Source: a virus. From it: a DNA stretch of 45,293 nucleotides. The notes beneath the pieces were generated by a model. The model was not told where the DNA came from. It saw only the letters and a list, made by a program, of their open reading frames with translations, and ran no database searches. The position numbers and the translations under genes are program-made. This document shows, piece after piece, positions 1 through 45,293 of the stretch. Within the stretch, counting starts at the first letter, position 1. The number at the start of each line of letters is the position of its first letter. The DNA lies in IMG/VR virus record IMGVR_UViG_3300045988_084795. One strand, given 5' to 3'.

Positions 1-76
1 ATCTGTGCGGAGTCCCCAGAGCTACCAATCTTTGCGGAGTCCCCAGAGCTACCAATCTTTGCGGAGTCCCCAGAGT
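1..76. repeat. 27-nt tandem repeat (about 2.8 units), part of the array that spans the contig junction
   Basis: CTTTGCGGAGTCCCCAGAGCTACCAAT-type units are visible directly. They encode SGDSA(K/Q)IGS on the minus strand. Confidence 0.9.
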
Positions 77-416
77 CTGGTTTTTCTGACTGTGTTTTCT
101 CAATTACAAAATCAACGCAAGTTTTAACAAATCCTGCGAAAGAAAACTTTGCTCCAATCTTAAGCTTTGTTGTGCAATATTTGATATTATCGTCTGTTTT
201 TACCTCTGCATCGTCTGGTGCTTCTACTCTTGCAAAATCCGAAAATTCTCCATTCTCGTCTACCAGATCATAAAAATTAAGCACATCGAACGGGTTCTTA
301 CAGAAGTGCATACCTCTGTGACATGGAACTGCTCTTTCTTCCTCAAAAGTTTCATTCTCTTTGTACTGCTTTCCTTTACAAATTAATCCTTTATTAAATG
401 CTTTATAACCTTTCAT
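1..416 (-). CDS. 5' part of a wrap-around gene: N-terminal globular domain (MKGYKAFNKGLICKGKQY...GMHFCKNPFDVLNFY) followed by (A)(K/Q)IGSSGDS 9-aa repeats. Continues at 45293..44885.
   Basis: ATG at 416..414 follows GGAGATCAAAGAA. The frame is open to nt 1 and matches the frame of the 3' part once the 36-nt end overlap is merged (789 nt, 262 aa in total). The domain architecture resembles widespread phage hypothetical proteins; I cannot name the family with certainty. Confidence 0.75.
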   Translation of the reverse strand, partial: MKGYKAFNKGLICKGKQYKENETFEEERAVPCHRGMHFCKNPFDVLNFYDLVDENGEFSDFARVEAPDDAEVKTDDNIKYCTTKLKIGAKFSFAGFVKTCVDFVIEKTQSEKPDSGDSAKIGSSGDSAKIGSSGDSAQ

Positions 417-434
417 TTCTTTGATCTCCTTTTC

Positions 435-821
435 TTATTTCCAATAAACTGCACTGGATGTAACATGAATACCTCTAGGTTTCCTTTTGTTACTTTGCCG
501 TTCTGCTTCAATTTCTTTTCTTACTTCATCCCCAAATTTTTCTGTCCAAAATGTAATCAAATACTCTGGAATCTTAAACATTTGTGAGCAAGATTTTGAC
601 GTGTTTTTTTTTGTCAGTCTTGTCTTTACTACCATTTTTATGTATTCACGAGAATATGGGGCGTTTTCTTCTTTGTTTTCATCTAAATTCTGTTTTTTCC
701 ATTTAAAGAGGGTGGATGAATCAATACCGTATTCTTTCGCAACGCTCTTTACCTCATGTCTTGCGTTACTTTCCGCAACAACTTTTCTTTTAAATTCTTT
801 TGTGAATTTCTTATACCCCAT
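435..821 (-). CDS. DNA-binding protein with an N-terminal HTH (transposase OrfA / small-terminase-like HTH)
   Basis: The motif KEFKRKVVAES...VKSVAKEYGIDSSTLFKWKK is a typical HTH_Tnp_1-like pattern. Co-oriented with neighbours, and the start overlaps the upstream stop. Confidence 0.45.
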   Translation of the reverse strand: MGYKKFTKEFKRKVVAESNARHEVKSVAKEYGIDSSTLFKWKKQNLDENKEENAPYSREYIKMVVKTRLTKKNTSKSCSQMFKIPEYLITFWTEKFGDEVRKEIEAERQSNKRKPRGIHVTSSAVYWK

Positions 822-1146
822 CTTCTTCCACCACCTTTCTGTATATTGCTACATTCCTGCCTGTCAAACTGTCATGACGTTTACCGCATACCTCAATACG
901 TCCGTCCTGCACTAACTCCGTTAGCCGTGGTTGTACCTGCTGTCTTGTCGGTTCTAATACTTTTTTGTGCTTATATAACACCGTTGTGATCTCTCGTGCT
1001 GTCATTGCTCCGTATTCTAGTTGTTCTAAAATCAAGATATGCATTGCTTCTTTATTAACCTTTTGATGTGATTCTCTTCTGGTCTGCTTAGTAATGGAAG
1101 AACTTCTTAAAGCTATCTCGTTACTAAAAAAACTCATTTGATACAT
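811..1146 (-). CDS. Winged-helix (MarR-like) DNA-binding protein
   Basis: HILILEQLEYGAMTAREITTVL...QVQPRLTELVQDGRIEVCGKR resembles a wHTH. RBS GGAGTGATG lies upstream. Confidence 0.45.
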   Translation of the reverse strand: MYQMSFFSNEIALRSSSITKQTRRESHQKVNKEAMHILILEQLEYGAMTAREITTVLYKHKKVLEPTRQQVQPRLTELVQDGRIEVCGKRHDSLTGRNVAIYRKVVEEDGV

Positions 1147-1160
1147 TTTTTCATCACTCC

Positions 1161-1955
1161 TTACTCTAGTTGTTTCTGCATTAACTGCATCTCTAAATTA
1201 TCAAAGTCATAGTCTCTCTCGCACTCTAAGACACTTGCAGGATTCCGCTGTGGCTTCGGTTCTGGTGGTTTTTCGTAGTTCTCGTCCAGATAATCCACGT
1301 AACCAGAATTGAAGAATGTACTTCCGTTCTGTGGTTTTCTCCAACTACTGTCCTTAGATAAATCATCTAGATACCTTTTCAAAGCTCTTTCTATTTTTTC
1401 TTCTCCTATCTCATACAGAGTCTTTTTCTTTGTGTCGGATACCTGTCCTTTACCACGTTTATTCGGATACTGTTTCCAGAGTCTTTCAAAACATTCATTG
1501 ATTGCTTTTTTGTTCGACTTTTCGCAATTTTCTTTTGATTTCTCGCAATTTTTCTTTGCGTTTTCGTCTGTTTGTTCCATTTTTCGTTCCACTGTTTGTT
1601 CCATTTTTGTTCCATTTTCAACCACCGTGTTTTCCTCGGTAGTTGTTTCTGCAACTTGTCCACAATCTATGTACTTCTGATACTCATTTACTGTGTATAT
1701 CGTGTATTTATTTGTTCTTTTTGTGGATATGTACCCAGTATCCTTTAGTTTCTTTAGTGCTGTTCGGACCTGCGATTCTGTCAATCCTGTCTCTGCACTG
1801 ATTCTTGTTATAGAAGAAACAAATTGTCCTGCCTTGATTTCTTTTCCGCAGTACCGTTTATCCTCTAAATTTGTATGTAGTAGGCAATGATAAAACAATC
1901 TAAATACATTTTTATTTTCATACCATTCCCAATCTATATTTATATTTATGTTCAT
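1161..1955 (-). CDS. Replication initiator / replisome organiser (winged-helix N-terminus) with internal iterons
   Basis: The N-terminus (FRLFYHCLLHTN...GQFVSSITRISAETGLTESQVRTALKKLKDTGYI) resembles phage replisome-organiser/DnaD-like domains. It sits in the recombination/replication block and carries an embedded repeat array, as with lambda O/ori. Confidence 0.6.
   Translation of the reverse strand: MNININIDWEWYENKNVFRLFYHCLLHTNLEDKRYCGKEIKAGQFVSSITRISAETGLTESQVRTALKKLKDTGYISTKRTNKYTIYTVNEYQKYIDCGQVAETTTEENTVVENGTKMEQTVERKMEQTDENAKKNCEKSKENCEKSNKKAINECFERLWKQYPNKRGKGQVSDTKKKTLYEIGEEKIERALKRYLDDLSKDSSWRKPQNGSTFFNSGYVDYLDENYEKPPEPKPQRNPASVLECERDYDFDNLEMQLMQKQLE
1573..1616 (-). repeat. Four phased GGAAC(A/G) iterons (spacing 11-12 bp) inside the replication gene; candidate origin
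   Basis: The minus strand reads aatGGAACAaaaatGGAACAaacagtGGAACGaaaaatGGAACAaac, which translates as GTKMEQTVERKMEQ. Confidence 0.6.
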
Positions 1956-1992
1956 TCACTGCCCTCCTACTTAATTTTATGGATACTTAGCT

Positions 1993-2361
1993 TCATGGAT
2001 AGTCACTTCTATCCGTGGTCTTTTTTTTGTCAATCTCAAAGTTATCTGTAAATCCTTTTACATATTTCCATCCATCATCTGGGAACACTCCTGCTTCTAC
2101 AAGGCTGTCTAAGATATATTTCTTAGCCGATGCAATATTATCGGGATCACGTCTGCGGTTCTGTTCGTACCATGTAATTTCTACACGAACAGGAAATCTT
2201 ATTTCTCTGTCTTTTTCCTTTAATTCATAAGGAATATTGCATCTACAGATTTTCTGATTACTTCTCTTGCATTTTGCTCCCTTATAAGGATTAGTCCTGC
2301 AAGCATTAACGTAAGCATTTAATCCGTCCAGTCTTCCTTGAATCGTATATGTTACAGCCAT
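1993..2361 (-). CDS. rusA: RusA-family Holliday junction resolvase
   Basis: RRDPDNIASAKKYILDSLVEAGVFPDDGWKYV matches the RusA D-x-D-N...K...D-x-L...DD signature. About 120 aa. Confidence 0.7.
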   Translation of the reverse strand: MAVTYTIQGRLDGLNAYVNACRTNPYKGAKCKRSNQKICRCNIPYELKEKDREIRFPVRVEITWYEQNRRRDPDNIASAKKYILDSLVEAGVFPDDGWKYVKGFTDNFEIDKKKTTDRSDYP

Positions 2362-2642
2362 GACTTGCCAAACTCCTTTATAAACTCTTCTCTCGTGCCT
2401 ATCTTTTCTTCAAATGCCTTTTGTGCCATCTTCTTATACATAAGGTCATATCTGGCATCTAAATGTGCGGATTGTTTACCGCCTGTATGGTGTTCGTGGC
2501 ACAACGGAATCACTAAGTTATACTTATCAGCTTTCTTCCTGTTTGCTGTCCCATGTAAACAGTGGTGTATCTCTACATAAGGACTTCCACATAATTTACA
2601 ATGTTCCATATCATCAACGATGATTGACTTTTTCTTTCTCAA
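2352..2642 (-). CDS. Small Cys/His-rich nuclease-like protein (HNH/NinG-like)
   Basis: CKLCGSPYVEIHHCLHG...VIPLCHEHHTG suggests zinc/His-Me finger-like spacing. It overlaps both neighbours, which suggests translational coupling. Confidence 0.4.
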   Translation of the reverse strand: MRKKKSIIVDDMEHCKLCGSPYVEIHHCLHGTANRKKADKYNLVIPLCHEHHTGGKQSAHLDARYDLMYKKMAQKAFEEKIGTREEFIKEFGKSWL

Positions 2643-3186
2643 TCTTAAGTCCCCACCTTTCTTCCATTTCTTTTATCTCCTGCGGTGTCGCTGTTTCTAT
2701 ACCTAATGCCTTTGCTTCCTGCACCGTTCCTTTTATCAATTCAGACATTTCTTTCGTATCGTATGTGTGGCTTCCTCTCATAACAATATTGATTCTAAAA
2801 ATCTTTCCTGCCGTATTGATTGTCGTCTGCGTTGTTGGTTGTAGGTGGCAAAACTCTACGTCGTAAGCTTCTATATCATCATCTAACGGAATAGTTATCA
2901 GCTTTCCGTTTATCTTTTCATACTGCCCATATTCCGCTATCATTTTGTTTTTTATAAACACCTTGCTACAATCCATTACTTCTGCGATTTTTCCAACTAA
3001 TACATGAAAGTATGCATTGGCATCTAAACTCCTGCCCTCACGGTACTGAACAACCTTAAGCCGACATTCTTTATCTTTCAGTCGGTCATATTCCCCTCGT
3101 ATGTCTTTTTCACACACAAGGGAAATAACCTGCTTACCGCTTTCAAAATCAATGGATATATCATGAATTTTGGCTTTAGTTTCCAT
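2614..3186 (-). CDS. NinB/Orf-like recombination mediator (tentative)
   Basis: GRSLDANAYFHVLVGKIAE and the C-terminal ...EMEERWG resemble lambda Orf (RSLDQNRKLWACLGDVS ... WKARWG). It lies next to ERF. Confidence 0.4.
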   Translation of the reverse strand: METKAKIHDISIDFESGKQVISLVCEKDIRGEYDRLKDKECRLKVVQYREGRSLDANAYFHVLVGKIAEVMDCSKVFIKNKMIAEYGQYEKINGKLITIPLDDDIEAYDVEFCHLQPTTQTTINTAGKIFRINIVMRGSHTYDTKEMSELIKGTVQEAKALGIETATPQEIKEMEERWGLKIEKEKVNHR

Positions 3187-3190
3187 CTAA

Positions 3191-3826
3191 TCAGCTCCAA
3201 ATCTTTCTTACGTTAGCCTTGTCTTTGTTGGCTACAATGTACTGATATTCTCCCTCGGTAATTTCTGAAATATCTTTATGATGATAAGATGCAAGAATCT
3301 TGTTAATATCAAATGCCATTTCATCACACAGACTCAAAAGTGTGTCCTGTTTGATTTTTGAAATCTTCATAGCTCTGATTGCATCCGCATTGTTATCGTC
3401 TGCTTGCTTGTCCGCTCTTGCTTTGCGTTCTTTTTGATTTTCGTCCGTATCAGCATCTTTTGTATCATCCAGTAAGAAGATTCCATTTAAGGCATACTTA
3501 CGTGCATACGATGATGCCGTTCCTGTTATCTGAGAATCATCCATTCCTTTTTTATTAAGTGCTTCTCTTGCAAGTGCTGTTGCTTCTACGCTTGCTTCTG
3601 TTTCAATGTCCTGCACCTTTACCGTTGCTTTTACATAGACACGATCGCCAACGGCTATTACATCATCTGTTATGTACATTGCAAGCTTCTGTTCTTCCAG
3701 AAGTGGTTTCACAGCTTCTAAGATTCCCTCTGCGTTGCGGTACATATACCCACCGAATGAGTTTCTTAGATTTTTTGGTGCTTTCAATGTTGTCTGAATC
3801 TTCATCATCTTTTCATGTATTGTCAT
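3191..3826 (-). CDS. erf: ERF-family single-strand annealing protein
   Basis: KAPKNLRNSFGGYMYRNAEGILEAVKPLL and GTASSYARKYALNGIFLLDD are hallmark ERF motifs. Confidence 0.8.
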   Translation of the reverse strand: MTIHEKMMKIQTTLKAPKNLRNSFGGYMYRNAEGILEAVKPLLEEQKLAMYITDDVIAVGDRVYVKATVKVQDIETEASVEATALAREALNKKGMDDSQITGTASSYARKYALNGIFLLDDTKDADTDENQKERKARADKQADDNNADAIRAMKISKIKQDTLLSLCDEMAFDINKILASYHHKDISEITEGEYQYIVANKDKANVRKIWS

Positions 3827-3831
3827 GTTAT

Positions 3832-4104
3832 CTATCTCCCCTCTGGTTCATATTCTCCGTTATACGGAATTACATTTCCCTGTTCATTGACTTCTTTCAC
3901 ACTGCATACATCATCAAAACAAGCTTCTTTTAGTTCCTCTAATTCCTTTTTGAATTTTGGATTTCCTGTAAACACGTCCCACATATACTCTAGTAGCCAT
4001 GTTTTATCTTCTTCATTGTTTCTTGCCTGCTTCCAGATATATTCTGTTGAATCTTCTTCTGGGATTACTGTTCCGTATTCATTTGTGTATCCTGTTACGA
4101 TCAT
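3832..4104 (-). CDS. Hypothetical early protein
   Basis: Co-oriented ORF whose start and stop both overlap neighbours. Confidence 0.5.
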   Translation of the reverse strand: MIVTGYTNEYGTVIPEEDSTEYIWKQARNNEEDKTWLLEYMWDVFTGNPKFKKELEELKEACFDDVCSVKEVNEQGNVIPYNGEYEPEGR

Positions 4105-4511
4105 TCCTGCTCACTCCCTGCTTCTCTTAGAATCTCTTCTACATCAAATTCCTTTTCCTGTGGCTCTTCTTCCTGCATTTTTTCTTCTAACATGTTAATC
4201 AGTAATCTAGTGGCTGCAATGCACGCCATATTTTCCATAAATACCAGTGGTTCTGGATTGTCAGAAAATCTATCATTTAAAACCGAACCCGAAACAGTAG
4301 CTAATTCATCTTTACTGTACGTCCAATTTTCTCCACAAAAGATATTTCTTATTACCTTTTCAAAGTAGTCTGTCAACATTATTGTTAACTCTTTGTCAGA
4401 TTTTGTATTTTCTTCCTCTGTCATATTCTCTGGTTGTGTGTTGCTGATTCCATTAACGATTATTTCTTTAACCGTATCCTTAAATTCTGTTTTTGTAATA
4501 ATCATTGTCAC
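4101..4511 (-). CDS. Hypothetical acidic early protein, paralogue of 44217..44615
   Basis: Shares ITKT(E/Q)FKD, (Y)FEK(V/I)(I/F)R and ENM(A/L)C(I/L) blocks with the 44217..44615 product. Confidence 0.55.
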   Translation of the reverse strand: MTMIITKTEFKDTVKEIIVNGISNTQPENMTEEENTKSDKELTIMLTDYFEKVIRNIFCGENWTYSKDELATVSGSVLNDRFSDNPEPLVFMENMACIAATRLLINMLEEKMQEEEPQEKEFDVEEILREAGSEQE

Positions 4512-4587
4512 ATTCTCCTTTTCCTGCTATACTGTTGTTATGCATTTTTTGTTAAGCACTTTAGACCTGCACGTCTTGGTGCTTTTT

Positions 4588-4722
4588 TTATTTCCACCCA
4601 TCACGCTCCATTTTAATTTCTGCCAGACCTGCGAGTGTGCAGAACGCCATGAATACAAACGGTGTGATTCCTAGACCTGTTAAAGCAAGTCCCAGAATCA
4701 TGATTGCTGTTCCTGTTCTCAT
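4588..4722 (-). CDS. Small two-TM membrane peptide (44 aa)
   Basis: The ATG overlaps the upstream stop (ATGA). The sequence is hydrophobic: TAIMILGLALTGLGITPFVFMAFCTLAGL. Confidence 0.4.
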   Translation of the reverse strand: MRTGTAIMILGLALTGLGITPFVFMAFCTLAGLAEIKMERDGWK

Positions 4723-4937
4723 ATCATATCTCCTCTCAATGCTCTGTTTTCTTCTCTTTGTTTCCTTGCTCTCCATTTTTCAAACAACTCAGTGTCAAAG
4801 AAGATTGGAGAATTTTTCTTAGCACCTTTTTGTGCAAAGTCTTGTCCACGTTCCCGATAAGCTTCATCCAGAAACGACCTCGGGAACCCCATTTTCACAA
4901 GCTCTCCCATCTTCATAACTGGTTTCGGGTATTCCAT
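4719..4937 (-). CDS. Small DNA-binding protein, excisionase/MerR-type HTH-like (tentative)
   Basis: VMKMGELVKMGFPRSFLDEAY resembles Xis/HTH_17 N-termini. 72 aa. Confidence 0.35.
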   Translation of the reverse strand: MEYPKPVMKMGELVKMGFPRSFLDEAYRERGQDFAQKGAKKNSPIFFDTELFEKWRARKQREENRALRGDMI

Positions 4938-5038
4938 GTTTACCTCACTTTCTCCGCTTCTTCCTTCGGTAGTATCCTCTTTTCTTCATTCCTGCCTGTC
5001 TGAACGCCACTTTCTTGTATTTGCCGTTCTTCTTAGCT

Positions 5039-5287
5039 TTAATTCTTTGTCCCATTCTCTAAGTCTCCATCAATGTCGGTGTGATAGTTGTTAACTCCGC
5101 TTCCGTCCTGCTGAACGTATTCATATGAGTTAAACACATATATCCACACTGTATTTGTCGTAACCAATGCAATGAATGTAATTAGCCAGATTGCAAACCA
5201 TCTTTTTGCTGTCCGTTTACTTTGCTCAATTACCTCTGTTGCAAAGTATTCTTCTAAGTCTTTCCACTGCTTTGTCTTATCTTCCAT
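5039..5287 (-). CDS. Single-pass membrane protein
   Basis: TM segment WFAIWLITFIALVTTNTVWIYVF. Co-oriented ORF. Confidence 0.5.
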   Translation of the reverse strand: MEDKTKQWKDLEEYFATEVIEQSKRTAKRWFAIWLITFIALVTTNTVWIYVFNSYEYVQQDGSGVNNYHTDIDGDLENGTKN

Positions 5288-5403
5288 TCCGCACCTCTTT
5301 CTTGCGGTGTTAAAAAAATTGTGTTATAATTTTCTTACCGCTAAGCTATGGTTAGTGGTTACATTCGCCCTGTGTGGTAGTTCCAGTACCGCATGGGGCA
5401 TTT

Positions 5404-5529
5404 TTATTTCTTTCGTGCTTCTCTTCTCTTTTTACTTCTGTAGTTGTCGATTAATACAGCTGTGATTTCAAGTGCAATTACTCCTACAGCTCCTACAAAT
5501 ATTCCTAATTGAAATGGTGGAATATACAT
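5404..5529 (-). CDS. Small TM peptide (41 aa)
   Basis: RBS AAAGGAG lies 6 nt upstream of the ATG. Product is MYIPPFQLGIFVGAVGVIALEITAVLIDNYRSKKRREARKK. Confidence 0.3.
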   Translation of the reverse strand: MYIPPFQLGIFVGAVGVIALEITAVLIDNYRSKKRREARKK

Positions 5530-5573
5530 TTCTGTACTCCTTTCTGTGTTATAATCTCCTTAGGAGGTATACT

Positions 5574-5828
5574 ATGTCTAAAAATCCTTTACCGCATCTT
5601 GATAAACCAGATGAAGAAACCATTGATAAAATGAAATCTTCTGACTATTCCAAAAATCAAAAGGTTCAAGATGAAATTTTAAAATTTTTAGAAAATGATA
5701 AACAGCTTATCAAAACAATTCGTAAAGAATGGTTATGGACTAAAGGTATGGTCCTTATCAATACTGCTTTAGCTTTTATTTCTGTTGTCATTGCTTTTAT
5801 TTCGCTATTAGTAGATATACATAAATAG
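5574..5828 (+). CDS. Tail-anchored membrane protein on the repressor strand; candidate lysogen-expressed (exclusion-type) gene
   Basis: RBS TAGGAGG. An extended -10 (TGTTATAAT, 5547..5555) lies upstream. C-terminal TM is GMVLINTALAFISVVIAFISLLV. Its strand is opposite to the surrounding early genes. Confidence 0.5.
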   Translation: MSKNPLPHLDKPDEETIDKMKSSDYSKNQKVQDEILKFLENDKQLIKTIRKEWLWTKGMVLINTALAFISVVIAFISLLVDIHK

Positions 5829-5961
5829 CAAGCATTACTATCATCAAAATCAATGTAGCAAGCTTTATGAAGAAGAGAGTTCTTAAAAACATTAAGTCTC
5901 TCTTTTTTTGTTTTCTCGTTCTGCCGTAATTTAGGTAGTAGAACAAATCATCAAAATTCAT
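5797..5961 (-). CDS. Small TM peptide (54 aa)
   Basis: RBS GAGGGTG. Product is MNFDDLFYYLNYGRTRKQKKRDLMFLRTLFFIKLATLILMIVMLAIYVYLLIAK. The 3' end overlaps the convergent gene 5574..5828. Confidence 0.3.
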   Translation of the reverse strand: MNFDDLFYYLNYGRTRKQKKRDLMFLRTLFFIKLATLILMIVMLAIYVYLLIAK

Positions 5962-6012
5962 ATACACCCTCTTTTCTGCTATCTTCTAAGCTTCATAGCT
6001 CTTATCGTCAGT

Positions 6013-6138
6013 CTATTTAAGTAGCAATCTCACAATCGTAAGTACCAATGCTGTACAAGAAAGCACAAAAGATATTCTTGTAATCAATAGGTACTCTGAC
6101 CATGCTCTCATTTTTTTATGAGAATATCTTTTCTTCAC
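6013..6138 (-). CDS. Small basic/hydrophobic peptide (41 aa; or 32 aa from the internal ATG at 6111)
   Basis: A GTG lies 3 nt after the cro stop, with GGAGAG upstream. Product is ...MRAWSEYLLITRISFVLSCTALVLTIVRLLLK. Confidence 0.3.
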   Translation of the reverse strand: MKKRYSHKKMRAWSEYLLITRISFVLSCTALVLTIVRLLLK

Positions 6139-6141
6139 TAC

Positions 6142-6330
6142 TCACTCTCCTATTAATTCATCAACGTTGACATCTAATGCCTTTGCTACATTGCACACCT
6201 TTTCAAACGATGGACTAATTTTGTCCCATTTTGAAATACTACCTGTTGCAATTTTTGTATCTTTTTCCAGTTGATTAAGTGAGATTCCTTTTTTCTTGGC
6301 AATTTCTTTAACTTTCGTGCCGACTAACAT
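6142..6330 (-). CDS. Cro-like XRE-family HTH regulator
   Basis: KVKEIAKKKGISLNQLEKDTKIATGSISKWD is a classic HTH_3 motif. The gene is divergent from the CI-like gene. Confidence 0.8.
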   Translation of the reverse strand: MLVGTKVKEIAKKKGISLNQLEKDTKIATGSISKWDKISPSFEKVCNVAKALDVNVDELIGE

Positions 6331-6383
6331 ATTTTTACACTCCTTTCTTTCTTTTATTGTTCTGAAAATATCACAAAATAATA

Positions 6384-6412
6384 TTGACTTAGTTCTGAAT
6401 ATATTCTATAAT
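6384..6412 (+). promoter_or_regulatory. Consensus sigma-70-type promoter reading rightward (toward the repressor/ImmA operon)
   Basis: TTGACT (6384..6389), a 17-nt spacer, then TATAAT (6407..6412). Confidence 0.6.
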
Positions 6413-6494
6413 CTAATTACCACAAAAAATTAAAAAACTATTCAAGCAAACTGCCTCGCTATTGTTTTGCGATTTTTTCAGAAGCTATATCTTA

Positions 6495-6522
6495 ATTATA
6501 TGCGATTTTTTCAGTTTGTCAA
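6495..6522 (-). promoter_or_regulatory. Consensus promoter reading leftward (toward cro and the early genes), face-to-face with the 6384..6412 promoter
   Basis: Minus strand has TTGACA (6522..6517), a 16-nt spacer, then TATAAT (6500..6495). The operator repeat 6501..6515 lies in the spacer. Confidence 0.6.
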
Positions 6523-6565
6523 TAGTTTTTTGCGATTTTTTCAGAACTTTGTGAAAGGAGCAAGC

Positions 6566-6943
6566 ATGGACATGAAAGAACGCATCCGACACCTATGTAA
6601 AATCAATCATGTATCTATGAACAGGGTTGAGGGAGACTTGGGTTTTGGAAAAGGCTATTTAAGCAAACTCGGTACTTCTAAACCAAATGCCGAAAAATTG
6701 AAAAAAATAGCTGACTATTTTAATGTGTCATTGGATTTTATAATGACTGGAAAGGAGGAAAATGAAGAAAAAAATCAAAGAATAGACATCAAAGATGAAC
6801 TAGAGAGAATGAGAGATTTACTAAAAAACAGAACTCAACATCCAATTTACTACGATGGGGAAAAGCTTGATGATGAATCTCTTGATGCAATATTAAACCA
6901 ATACGAAATGTCACTTATATTTCTTGAACAGAAAAATAAGTGA
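6566..6943 (+). CDS. CI-like XRE-family repressor
   Basis: RBS GAAAGGAG precedes the ATG at 6566. HTH_3 motif IRHLCKINHVSMNRVEGDLGFGKGYLSKLG. Followed by an ImmA/IrrE protease gene. Confidence 0.8.
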   Translation: MDMKERIRHLCKINHVSMNRVEGDLGFGKGYLSKLGTSKPNAEKLKKIADYFNVSLDFIMTGKEENEEKNQRIDIKDELERMRDLLKNRTQHPIYYDGEKLDDESLDAILNQYEMSLIFLEQKNK

Positions 6944-7395
6944 AGAAAGGATATGGATGTATGAATCATAATCAAATTAAATCTATTGTATACAATTTGA
7001 TTAAAAAATACGAAACCAGAAACCCCGTTAGGCTTGCAAAAGAATTAGACATAATCATCCAGATCGGGGACTTAAAAAAAATATCTGGTTGCTATTTAAA
7101 GATTCACGAAAGAGATTTTATTTACATAAACGAAAAATTATTAGACAACGAAAAAAAGTATCACGAAGTATTAGCTCATGAGTTAGGTCATGCAGTCCTG
7201 CACAAAGAAGATTTTTATTTCTTCTCATTCGGCAAGAACTGTTATGAGAACTCTATCGAACAAGAAGCACAGACATTTGCTTCTGAACTTTTGATACCAG
7301 ACGAAGTGATACTTGAACACAAAGATTATACAAAAGAGCAACTTGCAATGCTGACAGGATACACCCCTCAGCTAATTGCATTCAAACAGCTCTAA
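6940..7395 (+). CDS. ImmA/IrrE-family zinc metallopeptidase (the start may be the ATG at 6961)
   Basis: The HELGHAVLH motif with downstream E(Q)EA..FA.ELL(I/M)P is typical of ImmA/IrrE. Paired with the XRE repressor. Confidence 0.85.
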   Translation: MKKGYGCMNHNQIKSIVYNLIKKYETRNPVRLAKELDIIIQIGDLKKISGCYLKIHERDFIYINEKLLDNEKKYHEVLAHELGHAVLHKEDFYFFSFGKNCYENSIEQEAQTFASELLIPDEVILEHKDYTKEQLAMLTGYTPQLIAFKQL

Positions 7396-7652
7396 TGTTT
7401 TTCTTTTTTTGTTTTATTTTTTTCTTTTTAATTAAATATAAATATTAATTATTATAATACTATATAGGTTATATATAACTATAGTCTTTAGATACTATAT
7501 ATTTATATAAAAGAAAATAAAAATACACTAAAAACATTGTTTTGTCAATCACAAATTTAAAAAACTTTTTGCATGGTGCTGAAAACCGCATAAAACCGTG
7601 GTTTCTTGGACTTTAAAAAAAGAAAATGCATAGTTGATTGATGTTTGCCTGC

Positions 7653-7763
7653 GATTTGCCTGTCATTTGCCTGCGATTTGCCTGTGATGCAACTATGCAA
7701 AAAGTCTTGAAAACCTCATAAATACGTGGTTTATTGCCTGCGATTTGCCTGCGATTGTGGTTG
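7653..7763. repeat. 11-bp tandem repeats TTTGCCTG(C/T)(G/C)A: four copies at 7653..7696 and two at 7742..7763
   Basis: Read directly from the sequence. The first block is bracketed by a 10-bp inverted repeat, TGCATAGTTG (7636..7645) / CAACTATGCA (7699..7708). Confidence 0.85.
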
Positions 7764-7802
7764 TCACGTTGCTTGTTATACATTAACAAAAGGAGGAGTA
7801 TC

Positions 7803-8627
7803 ATGAAAAAATCATGTAAATTATTAACTGTGTTTTTACTTGCTGTCACACTGGGCGTTTTTGGAAATTTAAATACAGTAAAAGCAAAATCTAAAATTAA
7901 GATTTCTAACTCAAAAATTACACTTACTGTTAGGCAATCCAAAACATTAAAGGTAAAAGGCACAAAGAAAAAACCTAAATGGTCAAGTAGTAAAAAATCA
8001 GTTGCAACAGTTTCTAAAAAAGGAAAAGTCGTTGCTAAAAAGGCAGGAAGTGCTACTATCACAGCAAAGATTGGAAAGAAAAAATATAAATGCAAAGTAA
8101 CTGTGAAGAATAAAAAGAAAACGCAGAATACAACAAAACCAACCACAACAGTTCCTGCTAATCCTTTAGGTAGCAGAACAAATCCTTATAACCCAAGAAA
8201 CGGTGTTACGATAAATAATTATGGTTCTGTATATTATTTTAAATTAAACGAAGTACGCAAAGGAAACGATGCTATAAATTTATTGAAATCATTCGGGAAA
8301 TGGGGAGAATTTGAACAGGAAGAACTATCTAACAACCCTAACACAAACCTTGTGCTTTTCACGTTTGATGTATCTGCGATCAGTGGATATGACAAGTATT
8401 TTTTAGATGGTTCTGATATATTGAATCCATATTGTTTCTATAATTCATCAGCCACACAAAACTTAGGTGGCGTATCTGCCCTTTATATTGATTGGGAATA
8501 CGACCGTTCAGAAATTAAATTATATAACGGTGGTAGCAGTAAGATGTATGCAGCATTTTTAATTCCAAATAACGTTGCATCTTTCACTTATAGTAACAAT
8601 GGTTACTGGACAAAATATGATTTTTAA
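7803..8627 (+). CDS. Secreted protein with a bacterial Ig-like (Big_2-type) domain; moron next to int
   Basis: RBS AGGAGG. Signal peptide MKKSCKLLTVFLLAVTLGVFGNLNTVKA. The Big_2-like segment is ITLTVRQSKTLKV...WSSSKKSVATVSKKGKVVAKKAGSATITAK. Confidence 0.7.
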   Translation: MKKSCKLLTVFLLAVTLGVFGNLNTVKAKSKIKISNSKITLTVRQSKTLKVKGTKKKPKWSSSKKSVATVSKKGKVVAKKAGSATITAKIGKKKYKCKVTVKNKKKTQNTTKPTTTVPANPLGSRTNPYNPRNGVTINNYGSVYYFKLNEVRKGNDAINLLKSFGKWGEFEQEELSNNPNTNLVLFTFDVSAISGYDKYFLDGSDILNPYCFYNSSATQNLGGVSALYIDWEYDRSEIKLYNGGSSKMYAAFLIPNNVASFTYSNNGYWTKYDF

Positions 8628-8961
8628 ACAATAAAAAAAGGACCGTACCCACGTCCAAATAGGTACAGTCCAAAGCACTATCTAATATAAATACAAGGTA
8701 GTTATCATACAAGATAGTACAGCCAAACACCTATATTGTATCATGACTACATCAGTTATGCAAGAACGCAAAAAAGAGCCACCGTTAGAAGACTAAAAAG
8801 AACGGTAGCCCTTTTCCATAACATCGTAAAATTTTAATATAGAAAATTCCATATCTATTGTAACACATTCATATTATTTTGCAACGCTTTAAAAATCCAC
8901 TCTTGCATGGCTGTTATTTTTGTACCCATTTTTAACTAATTTATAACTAAGGAGTGATACA

Positions 8962-10215
8962 ATGGCAACAGCTAAATTTAAAAAAGGTAAAGACGGTTAC
9001 TATTCCACTAACGTATGGGATGGCACATACAAGGATAATGGAAAGAAGAGATATAAACACCTGCGGTCCGCTAAAAGCTCTAAGGACCTTGAAAAGAAAG
9101 TAAAGGAATTTGAACGATTAAGGGATGAACGTCGTGGAATCATTGAAACTGACATATTATTTATTGAATATGCTGTACAATGGAGACATTTATACAAAGA
9201 ATTTAGTCGTGCTAATAATACAAACAAAATGTATGAAAACATTATCAACGTACATTTTATTCCGATAGCTTATACCAAATTGCAAGACATTGAGCGAAAA
9301 CATTTCCAATTGCTATTAAACCATGCTACAGGGCATCCACGAACACAACAGCAGATTGCTATGACATTCAAGCAAATATTGCGTAGTGCTGTACGTGATC
9401 GTATTTTCTCCGCTCAAACATTCGCAGACATTTTTGACGATTTTGAGGGAATCAAATATAAAGCAGACGAACAACGTGCTTTGACACCAGACGAACAGAG
9501 AGCCGTTTTTACGGCAGATTTTAAACCAATGGATAAATTGTATGCCTACATCCTTTACGGCTGTGGATTAAGGCGTGGAGAAGCTCTAGCACTAACAGAA
9601 AGTGACTTCGACTTAGAAGCCCATACAGTATCTATCACTAAATCTCACGACATATCAGATAATATTCCTTTTGTAAAAACGGTAAAAAATATAACTAACG
9701 GAGAAAGAATACTTCCAATTCCTAACAGTGTATTTGATTATATAGCCGACTATATATCTATGCTGAGGAAAGACAAAAGAAAATATCTTTTTGTAAACCA
9801 AAACTACAAACCTATGACAAAATCTGGTTTTCGAAGAATGTTTGACAGAATATTAAAAGCTATGCAGGCAGTCAGCCCTAGTATCATCGAGGGATTGACA
9901 AGCCATGTTTTCAGACATAATTATTGTTCTTGCTTATGCTACCAGATTCCAATTATCAGTATTAAGATGGTGGCTAAGTTAGTTGGAGATTCAGAAGAAG
10001 TTGTAATGAAAGTATACAACCATATCATGATGGAAAAAGAAGATAAAGTGTCAGCTGTAAATAATGCATTAAGTTTCGTAGATTTGGAACAAAAAATGGA
10101 ACAACCAGTGGAACAAAAAATGGAACAGCTACAAGATTTATTATCATGGCTTTTTAAGAATGTTTCTGGAACAAAAATGGAACATGGAACACGTATGGAA
10201 CAAATACTTCCTTAA
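8962..10215 (+). CDS. int: Tyrosine integrase, with a roughly 60-aa C-terminal extension encoded by an iteron array
   Basis: Motifs GLRRGEALAL (catalytic Arg), HVFRHNY (H-x-x-R) and KVYNH (Tyr). RBS AAGGAG. Adjacent to the attP-like tRNA fragment. Confidence 0.9.
   Translation: MATAKFKKGKDGYYSTNVWDGTYKDNGKKRYKHLRSAKSSKDLEKKVKEFERLRDERRGIIETDILFIEYAVQWRHLYKEFSRANNTNKMYENIINVHFIPIAYTKLQDIERKHFQLLLNHATGHPRTQQQIAMTFKQILRSAVRDRIFSAQTFADIFDDFEGIKYKADEQRALTPDEQRAVFTADFKPMDKLYAYILYGCGLRRGEALALTESDFDLEAHTVSITKSHDISDNIPFVKTVKNITNGERILPIPNSVFDYIADYISMLRKDKRKYLFVNQNYKPMTKSGFRRMFDRILKAMQAVSPSIIEGLTSHVFRHNYCSCLCYQIPIISIKMVAKLVGDSEEVVMKVYNHIMMEKEDKVSAVNNALSFVDLEQKMEQPVEQKMEQLQDLLSWLFKNVSGTKMEHGTRMEQILP
10086..10202 (+). 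repeat. Eight GGAACA iterons in two blocks within the 3' end of int
   Basis: Copies at 10086, 10098, 10110 and 10122 (12-bp phasing), and at 10168, 10179, 10186 and 10197. They translate as EQKMEQPVEQKMEQ / GTKMEHGTRMEQ. Confidence 0.8.
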
Positions 10216-10295
10216 ACTTTTAAATACTTTCGGTTACTTTAAGGGTATGATTTTTAGACAGGTCATACCCTTAAAAACTGTATAAATACAAGAAA

Positions 10296-10331
10296 AGCAC
10301 GGTATTTATCCATTTGGCAACCGTGCTTTTT
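10296..10331. terminator. Bidirectional rho-independent terminator hairpin abutting the tRNA fragment
   Basis: AGCACGGT (10296..10303) pairs with ACCGTGCT (10320..10327). An A-run lies before it and a T-run after it. Confidence 0.6.
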
Positions 10332-10335
10332 AAAG

Positions 10336-10383
10336 TGAGCGTGCGGGGATTCGAACCCCGGACAACTTGATTAAAAGTCAAGG
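10336..10383 (-). other. attP core: 3' part (anticodon arm to discriminator) of a tRNA-Lys(UUU) gene
   Basis: The minus strand reads CTTGA-CTTTTAA-TCAAG / TTGTC / CGGGG-TTCGAAT-CCCCG / CACGCTC-A. There is no D-arm or 5' acceptor strand upstream. It lies between int and the lysis genes. Confidence 0.75.
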
Positions 10384-10433
10384 AATCAAATCTATGTTAA
10401 ACCGCATAAACTCTATTGTTCTCAATTTTGGTT

Positions 10434-10450
10434 GGAACGAAAATGGAACA
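10434..10450 (+). repeat. Two more GGAAC(G/A) iterons on the other side of the attP core
   Basis: The sequence reads ttGGAACGaaaatGGAACAtt. Confidence 0.6.
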
Positions 10451-10499
10451 TTCTCGCTTCAACGTTGTTTATAATATCATATCATTTTCGACATTGCAA

Positions 10500-11255
10500 C
10501 TACTTTTTTCGATTTTTTTTCAAAGCCGTGCAAGTTTTCTTTCCTGCATATGTTCCAGACGTGTTCCATCCTAACTGTTTCCAGTATTTCTTCAAGGCTT
10601 GCATTGTCTTTGTTTTCCAGATTCCGTCAACCGCTAATGGATGTTCGTTTGCATATGTACAATTTGCGTTCAGCTTCTTTTGTAACCACTTGATCGCATT
10701 CTTGGAAGAGTTCTTTTTTACAACGCTGTATGATACTTTTACGTTATCATATTTAGGTCGTCCATATCCTGCGATACGACTATTGCCTAAAGCATAAGAC
10801 TTCTTGCACACTGCACCACCGTTTGGAATAACCGCTTCTCCATTGCTTGTGTTTCCCTCGACCGTGAACACCATCTCATCTGTGACTGCATACACAATTC
10901 CAGTGTGGCAGATTCGTGTTGAGTTCTTGAAAAAAATCTGGTCTCCAACCTTTGGTGTTTTATGCCATTGGTCATTGTCTTTGAATTTTTGTGCTGATGT
11001 TGGAGTGTATGCACTAAATCCATGTAAAAGATTTTTTGCTACATCCCTGCCGTACGCCTGCACCATGCACCAGTCAACAAACATGTCGCACCAGTAAGCA
11101 TCTGGACCGTTAATGCCAAAGTATGCTCCATACTTAGTGTAGTTGTTGCTACCTGCGTTCTTTGTCTTGCTGTTCAGATTCTTATTGCTTTTCTTCTCTA
11201 AGTATCCAACTTCTCCTTTGGCTACTGTAAGAAACTTGTCTACTGTATTCGCCAT
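10500..11255 (-). CDS. Endolysin: N-terminal CHAP-type peptidase/amidase plus a C-terminal peptidoglycan-binding domain
   Basis: CHAP Cys context AYWCDMFVDWC and His context ICHTGIVY. The C-terminal part, AIKWLQKKLN...LAVDGIWKTKTMQALKKYW, is PG_binding_1-like. Directly downstream of the holin. Confidence 0.85.
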   Translation of the reverse strand: MANTVDKFLTVAKGEVGYLEKKSNKNLNSKTKNAGSNNYTKYGAYFGINGPDAYWCDMFVDWCMVQAYGRDVAKNLLHGFSAYTPTSAQKFKDNDQWHKTPKVGDQIFFKNSTRICHTGIVYAVTDEMVFTVEGNTSNGEAVIPNGGAVCKKSYALGNSRIAGYGRPKYDNVKVSYSVVKKNSSKNAIKWLQKKLNANCTYANEHPLAVDGIWKTKTMQALKKYWKQLGWNTSGTYAGKKTCTALKKNRKK

Positions 11256-11256
11256 A

Positions 11257-11526
11257 TTAGTTCTCCTTTTTGTACTCGATTACCTCTGCAATATCTGTCT
11301 TATTCTTTGCAAGCTCGCTGTCTCCGATACCGCTTGTTGTTGGGTCTACCAATACACCCACCGCTACTAAAATATTAAGGATGATACCTACAAGCTGTGT
11401 TACTGCATCCTGTGCGATTGGTGCTGTGATACCTAAGATTCCTAAAATCTGATAGATAAATGCGATTAAGGCAGAAGCTAATGCCACCAGTGTTGCTTTA
11501 TTTTTGAAACGTAATTTTAAATTCAT
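11257..11526 (-). CDS. Holin (phi-LC3 / Phage_holin_1-like)
   Basis: Two TM segments followed by VLVDPTTSGIGDSELA, typical of this holin family. Immediately upstream of the lysin. Confidence 0.8.
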   Translation of the reverse strand: MNLKLRFKNKATLVALASALIAFIYQILGILGITAPIAQDAVTQLVGIILNILVAVGVLVDPTTSGIGDSELAKNKTDIAEVIEYKKEN

Positions 11527-11610
11527 AGTTTCTCCTTTCGTTTGTTGAGGTTTTATGTTAATATGTAGTTGGAGATTTTTTAGTCTTTAATCTCCATTTG
11601 TAATTTATTT

Positions 11611-11640
11611 ACACCTTGCTTCGTGCAGGGTGTTTTTTAT
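11611..11640 (+). terminator. Plus-strand terminator-like hairpin abutting the outer inversion repeat
   Basis: ACACCTTGC (11611..11619) pairs with GCAGGGTGT (11625..11633; one G-U pair), then TTTTT. Confidence 0.4.
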
Positions 11641-11664
11641 TTTCTACGTTAAATAGTGATTTAA
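11641..11664 (+). repeat. Inversion repeat copy A (24 bp, perfect inverted copy of 12589..12612)
   Basis: TTTCTACGTTAAATAGTGATTTAA encodes (F)STLNSDL in the same frame as the tail-fibre copy. Confidence 0.9.
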
Positions 11665-11933
11665 ATGGGTTACATTTTGCAATCGTCAACATATCTGGTC
11701 GTACAGATGCTAATGGTCAAATATGGGTTAGCTCTCCTGTATCAAAATCAGAAATATCATTTATTGATATTATTGGAACCGTTAGAGATACTGGAAGCCT
11801 GCCGTTTATGATAATTTCTCTAAAAGATTTCGATGGAGACAATACGCTTGTTTTTCGCTGTATTGCAACAAACAATTCGACATTCAATTACAGGGATATG
11901 GACACAAAAGTTCTAATTGCGTACAAAAACTAA
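11664..11933 (+). other. Silent alternative tail-fibre C-terminal cassette 2 (89 aa), with no start codon or RBS of its own
   Basis: The frame is open immediately after repeat A. The only upstream in-frame 'start' is a TTG with no RBS, inside the terminator stem. Confidence 0.6.
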
Positions 11934-11937
11934 GGAT

Positions 11938-11951
11938 AATAGTGATTTAAC
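11938..11951 (+). repeat. Inversion repeat copy B (14-bp core AATAGTGATTTAAC)
   Basis: Identical to the inner 14 nt of the tail-fibre copy (minus-strand reading). Same reading frame (NSDL-T). Confidence 0.6.
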
Positions 11952-12246
11952 TTATAAAAAGATTGCATCAAATATTCCAAGTTCAACAAAATATACAATT
12001 CCAAGTGAATATAAAATGGCAATTCTTGTTGCAACGATTAATTATCCTAATGCAATAAGTCCACAATTTACGTTTATATTTCCAAATTTAACAGAAACAA
12101 AGAATATATCTGATGGTTACTGGTATGACAACACTTATCACGCAAGCTTTATGGCATGCAACAATGGAAATGTTGTTTACTTTGCTTCAAATTGGCAAGT
12201 AGTGTCTCCAACAGGTACAGTTACTTATGATGTTTATGCAAGGTAA
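11950..12246 (+). other. Silent alternative tail-fibre C-terminal cassette 3 (98 aa), with no start of its own
   Basis: The frame is open directly after repeat B. The first ATG is 22 codons in. Its stop (12244..12246) lies one nt from the stop of the convergent expressed cassette (12248..12250). Confidence 0.55.
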
Positions 12247-12247
12247 G

Positions 12248-12802
12248 TTAATTATCAAATACGATTCCACCTTGGTCTATATATACTCTAGGTGGAGCAA
12301 TTACCGTATAATATCCCCATTGTGGGAGATTACAAATTTGTATAGACGTACCGCTTGCACGGCAATACACGTTACTAGATATAATGTTTGATGTGCCGTC
12401 AATTTTAACGTTTGAACCACTTACATTTACTGTAATTAGAGAGCATATTGGACTTCCATTCCCGTTTCCATAAAGAAGCAAAGCAAACTTATCACATGTT
12501 TTTTGAACTGTAGTATAGTTTTCTATTGATATATAGAAATCATTACCAGAACCACTTGTTTTTAGCACAATGTTCCTTGATCTATTTGTTAAATCACTAT
12601 TTAACGTAGAAATATCTGAGTGTATTTTACTTATACTATCTTCTATATTTCCAATCCCTAATTTAGTTTTTATCAGAGACACGATCGTTGACCACTTAAC
12701 CTTACTGGCGGTACTCCCACCAGTAAGCATGTAATCATCATCTGATATTGTCTTTTTCTCTGTTAAATCCGATATATGTACTAAAGGTATATTGATTGCC
12801 AT
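12248..12802 (-). CDS. Tail fibre / receptor-binding protein: constant N-terminus (aa 1-71) plus the currently expressed C-terminal cassette 1 (aa 72-184)
   Basis: RBS AAGGAGTG. Positioned after the tail tip protein and before the lysis genes. The constant/variable junction coincides with the 24-bp repeat. Confidence 0.65.
   Translation of the reverse strand: MAINIPLVHISDLTEKKTISDDDYMLTGGSTASKVKWSTIVSLIKTKLGIGNIEDSISKIHSDISTLNSDLTNRSRNIVLKTSGSGNDFYISIENYTTVQKTCDKFALLLYGNGNGSPICSLITVNVSGSNVKIDGTSNIISSNVYCRASGTSIQICNLPQWGYYTVIAPPRVYIDQGGIVFDN
12589..12612 (-). repeat. Inversion repeat copy C, inside the expressed tail-fibre gene
   Basis: The reverse complement equals 11641..11664 exactly. Confidence 0.9.
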
Positions 12803-12813
12803 AACATCACTCC

Positions 12814-13011
12814 TTAATTCAACTTGTTTTCTCTGACGTAGCTTCTGATAGCATCAATGTGCTTTTTAAGTTCTTTATCTACTACCCAGAAATTTTCTTT
12901 TTTATTCTGTGACAATGGTTCTCCTGTGTTATCGTCAATCTCATTGTATGTGTATGATACTCTGTCTCCACCGTCAATATTTAATACCATAAAACTACTC
13001 AACTGTTTCAT
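12814..13011 (-). CDS. Small hypothetical tail-module protein
   Basis: Co-oriented 65-aa ORF whose start overlaps the end of the upstream gene. Confidence 0.5.
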   Translation of the reverse strand: MKQLSSFMVLNIDGGDRVSYTYNEIDDNTGEPLSQNKKENFWVVDKELKKHIDAIRSYVRENKLN

Positions 13012-16000
13012 TTAAAATTTCCTCCTGCTCTTTAATTAAATCGCTGATTTCTTCCATATATTCTTTCTCATAGTCAATCACTTCTTCTTTTTCTGAGTTA
13101 TCGAATTTTTCAAGTCGTTCAAATTCGTAATCTTTCTGAATTGCTTTGATTTCCCACGAAAACTTAAGATTTTCAGTACCTTTTACGGCAAAGTAGCTAT
13201 CGGTCTTTTCTTCTACCCATAAGTCGCCTTTGCCCTCTTTCTGCAAGAATACTTGGTACTCAACACCTATGTTTACTGTCTCTGAAAATATATCGTCAAT
13301 GTCTATGTAACATTTTCCTGTATTATCAGTACATCCAGAACCTATATCCCCAAAATATGGGGTTGCTGTTTCGTAACAATACTGCTTTCTTGTATCGTAA
13401 TTTTCTGTATCTATGATTCTGTTTTTTGTTCCTGCAACAGACAAATTACCGCCAATAGTAACTGGCTGAAAAAAACTTGATTTTTCTTTTCCAAAATGAA
13501 ATTTATATTCACTTACCGACCCAAGATAAAGTGATTCATCCGTCATATGCATTGTTATGTCTGTCTGTACTGTAATTGGTCCACTGCTGTTATTTTTTAA
13601 TACAATCTCATCTGGGGACAAAATCGCACATGCACCAGTTCCATCCTTGTTTTCAGATAAATATATACCACCGAACACGTCTGGTGTTATACACACATAT
13701 GATATTGGCTTTTCTCCCATGCCTGATATATAATGCGTTACGACTATCCCTTTCGTGTTTATGTCAACAATTTCATTGTCATTTGCATCATAAACGTGCA
13801 TTTGTCCATTACCGTACGTGTTTGCTTTTCCACCAAGATTTAATGTTCCACCTCTAGCATAAGTAAAGTTGATATACAACTTACCGTCAGACCCACGATA
13901 AATACCTTGCCATGCTCCGTCGTTGGTCAGCAGATTGAATATATCTTCGTGAGTCAGTGCATCTACGTCAATGGCTACTGGAATTGTCTCAATATCCAAC
14001 ACCTGTGAAAATCCACCTGCGGCATACATCGTACACCTTAACGCTGTAAGATTTCTTGAGATACCGATACCACTTGAACCGCTTGCTGTGATACCACTTG
14101 AACCACTCGCTAGTACAGAGTACAGTGCGTGTGTAATGTCCGTTTCATCTGAAGATGAAGTATAAACGGTCGTGTATGTATCTCCGTCAGTTGTTTCCTC
14201 AATCTTGAATCGGCACTTATAGGCTGTACGTGCTGTTGCTGTACCGTCACGGTAGTAACCAGATAATGTAATGTAGTTCGGCACAATCGTGTTGTCCGCA
14301 GACATTTTCACGATACTTGACGATGTTTCCATGAAGTACGTTCTTCCTGCACTTCCTTGCGGACCAGTTGCTCCCGTATTCCCTTTTTCTCCCTGTGGTC
14401 CTGTTGCCCCTGTCTCTCCCTTGATTCTTGCCCAAGTGTAAGAAGCTACTGTCGTTGGGTCGTTTAGGTTGTAATTCGTACAAGTACCAATGTAATCTCC
14501 TACCGTTTCGCCAGAATTGGAAGTAAAAGTTTTTCCACCATCGTTTGAGTATTTGATGTGAAGATAAGATGTTTTTCCATCAATACCGTTAGTACCTGCG
14601 ATACCCTGCGTACCTTTTTCTCCCTGTAATCCTTGGAATCTTGCCCATGTATATTTAGATGGGTCGTTTGAGTCGGCTTCTGTAAAGTCCACGTATGTTC
14701 CAATATAGGTAGATGGGGTTTCAGTCATTTGAGAAGCTGTTGTAGGTTTTGCAACAGAGCTGTACTTAATGTGGAAATATGTTGTAGCTCCACTAGCACC
14801 CTGCGGGCCTCTGATACCCTGTTCTCCCTGCGGTCCTTGGATTCCTTGTAACCCCTGTGGTCCTTGGTCTCCTTTTTCGCCTTTTTCTCCTTGCGGTCCT
14901 GTCGCACCAGTGTTACCTTTCTCTCCCTGTGGCCCTTGCGGACCAGTAGCACCAGTTTCTCCCTTTGCACCTGTTTCTCCAGGAATACCGCCTTTTAATT
15001 TCGCAATGTCAAATCTTTTCGTAACTGAATAAGTATTAAGATAATTTGCTGTAATATCCACCCATCCAACATCTGTTGTTAATGCTGTCACAGTGTAGGT
15101 ATGAGTTGAATTATTCCAAGAACCTACGACACCGCTTGACTTCTGCACGTTGTAAGTACAGTCGTTAGATATATCAGTATGACCGTATAAAACCTGTGCT
15201 GTCGTGTGGCACTCTGGAAATGATGTATATTCTCCCTTATAATCTGTCGTGATTGCTTGATAATCGTTGTCCAGATTGATAATCATTGCACGAGATTTTC
15301 TCGCTTCTTCCAGTGCCTTGTTAGCAGTCTCATCATCTGTGTATTTATTAAGTTTCTGCCAGTCAGTTTCCACATAACTTGCACCCTCTCCCCTTGCTAC
15401 AACGCAAGTAAGGATGTCTCCGTTCTGTCCTTGATTCCACATATCGCCAGTATCATAAGGTGGTGTAGGCTGTGTCAAAAATACACGACATTTACTGTCT
15501 GCTGTGGACTGTGCGAAAGATGCTGTCCTTAATGCTTTTGTAACGTCCGTGTCTTGTACTAACTGCCACTTCCATGTGTCGCCATCTTTGAAGAATCTGT
15601 AGGCATATCCTTTAGATTTCCAATAAAATAAGTCTCCCTCATGCTTCTTTTTATCATCTTCTGTTGTCCAGTCAGAAGCAGGGATATTTTTTAATGTTGG
15701 TTCGTAATCGTAGTAGAACGTCTCAATTTGTCCGTCTATCTGGTTCTGTAGGTCCGCTACACTTTTTGTAACTGTTTCTGCAAAATCTGATACTTTACCA
15801 TCTGCGTAGTTCTTAGATTCTTTCACAGCATCACTAATTGCTTCTGGTGCTGTTTTGCCACCAATCGTGACGTTGTCCCCAGAAATCTTTACAGTACCAG
15901 TCTCCATATCTGCATAGAAGATAATATTTCCAGATTTATCTTTGACTGTTAATGCACCAGTGTTGATATAATCTGCATTGATTCCCTCTGTATAAAGCAA

Positions 16001-17362
16001 TCTTGCTACCATTTCCCCAGTGATCGTGAATCCATAAGGATATGTCTTACCGCCATCTATAGAAAATCCAATAACCTCTGCTGTCAATTTGATAACATTC
16101 TTTGATTCTTTCATTGTTGGTTTATCATGGAGATAATATATAGTTGAACCATCCAATAGCACTTCCTGTGTTGAATACATTCCGTTACTATTTTTTAATG
16201 CTTCTTGCATCTTATCTACAGCATTTTGACGGTTATTTCTTTCCTGCTCAACTAACTGTTTCCCTTGTATGATCGCTTTTTGATTACTTGATGTGTAGTT
16301 GCTCTGGTTACGCAATGGAGATTCTGCACTATTCTTTAATGTTGTATATCCGAAGAATACAAAGTTTACATCTGTTAATACAGAATAGAAGCTATTTTCT
16401 CTCCAATCTGTAACTTTAATCTTATCCATAAACTCTGCTATTGGATAAGATATATAGTCCATCGTAAAAGCTCTAAAAGTCACATTTCCAAACTTTTCAT
16501 AAATCCACGAAATAAGTGTCTCTTCATGCCCTGTTACAAGTGGATTCTCTACAGATAAAACATAACCATCTTTACCAACTTGTACCGTTTTTTCTGTGTC
16601 ACTTGTATTGCCATCATCATCGGTTGTAGTAACCTTTCGTGTCATTCGTACGCCTGTTACCTGCACATCGTTCGTATCACTTGTCAGTTTATTGTAATCA
16701 ACCAATTTATGAATATCCTCACTATCATAATCAAAATCATAGGTCATTATCTGTAATCGCCCTGTGCGGTCAATTCTTGCATTTCCGCAGGCAATCATTG
16801 CAATAAATCCTATAATTTGTCGGTGTGTATACTCACTAGATGGCATGGTTGGTATCTGGAAGTCATTATGTAAAAAGTTACTATTTCCAATCAAGATACC
16901 GCAGGTATCACAACTATCAATTAGCACACTCTTTGCTGTCGCAGGGAATGTCAATGTTGTGCTGTATGTCTTATCTGCTTTATACATATCATCGTATCCA
17001 ACAATCGTTACAACACTTCCGTAGGTTTCTGGTTGAGTGACGGTAAATATACCGTATTCAATTTTTTCTATCGTTGATGATAATTCAAACGTCAGATATA
17101 GTCTGATTTTTGCTCCAAAGAAATCATAATCAGATAAGTGTTCATCGTCATTCATGATTTCTAACTGTACATTACGGCTGAGTGCAACACCTAAAGGAAT
17201 GGTGTTAGCACCTGCCGAATCAACAAGACTATTGTTATCTATTGAAAAATCATCTTCTCCTAATGGCAGTACAGTTCCATTCGCAAGCGTTACTTCTGCA
17301 TTGCATTTAAAATCTTGTCGTTCTGTCATTAGCTGTTTAAATTCATCACTTACATTTATCAT
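12995..17362 (-). CDS. Tail tip / tail-associated protein (prophage tail endopeptidase-type N-terminus) with collagen-like G-X-Y tracts and a C-terminal fibre domain
   Basis: 1455 aa, located directly after the TMP and Dit-position genes. Three G-X-Y blocks (e.g. [43 protein letters not shown]). The module ..Y(F/L)HIKYS...YIGT...DP..Y(T)WAR is duplicated. Confidence 0.85.
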   Translation of the reverse strand: [1455 protein letters not shown]

Positions 17363-17739
17363 ATCGGGTTAACCCCCTGCATATTGAAAGATATACTTGA
17401 TACTTTTTCATGGTTATTTTTAAGTGTTTTTATCTTAATGTCCGATACCTGTCCGACATAAAACTTTGCTGTTCTCCACTCTCCGTAAAATACAGAAAAA
17501 TAATGTAAATCAAAAGATTTACCACGTGCCACCATTTCTAATATTTCCGTAACCTTAGACATTGGCACATCCGATGCACTGTATGTAAATCGCTCTACTG
17601 TGAACATCGGGGTAAACTTTCCTTTACCAGACTGTGCCCTTGTGCTACCTTGCGTATAGGTAGTTTCAAATGCTACAGCTGTGTCTGAATCTGGTTGCCA
17701 GACTTTTTTATTATTGATTTTTATATAATCCTGTGCCAT
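17359..17739 (-). CDS. Small tail protein in the distal-tail-protein position
   Basis: Gene order only (between the TMP and the tail tip protein). At 126 aa it is shorter than a typical Dit. Confidence 0.5.
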   Translation of the reverse strand: MAQDYIKINNKKVWQPDSDTAVAFETTYTQGSTRAQSGKGKFTPMFTVERFTYSASDVPMSKVTEILEMVARGKSFDLHYFSVFYGEWRTAKFYVGQVSDIKIKTLKNNHEKVSSISFNMQGVNPI

Positions 17740-17752
17740 TTTTTACTCCTTT

Positions 17753-20700
17753 CTACGCAAGGCTGAATGGATTTCTACCATTACTCATTTGTCTTAGTTT
17801 TGCTTCTTCGATAAATTCATCAAACAACGTCCTGCGGTTAATCTGTGCTGTGAAGTGATAATCTCCACCGTTGTTACCGCTGTTGTCTGATTCTAAGGAC
17901 TTCATAACAGATAATAGCTGTTCTAGTAGATTAAGTACGTCATTGTTATTGCTATCTGTACTGTGTTGCTTTTGTGCGATCACTGCGGATGCTTTCGCAG
18001 GTATTACCGCTCCACTTGCTACATATGGTGCTGTAAATGGTACATTTGCCAACTGTTTAGATTGGTCTAATAATGTATCAATCGTATCTGGGAAAGCTTT
18101 TTCAAGACCTACTGTGATACCTGCAGGTATCATCTTACCTACCGTATCTCTCATAAGTCTTGATGGAGAATGGATTCCAAAGAAATCTTTTACTGCGTTC
18201 CATGCTTCTTTTGCAAGGTCCATCATTTTATTTACAAGTCTGTATGCATTGTTTCCAACACCTTGAACAATTCCCTTTACAACATTTAGTCCAACGCTTC
18301 CCCAGTTCATTTCTGAGAAAACTGTTTTCATCTTTCTGATAGCTTCTTTCACTGGACTGTCAGAGTTTCCTGCCATCAAACTTTTTAGCTTTTTCAGCCC
18401 GCCAACCATCTTGTCTCTTACATTTTCGACTTTATCAACAACGCCTTGCTTCTTCTCTTCAAATGTGTTCTTGACATTTTTCATGGCATCGCTTGCATGC
18501 GTGCCAAAGTTAGATATAACTCCTTTGAATCCGTCAGACACACTATTTTTCACTGCTTCCGCTTTCGCTTTAACAGTTGATAAATTCTGACCACTTAGAT
18601 TATCTCTAATTTTTGACATTGCGTCATTTCCAAACTGTCTAAACTTTTCAACGACACCGCTTACATTATCTTCAATCCCATACCTTAATGTACTTGCTGT
18701 TGATTTAACAGTTTCAATACCGCCAGAAATCTTTTCTTGCAGTCCGTTGACAATTCCTTGTCCCCATGTTTGAGCATTTTCTGGTAATTTTTCTATTCTT
18801 TCTTTGATGCCATCTCTTAAATCTCCTGCTTTTTCTTTCACAGATTCCCAACCTTTTTTGATTGTTTCTCCTGCTTTTCCTATGCCGGATGCAACGGTAT
18901 CAAATCCACTCTTTAATTTTTCCCATGCACCTTTGGCAAATTCTGCAACCTTTCCTGCGACTGCTTTGACCTTATCCCAGTTTAATACGATAAGTGCAAC
19001 TCCTGCGACTATCGCAGCAACAATAACTCCTGCCGGAAAAGTGAAAAGTGCAGCTAAGCCACTTAATGCTGTTCCTATCATAGATACAAATGAACCAATC
19101 GCAGGTATTAACGTTGTTGCAAGTATTCCCTCTGCACCAAATATAGCTACTAATCCTGTCGAAAGGCCACTTGCGATTGTTCCAATAATTCCACCGCCAC
19201 CAGATTTTCCAAGTGCTAATATGATATTCGCTAATAAGCTTTTTCCAGTAAGCATTTTAGAAAAGCTTCCTGCCAAATTGATTGCTCCAATCGCTGTACC
19301 AAGTGCTAACGCTAATTTTCCTGCTGTTGTACTTGATAAACCAGAAATCAAACCGCCAAGAACATTTTTTATAATTGTGAATACTTGACTAAAGATTGTA
19401 CCCCAGTCAATATTGTTTAGGAATGTTCCAATTCCTCTTCCAAGTCCATTCCAATCGGTGTTTTGTGCAACACTAGCAAACACACCTAACAGACTTGTCA
19501 CTGCATCACTTAACGTCTGCCCTGCCGTTGCCCAATCAATTCCTTGAATCATAGCATTAAGACCATTAGTGATGTTCTTTGCAATTCCAGACCAATCCAC
19601 TGTCTTTACAAACGCTCCTAACGTTGCAAATGCTCCGTTGATTCCTTTTACTAACGTATCGGCAATTGTTGTGAAATTAACTTTATCAAAGATTCCATTA
19701 ACAAGATTTCCTAGAGATATTCCAAGTTCTTCCCAACCAGTCAACCCAAGATTTCTTTTTCTTGACATATCAGAAACAAATCCGTTAAAGATATTCCATG
19801 CAATCATAAATTTGTTCCCAAACAGATTTCCTAAGTTGGTCCAATTTACCTCGTTAACTAATCCGCGGAATCCTACTGAAAATTTAGTTCCGAGATTTTT
19901 CCAGTCGATACCCTCAATTAAAAGATTCATTGTATTGACAAGTGTATTAATACCTGCACCTATAGTTCGTCCGAGCAAATCCCAGTCAATGTGATCTACA
20001 AGACTATTGAACGTCCGTGTAAATGCATTTACAAAATAAGTTATCTTTGGACCTACATTATTCCAATTGATAGCATCATAGATTTTTTGCAATCCTTTAT
20101 TGATACCGCTTGCGATATATGCTCCAAGTCCTTCCCAATCTTCGTCCTTAATCAACTTTCGGATTTTATCTGCTATTCCTTTGATAGAACTAGCAATTGG
20201 TACTTCTTGGAACATATCCGATGGACTAAGTCCACCACCGCCACCACCTACGCCACCGCCACCGCCGGTACCAGGTGTTGTGTCGGAATCATCTTTGTTC
20301 TTTTTCTGGAACTGTCTGATTTCATCAAGACCAGATAGATATGTCTGGTTCTCTTTGTTTGCTTTCTTTGTGGCATTGGCGTTTTTCTTGCTTGCTTTCG
20401 CTGCATCATTCGATGCCGATGCCGTACTTCCTAAAGATGCAGCATAGTCTTGTTGCACCCCTACAGCTTTTGTAAATGTCTTTTGCCCTGTCAGTGCTGC
20501 AATAAACATTCCTACATAGGTTAATGCCTTTGATATTAAGTTAATCAACGTAACTAATGCAGGAGCTATCGCTGTAAGAATCGGACTAAACGCCGTTGCA
20601 AAACTGTTTTTTAATCGTGTCAGTGCCGACATCAAAGATGATAGTGCTGCATTTGTGCGATTGGAATACTGTGCTAGATTCTGCATACCGCTTGCTACCG

Positions 20701-22036
20701 CAGCATTGACTTTACCAATCATTCCAAACACGGTCGAATATAAGATACTCATACCAACCATTCGACCAATCGAAAAACGTGCATTATCAGCACTTTGTGA
20801 TGTATTAAGGAAGCTTGTTACAAGACTTCCAATTCTCTTTCCAACACTAAGAGCGGATGAACCAACTTTTTTTAATACATTTCCAAGCTTGCTAATACCA
20901 CTTGATAAAAGTGTTGCAAGTATTCTTGTTTTGCTTAATTTTCCGTTTGTTTCCGCTACTTTGCTTCCGATATTGGTGTAAGATGAACCAAGTTTTCCAT
21001 TTGTTCCAACAAGGCTTCTTTCTTTTGCATCAGTCTTAGATATTTCCTTATTTAATGCATTTAAGGCTTTCTCGCTTTCTTCTGATGCTGTCTTTGCGTA
21101 GTTCCCTGTAATCGGTGCGGTACGTACTTTTTCTGTTGGTTGTGCGGTTGTTGTTCCGCTGTCTAGCTGTTTTTTCTTCGCTAGTAATTCGTCATATTGT
21201 CTGCCGAGCTTTTCCGCAGCACTCTCCAATGCTAAAAATGCATGGGAAGAAGTTGCATTCTGATTTCTTGCAAAGATTTCTTGCTGTGCTGTTGCTACCT
21301 GTTCAAATTGTGTATCAAGACGTTGCAAGGAATCTTCAAGAATCTGATATGCTGTTGTCTTGATATTTGAATTGCTGATTTCATCCTGCAATTGTGTTGT
21401 TTGTCCTAAATTGGTGTTTAAGGATTCAACACTCGTTTCTGTACCTGTGATTTCTGCATTTAATTTTTGTAATGCTTTTGCACTCTCTTCGCTTGCAAGA
21501 CCTGTTCCACCAGTAAGCTTTGCACTTTTAGGTAGACCACTGTCTGTACTCGCTGTCGGTGCTTCTAACTGCTTTTTCTTTGCAAGAAGTTCTTCGTATT
21601 GCTGATCTAGTTTAGCCGCTGCACTTTCCATTGCTTGAAACGCAGAAGAAGAAGTCACACTTTGATTTCTGTTAAATACATCCATCTGTGCTTTTTCCAA
21701 CTCTGCAAGCTTCTGTCCTGTGGTTTCTATTGCTTTATCTAACGTATCAAGTGCAGTCGTCTTAATGTCGATGTTATCAAGCTTCTTTTCTGCCTGTGCG
21801 GTCTTTTCCAGTTCCTTAGCCACGGTCTTTGCTTTTTCTTCGACAACGTCCATGCCTTTTGTATCTGGTGCTTTTATACCGCCACTCATGGCTTTTTCCA
21901 TTGATTTCCCAATGGTTTTCACTTGATTTGATAAACGTTTTAAAAGGGATGCAATTTCTTTCACACTTGCTTTTGCTTCGGTCGTATCAATTTCTGTTTT
22001 GATATAAATACTTCCATCCGCTTTTTGTGTAGCCAT
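17753..22036 (-). CDS. Tape measure protein
   Basis: 1427 aa. Coiled-coil N-terminus, a central hydrophobic/Gly-rich region, and a position after the two chaperone genes. Confidence 0.9.
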   Translation of the reverse strand: MATQKADGSIYIKTEIDTTEAKASVKEIASLLKRLSNQVKTIGKSMEKAMSGGIKAPDTKGMDVVEEKAKTVAKELEKTAQAEKKLDNIDIKTTALDTLDKAIETTGQKLAELEKAQMDVFNRNQSVTSSSAFQAMESAAAKLDQQYEELLAKKKQLEAPTASTDSGLPKSAKLTGGTGLASEESAKALQKLNAEITGTETSVESLNTNLGQTTQLQDEISNSNIKTTAYQILEDSLQRLDTQFEQVATAQQEIFARNQNATSSHAFLALESAAEKLGRQYDELLAKKKQLDSGTTTAQPTEKVRTAPITGNYAKTASEESEKALNALNKEISKTDAKERSLVGTNGKLGSSYTNIGSKVAETNGKLSKTRILATLLSSGISKLGNVLKKVGSSALSVGKRIGSLVTSFLNTSQSADNARFSIGRMVGMSILYSTVFGMIGKVNAAVASGMQNLAQYSNRTNAALSSLMSALTRLKNSFATAFSPILTAIAPALVTLINLISKALTYVGMFIAALTGQKTFTKAVGVQQDYAASLGSTASASNDAAKASKKNANATKKANKENQTYLSGLDEIRQFQKKNKDDSDTTPGTGGGGGVGGGGGGLSPSDMFQEVPIASSIKGIADKIRKLIKDEDWEGLGAYIASGINKGLQKIYDAINWNNVGPKITYFVNAFTRTFNSLVDHIDWDLLGRTIGAGINTLVNTMNLLIEGIDWKNLGTKFSVGFRGLVNEVNWTNLGNLFGNKFMIAWNIFNGFVSDMSRKRNLGLTGWEELGISLGNLVNGIFDKVNFTTIADTLVKGINGAFATLGAFVKTVDWSGIAKNITNGLNAMIQGIDWATAGQTLSDAVTSLLGVFASVAQNTDWNGLGRGIGTFLNNIDWGTIFSQVFTIIKNVLGGLISGLSSTTAGKLALALGTAIGAINLAGSFSKMLTGKSLLANIILALGKSGGGGIIGTIASGLSTGLVAIFGAEGILATTLIPAIGSFVSMIGTALSGLAALFTFPAGVIVAAIVAGVALIVLNWDKVKAVAGKVAEFAKGAWEKLKSGFDTVASGIGKAGETIKKGWESVKEKAGDLRDGIKERIEKLPENAQTWGQGIVNGLQEKISGGIETVKSTASTLRYGIEDNVSGVVEKFRQFGNDAMSKIRDNLSGQNLSTVKAKAEAVKNSVSDGFKGVISNFGTHASDAMKNVKNTFEEKKQGVVDKVENVRDKMVGGLKKLKSLMAGNSDSPVKEAIRKMKTVFSEMNWGSVGLNVVKGIVQGVGNNAYRLVNKMMDLAKEAWNAVKDFFGIHSPSRLMRDTVGKMIPAGITVGLEKAFPDTIDTLLDQSKQLANVPFTAPYVASGAVIPAKASAVIAQKQHSTDSNNNDVLNLLEQLLSVMKSLESDNSGNNGGDYHFTAQINRRTLFDEFIEEAKLRQMSNGRNPFSLA

Positions 22037-22040
22037 TCAA

Positions 22041-22613
22041 TCACGCCCCTTTCCCATTCAGTAAATCGTTCAAACGTTTCTGTTCTTCTAATTCCTCTTC
22101 GGAATATTTAACATCTAGGTCAATAAGCGTTTTATTTTCTTTGTAGAACTCTCTTTCCCAGTCTTCCAGTTTCTTTCTTTTGGCTTTCTTCATGCGAACA
22201 CTAAGAATCTGCGAAAACAAAGACTCTCCAATTTCCATGTAAGCTCCTAAAAAAGTCCACCAATGTAAATACTGCATAGCTCGTATTTCTTTTCCAAGTA
22301 CACGGTTAACAGATGGGATGATAACTGGTGCATCATGTTCCCAATCCATCACATGAGGTTGTTTCTTCCCATCATCTTTAATACCCATGTCAATAAATTT
22401 GATGGCTTTTTCAATAGCTTCTTCATAGTCTTGTGGTGGCATATTTCCAAAATCAACGTATAAAATGGTAAGGCAAACAATCCACTTTTCATCGTTCTCA
22501 AAGTCTGGGTCATTAAATGTTTTTAAAATGTCCAGAACTGCACGAAAATCTGTGCGTATTTCATAATCTATGCCACCAACTACTATGGATGTAGGAAGTT
22601 CCCAAACTTCCAT
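22041..22613 (-). CDS. Gp15-like tail assembly protein
   Basis: Immediately upstream of the TMP. The N-terminus (LPTSIVVGGIDYEIRTDFRAVLDIL) resembles the phage Gp15 family. Confidence 0.55.
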   Translation of the reverse strand: MEVWELPTSIVVGGIDYEIRTDFRAVLDILKTFNDPDFENDEKWIVCLTILYVDFGNMPPQDYEEAIEKAIKFIDMGIKDDGKKQPHVMDWEHDAPVIIPSVNRVLGKEIRAMQYLHWWTFLGAYMEIGESLFSQILSVRMKKAKRKKLEDWEREFYKENKTLIDLDVKYSEEELEEQKRLNDLLNGKGA

Positions 22614-23035
22614 TATTTGTTATATTTAGACGTTGCCCTTTTAATTTTCGCCTGTTTCTTCTTAATTCTCTGGTCTGTTACCTGCTCAATAATATCTGCG
22701 ATCTCCACGATGATGTTCTCGATGAAGAAATCTCCGCTTTCTGTAAGAGTTAGTGGATTGCAAATAGCAAATACAGACTTAGAAGCTTTAGAGTTAAGCA
22801 AGTAATCAATCTGCCCCTCTAATTTGTCAGACAGTTCTAAGATATCCTGCTCTGTAGCATCCTCTGGAAGTTCCATCTTTTCCAAATTAGCAACAACTTC
22901 TTCGTATCTTCTTACGATATTTAAATCAACTGGGTTGAATGGGAATCTTCCGATTTCCTCATCATCTTCGTTTGTTAAAATTACATTTAATGCCCCAGTT
23001 TTGACTTTTCGTCTAAGTTCTTCCATATCCTGCAC
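22613..23035 (-). CDS. Tail assembly chaperone
   Basis: Acidic 140-aa protein between the major tail protein and the Gp15-like/TMP genes. Confidence 0.55.
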   Translation of the reverse strand: MQDMEELRRKVKTGALNVILTNEDDEEIGRFPFNPVDLNIVRRYEEVVANLEKMELPEDATEQDILELSDKLEGQIDYLLNSKASKSVFAICNPLTLTESGDFFIENIIVEIADIIEQVTDQRIKKKQAKIKRATSKYNK

Positions 23036-23041
23036 TCCTTG

Positions 23042-23581
23042 TTATGATAAAACTGCTTTGCTGTTGTCTTTTAAGTCCTGTGTAGCACTTTCTGAAAATG
23101 TTCCGGATGTTACGTTGTAAGTACCTTTTCTGCGGTTTCCTGCGTAGTTAACTGTAAATGGAATCTGGTAACCACTTGTGTCTCCACCGTAGGATGTTGG
23201 AACAATATAACAATCTTCTGCGTATGCTTCATAAGCTCCGCTTGATGCTTCTTTCCATAGGTGTACTTCTACTGCGGTAGTTTTCAGATTATCGTCTTTG
23301 TAACGATTATCAATGATCTCCTGCAACTTCTGGCTTAATGTGCTGTCAGCTTCTGCATAATAAGGGTCGGCTTCTGAAGAAACCTCATATCCGTTGTGTT
23401 TGAATGTAGATTCTCCGATAATATTTTTACTTGTTTCTGTATCTGGATTAAGTTCGACATTGTACTCTTCTAAGTCTTTTCCAAGACGTTCATAGGATGG
23501 TGTTTTACCACCGCACAAAGAGCCTGCATCTAAGAAATGAGCCATATACTTACGGTCAATTTTACCTGTTGTAACTGCCAT
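23042..23581 (-). CDS. Major tail protein
   Basis: Gene order (before the chaperones and TMP), size of 179 aa, and a strong RBS. Confidence 0.7.
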   Translation of the reverse strand: MAVTTGKIDRKYMAHFLDAGSLCGGKTPSYERLGKDLEEYNVELNPDTETSKNIIGESTFKHNGYEVSSEADPYYAEADSTLSQKLQEIIDNRYKDDNLKTTAVEVHLWKEASSGAYEAYAEDCYIVPTSYGGDTSGYQIPFTVNYAGNRRKGTYNVTSGTFSESATQDLKDNSKAVLS

Positions 23582-23648
23582 TATGATTCTCCTTTATCTT
23601 TTCAAGGTCAGTGATCTACATCCTGTCGTAGACCAGTTAATAGTTAAT

Positions 23649-24155
23649 TTATCTATCAAAGTCGTTTTGATATCGGGCAGAAATATTGATAGCCCAATTC
23701 TCAGACTTGTTTTCGTTTATACTGTCCAAATATGCAGGTGTCTGTCTGTCAATCGTTAAAAACTTTCGATTGCCTGTCAACACTGGATATTCTTCTAGTT
23801 TATATGTGTTGTTTTTAATTGTGATTGTTTGCTTTTCCAACCATTTACCAAGGTTATCCAACCACTCTTTCGTGTCTGCCTTACGTTTTGCATTAGCACC
23901 GCTTATACGGTAGATCACACAAAATGGATACAAACAAACCTGTGTGACGTGACCAGTGATACTTTCTTTCTCACTCTCGATCACTGCCCCATTCACAGGG
24001 AACATTGCCTTGCCGCCTGCATCATCCAATATTGAAAAAGTGATCTCTTCTCCCTCTCGAATGTTCGGATACTGATTTATCAAGTCAGTTAGAGCTGTTG
24101 TTAGTACGTCAAAGCCGTCAAGATCGTATTTGACTACCTTTTGTTCTTCTGCCAT
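23649..24155 (-). CDS. Head-tail joining / tail terminator-position protein ('minor capsid protein' family)
   Basis: Gene order. The start is coupled to the upstream stop. Confidence 0.5.
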   Translation of the reverse strand: MAEEQKVVKYDLDGFDVLTTALTDLINQYPNIREGEEITFSILDDAGGKAMFPVNGAVIESEKESITGHVTQVCLYPFCVIYRISGANAKRKADTKEWLDNLGKWLEKQTITIKNNTYKLEEYPVLTGNRKFLTIDRQTPAYLDSINENKSENWAINISARYQNDFDR

Positions 24156-24622
24156 TAACTTCCTCCTGCCTGCTTTTTAACATGAGTAATCCATGCTTTA
24201 CCGTGATTCTTCTTTGCTGTTTCAAACCATTTTGGAGTTGCTTTTGGATTCTGGTAGCTTAAGTCAACTTTTGCGTTGGTATGCCCTGCAAATTCGGTAA
24301 CTAATACTTTCTTAGCACCTTTTCTCGCCCATGGAGACCCTGTTAATTCGTCAACCATACCTTTACCATAGTACAAGAAACGTCCCATCGGTCCAGTACC
24401 TGCACATACCATTCCAGTACCTGCAAGTGAAGCACTTTTTGCCCTTGTCACATTTATAAACGTACCTGTTTCGTGTGGCATATAAGGGACCATATCGGTC
24501 ATAACTTGACTATCTAGCCAAAATTGAGCACTTTGTATTTGTTCATCGAATCTCGCCAGACTGATATTAGCTCTCATGTTCTGTGTATTCACATTAACAT
24601 TTCCTAATTTCTTCTTAGCCAT
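24155..24622 (-). CDS. Head-tail joining protein ('minor capsid protein 2'-like)
   Basis: FWLDSQVMTDMVPYMPHETGTF resembles the Minor_capsid_2 pattern. Gene order supports it. Confidence 0.55.
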   Translation of the reverse strand: MAKKKLGNVNVNTQNMRANISLARFDEQIQSAQFWLDSQVMTDMVPYMPHETGTFINVTRAKSASLAGTGMVCAGTGPMGRFLYYGKGMVDELTGSPWARKGAKKVLVTEFAGHTNAKVDLSYQNPKATPKWFETAKKNHGKAWITHVKKQAGGS

Positions 24623-24632
24623 ATATAACCAC

Positions 24633-25085
24633 CTACTTAGCCATTACCTCAAAGTGCGGGATTATGTCGTAAAAGGCACTTCCAGTTATTGCAAAGACAT
24701 AATCATACTTAAGTTTCGTTTCTTCATAGAATCCGTCAATATAATCATCCTCTGCAATCGGTTCTTCATTCTCCCATTCGCCAACGATAAAGAAATCAAA
24801 ACTATTCGCCTTAGAACTAAACGTAAGTGTCTGTGACAGCTTATCATTCGTCTGTTTAAGCCATTCTTTAGGAGGTAGCCATAATTTACTCCCTACCATC
24901 TTTTGACCGCTTTTTAGGCTATACTGCACGTTTAATACAGCATTGTCCTGTGAGTCAGAACCGTACTTTGCAACGATGCTTGCTTTATCCATGTTTAGGT
25001 TCGTATTATGCAAAATAGAGGGATACCATGTATCTCCCAATTTACTTTCGTACCTATTAAAAAGTGTGATTGTATCGTTATACAT
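24633..25085 (-). CDS. Head-tail joining protein ('minor capsid protein 1'-like)
   Basis: Start chosen at the ATG at 25085, which has RBS GGAGGGA. Gene order supports it. Confidence 0.5.
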   Translation of the reverse strand: MYNDTITLFNRYESKLGDTWYPSILHNTNLNMDKASIVAKYGSDSQDNAVLNVQYSLKSGQKMVGSKLWLPPKEWLKQTNDKLSQTLTFSSKANSFDFFIVGEWENEEPIAEDDYIDGFYEETKLKYDYVFAITGSAFYDIIPHFEVMAK

Positions 25086-25098
25086 CGTATCCCTCCGT

Positions 25099-25443
25099 TT
25101 ATAATGCACCTGCTCTTTTAAAAGCTTTAAAAATCTTTTTAGACTGTAAAGCAAACCAGTCAATCATCTCTTCGTTTTTTGCCCAACAATCTGTGTTGCA
25201 GGACTGTCCATCTAAACCGCTTTCATATAAGAAAGCGTGCATAATCTCATGCCTAAGCACACTTTTTTGAACCGATTCAATGTTATTCACAGAATCAACA
25301 CTTTTTTCAAAAATTGCAACGACTATTGTTTTATTTGAATAATCGCAATAACCAGACAATTCTTGTAGTTTTTCATCTTCATTCTCATGTCTGAATCTGA
25401 TTTTATATATAGTTCCTAAAACATTTACTTTACAATCTTTCAT
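25099..25443 (-). CDS. Small HExxH zinc-metallopeptidase-like protein inserted in the head-tail joining block
   Basis: The VLRHEIMHAFLYESG motif, in a 114-aa protein. Confidence 0.55.
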   Translation of the reverse strand: MKDCKVNVLGTIYKIRFRHENEDEKLQELSGYCDYSNKTIVVAIFEKSVDSVNNIESVQKSVLRHEIMHAFLYESGLDGQSCNTDCWAKNEEMIDWFALQSKKIFKAFKRAGAL

Positions 25444-25952
25444 AAATACTCCGTTGGGTACATTCCCATATACAGTAGACTTACTCCGTTGGCATCTGTG
25501 ACACCCGATAAGTAGTCTCTTATTGTGTCAGAGTATAACTGCTTTTGTGCTTCCTTATCCGCTAGACACTTATCTATCAATGTAGCCGTACCTGCGTTAC
25601 TGGAAGTCACATAGCTTATACTCTCGTTTCCTGCACTCTTAGATGCTACCTGCTTACTCATCACTGTTCCATCCTCTAACGCGATGTAACCCTGTGATGT
25701 TTCAACTCTTGCTTCTGCTTGTTCAATCTTATAAGCGATCGTCAGAAGCTCGCAAACACATCTTTTAACTGCTTCTGCATCATCTTCATCTGTTGGAAAA
25801 GCAATCTTAAGTTTCTTCACATTGTCAACACCAGTCGTGGCATTATCTATCTTCTTGCAAGAATCCCAGACCAGACGATTAAAGTCTGCTTCTGGGATTG
25901 CTTTCTCTCCAAAAAGGGTTTTGTAATATTCATAGTCAACATAATTTGCCAT
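25440..25952 (-). CDS. Head-tail connector (gp6-like) protein
   Basis: ATG at 25952 with RBS AAGGAG. Positioned right after the major capsid gene. Confidence 0.5.
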   Translation of the reverse strand: MANYVDYEYYKTLFGEKAIPEADFNRLVWDSCKKIDNATTGVDNVKKLKIAFPTDEDDAEAVKRCVCELLTIAYKIEQAEARVETSQGYIALEDGTVMSKQVASKSAGNESISYVTSSNAGTATLIDKCLADKEAQKQLYSDTIRDYLSGVTDANGVSLLYMGMYPTEYL

Positions 25953-25968
25953 GAAATCGCACTCCTTT

Positions 25969-26988
25969 TTATCCGTTGGATTTAATAACACCCATGCGGA
26001 TATTCTTCTGGTTAAATGCTAAAGACCAGTTTCCTTTAGTTCCTAACTCTGCGTTTGTAGGAGACTCTTTTGCAATCTTGTTAGCATTAATAGAAAATCC
26101 GTTAGGATGTAATACATAACCCTGTTTTGTATACAGCTTTTCAATACCGGCAGATGTTTCTGGGTCATAGTCTGTATAATAAGGATTTTCATAGTTTGTC
26201 TTATCACAAGTCAATACTGAACCTGTACCAAGCATATAAGTTTTGTATACTGGGTTTGTTCCTGTTGTATCAACTGTAAATCTGTCTGTTACCAGTGGGA
26301 TAAATCCACCGATTGTAGGAAGATTTACTTCTCTTTCTACTGCGTTAGCAATAGTGTATTTGTTGTAGTCAACAAGTCCCATTGCTTTGTACTTTGCGTA
26401 GATGTAAGAGTTTAATACAAGTAATCCCATCTTGTCAGCGGAATCTCCTAAAGCTTTCTGCTGTGCAAAGATAAGTGTTGTATCATCAATTTTGTTTGCA
26501 TCTCCTACAGTGCCCTCGCCAGTTAAAGATAAGTCTGTAATATGGTTTTCCATACCAGACAGGCTTAAAACTGCATCAACTGTAGTCATTAAGTCACGTG
26601 TTCTTACCTGCTTATAGAAGCTTGCAACAGAGTTTGCAACATGAGTCATAGGGTCTGCACCTGTTAACTCTTTTGTAAAGTCTTTTGATTTCCAAGCTTT
26701 CATTCTCTGGATTAACATGCAAGTCTGTTTCTTTCCTGTGATTTCAACAGGTGTATTGTCTGTTTCTCCATCGTTGTTTAAAGCCTGTGAGTCCTGTTCA
26801 TCAATCGGTGTATAGAAAGGAATTGTTGCAACGTTTCCTTTTTCTCCGATTAAATCCATAATTGTATTGTCCTGTGCTAACACACCAGATGCAATAATCG
26901 CATCATTCCATGTTGGGTTTTCTGTCATATAACGAGAAAATTCTTCTGGGTCAAAATAAAAACCGCCAAATAATCCTGTTCTTGGCAT
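25969..26988 (-). CDS. Major capsid protein
   Basis: 339 aa, immediately downstream of the scaffold gene. A leader hairpin and strong RBS lie upstream. Confidence 0.75.
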   Translation of the reverse strand: MPRTGLFGGFYFDPEEFSRYMTENPTWNDAIIASGVLAQDNTIMDLIGEKGNVATIPFYTPIDEQDSQALNNDGETDNTPVEITGKKQTCMLIQRMKAWKSKDFTKELTGADPMTHVANSVASFYKQVRTRDLMTTVDAVLSLSGMENHITDLSLTGEGTVGDANKIDDTTLIFAQQKALGDSADKMGLLVLNSYIYAKYKAMGLVDYNKYTIANAVEREVNLPTIGGFIPLVTDRFTVDTTGTNPVYKTYMLGTGSVLTCDKTNYENPYYTDYDPETSAGIEKLYTKQGYVLHPNGFSINANKIAKESPTNAELGTKGNWSLAFNQKNIRMGVIKSNG

Positions 26989-27109
26989 AAAAAAAGTCCT
27001 TTCTACCCTAAATAAGAATAGATAAGGACTTTTATTTGTCCCATCTACCTACAACTATTAAGGGATTTTTAGGTTAGCGGCTCACTTCCATATTGTGAGT
27101 CGGTATTAT

Positions 27110-27739
27110 CTATCTGTCATTTAATAAGGTTGCATAGTATTCTGGGTCCTCTGCCTTAAGCTTCATTCTGTCGTCTAAAGACATTTCCCTTAACTTCTGT
27201 GTTCCCTTTTTCTGCTCTCCGCTGTTGAACTTAGTCGTAAAGCTTGGGATATTAGGAGCTGGTGCTTTCTTTTCGTCAACCAAGATGTTCTCAATTGGTT
27301 TCCCATCTTTAGTAGTAAGTTCTTTAAATACATCTTCTGCATTTTTCCCATTCTCTTCTTCTAACTTCTGAATCATCTGGGAACGGATAGAGTCTTCTGT
27401 GATTGCATTTACAAATTTTTTATCAGATAAGAAATCTTTTACCTTGTCTCTTAACTCTGTCTGCTTAGCTTCTTTTGCTCTTGCTTCTTTTTCGTCTGCA
27501 AGCTCCTGTGTTAATGTTGTAATCTTAGCTTTAAGACCGTCAACATCTTCTTTCTCTAATTCGGCTAATCTGGTCTGTACATCGTCTAAAGATGTTTTGT
27601 ATTCATCTTTTTTCTCTACCTGTTTATTATAATCAGCTACAGTCTTATAATTTTCGGCATGTCTTTTTTTAAGCTCTGCCTTTTTCTCTTCTGGGATTTC
27701 GATTCCTAATTCTGCTAAAATCTGTTCGTAATTCTGCAT
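27110..27739 (-). CDS. Scaffolding protein (GP20-like)
   Basis: Charged coiled-coil protein. The N-terminus (YEQILAELGIEIPEEKKAELKK...ENYKTVADYN) is typical of the phage GP20 scaffold family. Confidence 0.8.
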   Translation of the reverse strand: MQNYEQILAELGIEIPEEKKAELKKRHAENYKTVADYNKQVEKKDEYKTSLDDVQTRLAELEKEDVDGLKAKITTLTQELADEKEARAKEAKQTELRDKVKDFLSDKKFVNAITEDSIRSQMIQKLEEENGKNAEDVFKELTTKDGKPIENILVDEKKAPAPNIPSFTTKFNSGEQKKGTQKLREMSLDDRMKLKAEDPEYYATLLNDR

Positions 27740-27813
27740 ATATATCCTCCTACATTGTTTGTATACCGCTATGTCTGCGGTAATGAATTAAGACTTATAT
27801 ACCTAAGTCAAGG

Positions 27814-27842
27814 TAAAAGAAATGTGGGGACTTGAACCCCAC
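27814..27842 (-). terminator. Terminator closing the cargo island (the hairpin looks like a tRNA T-arm)
   Basis: The minus strand reads GTGGGG-TTCAAGT-CCCCAC followed by ATTTCTTTT. Confidence 0.5.
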
Positions 27843-27986
27843 TCGAGCCTCGAACTCTTTTCCTGTTGTCGTGTAACCAAAAACGCTTAAAAAACTCTGT
27901 ACTTACAAGGAGGCTGTGGCAAATCTGCATAATTCCTACATATTTATTGTAAACCCTAAAATATGCCGTTTCAATACCCTCTTTTT

Positions 27987-28409
27987 TTACATTTCCGCAA
28001 GTTTCTTTATCTGTCGCTGTATCTCTTTTCTCTCGTCCATAAAGTCAGAATCAATAACCATAGAAGAAAGCATATCATACACTTCCACCATCAATCTACC
28101 GACCGATTCCATAAGCTTATCACGGTGTCCTTGATCTCCGTTTTCTTTGTATGCCATTTTAGAACTTAAGTAGTTGTCATACAATGCATCTATATTTTTA
28201 TCATATTTGCCATTGCTGTACTTCTTAATAAGATTCTCTCCTGCATCCATGACGGTTTCCGCTATGTCTCCATGCTCCATCTTTTCCAGATTGCATAATG
28301 TTGTTGTAATCTTATACATTGCATCAAGATTAGATGTTGTGAGCTGTTTTAATGCTGAGTTTTTTTCTCTTTCTAGCTGTTCTTCCAGAACATGTTTGAT
28401 TTCACTCAT
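27987..28409 (-). CDS. Cargo island protein 6, helical, unknown function
   Basis: 140-aa ORF with a coupled start (it overlaps the upstream stop). Confidence 0.55.
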   Translation of the reverse strand: MSEIKHVLEEQLEREKNSALKQLTTSNLDAMYKITTTLCNLEKMEHGDIAETVMDAGENLIKKYSNGKYDKNIDALYDNYLSSKMAYKENGDQGHRDKLMESVGRLMVEVYDMLSSMVIDSDFMDERKEIQRQIKKLAEM

Positions 28410-28996
28410 AATTTGACCTCCTTAAGCTTCTTTTTGTATTTCTCATGAATGCAGTCCTGTGTCTCTGTAATATACACCATGTCGTATCCTACAGAGATTA
28501 GATCAGTAACCATCTTTTCAACCGTTTCTAGCTCTTTAGATACGTCTTTTACCAGACATTCTACAAATAGTGCATCCGATACGTTTCCGTTCGTTCTAAG
28601 TTGCTGTGCGTACTTCTCATAGGCTTCTTTTGTCTCTTTCTCCCAGTTGTGATACTCTATAAAGCCATCCTCTACGGCTTTTTGCTTTGTGGATTTTCCG
28701 ATACTTAGTCTACTGGCTGTATACCAAGAGTCGGGAATCACTTTTATAGTACCGCTAAAAGAATCTTTTAAAAGCTTGCCGTGATGATCTACAAAATACC
28801 TGCATATTTCACGTCTCTCCAAGCTTTCTGTAAGAAACTGGTATTCATGTAATCTTTTGTAGCCTTTCAAACCTAAGAAGTTGAAATAGTCTGCCATTTG
28901 ACCGTGTATCATCATAGCCGCTACATATCTTTTGTTGATCTCGTCAAAGATATCTTCTGTTTTTGTTACTTCAAGATTGTTTGTAAATTCAATCAT
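28406..28996 (-). CDS. Cargo island protein 5, helical bundle (ferritin-like pattern without obvious metal ligands; tentative)
   Basis: INKRYVAAMMIHGQMADYFNFLGLKGYKRLHEYQFLTESLERRE has ferritin/Dps-like helix A-B spacing. RBS AAGGAGGTG. Confidence 0.5.
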   Translation of the reverse strand: MIEFTNNLEVTKTEDIFDEINKRYVAAMMIHGQMADYFNFLGLKGYKRLHEYQFLTESLERREICRYFVDHHGKLLKDSFSGTIKVIPDSWYTASRLSIGKSTKQKAVEDGFIEYHNWEKETKEAYEKYAQQLRTNGNVSDALFVECLVKDVSKELETVEKMVTDLISVGYDMVYITETQDCIHEKYKKKLKEVKL

Positions 28997-29008
28997 GATC
29001 GCACCTCC

Positions 29009-29437
29009 TTAAGAGATACGCTTTATAATAATATTCGCATCTTTTACTATTGCCGTTGTTGTTCCTACATTTCCGATGCTTACGATTAAGCTACCGCCAG
29101 ATGGTACAGTTACAACCGTTGTTGCTCCCACGTTCTGAAATGTGTTCGCTGTAACTACTGTATAGTCCATTTCTGTTCCACCAATAGCTTCTCCGTTAAG
29201 CTCTACAGCAAGTGCCGTTGCTCCTGCTGCATTAGCGGATACATTTCCGTTAAATTCTACCTCTACAGTCATAGGACAGTTTGATCTATTCGTTAACGTA
29301 AACAGACCAGACCCCTCTACATGATTCAGCCACCCATAATTACAAGTACAACGTCTGCTACTATATCGTGTATTCGCAAATAGTACGTTTGCACCACTGT
29401 TTACATCCTGCTGTGCTACATTTACCGCATTTAACAT
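29009..29437 (-). CDS. Cargo island protein 4, beta-rich domain resembling BclA C-terminal / C1q-TNF-like domains (tentative)
   Basis: ATG at 29437 with RBS AGGAGGG. Pattern of alternating beta strands, N(G)xxIGG, and a C-terminus ...VKDANIIIKRIS like exosporium BclA-type domains. Confidence 0.5.
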   Translation of the reverse strand: MLNAVNVAQQDVNSGANVLFANTRYSSRRCTCNYGWLNHVEGSGLFTLTNRSNCPMTVEVEFNGNVSANAAGATALAVELNGEAIGGTEMDYTVVTANTFQNVGATTVVTVPSGGSLIVSIGNVGTTTAIVKDANIIIKRIS

Positions 29438-29542
29438 AATTTTCCCTCCTAAACAAAAATAGGATGCCGAACCCGACACCCTATCGTCAATATATTGCTA
29501 GTCTACTTAGTAGATATGGATTCTCCAACAAGCTTGATTTAT

Positions 29543-30232
29543 TTACACATTTACACTTCCGCAGTTGCAACCACCGTATGCATACCCATTATAGGATACA
29601 TAAGGACTTGCTGTAATGTATGCAGGTGTTGGGAATGGTCTAACAGCATCCACAATGTTCTTAGTCTGTGATACCTGCGAAATCTGGAAGTTAGATAACT
29701 GTAAGTCTCTATCTCTGTCCGCAAGTTTATCTCTAAGATTCTGGATTGTGTTGTCCTGCATCAACTGGCGTGTAGCCTGTCCGTCTGCGAGGATTGTTTC
29801 CTTAATATCACAGCAACACTGTGCCATCTGTGCCTGCATATTCTGGGCCATTAAAGCCGCATCATAGCGGTTCTGTAACACTTCTTTCTGTGTTTCACAG
29901 CAACAAGCCTGCTGTTGTGCCTGCATCTGCTGTAATCCTAACTGTGTTGTGTATCTGCTTTCTAATACGTCTCTCTGTGTCTGACAAGCTGTATTAGATA
30001 CGTTCTGGTTTGTATTGAAAATATCTCTCTTAACAAACTCATCGGATAAGAAAGCATTTTCGCCTGCGGTCGTTGCGGTATCGTTATTTCTTCCCCATCC
30101 GTTACCACAGAAAAGGAAAGCAATTAAGATAATCCAAATCCACCAACCACCGTTGCCGAAGCCGTTATCATATCCGTCATTTCTTGTCACTGCCGCTACA
30201 TCTGCCGCAGTGAGTCCCATTGCTTCATTCAT
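29543..30232 (-). CDS. Cargo island protein 3: G/N/W-rich membrane anchor plus a duplicated Q-rich coiled segment with Cys triplets
   Basis: GFGNGGWWIWIILIAFLFCGNGWG. Two copies of Q..R..L..RY...L..Q.MQAQ..(A)CCC(E/D). C-terminus YGGCNCGSVNV. Confidence 0.6.
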   Translation of the reverse strand: MNEAMGLTAADVAAVTRNDGYDNGFGNGGWWIWIILIAFLFCGNGWGRNNDTATTAGENAFLSDEFVKRDIFNTNQNVSNTACQTQRDVLESRYTTQLGLQQMQAQQQACCCETQKEVLQNRYDAALMAQNMQAQMAQCCCDIKETILADGQATRQLMQDNTIQNLRDKLADRDRDLQLSNFQISQVSQTKNIVDAVRPFPTPAYITASPYVSYNGYAYGGCNCGSVNV

Positions 30233-30282
30233 TGTTGTTGTCCTCCATAAATTTATTTACCAAGCTGTGCACCGCTTAATAT

Positions 30283-30540
30283 CTATTTATTCACTTTATC
30301 CACAATATCCTGTGGATTCATGCCCTGCTGTTGGCATAAGTTGTTAAACACTTCCTGTGGGTTCTTCCCACTGCACATTTCCATTGCCTGCTTAATCGCA
30401 GGATTTGTCTGTGCCATACTTTCAACCATAGACTGCGGATTGTTAGACCCTCTTACCATGCCCATTACCTGCTGTACCATTTGCATAGGGTTGTTGTTTC
30501 CTATCATACCGCCTATCATGTTCATTAAAGGATTACTCAT
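30283..30540 (-). CDS. Cargo island protein 2, Met/Asn/Gln/Pro-rich, low complexity
   Basis: MSNPLMNMIGGMIGNNNPMQMVQQVMGMVRGSNNPQSMVESM... The start overlaps the upstream stop. Confidence 0.55.
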   Translation of the reverse strand: MSNPLMNMIGGMIGNNNPMQMVQQVMGMVRGSNNPQSMVESMAQTNPAIKQAMEMCSGKNPQEVFNNLCQQQGMNPQDIVDKVNK

Positions 30541-30970
30541 TGCTTAACTCTCCTTTCTCTGGTTGCTCTCCTAGCTTTGCTAGAAGTTCTTCAAACTCTG
30601 TTCTTGTAACATATCTATTATCATAGTTTACATTTTGTTTTTGGGCGTTCTGCGTGGCTTCTGGCGGTATCTCCTCGAATCTAAATACCTTAAAAGTTGC
30701 ACTGCCCATTCCATCTACACTCTTTACATAAAAGAAAGGTGCGTTGTTGTCCATCATCCATGCTGTAGCCCCTGGCTGTACGATCTGGTTCTTTGCTCCC
30801 TCTATGCCTGCAACTTGTATCCAATTAACATTCTGTGTTGGAACTTGTGTCTCTGGCATTGGTTTATTGTACTGCTGTTGCATTTGCTGTAACTGATTTA
30901 GCCTATCCTGCAACTGCATTGTATCCTGCTGATACATTGGTGCATAAGGATTATAGTTATATCCGTTCAC
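30533..30970 (-). CDS. Cargo island protein 1, Q/N/Y-rich N-terminus plus a small globular domain
   Basis: GTG start with RBS GGGAGGTGG. The N-terminus reads NGYNYNPYAPMYQQDTMQLQDRLNQLQQMQQQYNKP. Confidence 0.55.
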   Translation of the reverse strand: MNGYNYNPYAPMYQQDTMQLQDRLNQLQQMQQQYNKPMPETQVPTQNVNWIQVAGIEGAKNQIVQPGATAWMMDNNAPFFYVKSVDGMGSATFKVFRFEEIPPEATQNAQKQNVNYDNRYVTRTEFEELLAKLGEQPEKGELSNE

Positions 30971-31060
30971 TCTTCCACCTCCCTTTTATGTGTAAATTAT
31001 CGCATTAAAAAAGAGACTCTAACAGGTCGTTAAAGTCTCATAAAAGTATCAGTATTAAGT

Positions 31061-31094
31061 TAAAAAATAGCACCATGATAGGGGTCATGGTGCT
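31061..31094 (-). terminator. Rho-independent terminator downstream of the tRNA
   Basis: AGCACCATGA (31069..31078) pairs with TCATGGTGCT (31085..31094). A T-run follows on the minus strand (plus-strand A-run at 31062..31067). Confidence 0.65.
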
Positions 31095-31237
31095 TAGGTT
31101 GAGATAAAATTGAGGAACACATATATGATTTGATAAAACCAGTTTAGTGTCATGATGAAAAATGAAAAATTCAAAACCAACAAAATCTTTACTTTGAGGA
31201 AATTTAAAAATTTCTTATGCCCACAACAGTGAGCAAA

Positions 31238-31311
31238 TGGAAGCAACAGGACTCGAACCTGTGACAGGTCGGTTATGAGCCGACTACTCTGACCAACTGA
31301 GTTATACTTCC
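31238..31311 (-). tRNA. tRNA with anticodon CAU (Met elongator, or Ile2 if lysidine-modified), 74 nt, no encoded CCA
   Basis: Hand-folded cloverleaf. Acceptor arm GGAAGTA/TGCTTCC (one G-U). D arm ACTC-AGTTGGTCA-GAGT. Anticodon arm GTCGG-CTCATAA-CCGAC. Variable loop CTGTC. T arm ACAGG-TTCGAGT-CCTGT. Discriminator A. Confidence 0.85.
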
Positions 31312-31532
31312 ACGGACTCCGTTAGGAATCCACCGTACTATATTGCATAAACAAAAATAAAAAAAGGATTAAAGTATTATAACATGAAAAAAGTATCTCC
31401 GAAACAAGCAACTATCATTTAAAACTAAAAAGGAAATCTTATAATTATTTATTCAACAACTTATTACTTGTTACATTTATATTGTATCATGGATTTTTAC
31501 CTTTTCAATCCCCCTCTTTTTTTCATTGTCCA

Positions 31533-31796
31533 TTACATATCAAATTTGACATTTTCCCACTTCTTATAAGCATCCATGTATAGCTCCCTCTTATCTCCGT
31601 TAAATGTCATTTCATAATACATTCCATCGGATAATGTCGTGCTTAACAGTGCTTTATGATTCTGTAATGTCTTAGCATACCAGACAACGTATATATCGTT
31701 GATCGTAAGATGTTTCTGATCTGTCTTATCAATATGATCATTCACATAATCTGCAATCTTGGCTTTGCATACTGCTAAAAATTCTCTACTTTCCAT
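31533..31796 (-). CDS. Hypothetical protein
   Basis: 87-aa co-oriented ORF with an RBS. Confidence 0.5.
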   Translation of the reverse strand: MESREFLAVCKAKIADYVNDHIDKTDQKHLTINDIYVVWYAKTLQNHKALLSTTLSDGMYYEMTFNGDKRELYMDAYKKWENVKFDM

Positions 31797-31805
31797 TTTC
31801 TTCTC

Positions 31806-32021
31806 CTAACATACTCTAATAATCTTATTATTAACTCTCCTGCTGATTCTCTTTGCTGTAGACAGACTTACGTTCATAAGCTCTGCACATTTCTCTAGTG
31901 GTATATTCTTTGCCCGATACTCGAACAATATTCTTTCAATATCTGTGAAGTTGCAATACATACGAAAACGATTTAGTTCTGGTATGGTAAAATCATATAC
32001 TTTCAAGTAGAAACACCTCAC
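31806..32021 (-). CDS. Small sigma-70 region-4 / ArpU-RinA-like HTH transcription regulator (tentative)
   Basis: ERILFEYRAKNIPLEKCAELMNVSLSTAKRISRRV resembles region 4.2 / LuxR-type HTH. Confidence 0.45.
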   Translation of the reverse strand: MRCFYLKVYDFTIPELNRFRMYCNFTDIERILFEYRAKNIPLEKCAELMNVSLSTAKRISRRVNNKIIRVC

Positions 32022-32350
32022 TGTTTGTCGTGTGTTGTCAGTGCATTTATCAGATCGTCTCTGGTTTTTTTTAGACCCTCAATGTTGTTTCCAGTAATCT
32101 TATTCTCAATCAAATTAAACATACTCTTCATGACTAAGTTCATATCGTCTTGCTGTTTGTTGATCGTACTATAGTCACTATTGAGCTTTTGATTAATTTC
32201 TTTGATATCTGTTTCTATATGTTCTATTCGCTGTTCCAAATCGTCTGTAGGCTTCTTGTAATGCTTATAGGCAGTGTACAATACTCCTATAGCTCCACCA
32301 ATTGTAATAATCCACCCACAGGCTACCATAATTTCGTTTATAGTTTCCAT
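32018..32350 (-). CDS. N-terminally anchored coiled-coil membrane protein
   Basis: TM segment IMVACGWIITIGGAIGVLYTAY followed by heptad-like sequence. The start is coupled to the upstream stop. Confidence 0.5.
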   Translation of the reverse strand: METINEIMVACGWIITIGGAIGVLYTAYKHYKKPTDDLEQRIEHIETDIKEINQKLNSDYSTINKQQDDMNLVMKSMFNLIENKITGNNIEGLKKTRDDLINALTTHDKQ

Positions 32351-33567
32351 TATTTACCTCGTGCATTGTTGTATCGTGTCGCTGCACCTCGTGCTGAGGA
32401 TGCTTGACTCCTGTTCCAGTCTGCCGTGTTTAGTCGTTCGCTTTGCTTCTTAAGATTGTTCTCTTTGCAGTAATCATTGTAGGCTTTGTTCTGCTTCTGC
32501 AATAGTGCAGCCTTTTTTTGATACTCCATGTCAAGCTCGTGCTTTAAAGCTTCGTCCTTTGCATTATCCACAGCCGTTTTCATGCCGATTAACTGCCGTT
32601 TCGTCTTTCTGATACGTCTTTCAAGCTCTCTCTGTCGTTTCCGTTTCTCGTATTCTTTGCGATTCTCTTCGCTGTCGTAGTCCTCGAACGGATTATTTAT
32701 TCCATCCCCCGGTCCGTGGGAGTGTCGGCAGTTTGCCCCATGGATTCCCTGCACGTTTCCCATACCGCAGACCGAAAAAGGCGGAAATCTTGGGTCATTA
32801 CCGCTTTTGCTGTAAAACTTGCCTTGCCACCAGAAATGATTGGTTAAATTATCCCCACCGTTTCCGATTCTGGCTCCCAGATGGGCAGATGTTAGGATAA
32901 TATCCCAATCCATCTCGTCCATACGTGCGTCTGTAATATCTGCTGCCATCTGGCTTACACCAGTGCGGACCGCTCTTGCTGTAGCTGTCTCTATGCTGTC
33001 TCTACGTCCACTTGGATAAGTTACGTCTGCCCCTTTGTCTATAATGTTATTAACAGCTTCTTTAACCGCTTGTGTGTACCCTGTCGTACCGCTTGCAGTC
33101 TGTGTATATGCTTTATCCACTGCCTTAATGTAATTATCATGGCAAGCATTCGGCATCGTACCGGTGTAGTTATACATCTCTCCCTTGGTCTTTTCATAAT
33201 TCCTCTGCAACAATCGTTGCAGATAAGGACTTTCCCCGAGTGGTTTTGGTTCAAGACCTGCCTTTTTATATACTGCATCATCCCACTCTAAGGCTTTTAT
33301 ACCTGCTTCTTTCATGGTCCGTGCAATTGTATCAATTCCTATCTTTGTTGTTTGTGCAATCTCTTTCTGTACCGCTTGCAAGATATACCCTGCATCCTGC
33401 AATACATCCATCTGCCACTTGTCAATAGAAGTAAAAAGGTAATCTTCCCCACGTCCTAGCCTTATCATCATTCGTTCGACGATTACAGATACAATCTTAT
33501 TATGTAGCTCTTCCGCTTGCTTCTCTGCCTTTTCTGGCACATACCATAAGTAATCTGGCGTTAGCAT
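32350..33567 (-). CDS. Minor head / head morphogenesis protein (minor capsid protein 2 / Mu F-like)
   Basis: Immediately after the portal gene. ILTSAHLGARIGNGGDNLTNHFWWQGKFY is typical of this family. Confidence 0.75.
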   Translation of the reverse strand: MLTPDYLWYVPEKAEKQAEELHNKIVSVIVERMMIRLGRGEDYLFTSIDKWQMDVLQDAGYILQAVQKEIAQTTKIGIDTIARTMKEAGIKALEWDDAVYKKAGLEPKPLGESPYLQRLLQRNYEKTKGEMYNYTGTMPNACHDNYIKAVDKAYTQTASGTTGYTQAVKEAVNNIIDKGADVTYPSGRRDSIETATARAVRTGVSQMAADITDARMDEMDWDIILTSAHLGARIGNGGDNLTNHFWWQGKFYSKSGNDPRFPPFSVCGMGNVQGIHGANCRHSHGPGDGINNPFEDYDSEENRKEYEKRKRQRELERRIRKTKRQLIGMKTAVDNAKDEALKHELDMEYQKKAALLQKQNKAYNDYCKENNLKKQSERLNTADWNRSQASSARGAATRYNNARGK

Positions 33568-34982
33568 TATTCTTCATCTCCCCCGAATAAGTCTGGCTCT
33601 TTTGGCTGCGCTTCTTCTTCGAGTGCTTTCGCTTCTTCTTCACTAAATCCCTCAAATTTAACTAGATAGTACCAGAATGGAATCTTGTTAGAAGTAACAT
33701 AGCTGTACCATCTCGCTCTATCTTCATCTTCGTTGTAGGTAATGTCTCCAAAGTCATACACGGTTTCATACGATCCTCTTGGTGCTAATTGGTACAGATC
33801 AGCGAATATATTAAGTGCAGCTATTAAATCATCCATGCAGGCTTGTAATTTGTCTCTTACGTCCTTAACAAATTGTATTGTCCTTTGTTGCTCTGCTTCT
33901 ACGCCTGTAGCTGTCTGAATCCCTGTCGTTTCGTTAAATACAAAGTATCCGTTGCTAAATCCGCATTTATATCCGATCTGTGACAATAGGGCATTGATTC
34001 CTGTCAGTCGTGTATCCGTGTTGAGACTTGGGTTTACCTCTTGATAGAATCCTTTAATGTCTGTGCTGTTTACATTCTTAACAAACTCTGGTAATCTCAA
34101 CCGCTTCTTGCTTCTCTCAAATCCATCTTGAGTATTGTTTACCCTTGTACCAGTCTCCATTAACTTGTCGGAGTCTAGCAGCAACATTCTTCGGCTGTCG
34201 AATATCTCTGTTGCGTTCCTGCTGTATGCAATGTCTAAATCTTTTAGCTCTTCTATTGCTTCGTAAAAGATAGGCAATCCTAAACTACAATGCATGTCTA
34301 CATTGTTCGCCTGCGGTGTCCTCAGAACTGCATATAGGCGTTGTCCGTTTAGGTTTGCAAGTCCTACATCCTCTAGTTCTCCACGCCATGGTGTCTCGTC
34401 TATATCAATTAGCTTTCCTGTATCGTTGGCATCCTTAGAAGCATAGCACCTGTTTGTGATCTGATACACGTCCTCGATATACCTATGATATTCTAGTTTG
34501 GTGTAGTATGTCCTGCCATCACTAGAAATTTCTCTGTGTACAAACACAATGCCTTGAATCTCTCCATTGCTTTCGTCTGTTACAATAAAGTTTTCTGGCG
34601 TGATCAAGTCCACACTTGAGCCATTAGGCTTTAATACTACTGTACCGTATGCACAGCCATATTCTACGTGATGTCGTACCTGTTCTAGTTCCTTGTCTAT
34701 CTGCTCCTGCAACCAATTAGCTCTTGCACTGCCATCTATCTCTATGCCTATTGCAAGTGTAGCAAGACGTGCTGTCTCCGAACACACAGCTTTTGCAAAG
34801 TTGATAGTCTTTATATGCTCGTCCTTGTCTAACCAGTATGGACTGCCCTTATAGATGTATGCACACTTTTCTATAGCTCTCTGCATCTCTGGACTGGTCA
34901 CAGTGTCTATTTTAAATTCATCTCTTGCCTTTTGTCTAAAAAGGTTACTTAATATCTCTTTCATTCTGCTAAATATACCCAT
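33567..34982 (-). CDS. Portal protein (SPP1 gp6-like)
   Basis: 471 aa, located after TerL. Acidic C-terminus. Confidence 0.8.
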   Translation of the reverse strand: MGIFSRMKEILSNLFRQKARDEFKIDTVTSPEMQRAIEKCAYIYKGSPYWLDKDEHIKTINFAKAVCSETARLATLAIGIEIDGSARANWLQEQIDKELEQVRHHVEYGCAYGTVVLKPNGSSVDLITPENFIVTDESNGEIQGIVFVHREISSDGRTYYTKLEYHRYIEDVYQITNRCYASKDANDTGKLIDIDETPWRGELEDVGLANLNGQRLYAVLRTPQANNVDMHCSLGLPIFYEAIEELKDLDIAYSRNATEIFDSRRMLLLDSDKLMETGTRVNNTQDGFERSKKRLRLPEFVKNVNSTDIKGFYQEVNPSLNTDTRLTGINALLSQIGYKCGFSNGYFVFNETTGIQTATGVEAEQQRTIQFVKDVRDKLQACMDDLIAALNIFADLYQLAPRGSYETVYDFGDITYNEDEDRARWYSYVTSNKIPFWYYLVKFEGFSEEEAKALEEEAQPKEPDLFGGDEE

Positions 34983-35159
34983 CTATTCCACCGTCACAAG
35001 CTCGACATTTTTTATATTTGTTTTTATGTCTGCTTGCATTAGATCACTGTTTACGGTTATCTCTACAATCCCATGGTGCCATGCTATCTCTGTAATGTCA
35101 TTTACATGTAACAGCACACTTCCGATTTTTACACATTTTACGTCTTTTAGATTTATCAT
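34983..35159 (-). CDS. Small ORF (58 aa) between terL and the portal gene
   Basis: RBS GGAGAT 9 nt upstream of the ATG at 35159. It fills the gap exactly. Confidence 0.4.
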   Translation of the reverse strand: MINLKDVKCVKIGSVLLHVNDITEIAWHHGIVEITVNSDLMQADIKTNIKNVELVTVE

Positions 35160-35176
35160 TATTGTTTCTATCTCCT

Positions 35177-36421
35177 TTATGCACTTTCCCCACGTCTCAT
35201 AGACATTGGACTTGTCGCATACCTTAATGCATCAATAAAATGGTCGTTGCCGTCTGGATAATCTGCCTTGATTTCTCCGTTTTCATCTACCTCATGCTCG
35301 TAGCTTATTACCTCTTCATACAGCCGTGGAGTTCTCGCAGGGTCTATGACTAATGTCCTGCACTGCAACCATTCATAAGAGTATTTACGACTACCCGGAT
35401 ATACGTTTGTTTTGTTTGCCACAAGTCCTGCGTCTCTAAAGTCTAGGATGCTTTCTATCTCGTCAGCACCGCAGGATATAGTATAGTCGTTATATCCCTT
35501 ATTAATAATCAACTGTGACATTGCCGTGTTTCGTATCTTCTGCCCACCAAGTTCGTCTATGCACAAGATTTTTTGTGATGCAGGCATATATGCACATCTG
35601 ACAAAAGCTTTCGGGTCTGGATAGTATCCCCAGTCCTGCCCTTGATAGATTCTTTCCTGCCTTGCGATTTCTTCGTCCGTGATCGTGCGTATTTCTAGAA
35701 GCTCAAAGATGTTTGTTCCAAGTCCTACAGGGATTCCAAGATACTCATGCTTGTATGCTCGTTCGTTTGTCTCTTTCAGATATTCTGCATCGGTTATGAA
35801 CTGCTTCCCTAGCCATTCCACAGGAACTGTTGTGTAGTCACTCTTATGTCTAAAGCTATCCTCTCTTGCTTCTGCTACATACTTATTCGCCCAGTTATTA
35901 ACAGAGATTGGTGGGTTGAACGTCTTAAACACTACGAACTTAGAACCACCACGCAATACAGATTGTTGTACAGTTCTAATCTCTTCAATGCCTGCAAACT
36001 CATCTAGTTCCTCGAACCACAGGTATTTGATATATCCCTTTGCGACCTTGATAGACTTCGTTTTCTTTGCCTTGTCCAGTCCTCTATAGATTATCTTCTG
36101 CCCAGTCGGCTTATATATATGTTGTAGCGGACTCTTAGAAGATTCCCACAGATCGCTAACACCTAAGGCATCTATAGCCCATTCTATCTGTTCATACACA
36201 CTGTCCCTTAGGGTATTACCAACCTTTCGAAACACTGCCGCATTGCTGTATTCTCCTGTTGTTGCACCCTGCATAATACCCAATACAATCTCTACACTAA
36301 CAAAAGACGATTTAGTCGAGCCACGACCGCCATATAAGTCGTAATATGTATGTTTTCCGTCTTGTATATCCCAATGTACAGCATAAAAAGATGGGGCGAT
36401 CACATCCGTCAAATTAACCAT
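35177..36421 (-). CDS. terL: Terminase large subunit (PBSX-type)
   Basis: Walker A-like YGGRGSTKS. 414 aa. Adjacent to the small subunit. Confidence 0.9.
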   Translation of the reverse strand: MVNLTDVIAPSFYAVHWDIQDGKHTYYDLYGGRGSTKSSFVSVEIVLGIMQGATTGEYSNAAVFRKVGNTLRDSVYEQIEWAIDALGVSDLWESSKSPLQHIYKPTGQKIIYRGLDKAKKTKSIKVAKGYIKYLWFEELDEFAGIEEIRTVQQSVLRGGSKFVVFKTFNPPISVNNWANKYVAEAREDSFRHKSDYTTVPVEWLGKQFITDAEYLKETNERAYKHEYLGIPVGLGTNIFELLEIRTITDEEIARQERIYQGQDWGYYPDPKAFVRCAYMPASQKILCIDELGGQKIRNTAMSQLIINKGYNDYTISCGADEIESILDFRDAGLVANKTNVYPGSRKYSYEWLQCRTLVIDPARTPRLYEEVISYEHEVDENGEIKADYPDGNDHFIDALRYATSPMSMRRGESA

Positions 36422-36432
36422 GCAACCGCTCC

Positions 36433-36864
36433 TTACTCTCTAGGAATATTATTTACTATTGTAATTCCCTCTGTCTTATTCTCTTCCTGCTTCTTGTCTG
36501 CATCCCAGTGTTTAAAGTTGTTTCTTAAGTTAAATTGTGCCCCAGAACTTCCCTCTTTGTCGTACAATCTGCCCTCTGCATACTCTTCCACTCTGCTTTT
36601 CGCCCGTGTGATTGTGTCAAGAAACTCTTGTTTTTCATTTTGGTAATACAACAAATCCGCTCTAGATGTAAAACCAAGGTGCAAAGCCAATCCGGTAATT
36701 GTTGGCGGTTTCCTGTTAATCATAATAGGATAGCCGCTTTTATTTCTTACTATCTTACCATCTTCTTTTAATACTTCGCCCTCACATAGTTTAAAGTACT
36801 CATCTATCTTTTTTTGCATCGTTTTGACACTCTTGTATTTAGGCGGTCTGCCACCTGCTCCCAT
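36433..36864 (-). CDS. terS: Terminase small subunit
   Basis: Start taken at MGAGGRPPKY. GRPxKY, PPTITGLALHLGF and AQFNLRNNFKHW match the Terminase_2 pattern. Confidence 0.85.
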   Translation of the reverse strand: MGAGGRPPKYKSVKTMQKKIDEYFKLCEGEVLKEDGKIVRNKSGYPIMINRKPPTITGLALHLGFTSRADLLYYQNEKQEFLDTITRAKSRVEEYAEGRLYDKEGSSGAQFNLRNNFKHWDADKKQEENKTEGITIVNNIPRE

Positions 36865-36868
36865 TGTC

Positions 36869-37045
36869 TCACGTCCTTTCGTTTGCATACACCTTTGTTG
36901 TCGGTCCTGCTGTCTTGTAATCATCACATACGGTCAAATATCTGTCTCTTATTAATGTCTTGCCATTATCCTTAGTGCAGTACATAATCCCTCTGTCAGA
37001 TAATGTATTCTTGCATCCTGCACAGCACAGGCTTCTATCTTCCAT
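36869..37045 (-). CDS. Small Cys-rich protein (58 aa)
   Basis: RBS AAGAGGTG upstream of the ATG at 37045. Product begins MEDRSLCCAGCKN...YCTKD...VCDDY. It ends 4 nt before the terS start. Confidence 0.4.
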   Translation of the reverse strand: MEDRSLCCAGCKNTLSDRGIMYCTKDNGKTLIRDRYLTVCDDYKTAGPTTKVYANERT

Positions 37046-37211
37046 CCTGCACCTCTTTCTGGTACCTGCCACATACACACATGTGACTACACTTTATATT
37101 TACCAGTACCACTTCTGTCTTGTTCTCTGGGATAGCTCTTCTCTTTGTCTCCGCCACGATCTCGCAATGTACGCAATCATTACAGCAATTCTTTAGTTTG
37201 TTATTAATCAA
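37035..37211 (-). CDS. Small Cys-rich protein (58 aa, TTG start; tentative)
   Basis: GGGAGGTG lies 8 nt upstream of the TTG at 37211. Contains ...NCCNDCVHC...KCSHMCVC. Confidence 0.3.
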   Translation of the reverse strand: MINNKLKNCCNDCVHCEIVAETKRRAIPENKTEVVLVNIKCSHMCVCGRYQKEVQDGR

Positions 37212-37287
37212 AAAAGACACCTCCCGACTATGGTTATTATCTAGTATAATTATACCATAGTGAGAAGTGCCTTTGTTTACACTCTTT

Positions 37288-38106
37288 TTATTCTCGATCT
37301 GGTTCCCAAGTGGTCCCGAATTTTTTTTTATGTGCCTCGGCGTACTTGTCAAAAAATTCTTGATCAGACGAAAGGCTCAATTCATACGCCACGCTTTCTC
37401 TTAAATCTGCATCCATTGATTTTAGCGCTTCGTCAAAATCAATTTCTTTCCCATATTTGTTTTTTACATTCATCCGCGTACCTCCTTTATTATTGCTTGC
37501 TTTGTTTCTATACTCGTCTCTTTCTTTCAACAGCGTGTCAAGATTTGTTTTCTCGCCACGATTAATCCGTGCCCTTGCGTTTCTGATCTGCGCTTGTTTG
37601 TGTCGGCAGTAATCACTACAAGTGTTACTTGCAACTTTGGATTGGAATTTTTTACCGCAGTATTCGCAAATTTTTTGTTTTTTGCTGTTCTTTTCCAATT
37701 TCTTTTTTGTCTGTTCTGTCTCTTTATTATAAGCACTTTTATATTCTTTTTGCAATAATAAGCCTGCTTCGTGTTGGCATTTTTCCGAACAATATTTTTG
37801 CCTGCCTGCCGTTACAATATATTCTTTTCCGCACAGCTCACACTTATCGACACTCCCAAGCTTCCTTTTAGCTGTTTTTCCTTGCCTAAATCTCTTTTGT
37901 GCTTCTTTGGTCCGTATAACTCTACAATCTGGACAGTAAAACGCTCTAGGTCCACCGTTAAACTCTTTACCACACATCCTACACACTCTAATTCTCATTA
38001 CATTAGATTTTCTTTTTTTTGCACATTCGTCACAATATAACTTATCCGGACTACCATAAAAAGATTTGCCGCAATCCAAGCAAACCTTTTTTGTTCTATA
38101 TTTCAT
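37288..38106 (-). CDS. Protein with four zinc-ribbon repeats and a distinct acidic C-terminal domain
   Basis: Four repeats of C-x2-C-G-K-x-(F/Y)-x6-8-(Y/T)-C-x2-3-C. ATG at 38106 with RBS AAAGGAG. Confidence 0.6.
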   Translation of the reverse strand: MKYRTKKVCLDCGKSFYGSPDKLYCDECAKKRKSNVMRIRVCRMCGKEFNGGPRAFYCPDCRVIRTKEAQKRFRQGKTAKRKLGSVDKCELCGKEYIVTAGRQKYCSEKCQHEAGLLLQKEYKSAYNKETEQTKKKLEKNSKKQKICEYCGKKFQSKVASNTCSDYCRHKQAQIRNARARINRGEKTNLDTLLKERDEYRNKASNNKGGTRMNVKNKYGKEIDFDEALKSMDADLRESVAYELSLSSDQEFFDKYAEAHKKKFGTTWEPDRE

Positions 38107-38108
38107 TT

Positions 38109-38285
38109 TTAAAGCTCCTTTACAACTTCCCACCCGTCAATAGCTGCCGTTGTGTCTAAGTCTTCAATTGGCAGCCTTTTTATTAAAGGCCTTTCGAGTC
38201 TTATATCTTCATCAATTATATATCTGTATTTTCTTGTATCAACTATTCTTTCCCTCTTCACTCTTTCCCAAAATTCTTTTTTCAT
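38109..38285 (-). CDS. Small ORF (58 aa)
   Basis: RBS GGAGGGAG upstream of the ATG at 38285. Its stop lies 2 nt before the next start. Confidence 0.35.
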   Translation of the reverse strand: MKKEFWERVKRERIVDTRKYRYIIDEDIRLERPLIKRLPIEDLDTTAAIDGWEVVKEL

Positions 38286-38297
38286 GGCTGCTCCCTC

Positions 38298-38624
38298 CTA
38301 TAATACATAATCAATAAAGTATGCTATACCTTCATACTCTACAACTCCCCAGTCAAAAGCGGGTTTGTTGCTTTCAATCATTTTTTTATATTCTTCCCTG
38401 TCTTCTTCCTCAACATCCCATTCATTCATATACTGATCAAAGAATTTTTCAAATTCTTCTTTCTCGTACACTACTGATCCATTGCATAAATAGTCAACAG
38501 CTTCTTTCTTTGTATGATTGTCTTCCATAATGATTTCAAGTTTCTTTTCTGTCTCGTCTCCCAAGTCTAAACCTGCGTATTTTAAATTTAATTCCTGTGC
38601 TTTTGTTAAATAAATATTTTTCAT
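38298..38624 (-). CDS. Hypothetical acidic protein (108 aa) driven by the left copy of the duplicated promoter/leader
   Basis: The ATG at 38624 is preceded by AAAAGGAGAT. The longer track ORF would start inside the promoter. Confidence 0.55.
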   Translation of the reverse strand: MKNIYLTKAQELNLKYAGLDLGDETEKKLEIIMEDNHTKKEAVDYLCNGSVVYEKEEFEKFFDQYMNEWDVEEEDREEYKKMIESNKPAFDWGVVEYEGIAYFIDYVL

Positions 38625-38629
38625 GACTT

Positions 38630-38702
38630 CAATCTCCTTTTCTTTCTTTGACTGATCTCCTTTAACTGTCTTTATTATACATAACATTTATGCATAAGTC
38701 AA
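38630..38702 (-). promoter_or_regulatory. Left copy of the duplicated promoter plus leader
   Basis: Minus strand has TTGACT (38702..38697), a 17-nt spacer, TATAAT (38679..38674), then the leader AAAGACAGTTAAAGGAGATCAGTCAAAGAAAGAAAAGGAGAT. The palindrome TTATGCATAA (38688..38697) lies in the spacer. Confidence 0.7.
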
Positions 38703-38708
38703 CACTTT

Positions 38709-38939
38709 TTAGATAAAATATTTTATTTTTTCATCATCTGTTATTTCTATATCAATTACATCATCTACATTTTTTCTAAGCATACAACAAATAGCATTAA
38801 GGCTTTTCATATTTATTTGTTCTCCCCGCTTTATCTTTGCAAGTGTTCCCTCGCTTAAATACTTGTTTTTTCTTATTATATAAGAAGTATATCCTTTTTT
38901 CTTCAATTCTTCCTGCACATCTAATTTGTATTTTATCAT
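38709..38939 (-). CDS. XRE-family HTH regulator (76 aa)
   Basis: LSEGTLAKIKRGEQINMKSLNAICCML is an HTH_3-type pattern. RBS AAAGGAGGG. Confidence 0.75.
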   Translation of the reverse strand: MIKYKLDVQEELKKKGYTSYIIRKNKYLSEGTLAKIKRGEQINMKSLNAICCMLRKNVDDVIDIEITDDEKIKYFI

Positions 38940-38961
38940 CGTTTTTCCCTCCTTTTACATC

Positions 38962-38990
38962 ATTATATCATACCCATGATTTCACATCAA
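38962..38990 (-). promoter_or_regulatory. Promoter of the XRE gene
   Basis: Minus strand has TTGATG (38990..38985), a 17-nt spacer, TATAAT (38967..38962). The palindrome TTATGCATAA (38996..39005) lies just upstream. Confidence 0.55.
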
Positions 38991-39023
38991 GAATTTTATG
39001 CATAAAAAATATGTACTTTTCTA

Positions 39024-39096
39024 TTGACATATGCATAAATTTTATGTATAATAAAGACAGTTAAAGGAGATCGGTCAAAGAAAGAAAAGGAGATAA
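39024..39096 (+). promoter_or_regulatory. Right copy of the duplicated promoter plus leader
   Basis: TTGACA (39024..39029), a 17-nt spacer, TATAAT (39047..39052). The leader over about 70 nt differs from the left copy at 3 positions. TATGCATA (39030..39037) lies in the spacer. Confidence 0.7.
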
Positions 39097-39099
39097 GAA

Positions 39100-39573
39100 A
39101 TGAAATATTTTACAGCCAAAAACTTACAGGAACTCAGAAAAGAATACAAAAAATTAATGGTAGCCAATCACCCGGACAACGGCGGAGACGTTGTTACATG
39201 TCAAGAGATTACAGCCGAATACAAGAAGCTGTTTGACATGTTCAAGGCAGGGCAGACACCAGAAGAAGAAAAGAAAAATACATTTGATTATAAGGCAGAC
39301 GAAGCCTTAAGAAATGTAATCAATAATATTGTTTCTTTCGATGGTGTAAATATCGAGGTAGTAGGCTCTTGGATTTGGGTAGATGGTAATACATTCCCAT
39401 ACAAAGAAGAATTAAAAAAATTAGGCTTTAAGTGGTCTAAGAATCGCAAGAAATGGCATTTCTCAACAGAACCATCTGGAAAGTGGCATAAAAAGAAAAT
39501 GTCTTTCGAGGACATCCAAAGAAAATACGGAAGTGAAAAAGTAAAGACTTCCAATGTTTCAAGAATTGCATAG
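39100..39573 (+). CDS. J-domain (DnaJ-like) protein
   Basis: LRKEYKKLMVANHPDNGGD carries the HPD motif in a J-domain helix II/III context. The C-terminal GSWIWVDGNTFPYKEELKKLGFKWSKNRKKWHF block is seen in many phage proteins. Confidence 0.8.
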   Translation: MKYFTAKNLQELRKEYKKLMVANHPDNGGDVVTCQEITAEYKKLFDMFKAGQTPEEEKKNTFDYKADEALRNVINNIVSFDGVNIEVVGSWIWVDGNTFPYKEELKKLGFKWSKNRKKWHFSTEPSGKWHKKKMSFEDIQRKYGSEKVKTSNVSRIA

Positions 39574-39577
39574 TAAA

Positions 39578-39619
39578 AGAGATCTGGAAGAACTCAAAAG
39601 CTCCCAGATCTCTTTTTTA
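39578..39619. terminator. Bidirectional terminator between convergent genes
   Basis: AGAGATCTGG (39578..39587) pairs with CCAGATCTCT (39604..39613). An A-run lies before it and a T-run after it. Confidence 0.7.
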
Positions 39620-39848
39620 TTATTATCTCGTAATCATATCCCATTATACCCAAAAAATCCTTTAAATCACTTAAGGATACTTTTTTATTATTAAATTTGT
39701 TGTTTAGCTGCTGCGGTGTTGACAATCCTAAGAGCTGTGACGCTTCTGTCATTGTCATGCCGTTCCTTTTTAGTAGTTCTTTGTAGATTTCTTTTAATTG
39801 CTTGTTGTCCTTGTAAGTAAAGTTTATATTGTATTCCATCAACCACAC
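39594..39848 (-). CDS. HTH DNA-binding protein (84 aa)
   Basis: NGMTMTEASQLLGLSTPQQLNNKF is HTH-like. It has its own consensus promoter. Confidence 0.55.
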   Translation of the reverse strand: MWLMEYNINFTYKDNKQLKEIYKELLKRNGMTMTEASQLLGLSTPQQLNNKFNNKKVSLSDLKDFLGIMGYDYEIIIKKRSGSF

Positions 39849-39868
39849 CTCTTTTCTGTTTTTAAATC

Positions 39869-39897
39869 ATTATAATTTAAAATATATCATATGTCAA
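39869..39897 (-). promoter_or_regulatory. Consensus promoter for 39594..39848
   Basis: Minus strand has TTGACA (39897..39892), a 17-nt spacer, TATAAT (39874..39869). Confidence 0.6.
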
Positions 39898-39920
39898 ACG
39901 AAAAAAGTTTATTTTTACCA

Positions 39921-39949
39921 TTGACATTTAAACTAAAATCATTTATACT
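39921..39949 (+). promoter_or_regulatory. Promoter for the plus-strand three-gene operon
   Basis: TTGACA (39921..39926), a 17-nt spacer, TATACT (39944..39949). Back-to-back with the minus-strand promoter. Confidence 0.6.
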
Positions 39950-39993
39950 CTAGTTAAAGATAAACGAAAAGCATTTAAAAGGGAGAAAAGAAG

Positions 39994-40197
39994 ATGAAAG
40001 AATTAAGAAAAGAAATTGAAAAGTTAGTCGAAAATGAGGACTTCGTTTCCTACGAAGAATTTATTTACGAACTGGAAGAAGAAAAAGAAGAAGTTAAAAA
40101 ATATCTCGAATGGAGAGCAAACGGTGGGAAGATGAACACCGAAACACTTCCAGACGGATATGTAGAAGCTTGTAAGAAGATTTTAGAAAGAATTTAG
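39994..40197 (+). CDS. Small acidic protein (67 aa)
   Basis: RBS GGGAGAAAAG. Glu-rich sequence. Confidence 0.5.
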   Translation: MKELRKEIEKLVENEDFVSYEEFIYELEEEKEEVKKYLEWRANGGKMNTETLPDGYVEACKKILERI

Positions 40198-40210
40198 GAG
40201 GTTGAAAATC

Positions 40211-40492
40211 ATGGATTATTACAGAGGTAGAAAAATCGACAAAAAATTTAAAGAAGAGGTTGCTAAAAATTCAGCAATCCGAGGTTATAAAAATGCGGTA
40301 AAAATTTTCATTTACCGTCAAGATTTAGAAGCTTCTTTACTTTGTGATGAACTAGCTGATAATCTTTCTAAGCTTGGTTTTAGCTTGGAAGAAATCGAAG
40401 CTTTAGAACTCGAAGCCTATGGCGAAAGAGAAAAAGAGCTAGAAAAATTCGATAAGGAACACCCTAACTGGGAGCAACTTATCAATGCATAA
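40211..40492 (+). CDS. Small acidic protein (93 aa)
   Basis: ATG at 40211, 9 nt after AGGAGG. Confidence 0.5.
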   Translation: MDYYRGRKIDKKFKEEVAKNSAIRGYKNAVKIFIYRQDLEASLLCDELADNLSKLGFSLEEIEALELEAYGEREKELEKFDKEHPNWEQLINA

Positions 40493-40540
40493 CATACACC
40501 ACCCACCCCGGAGGTTACGAGGGTAGAAAAGGAGATAAAA

Positions 40541-40798
40541 ATGGTAGAAATATTTGACAGAGAATTACCCGATGATTGTAAAAAAGCGATCACTGCACTA
40601 AAGAAATTAAAAGTGTACTTCGCTATGAATGATGATACAATTGATAACTTTGCTGATGTCTGGTTTCGTGTACAGCATGAATGTGATATGTACGAAGAAA
40701 TGCAAGATAGTAACGAATTGACCTATCAAAGTTACATCGGTGCTAAAAATTGGTTGGAGAAATGGAGGCACTTATATATTAAATATGAAGACAAATAA
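40541..40798 (+). CDS. Small acidic protein (85 aa)
   Basis: RBS AAGGAGAT upstream of the ATG. Confidence 0.5.
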   Translation: MVEIFDRELPDDCKKAITALKKLKVYFAMNDDTIDNFADVWFRVQHECDMYEEMQDSNELTYQSYIGAKNWLEKWRHLYIKYEDK

Positions 40799-40800
40799 AA

Positions 40801-40834
40801 GAAGCAGGGGGGGATAATCCTCTGCTTCTTTTTT
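40801..40834. terminator. Bidirectional terminator
   Basis: GAAGCAG (40801..40807) pairs with CTGCTTC (40822..40828), then TTTTTT. AAAA lies upstream. Confidence 0.7.
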
Positions 40835-41081
40835 ATATCACGTCAAAAGGCACTGACAGACGTTCTAAGACATTTATATAACTTAATGCGTGTTCTTTAT
40901 CCTTGCACTGAATATAAGGGATATATGAGCCATTCACGTACTCAAATAAAGCTATCCACGTATCTTTCATGGTAACAAGTATCCAGTCTATATCGTTGCA
41001 GCTCTTGTTTTCTCTCTGCCCTGTTCCGTGTTCGTCTATCCACTTTTGAAACTGATCACGATTCATGTCCCTGTTCCTCAT
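40833..41081 (-). CDS. Hypothetical early protein
   Basis: 82-aa co-oriented ORF. Confidence 0.5.
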   Translation of the reverse strand: MRNRDMNRDQFQKWIDEHGTGQRENKSCNDIDWILVTMKDTWIALFEYVNGSYIPYIQCKDKEHALSYINVLERLSVPFDVI

Positions 41082-41223
41082 TGATACTTTCCAGATTTTC
41101 TTTTAACGTCTGCACACACTCGTTGAATCCGTCACGTTTACCGCATAGATACATATTGTGACCGCTGTAATCGTCCATAGATGGAATTAATGTACATAGA
41201 GTATATATGTCTTGCTTATTCAT
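41056..41223 (-). CDS. Small ORF (55 aa)
   Basis: The ATG overlaps the upstream stop (ATGA). Confidence 0.3.
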   Translation of the reverse strand: MNKQDIYTLCTLIPSMDDYSGHNMYLCGKRDGFNECVQTLKENLESINEEQGHES

Positions 41224-41447
41224 CTTTTCTCCTTTTCTAGCCGTTCACAGGTCTTTACAAGTGCATTTACTTCTTTACATTTTTCAAGATACATCTTGTC
41301 CATTTCTTTTATGTCCTGCGGTGTCAATCCTGTTTCTTTGTACTCAAGAAGTTCTTTCAATGCCTTAGTTGATACCGCTTCACTTCCTACAAACATTTTT
41401 GATAATTGTATCTGATTTTTGATAACGTCTATTGATAACCCTGTCAT
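41220..41447 (-). CDS. Hypothetical early protein
   Basis: 75-aa ORF with RBS GGAGGGGAAG. Confidence 0.5.
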   Translation of the reverse strand: MTGLSIDVIKNQIQLSKMFVGSEAVSTKALKELLEYKETGLTPQDIKEMDKMYLEKCKEVNALVKTCERLEKEKR

Positions 41448-41659
41448 TTTCTTCCCCTCCTGTTCCTGTTTAAAGCATTCCGTTTCATAAATTTTTCTTT
41501 TGATAACGACTTATAATAAGGATTTTTCCTTTTTATAACGTTCTTCTCTTCCTTACAATCGTCTTGAAACTGTTTATAGCCGTCACATAGGGTATGTCAA
41601 TTATAAGTTCTTCCTGTGGCTTCTGTGCACCCATAGCACGGATTATCTTTCCCTCTCAT
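41444..41659 (-). pseudogene. 72-codon frame interrupted by one in-frame TGA (41599..41597): a pseudogene or a read-through gene
   Basis: ATG at 41659 with a G-rich RBS. After the TGA the frame stays open for 50 codons, with no start codon for the first 37 of them, and ends in an ATGA overlap with the next gene. Confidence 0.35.
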
Positions 41660-41675
41660 AATAACGCCCCCCACT

Positions 41676-42080
41676 TTATACATCTTCTGGACTTCTGTTA
41701 TTTGCTTTGATAACGTCAAATCCATCTGGATAACGTTTCTCTAATTTTTCAATGTTCATTTGCATAATTTCATCCAACGACCAATTAAATGATTCACAAA
41801 TCATAGCAACATACCACATTACATCCCCAAGTTCTTTTTTTGCGTGTTCCTCGTCAAAACTACTTTCATGGAATATCCATTTTTTAACCATGTCAGTAAG
41901 TTCTCCAACTTCTCCAGATAATCCGAATAAGCCGTTAATAATTCCACCCAAGTCAATCCCTGCGTCTGGTACGTTGTCCTCTACTCCCTGTTCTAAATTA
42001 TCAGCAATATTCATTATTCTTTCTATTCCTAATCCGTCATTAGTTCGCATTGCCTTTACTTGATATTCTTTACCGTTCAT
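41676..42080 (-). CDS. MazG-like nucleotide pyrophosphohydrolase
   Basis: GLSGEVGELTDMVKK...KELGDVMWYVAMICE...NIEKLEKRYPDGF matches the MazG EExxE/D helix pattern. Confidence 0.8.
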   Translation of the reverse strand: MNGKEYQVKAMRTNDGLGIERIMNIADNLEQGVEDNVPDAGIDLGGIINGLFGLSGEVGELTDMVKKWIFHESSFDEEHAKKELGDVMWYVAMICESFNWSLDEIMQMNIEKLEKRYPDGFDVIKANNRSPEDV

Positions 42081-42093
42081 TTATAACGCTCCT

Positions 42094-42306
42094 TTATAAT
42101 TCGATAACCCTTTGTCCTCTGTCGTACTGACTGAGTATTTTTTCCAGTGTCTCTCCTGCTTTTGCTCTTGTTGTACATTTTTTAATAGTATATAGATGAT
42201 CTAGTGTTTCTCCTATAACTTCGTATCCGTCAAATACTTTTTTGACATAGATTCTAATAACCTGTTGTGTATTTATAGCCATTGTCTCACTAATTCTTAT
42301 TAACAC
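42094..42306 (-). CDS. Hypothetical protein
   Basis: 70-aa co-oriented ORF. Confidence 0.45.
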   Translation of the reverse strand: MLIRISETMAINTQQVIRIYVKKVFDGYEVIGETLDHLYTIKKCTTRAKAGETLEKILSQYDRGQRVIEL

Positions 42307-42592
42307 TTAAGTCCTCACTTTCTCCCCAGTCTAACCGATTCCCACACTCACAAACTTCTGTCCATTCTGCTACATAACTTTTACATTTAGGACATCTGTA
42401 TAACGCCACGTCTTTTCCTTTAAGGCTTTTGTGTCGTTCTCTTATCGGCAAACTGTGTAATATTTCTCCCATATGCTTATAATCTTCTAACGTCATTGTG
42501 ATCGTATCTCTTGCTTTAGCGGACTGGCAGAAGCCACTGCCCACCAGTCCTAAGAAAACACCTATGATAACAAGTAAGATTTTTAGTATCAT
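42290..42592 (-). CDS. Membrane-anchored protein with a C-terminal zinc ribbon
   Basis: N-terminal TM segment ILKILLVIIGVFLGLVGSGF. Zinc ribbon CPKCKSY...CECGN. Confidence 0.5.
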   Translation of the reverse strand: MILKILLVIIGVFLGLVGSGFCQSAKARDTITMTLEDYKHMGEILHSLPIRERHKSLKGKDVALYRCPKCKSYVAEWTEVCECGNRLDWGESEDLSVNKN

Positions 42593-42954
42593 TCTTTCAG
42601 CTCCTCTTCTTCTAACATCTTTTTATAGTTTTCCTCTACCTCTTTATTAGTAGCTACTCCATAGGCAATTTTGTTCGTTATACAAGGTTCTTGATTTTTA
42701 AAAATACAAACAGGGCATACTCTTTTACGGCAATAATCATCTAAATCTTTTTCCTGTTTTCTTCTTTTTGGATTCATGTCACAGGTCATTGTTGCAATAA
42801 CTATCCCTGTCTTTGTATCTGTCACTACCATTTTTGCTTTTTCAGAACGATAATAAGTATTTGATTCTAACGCTCCGACATCCATCTTGTTTTCATTGAT
42901 TGTCTTTTCTATGCTTTCTAAAAAACACTGTGCTACCTGCTCCGCTATTGTCAT
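42589..42954 (-). CDS. Hypothetical protein with a CxxC...C motif
   Basis: ATG at 42954 with RBS AAAGGAG. Confidence 0.45.
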   Translation of the reverse strand: MTIAEQVAQCFLESIEKTINENKMDVGALESNTYYRSEKAKMVVTDTKTGIVIATMTCDMNPKRRKQEKDLDDYCRKRVCPVCIFKNQEPCITNKIAYGVATNKEVEENYKKMLEEEELKE

Positions 42955-43222
42955 AGTCGTTCTCCTTTTCAATCTCCCATTTACCGTAGTAACCTTTTGT
43001 CATTTCCTTTAACTGTGTCAGTACCATGATTAAATTTTCAAGTTCGCAGGTATCCGTAAAATTTATTATCACTTCACTGCCTGTTTCTTCTTCCATGGCA
43101 ACTGTTCCACCAACAGTTCTCCTAAAATTTAATGTTACGTGCAAACTATTGTGTTTTTCTGTTCTCATGCTTGTCCTGATACAGTCCACATTTTTATCAG
43201 CTCGATTTGAATATATTTTCAT
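42893..43222 (-). CDS. Hypothetical protein
   Basis: 109-aa ORF. Its 3' end overlaps the next gene by about 60 nt. Confidence 0.4.
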   Translation of the reverse strand: MKIYSNRADKNVDCIRTSMRTEKHNSLHVTLNFRRTVGGTVAMEEETGSEVIINFTDTCELENLIMVLTQLKEMTKGYYGKWEIEKENDYDNSGAGSTVFFRKHRKDNQ

Positions 43223-43446
43223 TCTCCCACCTCTAAATCTTTCGCAAGCTTGAATCCTGTTCTACCAACGTTTCTAAGATTCTCTTTAATCAGTGCCTTT
43301 TTCGGTGTCCTGTTTCTGTCGTACCAGTTCCAGTCGTTGTCCTCTCTTGCTTTTTTCTTTGTTTCATAACTTTTCTCATACTGATATTCTTCTTTTGCCA
43401 TCTCTAGGCAAGCAATCATGTAATCTATTTGTTTGATAACGTCCAT
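43219..43446 (-). CDS. Hypothetical protein
   Basis: 75-aa ORF with RBS AAAGGAGAT. Confidence 0.45.
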   Translation of the reverse strand: MDVIKQIDYMIACLEMAKEEYQYEKSYETKKKAREDNDWNWYDRNRTPKKALIKENLRNVGRTGFKLAKDLEVGE

Positions 43447-43447
43447 G

Positions 43448-43615
43448 TCAATCTCCTTTCGCTCTTAACATACAAAACAACAGTTCTACTATGCTTTTTC
43501 TTCTTAACCCTGTTCTGCAATTAGCAATTGTCTTTAAATACCATTTATTAACATCACTGTCTACTGTTATTTCTCCATCATAAAATCCATCTTTTGCACC
43601 TCTGACAGCTACCAT
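43448..43615 (-). CDS. Small ORF (55 aa)
   Basis: The ATG overlaps the upstream TAA (TAATG). It ends 1 nt before the next start. Confidence 0.3.
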   Translation of the reverse strand: MVAVRGAKDGFYDGEITVDSDVNKWYLKTIANCRTGLRRKSIVELLFCMLRAKGD

Positions 43616-43995
43616 TATTCCAAAATTTGTAGATGAATCTGGATATGCTCTTGTATGTATTTCTTTAACTTCCCAGACCTAATATCTGTCAATAACTCTT
43701 TGCCGCACTCTAACGTTGTAACAATATAGTTTTTCTCTCCTAAAAAATTAAGTCCGTTTCCGCTGTAAACATCTTCTTTGCAACTTTTAATTTCATAACA
43801 AACGAAAATGCCTTTTTCTAAAGCTGATACACTACACTGTCCATCTGGTACAAATTGCATAAAGTCAACTCTTTTTGCTTTACCTGTGCCGTAATCTGCA
43901 GTGACTTCTCGTGCATAGTGCTTTCCGATTCCTATTAGCTTCTCTTTACAAAGAAGCTTGCTTAAGAAATCTGTTGTTGTTTTTCTTGAAATCAT
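43615..43995 (-). CDS. MmcB-like PD-(D/E)xK nuclease-fold protein (tentative)
   Basis: KRVDFMQF...IFVCYEIKSCKEDV matches the D...E-x-K core of MmcB/DUF1052-type proteins. Confidence 0.45.
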   Translation of the reverse strand: MISRKTTTDFLSKLLCKEKLIGIGKHYAREVTADYGTGKAKRVDFMQFVPDGQCSVSALEKGIFVCYEIKSCKEDVYSGNGLNFLGEKNYIVTTLECGKELLTDIRSGKLKKYIQEHIQIHLQILE

Positions 43996-44192
43996 ATTCT
44001 TTCTCCTTTACAAATATCTAAACCATCTAATGTAATTGACATATAATGTAAATATTTCATTCTATAAATCACATAAAACTTAAAACAATCTGTTAATACC
44101 TCAATGTGGCAAATTATAATGTCTGATTCTTCGCACTGATGAATAAGTGCAAGTTCAAGTTTGATGCGTTTTTCTAGTTCTTCGTCTGGCAT
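43992..44192 (-). CDS. Hypothetical protein
   Basis: 66-aa ORF with a coupled stop/start. Confidence 0.45.
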   Translation of the reverse strand: MPDEELEKRIKLELALIHQCEESDIIICHIEVLTDCFKFYVIYRMKYLHYMSITLDGLDICKGERI

Positions 44193-44216
44193 AATAAACT
44201 CCTTTATTTAGCCCTG

Positions 44217-44615
44217 TTAGTCATTCCACATATTTAATAAGCCGTCAATGTCTCTTTCTAATTCGAAATAATCATCTTCGATTTTGCTTCTTAAAATTTC
44301 ATATAAAGCATTTATGCTTGTTAAACACAACATATTTTCTTGATATATTACATAATTTGGTGTTATTCCATCATCTTTGTATAGGCACTCAAATGCGATA
44401 ACGTATATTTCATCTATCTCATTTATATCTATACATTCTTTCGATTCCTCTTTGCCGCTATATACTTTTCTAAAAATCTTTTCATAAAATCTTACTAAGA
44501 TTGCTGCTACCTCTTCGTCGTTTATACAATTATCGCTGATTCTTTCTGGATGGCTCATAATTGTATAAATAGCTGCCTTTTTGCATACGTCCTTGAATTG
44601 TGTCTTTGTAATCAC
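44217..44615 (-). CDS. Hypothetical acidic early protein, paralogue of 4101..4511
   Basis: Shared sequence blocks with the 4101..4511 product. First gene after the long leader hairpin. Confidence 0.55.
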   Translation of the reverse strand: MITKTQFKDVCKKAAIYTIMSHPERISDNCINDEEVAAILVRFYEKIFRKVYSGKEESKECIDINEIDEIYVIAFECLYKDDGITPNYVIYQENMLCLTSINALYEILRSKIEDDYFELERDIDGLLNMWND

Positions 44616-44765
44616 GTTCCCACTCCTTTACTGTCCATTCTCTCCCCTGCCGTTAATAGCAGGGGAAATCATGACTTATACAATAGCTGTATTGTACTTA
44701 TGCGTTGCGAGGATTCTTTTATTTAGTTGTCGTGTGGTATATAAAAATCCTGCTATGCAACAAGC

Positions 44766-44870
44766 CTTTTCTGGCTTGACTCTCTGCCCAATAAGATGAA
44801 AAATGAAAAAATTTGAAAATACAAAAACATTATTTATAGTTTCGTTAGGCAGAGAATCAAACCAGAAAAG
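44766..44870 (-). promoter_or_regulatory. Long imperfect inverted repeat (23-bp arms, 59-nt A/T-rich loop) in the intergenic leader
   Basis: CTTTTCTGGCTTGACTCTCTGCC (44766..44788) pairs with GGCAGAGAATCAAACCAGAAAAG (44848..44870). The two mismatches are C-A on the plus strand but G-U on the minus-strand RNA. Confidence 0.5.
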
Positions 44871-44884
44871 ATGCTATTTAGTTA

Positions 44885-45293
44885 CTAAACTTCTGTAAAT
44901 TCTCCATCAATTAATTTGTACATCGTGTCTTCTTTGATTCTCTCTCCGTCCACATACTCTGTCTTTACACACTTAGGAACATATCTATCTTTCTCATATT
45001 TCCATTCCGCAAGAGTAATCCAACTTCCTTTTTTAGCACTTACGCAACTATCATCCCCTGCACAACAAATAATGCTGTCGTATCCTGTGCTTTTAATCTT
45101 TGCGGAGTACCCAGAGCTACCAATCTGTGCGTAGTTCCCAGAGCTACCAATCTTTGCGTAGTCCCCAGAGCTACCAATCTTTGCGTAGTTCCCAGAGCTA
45201 CCAATCTGTGCGGAGTCCCCAGAGCTACCAATCTTTGCGGAGTCCCCAGAGCTACCAATCTGTGCGGAGTCCCCAGAGCTACCAATCTTTGCG
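44885..45293 (-). CDS. 3' part of the wrap-around repeat protein (repeats plus the C-terminal domain ...CCAGDDSCVSAKKGSWITLAEWKYEKDRYVPKCVKTEYVDGERIKEDTMYKLIDGEFTEV)
   Basis: Translated by hand. No stops from 45292 down to the TAG at 44887..44885. The frame matches the 5' part across the junction. Confidence 0.75.
   Translation of the reverse strand, partial: AKIGSSGDSAQIGSSGDSAKIGSSGDSAQIGSSGNYAKIGSSGDYAKIGSSGNYAQIGSSGYSAKIKSTGYDSIICCAGDDSCVSAKKGSWITLAEWKYEKDRYVPKCVKTEYVDGERIKEDTMYKLIDGEFTEV
45097..45293. repeat. 27-nt tandem repeat array (about 7.3 units in this part; about 9 units once circularised)
   Basis: Units differ mainly at the K/Q codon and the D/N-S/Y codons. Read directly from the sequence. 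Confidence 0.9.

Follow-up and report, generated by a model that had tools for sequence, protein, structure and literature searches.

A proposed multiple-inversion switch for a small distal-tail protein in a temperate siphovirus of human-gut Lachnospiraceae, without a dedicated invertase

The switching of tail-tip ends by DNA inversion is a known kind of host-range switch, and multi-cassette tail-fibre shufflons have been described in Min of p15B and in the five-cassette Rin system (PMC6109161, PMC8778435), the latter of which resides in dnaJ2-integrated prophages of Bifidobacterium breve/longum and also in prophages of Eggerthella lenta (Mavrich et al., 2018, PMC6109161; PMC8778435). In addition, Mavrich et al. 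reported a second inverted locus in the tRNA-Met-integrated bifidophages 689b-1 and Bb423phi2, which locus has no flanking recombinase and for which an invertase acting in trans was proposed (PMC6109161). The phage considered here is a temperate siphovirus infecting human-gut Lachnospiraceae, whose genome of 45,293 bp (45.3 kb) constitutes the window, i.e., the whole stretch of DNA analyzed; both ends of the window consist of a common 27-bp tandem array, which feature indicates that the genome is complete and circular. Its tail-tip locus lacks a dedicated invertase, and very probably constitutes a multiple-inversion switch (shufflon) that exchanges the C-terminal head of a small distal-tail protein, as judged from its sequence and that of its relatives. 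A first-pass annotation of this DNA had considered the locus distinct for its three cassettes, its Gram-positive type of host, and the absence of an invertase; the case for its distinctness was overstated, since neither several cassettes nor a Gram-positive host is without precedent, as Min of p15B and Rin demonstrate.

The present locus resembles Rin in residing in a temperate siphovirus whose host is a Gram-positive gut bacterium, and in having a constant N-terminal segment of a (here putative) receptor-binding protein with several small and dissimilar C-terminal cassettes, a short asymmetric repeat before each cassette, multiple inversions among the prophages, and the puzzle of directly oriented sites. 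In contrast, rin is a dedicated armless tyrosine invertase gene that flanks the cassettes and is present besides the integrase, whereas the interval from the cassettes to the holin contains no ORF at all, in the window as in its relatives, and the only PF00589 protein is the integrase, Int. Furthermore, the 11-bp rix site is TTCCCTAACCC (PMC6109161), as opposed to AATAGTGATTT(AA) here; the hosts are Actinobacteria instead of Bacillota (Lachnospiraceae); and no homology of our cassettes or N-terminus to the receptor-binding proteins (TP901-1 or 1358) reported for Rin was detected. The locus of 689b-1 and Bb423phi2, for its part, is similar in that the 3' end of a structural gene is inverted at a short repeat with no adjoining recombinase, but involves a single flip of ~500 bp at an 8-bp repeat in two genomes and a gene of unknown function, whereas 2–4 cassettes, all the isomers, and heterogeneity within an assembly are observed here.

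In Gin of the Mu G segment, Cin of the P1 C segment, Pin of e14, and Min of p15B, tail-fibre C-termini are likewise switched at a constant/variable boundary, with Min also having several cassettes and many isomers; but those are systems of myoviruses and Gram-negative hosts with an adjacent serine invertase, whereas the present genome encodes no serine recombinase and has an unrelated site. They use 26-bp gix/cix/mix sites together with a Fis-bound enhancer, and our crossover site presumably bears no resemblance to the gix/hix consensus. The R64/IncI1 shufflon (Rci, sfx, pilV) also joins one constant 5' part to several 3' ends through multiple inversions, at sites with one arm conserved and the other not; but it serves a plasmid pilus adhesin instead of a gene from a phage tail region, and depends on a dedicated adjacent tyrosine recombinase, Rci, whereas the present genome has no second tyrosine recombinase. 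We take the sfx sequence to be unrelated to the site described below.

Human-gut metagenomes frequently contain this phage family—~250 blocks of the protein collection index its expressed tip protein alone—and its hosts are Anaerostipes hadrus and related Lachnospiraceae, which bacteria are major butyrate producers. Queries of the INPHARED phage records with both DNA and protein gave 0 matches, revealing no cultured or deposited phage like this locus, and the literature consulted contained no account of the switch.

The locus is preceded, on the minus strand, by a tail protein of 1455 aa with collagen-like repeats (12995..17362, minus strand; phrog_6616 'tail protein', 1.4e-208; PF01391) and by a conserved 65-aa protein, gp65 (12814..13011, minus strand; phrog_18444, function unknown), which protein is encoded directly upstream of the tip gene and is 100% identical in most relatives; the holin (11257..11526, minus strand; PF04531, 1.2e-18) is the fixed downstream anchor in all of them. 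The tip gene itself, called a fibre gene in the first-pass annotation, was correctly delimited there: the ORF at 12248..12802 (minus strand) encodes 184 aa, of which residues 1–71 end in ...HSDISTLNSDL. Its constant 5' segment (12613..12802, minus strand) comprises residues 1–63 and the first nucleotide of codon 64 and never moves, since in 78 of the 78 related loci it adjoins the 65-aa gene with its orientation unchanged.

The N-side crossover site (12589..12612, minus strand), which encodes (I)STLNSDL, is one arm of a perfect inverted repeat of 24 nt, 100% complementary, whose other arm is the outer crossover site (11641..11664, plus strand), the fixed edge of the invertible region. The core of the site, AATAGTGATTTAA—at 12589–12601 in the N-side copy—occurs exactly three times in the 45,293 bp with at most one mismatch (11652 plus, 11938 plus, 12589 minus), while 0.18 occurrences would be expected by chance and 0 of 100 shuffles reached three. 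The inner crossover site (11938..11950, plus strand) is an exact copy of the core, with 14 nt being identical and 19 nt being so at 89%. The repeat analysis is therefore in agreement with what had been read by eye, namely the 24-nt inverted copy and a third 14-nt copy at 11938..11951 (the core being of 13–14 nt), and the shared reading frame is likewise confirmed: in phase with the cassette downstream of it, each of the three copies has the codons AAT AGT GAT TTA, or N-S-D-L. Among the relatives, the core reads N-S-D-L in the T0, T1, and T6 cassettes and N-S-D-F in those of T5 and T7, every cassette family starting with an in-frame core and with the codon phase kept. The full dyad, GTTAAAT-AGTG-ATTTAAC, is of 18 bp and GTTAAATAGTGATTTAAC-like; its asymmetric centre is TAGTGATTT, to which stretch the comparison of junctions in the relatives confines the crossover. 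The outer site, TTTTTATTT[A/C]TACGTTAAATAGTGATTT, is kept in the relatives regardless of the cassette that follows.

The three cassettes are all intact open frames. Cassette C0 (family T0; 12248..12588, minus strand; 113 aa plus stop) is the one currently expressed, and is either expressed or silent in the relatives. The silent cassettes are B (family T1; 11951..12246, plus strand, within an open frame at 11950..12246; 98 aa plus stop) and A (11665..11933, plus strand, within an open frame at 11664..11933; 89 aa plus stop), the latter being rare. That neither of these two possesses a start or ribosome-binding site of its own, as previously claimed, is borne out by the ORF listing, where the only 'starts' are TTGs within the hairpin described next or within the preceding cassette. 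The reported stop-to-stop packing is also present, with B ending at 12246 and the opposite-strand stop of the tip gene beginning at 12248, and pairwise BLASTP of the three tips detected no similarity (best E, 0.69), in keeping with their description as unrelated. The arrangement is that of the shufflon class: one constant 5' segment plus promoterless alternative 3' cassettes, with A and B inverted relative to C0. A terminator-like hairpin with a T-run (11611..11640, plus strand; hairpin, 11611–11633), whose proposal next to the outer repeat is upheld by the fold statistics (dG, -14.4 kcal/mol; z, -4.7), is the sole terminator-like site in 11200–13100; this plus-strand hairpin abuts the outer site beyond the invertible segment, and in relative L142 a hairpin of other sequence occupies the equivalent position.

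As to the identity of the tip protein, we found no Pfam or PHROG match, and the fold searches with the models of the fibre and of cassette A gave no match at E <= 1e-3, the only ones being weak matches to folds of the tail-fibre-tip type (the R2 pyocin fibre 6ct8, with E 0.075, and Mtd-N-domain proteins). The AF2 model of the protein consists of a low-confidence N-terminus and then a long helix at residues 50–76 that spans the site, after which the C0 head is predicted to be a β-sandwich (pLDDT 82–89); cassette A is also predicted as a β-sandwich (pLDDT 81; pTM 0.72). The statements of the first-pass annotation on the sequence all hold. Its name 'tail-fibre' gene is not backed by homology; the label would follow from the position of the gene—after the tail protein and before the holin—and from the predicted architecture of helix plus β-sandwich. 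On the same basis, the protein may be a receptor-binding protein whose switching would alter the host range.

We compared the locus with those of relatives 95–99% identical, using gp65 and the holin as fixed anchors, and found among them all four isomers possible from three sites: type I, with N-T0 and then <T1 <T3 <T5 (L002–L012, L014, L020); type II, with N-T5 T3 T1> and then <T0 (L023, L024, L028, L031); type III, with N-T5 T3> T0> <T1 (L025, L026); and type IV, with N-T1> and then <T0 <T3 <T5 (L029). Six cassette sets were present in at least two orientations each, the other five being those of L013/L030/L032, L017-18/L036, L021/L037, L015-19/L038-40, and L142/L198; and, overall, the relatives comprise dozens of genomes with 2–4 cassettes from at least seven cassette families. 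The flanks are swapped reciprocally; for example, TTTCT..core..AACAAATAG plus TTTAT..core..TTCAAG in one orientation become TTTAT..core..AACAAATAG plus TTTCT..core..TTCAAG in the other. Moreover, called proteins join the constant N-terminus to T1, T5, T6, and T7, i.e., to four other tip families. Through these isomers, reciprocal junctions, and fusion proteins, the comparison of related genomes for alternative orientations—suggested in the first-pass annotation as a check—substantiates in the relatives the reading that inversion fuses the constant N-terminus in frame to other tips. The two junctions predicted there had different outcomes: that of N with B was found in L029, L030, L036, and L037 as well as in proteins P0097 and P0109 (both of 169 aa), whereas that of N with A was absent from the protein collection and, by exact search, from the viral and metagenome contigs. 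Cassette A is known from five contigs only, in the outer position in the window, L141, and L199, and in an inner one in L142 and L198. A query of the viral contigs with cassette B returned only the same phage family.

Heterogeneity was also apparent in the assemblies, where genome-length contigs end exactly at the point of cassette divergence—L047, L050, L058, and L061 at ...AATAGTGATTT, and L042 and L046 at ...ATTTAA(C)—and where the two ends of contig 3300029483_000020 bear different junctions, N-T5 and N-T0'. The closest relative, L199 (99.3% identical), has four cassettes and differs from the window by a clean site-to-site deletion of 173 bp, the extra unit lying between two direct AATAGTGATTTAAC sites. 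This comparison indicates that the three-cassette state of the window is secondary and that the inner site is a deletion scar, a hybrid left after the fourth cassette (T6) had been deleted. More distant relatives of the N-terminus (in the contexts of P0119 and P0101) have fixed tips, accompanied in some cases by a β-helix tailspike, and lack both a shufflon and an invertase.

In the switch that we propose, the promoter-proximal constant segment (residues 1–63) would end in a coiled-coil encoded in part by the site (STLNSDL), and each alternative head cassette begins with that site, its codon phase unchanged. Recombination of the N-side site with an opposed site, conservative and site-specific, would then invert the DNA between the two, with a different cassette being placed in frame. 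In the window, three sites bound two segments, [C0> <B] and [<A], from which organization four isomers would result, expressing N-C0 (the present state), N-B, or N-A. Directly oriented sites also recombine, leading to the deletion of a cassette. That the window's own copy inverts in this manner is suggested by the behaviour of its relatives.

Regarding the enzyme involved, the tyrosine integrase Int (8962..10215, plus strand; PF00589, 3.9e-17; phrog_1, 8.5e-53) is a candidate invertase in cis and the sole site-specific recombinase in the complete genome. Our scans with Pfam, PHROGs, or NCBIfam covered all ORFs of 150 aa or more together with many shorter ones, and found no resolvase-family match and no second tyrosine recombinase in any of them, with Int itself matching no specific invertase family in NCBIfam. 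This HMM search of the phage ORFs, which had been advised at the outset and in which Int alone emerged, confirms for the complete genome that neither a Gin/Hin-type serine invertase nor a second tyrosine recombinase is encoded. The lack of a dedicated invertase leaves two likely sources for the activity, with either the integrase doubling as an invertase or a host enzyme running the phage-tropism switch.

We favour by a narrow margin over a host invertase, with a confidence approaching an even chance, the action of Int on the shufflon sites as simple core-type sites, which mode of recombination would yield inversions plus occasional deletions. We are more hesitant about a double duty, in which one arm-type tyrosine integrase would both insert the phage at tRNA-Lys and drive the shufflon at unrelated 13-bp dyad sites; such a duty would free the phage from the need of a dedicated invertase. 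The attP core (10334..10383, minus strand), as read from the sequence, extends over the 3' part of a tRNA-Lys(UUU) gene (anticodon arm through acceptor end), ARAGORN finding no full tRNA here, and this block of 50 nt is invariant in 11 relatives. Int homologues of 66–99% identity are encoded in every relative with enough flank, and Int plus an identical attP core are present in relatives with or without a shufflon, so that correlation with Int gives no discrimination. Counting against Int are the similarity of the attP core to the shufflon site at 8 of 17 positions, which value in our own alignment is about that of chance; the TTTATGCGGTTT repeats, which flank the attP core but have no counterpart within an edit distance of 2 near the shufflon—a likeness of the outer-site flank to that repeat having disappeared once counted; and the equal similarity of Int in the relatives that have no shufflon.

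The same shufflon might instead be operated by a host-encoded invertase of the tyrosine or serine family acting in trans, which alternative we regard as plausible at somewhat below an even chance and which would mean that the phage outsources its tropism switch to the bacterium. In favour of such an enzyme are the same lack of a dedicated invertase in the phage and the same unlikeness of the site to attP with no attP-flanking repeat nearby, along with the invariance of the shufflon sites while Int ranges from 66% to 99% identity. RecV of C. difficile provides a precedent for a global trans-acting invertase in gut bacteria, and a serine recombinase, too, would be compatible with a dyad whose central GT is not palindromic. 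A further such global invertase is Mpi of B. fragilis, and Mavrich et al. proposed the same for the second bifidophage locus (PMC6109161). Nevertheless, a scan of species-representative genomes with the 17-mer ACGTTAAATAGTGATTT revealed no copy of the site in a host, giving 62 single matches in unrelated taxa against the ~70 estimated by chance, one with a weak Int-like match and none being a prophage or a host inversion locus; no recombinase is encoded within ~8 kb of host flank in either integration context; and all permissive hosts would need to have the enzyme. An enzyme of the serine type would, in addition, have to account for the direct-site deletion that distinguishes the window from L199, which event is atypical of that type, as enhancer-dependent serine invertases do not normally give direct-site deletions.

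Returning to the shufflon itself, this genome might harbour only a frozen relic of it, with switching having ceased and the cassettes being silent leftovers. One cassette of the window has already been deleted, the expressed form of cassette A was not encountered, and decayed cassettes or sites occur in some relatives (a truncated T3/B in L015, a mutated T3 core in L002, and L044); but the inverted repeat formed by the outer pair is still perfect over its 24 bp, the inner site retains the core exactly, the A, B, and C0 frames are intact, and cassette-A shufflons exist in two orientations (L142 vs. L198). Furthermore, silent cassette A is under purifying selection, its dN/dS being 0.10–0.25 in comparison with L141 and L142. 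We therefore consider a relic unlikely.

Even less probable, and indeed very unlikely, is that general or phage-encoded homologous recombination at a short linker has produced the rearrangements as historical accidents with no programmed switch. The genome does encode an ERF (3191..3826), a NinB/Orf-like protein (2614..3186), and RusA (1993..2361), the two outer sites have 23–24 bp in common, and deletions between direct copies are seen. Against this explanation, the inner-site crossovers in the relatives are limited to 9–12 bp of identity, the homology usually needed for recombination being far in excess of that length; identical breakpoints recur across the six cassette sets; the core is kept in frame in each cassette family; and both junctions occur in one assembly, with contig breaks exactly at the point of divergence. 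That A and B are independent small plus-strand genes can be dismissed, since, although gene callers predict ORFs of 95–108 aa that start, with TTG or ATG, in the region of the hairpin or site (P0121–P0123), a ribosome-binding site and a conserved start are both missing, the 'N-termini' of these calls are translated terminator hairpin, a plus-strand terminator lies directly upstream, and the same cassettes are found fused in frame to the constant N-terminus. A diversity-generating retroelement was likewise rejected: no reverse-transcriptase match was present among the scanned ORFs, and the tips vary as discrete, unrelated cassettes and not through A-to-N mutagenesis.

The inversion switch would also account for the interruption of the assemblies of these phages at a single, exact position. 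Either source of the enzyme would be of wider interest, and the system offers a new compact crossover site along with small interchangeable head domains without known homologues. For the phage family, a programmed switch of the tip with at least seven head families would make the host range of a prophage a property of the population and not a fixed trait.

The switched tail-tip gene, here called the fibre gene, is an ORF of 184 aa on the minus strand (12248..12802), whose constant segment N (12613..12802) leads into the heptad STLNSDL (residues 65-71) and then into a tip of 113 aa, the expressed cassette C0 (family T0). A repeat search of the window found a 24-nt inverted pair with 100% complementarity between the outer site (11641-11664) and the N-side site (12589-12612), plus a second pair of 19 nt and 89% between 11938-11956 and 12583-12601. 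The 13-nt core AATAGTGATTTAA occurs, with at most one mismatch, three times (11652+, 11938+, 12589-), against 0.18 copies expected by chance and with none of 100 shuffles reaching three; all three copies are read as AAT-AGT-GAT-TTA (N-S-D-L) in the frame of the downstream cassette. The silent cassettes A (11664..11933, 89 aa) and B (family T1; 11950..12246, 98 aa) lie on the plus strand, with neither a start codon nor a ribosome-binding site of their own in the ORF listing; the stops of B and of the fibre gene stand back to back (12246 and 12248), no similarity is detectable among the three tips, and a plus-strand hairpin with a T-run (11611-11640) abuts the outer site. The first-pass annotation had described this layout from the gene coordinates, constant N-terminus and inverted repeat, through the third core copy, the common frame and the unrelated, startless, stop-to-stop cassettes, to the hairpin; every one of its factual statements holds. 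The feature is real. Upon inversion of the site-flanked segment, the constant N-terminus would gain a different in-frame tip.

That inversion reading is supported by the relatives. Searched with the fibre, IMG/VR yielded 78 loci, which we anchored on the adjacent 65-aa gene and the holin, both of constant orientation throughout; the constant N-terminus, cassettes and crossover sites were then placed in each. In genomes that share 95-99% identity over the parts so located we found all four arrangements possible from three active sites (> and < giving cassette orientation): N-T0 / <T1 <T3 <T5 (type I; L002-L012, L014, L020), N-T5 T3 T1> / <T0 (type II; L023, L024, L028, L031), N-T5 T3> T0> <T1 (type III; L025, L026) and N-T1> / <T0 <T3 <T5 (type IV; L029). 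Five further cassette sets occur in two or three orientations each (L013/L030/L032; L017-18/L036; L021/L037; L015-19/L038-40; L142/L198), so that alternative orientations, which the annotation had proposed to look for in related genomes, were found in six sets. The core of cassette T3 is mutated (AATAATGATTT) in L002 (6860-7140) and in further relatives of type I. This cassette lacks its own stop codon, and its frame continues across a duplicated linker (NRDLMHTLISDL) to the one after it, so that T3 might be either part of a two-domain tip or a decaying cassette. Six relatives (L143-L146, and L147 and L148 from the A. hadrus MAG) carry the same N-terminus with a fixed tip and no shufflon, in some instances followed by a 723-aa β-helix (tailspike-like) gene; the distal-tail module is thus exchangeable within the family.

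The junctions in the relatives are reciprocal: the left flanks remain in place (…GATATTTCTACG at the N-side site, …TTTATTTATACG at the outer site), while the right flanks AACAAATAG (T0), TTCAAG (T5) and AACTTATAAA (T1) swap between the two. Judged from all recombinant junctions pooled, the exchange must be confined to TAGTGATTT. Three features in combination point to conservative site-specific recombination: a shared sequence of nine to twelve bp, breakpoints identical in every lineage, and reciprocal products. The prophage L199, found on a host contig of 107 kb and 99.3% identical to the window over 1013 aligned bases, carries four cassettes (C0, B, T6 and A), relative to which the window lacks exactly 173 bp, comprising T6 and one site (L199 1620-1793), both end points of the deletion falling within directly repeated AATAGTGATTTAAC sites. 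Since L199 has this unit between direct sites, the inner site of the window (11938-11951) is the hybrid scar of a direct-repeat deletion; on this comparison, the recombination system goes beyond inversion. Three other loci (L044, L045, L060) display further decay or a single fixed tip.

Assemblies also contain mixed states. Four contigs, of which three measure 40-48 kb, break off precisely at …AATAGTGATTT, the final base shared by every cassette, and two more (42-43 kb) do so at …ATTTAA(C), the final base shared within the T0, T1, T6 group. Because metagenome assemblers usually work with k-mers longer than the 24-bp repeat, we infer that these breaks mark true branching in the read data. One end of contig 3300029483_000020 has the N-T5 junction and the opposite end N-T0', so that both forms were present in one metagenome.

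Among called proteins, the N-terminus is fused to T1 in P0097 and P0109, whose 169 aa is the size predicted for N joined to B in the window, as well as to T5 (P0103 and others), T6 (P0100) and T7 (P0102), and continues into further tips in P0101 and P0105. Cassette A is rare: three protein clusters, all in silent position, and five contigs only (the window, L141, L142, L198, L199), with no N-A junction in the protein collection, the viral contigs or the metagenome contigs. Its dN/dS of 0.10-0.25, from comparison with L141 and L142, is that of a frame under purifying selection, and AlphaFold renders it as a compact β-sandwich (pLDDT 81, pTM 0.72). In the model of the full-length protein the N-terminus is ill-defined; after it come a long helix (residues 50-76), of which the heptad encoded by the site forms part, and a head folded as a β-sandwich (pLDDT 82-89). 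Fold searches with both models gave no match reaching E 1e-3, the best weak ones being the receptor-binding tip of the R2 pyocin fibre and phage proteins with an Mtd-N domain; a receptor-binding role is accordingly suggested by position and shape, not by homology.

The genome (37% G+C) is that of a temperate siphovirus-type phage and is complete and circular at 45.3 kb, since both of its ends (1-75 and 45095-45293) lie in one array of 27-bp tandem units (ATCTTTGCGGAGTCCCCAGAGCTACCA, about 10 copies after closure). Profile scans recognised the small and large terminase subunits, portal region, minor head protein, scaffold and capsid, a Gp15-like tail chaperone, a holin and a CHAP endolysin, the recombination proteins ERF, NinB/Orf and RusA, and attP with the tyrosine integrase Int (8962..10215, plus strand), a secreted Big_2 protein and an M78/HTH repressor pair; a 1427-aa ORF (17753..22036) is a putative tape-measure gene by its position, not by a profile. 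A 1455-aa tail protein with collagen repeats precedes the conserved 65-aa protein, the switched gene and the silent cassettes. Within attP, the core (10334..10383) corresponds to the 3' portion of a tRNA-Lys(UUU) gene, and the prophage form resides in Lachnospiraceae, the sources of its sequences naming Lachnospiraceae bacterium OM02-26 and an Anaerostipes hadrus MAG. We also observed a tRNA-Met gene (31237-31312, minus) amid several small ORFs without assigned function in the head-gene region, and a 281-aa protein (37288-38133, minus) in which a double zinc ribbon at the N-terminus is combined with a C-terminal AcrIC5 anti-CRISPR domain (PF22147, E 3e-19). The Big_2 gene (7734-8627, plus), between the repressor module and int, is in a typical lysogenic-conversion position; a similar gene lies in the host flank at one integration context (L189, L194). 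One 136-kb scaffold bears two prophage copies about 44.6 kb apart (L189, L190), which constitute a tandem double lysogen, as one is followed by attP and Int and the other by host genes.

Every ORF of 150 aa or more was scanned, together with many below that length; this, the phage side of the HMM search that the annotation had called for, agreed with its claim of no dedicated invertase: Int (PF00589, phrog_1) was the only site-specific recombinase, with generic, sub-threshold Xer-like matches in NCBIfam and none to an invertase family there. No relative has a recombinase gene between the 65-aa gene and the holin, nor did about 8 kb of host flank contain one at either of two integration contexts. 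As the sole site-specific recombinase of a complete genome, Int is narrowly the favoured candidate, to which we would give slightly less than an even chance. In its favour, Int accompanies the shufflon throughout, the 18-bp dyad of the site with its asymmetric centre suits a tyrosine recombinase, and both inversion and deletion products occur. Against it, site and attP core show no resemblance, the shufflon lacks the attP-flanking repeats TTTATGCGGTTT and the TGGAAC clusters, and relatives without a shufflon have the same Int. A host invertase acting in trans, for which precedents exist, is a serious possibility, close behind Int, but a site search of species-representative genomes yielded no direct evidence for it. 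That an unrecognised phage protein performs the exchange is unlikely, and homology-driven recombination is very improbable.

Around attP, the 12-mer TTTATGCGGTTT (variant TTTATACAGTTT) flanks the core on both sides (10275-10286, 10399-10410), an arrangement conserved among relatives. A third copy, also exact, lies upstream of the Big_2 gene (7583-7594, minus); Int or an accessory protein probably binds to these sequences. TGGAAC(A) clusters occur at 10085-10202, 10433-10450, 10552-10568 and 1561-1618: eight copies in the 3' end of int, encoding an odd MEQK-repeat C-terminal tail, more beyond the attP core, on its other side, and four within an HTH ORF (1161..1955). They look like putative iterons or arm-type binding sites common to attP and a possible origin.

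The logic is that of the Min (p15B) and Rin shufflons. The closest described system, the Rin shufflon of Bifidobacterium and Eggerthella prophages (PMC6109161, PMC8778435), differs in both features tested, the window having no flanking rin-type invertase and a different site; and in encoding no serine recombinase the window falls outside the Gin/Cin/Min family. The Bifidobacterium study also reported one simple inverted locus without a flanking recombinase and suggested a trans-acting invertase (PMC6109161), in comparison with which the present family is much richer, better documented and from a different phylum. The literature searched contained no description of the system found here, whose main interest lies in the missing invertase and in the prevalence of this phage family in the human gut.

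Follow-up and report, generated by a model that had tools for sequence, protein, structure and literature searches.

The 4.5 kb between the minor head gene and the scaffold gene of a gut Lachnospiraceae prophage are best read as an old, conserved, separately transcribed and phage-only accessory module (op1-op6) plus a small gene-swap hot-spot, and not as a recent cargo island. All genes of this region lie on the minus strand of the window, i.e., the whole stretch of 45,293 nucleotides that was analyzed (Table 1). The genes, tRNA and hairpins of the region, as listed in a sequence-only reading that preceded this analysis, were recovered at the same positions using the open reading frame (ORF) list, ARAGORN and a hairpin scan. 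We would divide the region into four layers: an operon tail (g1 and g2), a hot-spot of ~0.8 kb, the op1-op6 module, and a decayed tRNA. The term "cargo island" used in the sequence-only reading suits the ~0.8 kb between g2 and op1 but not op1-op6, which are present here in most relatives and are conserved at least as well as the head proteins.

Table 1. Features of the region between the minor head and capsid genes, in order of transcription
Feature	Position	Strand	Description
Minor head gene	32350-33567	-	PF06152 in relatives
g1	32018..32350	-	110 aa; N-terminal transmembrane segment and coiled coil
g2	31806..32021	-	71-aa stand-alone HTH, sigma-70 region 4 or LuxR/GerE type
g3	31533..31796	-	DUF6275 (PF19791, 1.8e-33); phrog_918
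Promoter-like copy P1	31481..31520	-	AAAAGAGGGGGATTGAAA-N16-TACAAT; diverged duplicate of P2
Extended -10 box	31376..31384	-	TGTTATAAT; 64 nt upstream of tRNA; pattern scan only
tRNA-Met(CAT)	31237..31312	-	ARAGORN; Rfam tRNA, 67.7 bits; stand-alone unit in hot-spot
Terminator-like hairpin T1	31069..31094	-	Closes tRNA unit
Conserved cis-element	30996..31051	-	Upstream of op1: TGATACTTTT box, hairpin T2 and T-run, extended -10 box TGCGATAAT
Terminator-like hairpin T2	31039-31013	-	With T-run, in op1 cis-element
Extended -10 box	31004-30996	-	TGCGATAAT; last part of op1 cis-element
op1	30533..30970	-	Tyr/Pro/Gln/Asn-rich N-terminus, ~60-aa conserved domain, C-terminal YVTRxEF helix
op2	30283..30540	-	85 aa, Met/Asn/Gln-rich, repeated NP..M motifs; 8 nt overlap with op1
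op3	29543..30232	-	Single-pass membrane protein, Gly/Trp-flanked transmembrane segment
Terminator-like hairpin	29458..29485	-	Between op3 and op4, junction of the two sub-units
op4	29009..29437	-	Stand-alone 142-aa jelly-roll, BclA-C-terminal / TNF-C1q type
op5	28406..28996	-	196-aa ferritin-fold protein, degenerate ferroxidase site
op6	27987..28409	-	140-aa helical protein
Promoter-like copy P2	27946..27986	-	AAAAAGAGGGTATTGAAA-N17-TACAAT
tRNA-like minihelix	27818..27863	-	Acceptor-like stem, one further stem, T-arm GGGGTTCAAGTCCCC
Scaffold gene	27110-27739	-	PF06810, 4.9e-13
Major capsid gene	25969-26988	-	

Conservation and distribution of the module

The same genes were found at the same position in most related phages, and op1-op2-op3 were contiguous and in the same order in 24/24 diverse loci. 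Among phages carrying the module at this place, identity was 46-76% for TerL, 30-58% for the portal and 26-54% for the minor head protein, compared to 70-77% for op3, 60-65% for op4 and 56-67% for op5. The major capsid protein of loci L091 and L094 was only 27-30% identical, yet their op proteins reached 53-76%. The GC content of op1-op6 (0.36-0.44) was not anomalous relative to the head genes (0.36-0.45). In two phages of Butyrivibrio and Clostridium perfringens, Ceridwen and PMQ04, the full op set was found again, downstream of the lysis genes. The module was seen in phages and prophages alone: the 16 loci examined in bacterial genomes were all prophage-like, most with flanking phage head genes, and none had a non-phage or sporulation context.

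This distribution bears on the proposal, made from resemblances to spore coat and exosporium components, that op1-op6 constitute a phage-borne cassette for remodelling the spore surface. The resemblance of op4 to BclA held up (see below). However, besides the lack of a sporulation context in those 16 loci, a pattern scan found no sigma-E, -K, -F or -G consensus in any intergenic stretch, profile searches found no membership of the GerQ or YjcZ families, and the module is carried by Ceridwen, for which only lytic growth has been seen and whose host genus is non-sporulating. The spore-surface proposal is thus poorly supported.

Operon tail and hot-spot upstream of op1

Although g1 and g2 had been taken as separate cargo, each overlaps the stop codon of the preceding gene, by 1 nt (g1, with the minor head gene) and 4 nt (g2). 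We therefore regard both as the 3' end of the packaging/head operon. The 1-nt overlap couples the translation of g1 to that of the minor head gene. The predicted transmembrane segment and coiled coil of g1 bore out its earlier description as a membrane coiled-coil protein; it weakly matched DUF7365 and phrog_1009 (1.7e-7), and its homologues adjoin g2 in relatives, while in Ceridwen they sit in the lysis region. The likeness of g2 to sigma region 4 was also confirmed, with PF04545 (Sigma70_r4) matched by 9/12 family members, PF08281 by 7/12 (best 1.3e-5) and GerE by 3/12; g2 itself matched phrog_1190 (1e-5). It lies directly upstream of op1 in 21/24 diverse loci. Homology of g2 to the small protein at the equivalent position in Ceridwen was not supported by hhalign (probability 2.5%).

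The third small gene, g3, had been called a gene of unknown function but belongs to DUF6275. It occupied the spot between g2 and op1 in only ~7/83 relatives, the others carrying Tad2-like genes, an 85-aa ORF or nothing. Across these 83 relatives the spacer from g2 to op1 varied in length from 90 to 2170 nt and in gene content, of which at least five kinds occurred. The ~0.8 kb between g2 and op1 is therefore a variable hot-spot at which sister phages swap accessory genes, and it is the only part of the region acting as cargo. The promoter-like pattern shared by P1, within this hot-spot, and P2, downstream of op6, occurred twice in the window against 0.08 occurrences expected by chance.

Transcription signals and layout of op1-op6

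The order of box, hairpin and extended -10 box in the cis-element upstream of op1 was kept in most of nine relatives compared, most clearly in L056, L061, L091, L092, L093 and L106, in which the arms of T2 showed compensating changes and a TGC-N-AWAAT box was retained. In 3/9 of the relatives compared, the element directly followed the g2 stop codon. Consensus scans thus point to a conserved terminator that would insulate op1-op6 from upstream transcription and to an extended -10 promoter of the module's own. The promoters and terminators given here are all consensus-scan matches, and promoter matches across the region did not exceed chance (15 found vs 17 expected). Strong GGAGG ribosome-binding sites preceded op1, op3, op4, op5 and op6. 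Judging from its adjacency and the conserved cis-element, g2 is possibly a regulator of the module.

Rather than the tightly coupled six-gene operon described before, op1-op6 form two triplets. Op1 and op2 overlap by 8 nt and are followed by op3 after 50 nt; op4 and op5 are 12 nt apart, and op5 and op6 overlap by 4 nt. Between op3 and op4 lies a 105-nt spacer with a terminator-like hairpin, and in relatives, methyltransferase-like and PAPS-reductase-like genes (named from their sequences, without a domain search) are inserted exactly at this junction. Nor does the operon end in its own terminator: the structure so named (27814-27842) is the T-arm of a tRNA-like minihelix. This minihelix weakly matched the tRNA-like mascRNA model (E 0.08), was not called as a tRNA by ARAGORN, and had its motif in 49/107 loci; relatives have genuine tRNA genes in the slot that it occupies ahead of the scaffold gene. 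It is a decayed tRNA in that tRNA slot.

Proteins of the module

The compositional claims made earlier for op1, op2 and op3 held on residue counts. Op1 contains 13% Gln and 10% Asn, and its conserved domain follows the pattern NWIxVxGxxGAKxxxVxPxxTxWMMD..FYVKSxD in the family alignment. It matched phrog_21718 (2e-22) and had homologues in 1225 clusters at 50% identity, every one 70-200 aa long; Pfam and PDB searches gave no match. Op2 (15% Met, 15% Asn, 13% Gln) found no family in profile searches, and every homologue of it sits between op1 and op3. Op3 combines the GGWWIWIILIAFLFCGNGWG segment with two CCC triplets and a YGGCNCGS tail; in the alignment, the transmembrane segment is followed by a helical Gln-rich region with one or more CCC triplets, then by the Pro-rich motif RPxPxPAY..SPY and, last, by a Cys/Gly tail. 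Op3 matched phrog_16490 and phrog_9288, none of its 1368 homologues is named, and CCC triplet and tail are retained in Ceridwen, PMQ04 and L100. Read from the sequences, op3 has one strongly hydrophobic segment, and the other five proteins have no signal peptide.

For op4, a 156-aa GTG-initiated ORF overlaps the op3-op4 hairpin, while the ATG at 29437 gives 142 aa, and all homologues have this length; the ATG is most likely the real start. The suggested BclA_C/C1q-like nature of op4 was borne out by its family, of which 15/27 members matched PF18573 (best 2.3e-8), although the window's own op4 did not itself reach this Pfam model. An AlphaFold2 model of moderate confidence (pLDDT 72.8; 2/5 models above 60) gave as best Foldseek matches two structures of the BclA C-terminal domain, 3tyj and 1wck (TM about 0.7), followed by ExsFA/BxpB and after these by TNF/C1q proteins. 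In BFVD, homologues from gut phages occur as stand-alone proteins named "BclA protein". Homology to a 133-aa beta-rich protein that replaces op4 in some loci was not supported (hhalign, probability 6.9%).

Op5 had been noted for ferritin-like helix spacing without obvious metal ligands, and both points stood. The top 50 Foldseek matches of its AlphaFold2 model (pLDDT 84.5) were all ferritins (target-normalised TM mostly 0.74-0.85), and a profile search of the PDB returned ferritins at E about 0.04. In the profile alignment the ferroxidase site is degraded, ferritin E17, E50 and H53 corresponding to an invariant R23, E57 and E60. Op6 matched phrog_28802 (4e-11) and nothing in the PDB; its relatives carry a GGYS/YSR-rich low-complexity insert mid-protein. 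None of op1, op2, op3 and op6 could be placed in a characterised family.

A tentative model for op1-op6

As our best reading, though at somewhat less than even odds, we tentatively propose that the module, from its own promoter and possibly under g2 control, forms a protein assembly that is anchored to the membrane inside the infected cell. The accessory module is ancient; op1-op2-op3 are its invariant core, and op4-op5-op6 make up a second unit. As a product of the late packaging operon, g2 would act on the conserved box-hairpin-box element and switch the module on as a separate transcription class. The products would be made in the cytoplasm, because they have no signal peptides. Op3 may be anchored by its Gly/Trp-flanked segment and extend a helical stalk that the Cys triplets could brace; the low-complexity, prion-like or Met-rich op1 and op2 are likely its partners or chaperones, since they are translationally coupled to each other and always adjacent to op3. 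In the peripheral part, op4 would be a jelly-roll trimer of the BclA C-terminal domain/ExsF type and op5 a ferritin-like bundle or cage with a degenerate catalytic site, joined by op6. The resulting cross-linkable, membrane-associated assembly may serve the interaction of phage and host cell (late infection, release or exclusion) and not capsid morphogenesis.

A conserved accessory module would be explained equally well by virion decoration or by lysogenic conversion. In profile searches, none of the six proteins fell into a head-decoration or internal-virion family.

Comparison with Montmirail and phiCD38-2

Blautia phage Montmirail is 50% (TerL), 53% (portal), 52% (minor head) and 75% (major capsid protein) identical to the window. 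No module was present in the head-gene region examined, and protein searches of the phage collection with op1, op3 and op4 returned no Montmirail match. Since Montmirail lacks op1-op6 while its major capsid protein is so similar, the module is dispensable for virions. As the sequence-only reading had supposed, the 4.5 kb are extra relative to the basic head module: in Montmirail about 135 nt separate the minor head and scaffold genes and a similar minihelix is present, and phiCD38-2 carries a single 94-aa ORF between the two genes.

Layout of the locus

Gene content marks the window as a temperate siphophage of gut Lachnospiraceae, and close homologues of its proteins were found in Coprococcus comes genomes. 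Three small genes (g1, g2 and g3) follow the minor head protein gene, and six more (op1 to op6, in transcription order) lead up to the scaffold gene; we call this ~4.5-kb stretch the island, and op1 to op6 within it the module. The genes, tRNA and hairpins listed earlier in the sequence-only reading, together with its descriptions of protein composition, proved accurate. Since g1 and g2 overlap the stop codons of the genes before them (by 1 nt and 4 nt, respectively), both continue the packaging/head operon. op1 to op6, which had been taken for one tightly coupled operon, are indeed six genes, but they fall into two triplets separated by a 105-nt spacer with a terminator-like hairpin. Relatives carry methyltransferase-like and PAPS-reductase-like genes inserted exactly at this op3/op4 junction, which appears to mark a second cargo spot inside the module. 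In several prophages these inserts, by sequence reading alone, resemble DNA methyltransferases (DPPY motif) and PAPS reductases. Elsewhere in the window, upstream of the small terminase gene, a 281-aa protein carries a C-terminal AcrIC5 anti-CRISPR domain (PF22147, 3.2e-19) and, at its N-terminus, a weak match to a double zinc ribbon.

Features of the window and of loci in relatives (L numbers) compared with it; positions are those of the respective record
Record	Feature	Position	Strand	Remark
Window	Integrase	8962-10215		
Window	CI-like HTH protein; ERF recombinase			
Window	CHAP endolysin	10500-11255		
Window	Holin	11257-11526		PF04531, 1.2e-18
Window	Tail fibre, 1455 aa	12995-17362	minus	Collagen triple-helix repeats, PF01391, 1.9e-14, residues 801-855
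Window	Major capsid protein	25969-26988	minus	
Window	Scaffold	27110-27739	minus	
Window	Leader region compared	27740-27863		
Window	tRNA-like minihelix	27863-27818		
Window	Hairpin	27842-27824	minus	T-arm of the minihelix
Window	Promoter-like copy	27946-27986		Ahead of the tRNA-like remnant
Window	op1 to op6	30970-27987	minus	Promoter-like box after op6
Window	Terminator-like hairpin	29485-29458		Between the two triplets
Window	Extended -10 box	31004-30996		TGCGATAAT
Window	Two terminator-like hairpins	31094-31069 and 31039-31013	minus	
Window	tRNA-Met, tRNA(CAT)	31237-31312	minus	
Window	Promoter-like copy	31376-31520		Ahead of the tRNA-Met unit
Window	g3	31533-31796	minus	DUF6275 protein
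Window	g2	31806-32021	minus	
Window	g1	32018-32350	minus	
Window	Minor head protein	32350-33567	minus	Preceded by terminase large subunit, then portal
Window	AcrIC5-domain protein	37288-38133	minus	281 aa
L097	op3/op4 junction insert	9452-10186		
L098	op3/op4 junction insert	9652-10614		
L101	op3/op4 junction insert	9756-10471		
L104	op3/op4 junction insert	9742-10455		
L105	op3/op4 junction insert	10054-11010		
L086	Tad2-like hot-spot gene	8101-8463		From near-identical sister phages
L087	Tad2-like hot-spot gene	8182-8727		From near-identical sister phages
L002	~125-aa Cys/His/Asp protein	4047-4424		
L004	~125-aa Cys/His/Asp protein	5364-5756		
L100	~125-aa Cys/His/Asp protein	6402-6770		
L108	Leader region compared	8200-8353		
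L003	RAGATH-21 RNA	5745-5831		
L092	RAGATH-21 RNA	9123-9208		
L094	RAGATH-21 RNA	11106-11195		
L094	Skipping-rope RNA	11340-11423		
L106	RAGATH-21 RNA	11196-11266		

The module is an insertion kept more faithfully than the capsid genes

We compared the locus with that of Montmirail, an active prophage of Blautia coccoides (PMC10197239), whose proteins are 50% (TerL), 53% (portal), 52% (minor head), 46% (scaffold) and 75% (major capsid protein) identical to those of the window. There, the minor head and scaffold genes are only ~135 nt apart, a gap that holds a tRNA-like minihelix; no module gene was present in the Montmirail region examined, and searches of the phage collection with op1, op3 and op4 returned no Montmirail match. 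At the same position, the Clostridioides difficile phage phiCD38-2 has a lone 94-aa ORF. The module is thus an insertion relative to Montmirail, as had been surmised from the sequence of the window.

The same genes were found in the same place in metagenomic and genomic relatives. While TerL, portal and minor head proteins of these relatives are 46-76%, 30-58% and 26-54% identical to the window's, op3, op4 and op5 reach 70-77%, 60-65% and 56-67%. Iterative profile searches recovered op1-op2-op3 as a contiguous block in all of 24 diverse loci, with g2 just upstream in 21, op4 in 17, op5 in 11 and op6 in 19; op1-op3 were also present in 80 of 80 close loci. This constancy, at a position shared by most relatives, speaks against a strain-specific cargo island, and only the spacer between g2 and op1 is sporadic in content. 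The module also occurs elsewhere in phage genomes. In PMQ04, a Clostridium perfringens phage, op1 to op3 come first, then a beta-rich protein of 119 aa that contains Cys, a protein of 73 aa, an op6-like protein and, last, op5, the whole set downstream of amidase and holin genes; in Ceridwen, a Butyrivibrio phage, op1 to op4 and an op6-like protein follow the endolysin gene. Together, the synteny, the relocation, the identities and the Montmirail comparison indicate a module that is old, mobile as a unit, strongly constrained, independent of capsid type and dispensable for virions.

Two further candidates for shared components were rejected by profile comparison: hhalign did not support the 133-aa beta-rich protein that replaces op4 in some loci as an op4 homologue (probability 6.9%), nor the small protein upstream of the module in Ceridwen as a g2 homologue (2.5%). 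Many relatives carry, along with the module, a recurrent ~125-aa protein (phrog_3754, 1.2e-35) that the window lacks; it lies upstream of g2 in L095, L098, L101 and L104, and its conserved Cys (GDCAIRA), His and Asp look like a papain- or transglutaminase-type triad.

A megablast search of 50,697 phage records found no match to the island or the whole head region. A genome-wide scan with an op1 alignment of 12 sequences yielded 16 loci in bacterial genomes, all prophage-like; contigs encoding op3 turned up in 460 index blocks of the assembly collection and by the hundred in IMG/VR. The window phage is very common in human gut viromes, and its module, more constant among Lachnospiraceae phages than their capsid genes, reaches phages of C. 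perfringens and rumen Butyrivibrio.

These data bear on the idea that the products belong to the virion, with op4 as a trimeric, possibly glycan-binding decoration of capsid or fibre and the others as decoration, cement or internal proteins. Most relatives do have the module at this position between head genes, its ribosome-binding sites are strong, TNF/C1q-like knobs often form the tips with which phage fibres bind receptors or glycans, and this phage has a collagen-repeat tail fibre. However, the module does not track capsid type: the op proteins of L091 and L094 are 53-76% identical to those of the window, against no more than 27-30% for the major capsid protein, and the module is absent from Montmirail despite its 75% identical capsid protein. 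Moreover, in Ceridwen and PMQ04 it is located apart from the head genes, downstream of lysis genes; it is predicted to be insulated by a terminator and to have its own promoter; the membrane segment of op3 is very hydrophobic, which would be unusual in a siphophage capsid protein; and none of the six proteins matched a PHROG head/tail family or a structural Pfam family. We give a virion role a low probability.

A conserved element and a candidate regulator precede op1

Upstream of op1, we found a conserved element in most of nine relatives compared, clearest in six of them, with the order TGATACTTTT box, hairpin, T-run, TGC-N-AWAAT extended -10, CATAGAAA-like stretch and strong ribosome-binding site. 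In three relatives the TGATACTTTT box overlaps the g2 stop codon. The arms of the hairpin vary between phages while their complementarity is kept. The element reads as a terminator that would end the upstream operon, followed directly by a sigma-A-type promoter of the module's own. The extended -10 box, the hairpin with T-run upstream of the module and the hairpins downstream of it are consensus matches, and promoter-like matches in the region are no more frequent than expected by chance; the calls carry weight because the element is conserved across relatives.

Directly before this element, at the end of the late unit, lies g2. Nine of 12 members of its family matched the Sigma70_r4 model (PF04545, best 1.2e-4), 7 matched r4_2 (PF08281, best 1.3e-5) and 3 matched GerE, in keeping with the region-4-like HTH recognized earlier, although the window's own g2 scores 0.038, below the Pfam cut-off. 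On these profile matches, g2 is predicted to be a stand-alone sigma-region-4 or LuxR-GerE-type HTH protein. We also considered a complete sigma factor and rejected it, as g2 has only 71 aa, aligns to the C-terminal 45 positions of sigma profiles and lacks region 2. Because of where g2 sits, its position suggests that it controls the module.

A gene-swap hot-spot and a tRNA slot adjoin the module

Among 83 relatives whose op3 is at least 73% identical to the window's, the g2-to-op1 spacer ranges from ~90 nt, with neither gene nor tRNA, to 2170 nt, with at least five kinds of gene content: empty; DUF6275 plus tRNA-Met, which is the state of the window (~7 of 83); a tRNA together with an 85-aa ORF; a tRNA together with one or two Tad2-like/DUF2829 domains, the 85-aa ORF being present or absent; and others. 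Tad2-like/DUF2829 (PF11195) genes, with one or two domains, occupy this hot-spot in ~37 of the 83, including near-identical sister phages (L086 and L087). Because Tad2 is a known anti-Thoeris protein family, the spot can be read as an accessory or anti-defence site; its content implies putative anti-Thoeris cargo between g2 and op1 and makes it a place to seek new anti-defence genes.

The tRNA(CAT) of the window lacks, in its anticodon stem, the run of three G-C pairs that marks initiator tRNAs, and may be either an elongator tRNA-Met or a tRNA-Ile with a lysidine modification. The neighbouring slot holds a tRNA-Ile(TAT) in relatives. Among the Ile codons of the terminase and portal genes 40-45% are AUA, which is absent from the scaffold and major capsid genes.

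That neighbouring slot lies between op6 and the scaffold gene. The hairpin that had been read as the operon's own closing terminator is the T-arm (GGGGTTCAAGTCCCC) of a tRNA-like minihelix, which weakly matches the tRNA-like mascRNA model (E 0.08) and whose place in relatives is taken by one to three real tRNA genes. Neither ARAGORN nor the Rfam tRNA model called the minihelix a tRNA, and an unusually stable RNA fold at 27810-27990 was rejected (z-score -0.69). A promoter-like sequence of ~40 nt (AAAAAGAGGG.ATTGAAA-N16/17-TACAAT) occurs twice in the window, in diverged copies. Because one copy lies ahead of the tRNA-Met unit and the other ahead of the remnant, the duplication suggests that the tRNA unit was copied or moved from the slot before the scaffold gene.

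The scaffold gene was always preceded by a tRNA or tRNA-like minihelix, even in Montmirail, which has no module. After this element comes a conserved two-hairpin leader (...TTACCTTGCC..GGCTTAATCCATTACC-GCnGnCnnnnGCGG-..AGGAGGAT), as judged from the window, L108 and the ends of the op6-to-scaffold spacer in L003, L091, L092, L094 and L106. The tRNA(-like) element and the leader may together direct processing of the scaffold/capsid mRNA. RAGATH-21 RNA (Rfam RF03097; 75-86 bits against a gathering threshold of 70.3) adjoins the tRNA genes between op6 and scaffold in relatives; the window is without it. L094 also has a skipping-rope RNA (RF02924; 49 bits, gathering threshold 36.7) between two tRNA genes of this slot.

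This arrangement raises the possibility of a moron-type lysogenic-conversion unit, expressed from the repressed prophage, whose membrane complex excludes superinfecting phages or alters the envelope. A predicted promoter-genes-terminator architecture insulated from the late operon, a sigma-A-type promoter box with extended -10, a membrane protein at the core of the module and the adjoining hot-spot with its Tad2-like genes all fit such a unit. Against this, such strong conservation and synteny across a wide clade set it apart from the usual moron or defence cargo; the module is present in Ceridwen, a phage observed only in lytic growth; PADLOC gave no match; and, of the six products, five are cytoplasmic proteins for which no part in exclusion is apparent. 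We consider lysogenic conversion quite unlikely.

Two module proteins have predicted folds of known families

For op4, AlphaFold2 gave a ten-strand jelly-roll (pLDDT 72.8). In a Foldseek search of the PDB with this model, BclA C-terminal domain entries took the first five places (TM 0.65-0.71), ahead of ExsFA/BxpB, with TNF/C1q proteins further down; E was 2.7e-7 and TM ~0.7 to the BclA entries 3tyj and 1wck, and TM ~0.65 to 7r1m and 8d02. The modelled fold is thus closest to the domain that the sequence-only reading had been reminded of. A sequence or profile search of the PDB gave no match. Within the op4 family, 15 of 27 aligned members, which are 63-68% identical to the window's protein, matched PF18573 (BclA_C; best E 2.3e-8); the window's own op4 had no such match at E <= 0.1. 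UniRef names one homologue BclA C-terminal domain-containing, and BFVD holds stand-alone ~140-aa homologues from uncultured gut phages, some of them named 'BclA protein'. As a BclA-type exosporium glycoprotein op4 was rejected: the modelled jelly-roll spans the full length of its 142 aa, and it has no GXX repeats and no targeting N-terminus.

The model of op5 (pLDDT 84.5) has helices at residues 13-40, 44-72, 101-135, 139-168 and 173-195, and all of its top 50 Foldseek matches in the PDB were ferritins. A profile search of the PDB also aligned ferritins in register (E ~0.04), with weak matches to helices A and B. We took E17, E50, H53, E94 and E130 as the ferroxidase ligands (archaeal Ftn numbering); those of helices C and D could not be placed in op5. 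E17 corresponds to an invariant arginine (R23), E50 to E57 and H53 to an invariant glutamate (E60); E57, E60, E109, E119 and E155 are all invariant in the family. According to the model, op5 has kept the ferritin fold but not the ferroxidase centre, in agreement with the ferritin-like helix spacing and lack of obvious metal ligands that had been described.

The remaining products have no characterized relatives, so that four of the six module proteins stand outside known families. op1 belongs to a family of 1225 clusters (at 50% identity), made up of small proteins whose N-terminus is prion-like and rich in Tyr, Pro, Gln and Asn, and which have a conserved ~60-aa domain and a C-terminal helix; sequence or profile searches found no PDB relative, and 40 diverse op1 relatives had no Pfam match. 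op2 is 15% Met and has NP..M repeats. None of the 1368 homologues of op3 has a name; in their conserved layout, a short N-terminal stretch leads into a hydrophobic segment flanked by Gly/Trp, followed by a helical region that is rich in Gln and bears one or two CCC triplets, a Pro-rich motif and a Cys/Gly tail, which in L100 reads NGCGNWNGCGSYNGCGQCGGCGSC. op6 is helical, has a GGYS/YSR-rich insert in relatives and gave no match in the PDB search. Since op3 alone among the module proteins has a hydrophobic N-terminus, all of them would be made in the cytoplasm. For the six op proteins, Pfam, NCBIfam and PADLOC scans gave nothing significant, with no match to a defence-system model. PHROG matches were obtained for op1 (21718, 2e-22), op3 (16490/9288, 8e-10), op4 (20016, 1.6e-16), op5 (17879, 1e-6) and op6 (28802, 4e-11), all of them families of 'unknown function'; the cassette proteins of Ceridwen, PMQ04 and L100 likewise had no Pfam match and matched only unknown-function PHROGs.

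What the products suggest about function

With the spore-surface cassette proposed earlier, the mother cell would add prophage-encoded proteins of a coat or exosporium kind to the host spore, namely a knob like BclA_C, cross-linkable proteins rich in Cys and Gln and a ferritin-like coat protein. This idea keeps some appeal, as the best structural matches of op4 are exosporium proteins, three members of the g2 family matched a GerE-type HTH model, and signal peptides are absent from all products, as in coat proteins; in addition, many hosts are Clostridia, including C. perfringens and Lachnospiraceae, and the ~125-aa protein of relatives could be a cross-linking enzyme. Yet a regular-expression scan of the six intergenic stretches of the island, weak evidence as such consensus scans are, returned extended -10 boxes of the sigma-A type but none of the sporulation promoters that the idea calls for (consensus of sigma-E, K, F or G). 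The resemblances to GerQ and YjcZ noted at first had no family behind them, since the six proteins and 40 op1-family members gave no match to GerQ (PF09671), YjcZ (TIGR01732), CotJ or Coat_F, and op1 was accordingly rejected as a GerQ family member. No host paralogue was found, the 16 genome loci fetched all being prophage-like; g2 is translationally tied to the late packaging operon; and TNF/C1q knobs are also common in phage fibres. Finally, the module is carried by Ceridwen, which has been seen growing only lytically on Butyrivibrio fibrisolvens, and Butyrivibrio is a non-sporulating genus. On these grounds, we regard a role at the spore surface as very unlikely.

About as improbable is a part in the timing of lysis or in release, with op3 and g1 targeting the membrane as infection ends and the remaining proteins serving as regulators. 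The op3 alignment does show a T4-holin-like layout (short N-terminus, one transmembrane segment, large Cys-containing C-terminal domain), g1 weakly matches spanin (1e-4) and holin (5e-4) PHROGs, a g1 homologue heads the lysis cassette of Ceridwen, and the module comes after the lysis genes both there and in PMQ04. But the window encodes a canonical holin and endolysin elsewhere, op3 is conserved far beyond what is usual for holins and matches no holin family in sequence, and the ferritin-like and TNF-like partners would be left unexplained.

Least credible is a metal or redox function, in which op2, op3 and op5 bind or sequester Cu, Fe or Zn in the infected cell. The Met content of op2, the conserved CCC triplets and GCGxCG-type tails of op3 and the ferritin fold of op5 with its five invariant glutamates are compatible with it. 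Nevertheless, the replacement of E17 by an invariant Arg and of H53 by Glu, the lack of op5 in 13 of 24 loci and the lack of any metal-binding family match argue against it, and op1, op4 and op6 would have no place in it.

The best-supported statement concerns the structure and evolution of the module, not its mechanism: it is an ancient, autonomous accessory module of phage and prophage contexts only, with a predicted promoter and probably a regulator of its own, adjoined by a gene-swap hot-spot and a tRNA slot. In this layered anatomy, taken alone, we have high confidence. As for what the products do, op3 would anchor a cross-linkable assembly in the membrane, with op1 and op2 as its partners and op4, op5 and op6 at its periphery, and the assembly would serve interaction with the host cell late in infection rather than capsid assembly. 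This mechanism is possible but doubtful; anatomy and mechanism together make an explanation that we hold tentatively, somewhat short of an even call. Bolder, and in our judgment unlikely, is the suggestion that a widespread set of phages from gut Clostridia carries self-regulated genes for a previously undescribed structure inside the infected cell, which would be membrane-anchored and Cys-braced, assembled in the cytoplasm from prion-like, TNF-like and ferritin-like parts (building blocks related to those of the exosporium), and which lysis would release or expose; a stand-alone sigma-region-4 protein would turn these genes on as a separate 'post-late' transcription class.

In the searchable literature we came across no account of the module, of its synteny or of how it is regulated, and work on Montmirail, BclA in Lachnospiraceae phages, phage ferritins or DUF6275 likewise yielded nothing on it. 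The module as a whole fits no known kind, which we say because nothing matched it, not because a new function was demonstrated. Conserved, dispensable, confined to phages and probably equipped with a regulator of its own, it points to a role in phage-host interaction that textbooks do not yet cover. The finding is directly testable, since lysogens exist (Coprococcus comes MSK.16.63), as does a natural relative without the module (Montmirail).

Comparison with known systems

Five of the op proteins are already listed as phage proteins in the PHROG catalogue, which gives them no function and does not record their families as one syntenic module. In its modelled jelly-roll fold, op4 resembles the BclA C-terminal domain and ExsFA/BxpB, which form trimers in the Bacillus exosporium, and like ExsFA it is a stand-alone ~140-aa domain without signal peptide. 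Unlike BclA, it has no collagen-like repeats and no exosporium-targeting N-terminus, and it differs from both in being encoded only by phages, in its conserved N-terminal Cys (RRCxC) and in a sequence that itself falls below the Pfam threshold. The op5 model shares with prokaryotic ferritins (Ftn; 1s3q, 2x17, 3qz3) a four-helix bundle, a long B-C loop and a further C-terminal helix, whereas its ferroxidase centre is degenerate, its identity to them is only 13-16%, and it is an optional member of the module (11 of 24 loci).

With respect to regulation, ArpU and RinA are late activators in Firmicutes phages. g2 is like these small regulators in its length of ~70 aa, its region-4-like HTH and its location directly upstream of a candidate target unit, but it has no sequence match to the ArpU/RinA families and lies amid head genes instead of upstream of the terminase genes. 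From sigma factors it differs in having neither region 2 nor region 3.

Morons, known from lambdoid phages, are promoter-gene-terminator units inserted in phage late operons. The module is similar in being inserted between two genes of a late morphogenetic operon, in having its own promoter-like box and flanking terminator-like hairpins, and in being absent from a close relative. In contrast to morons, it comprises six to eight genes, is deeply conserved and syntenic, has a dedicated candidate regulator gene upstream and occupies other genomic positions too; only the spot between g2 and op1 is like classical moron cargo.
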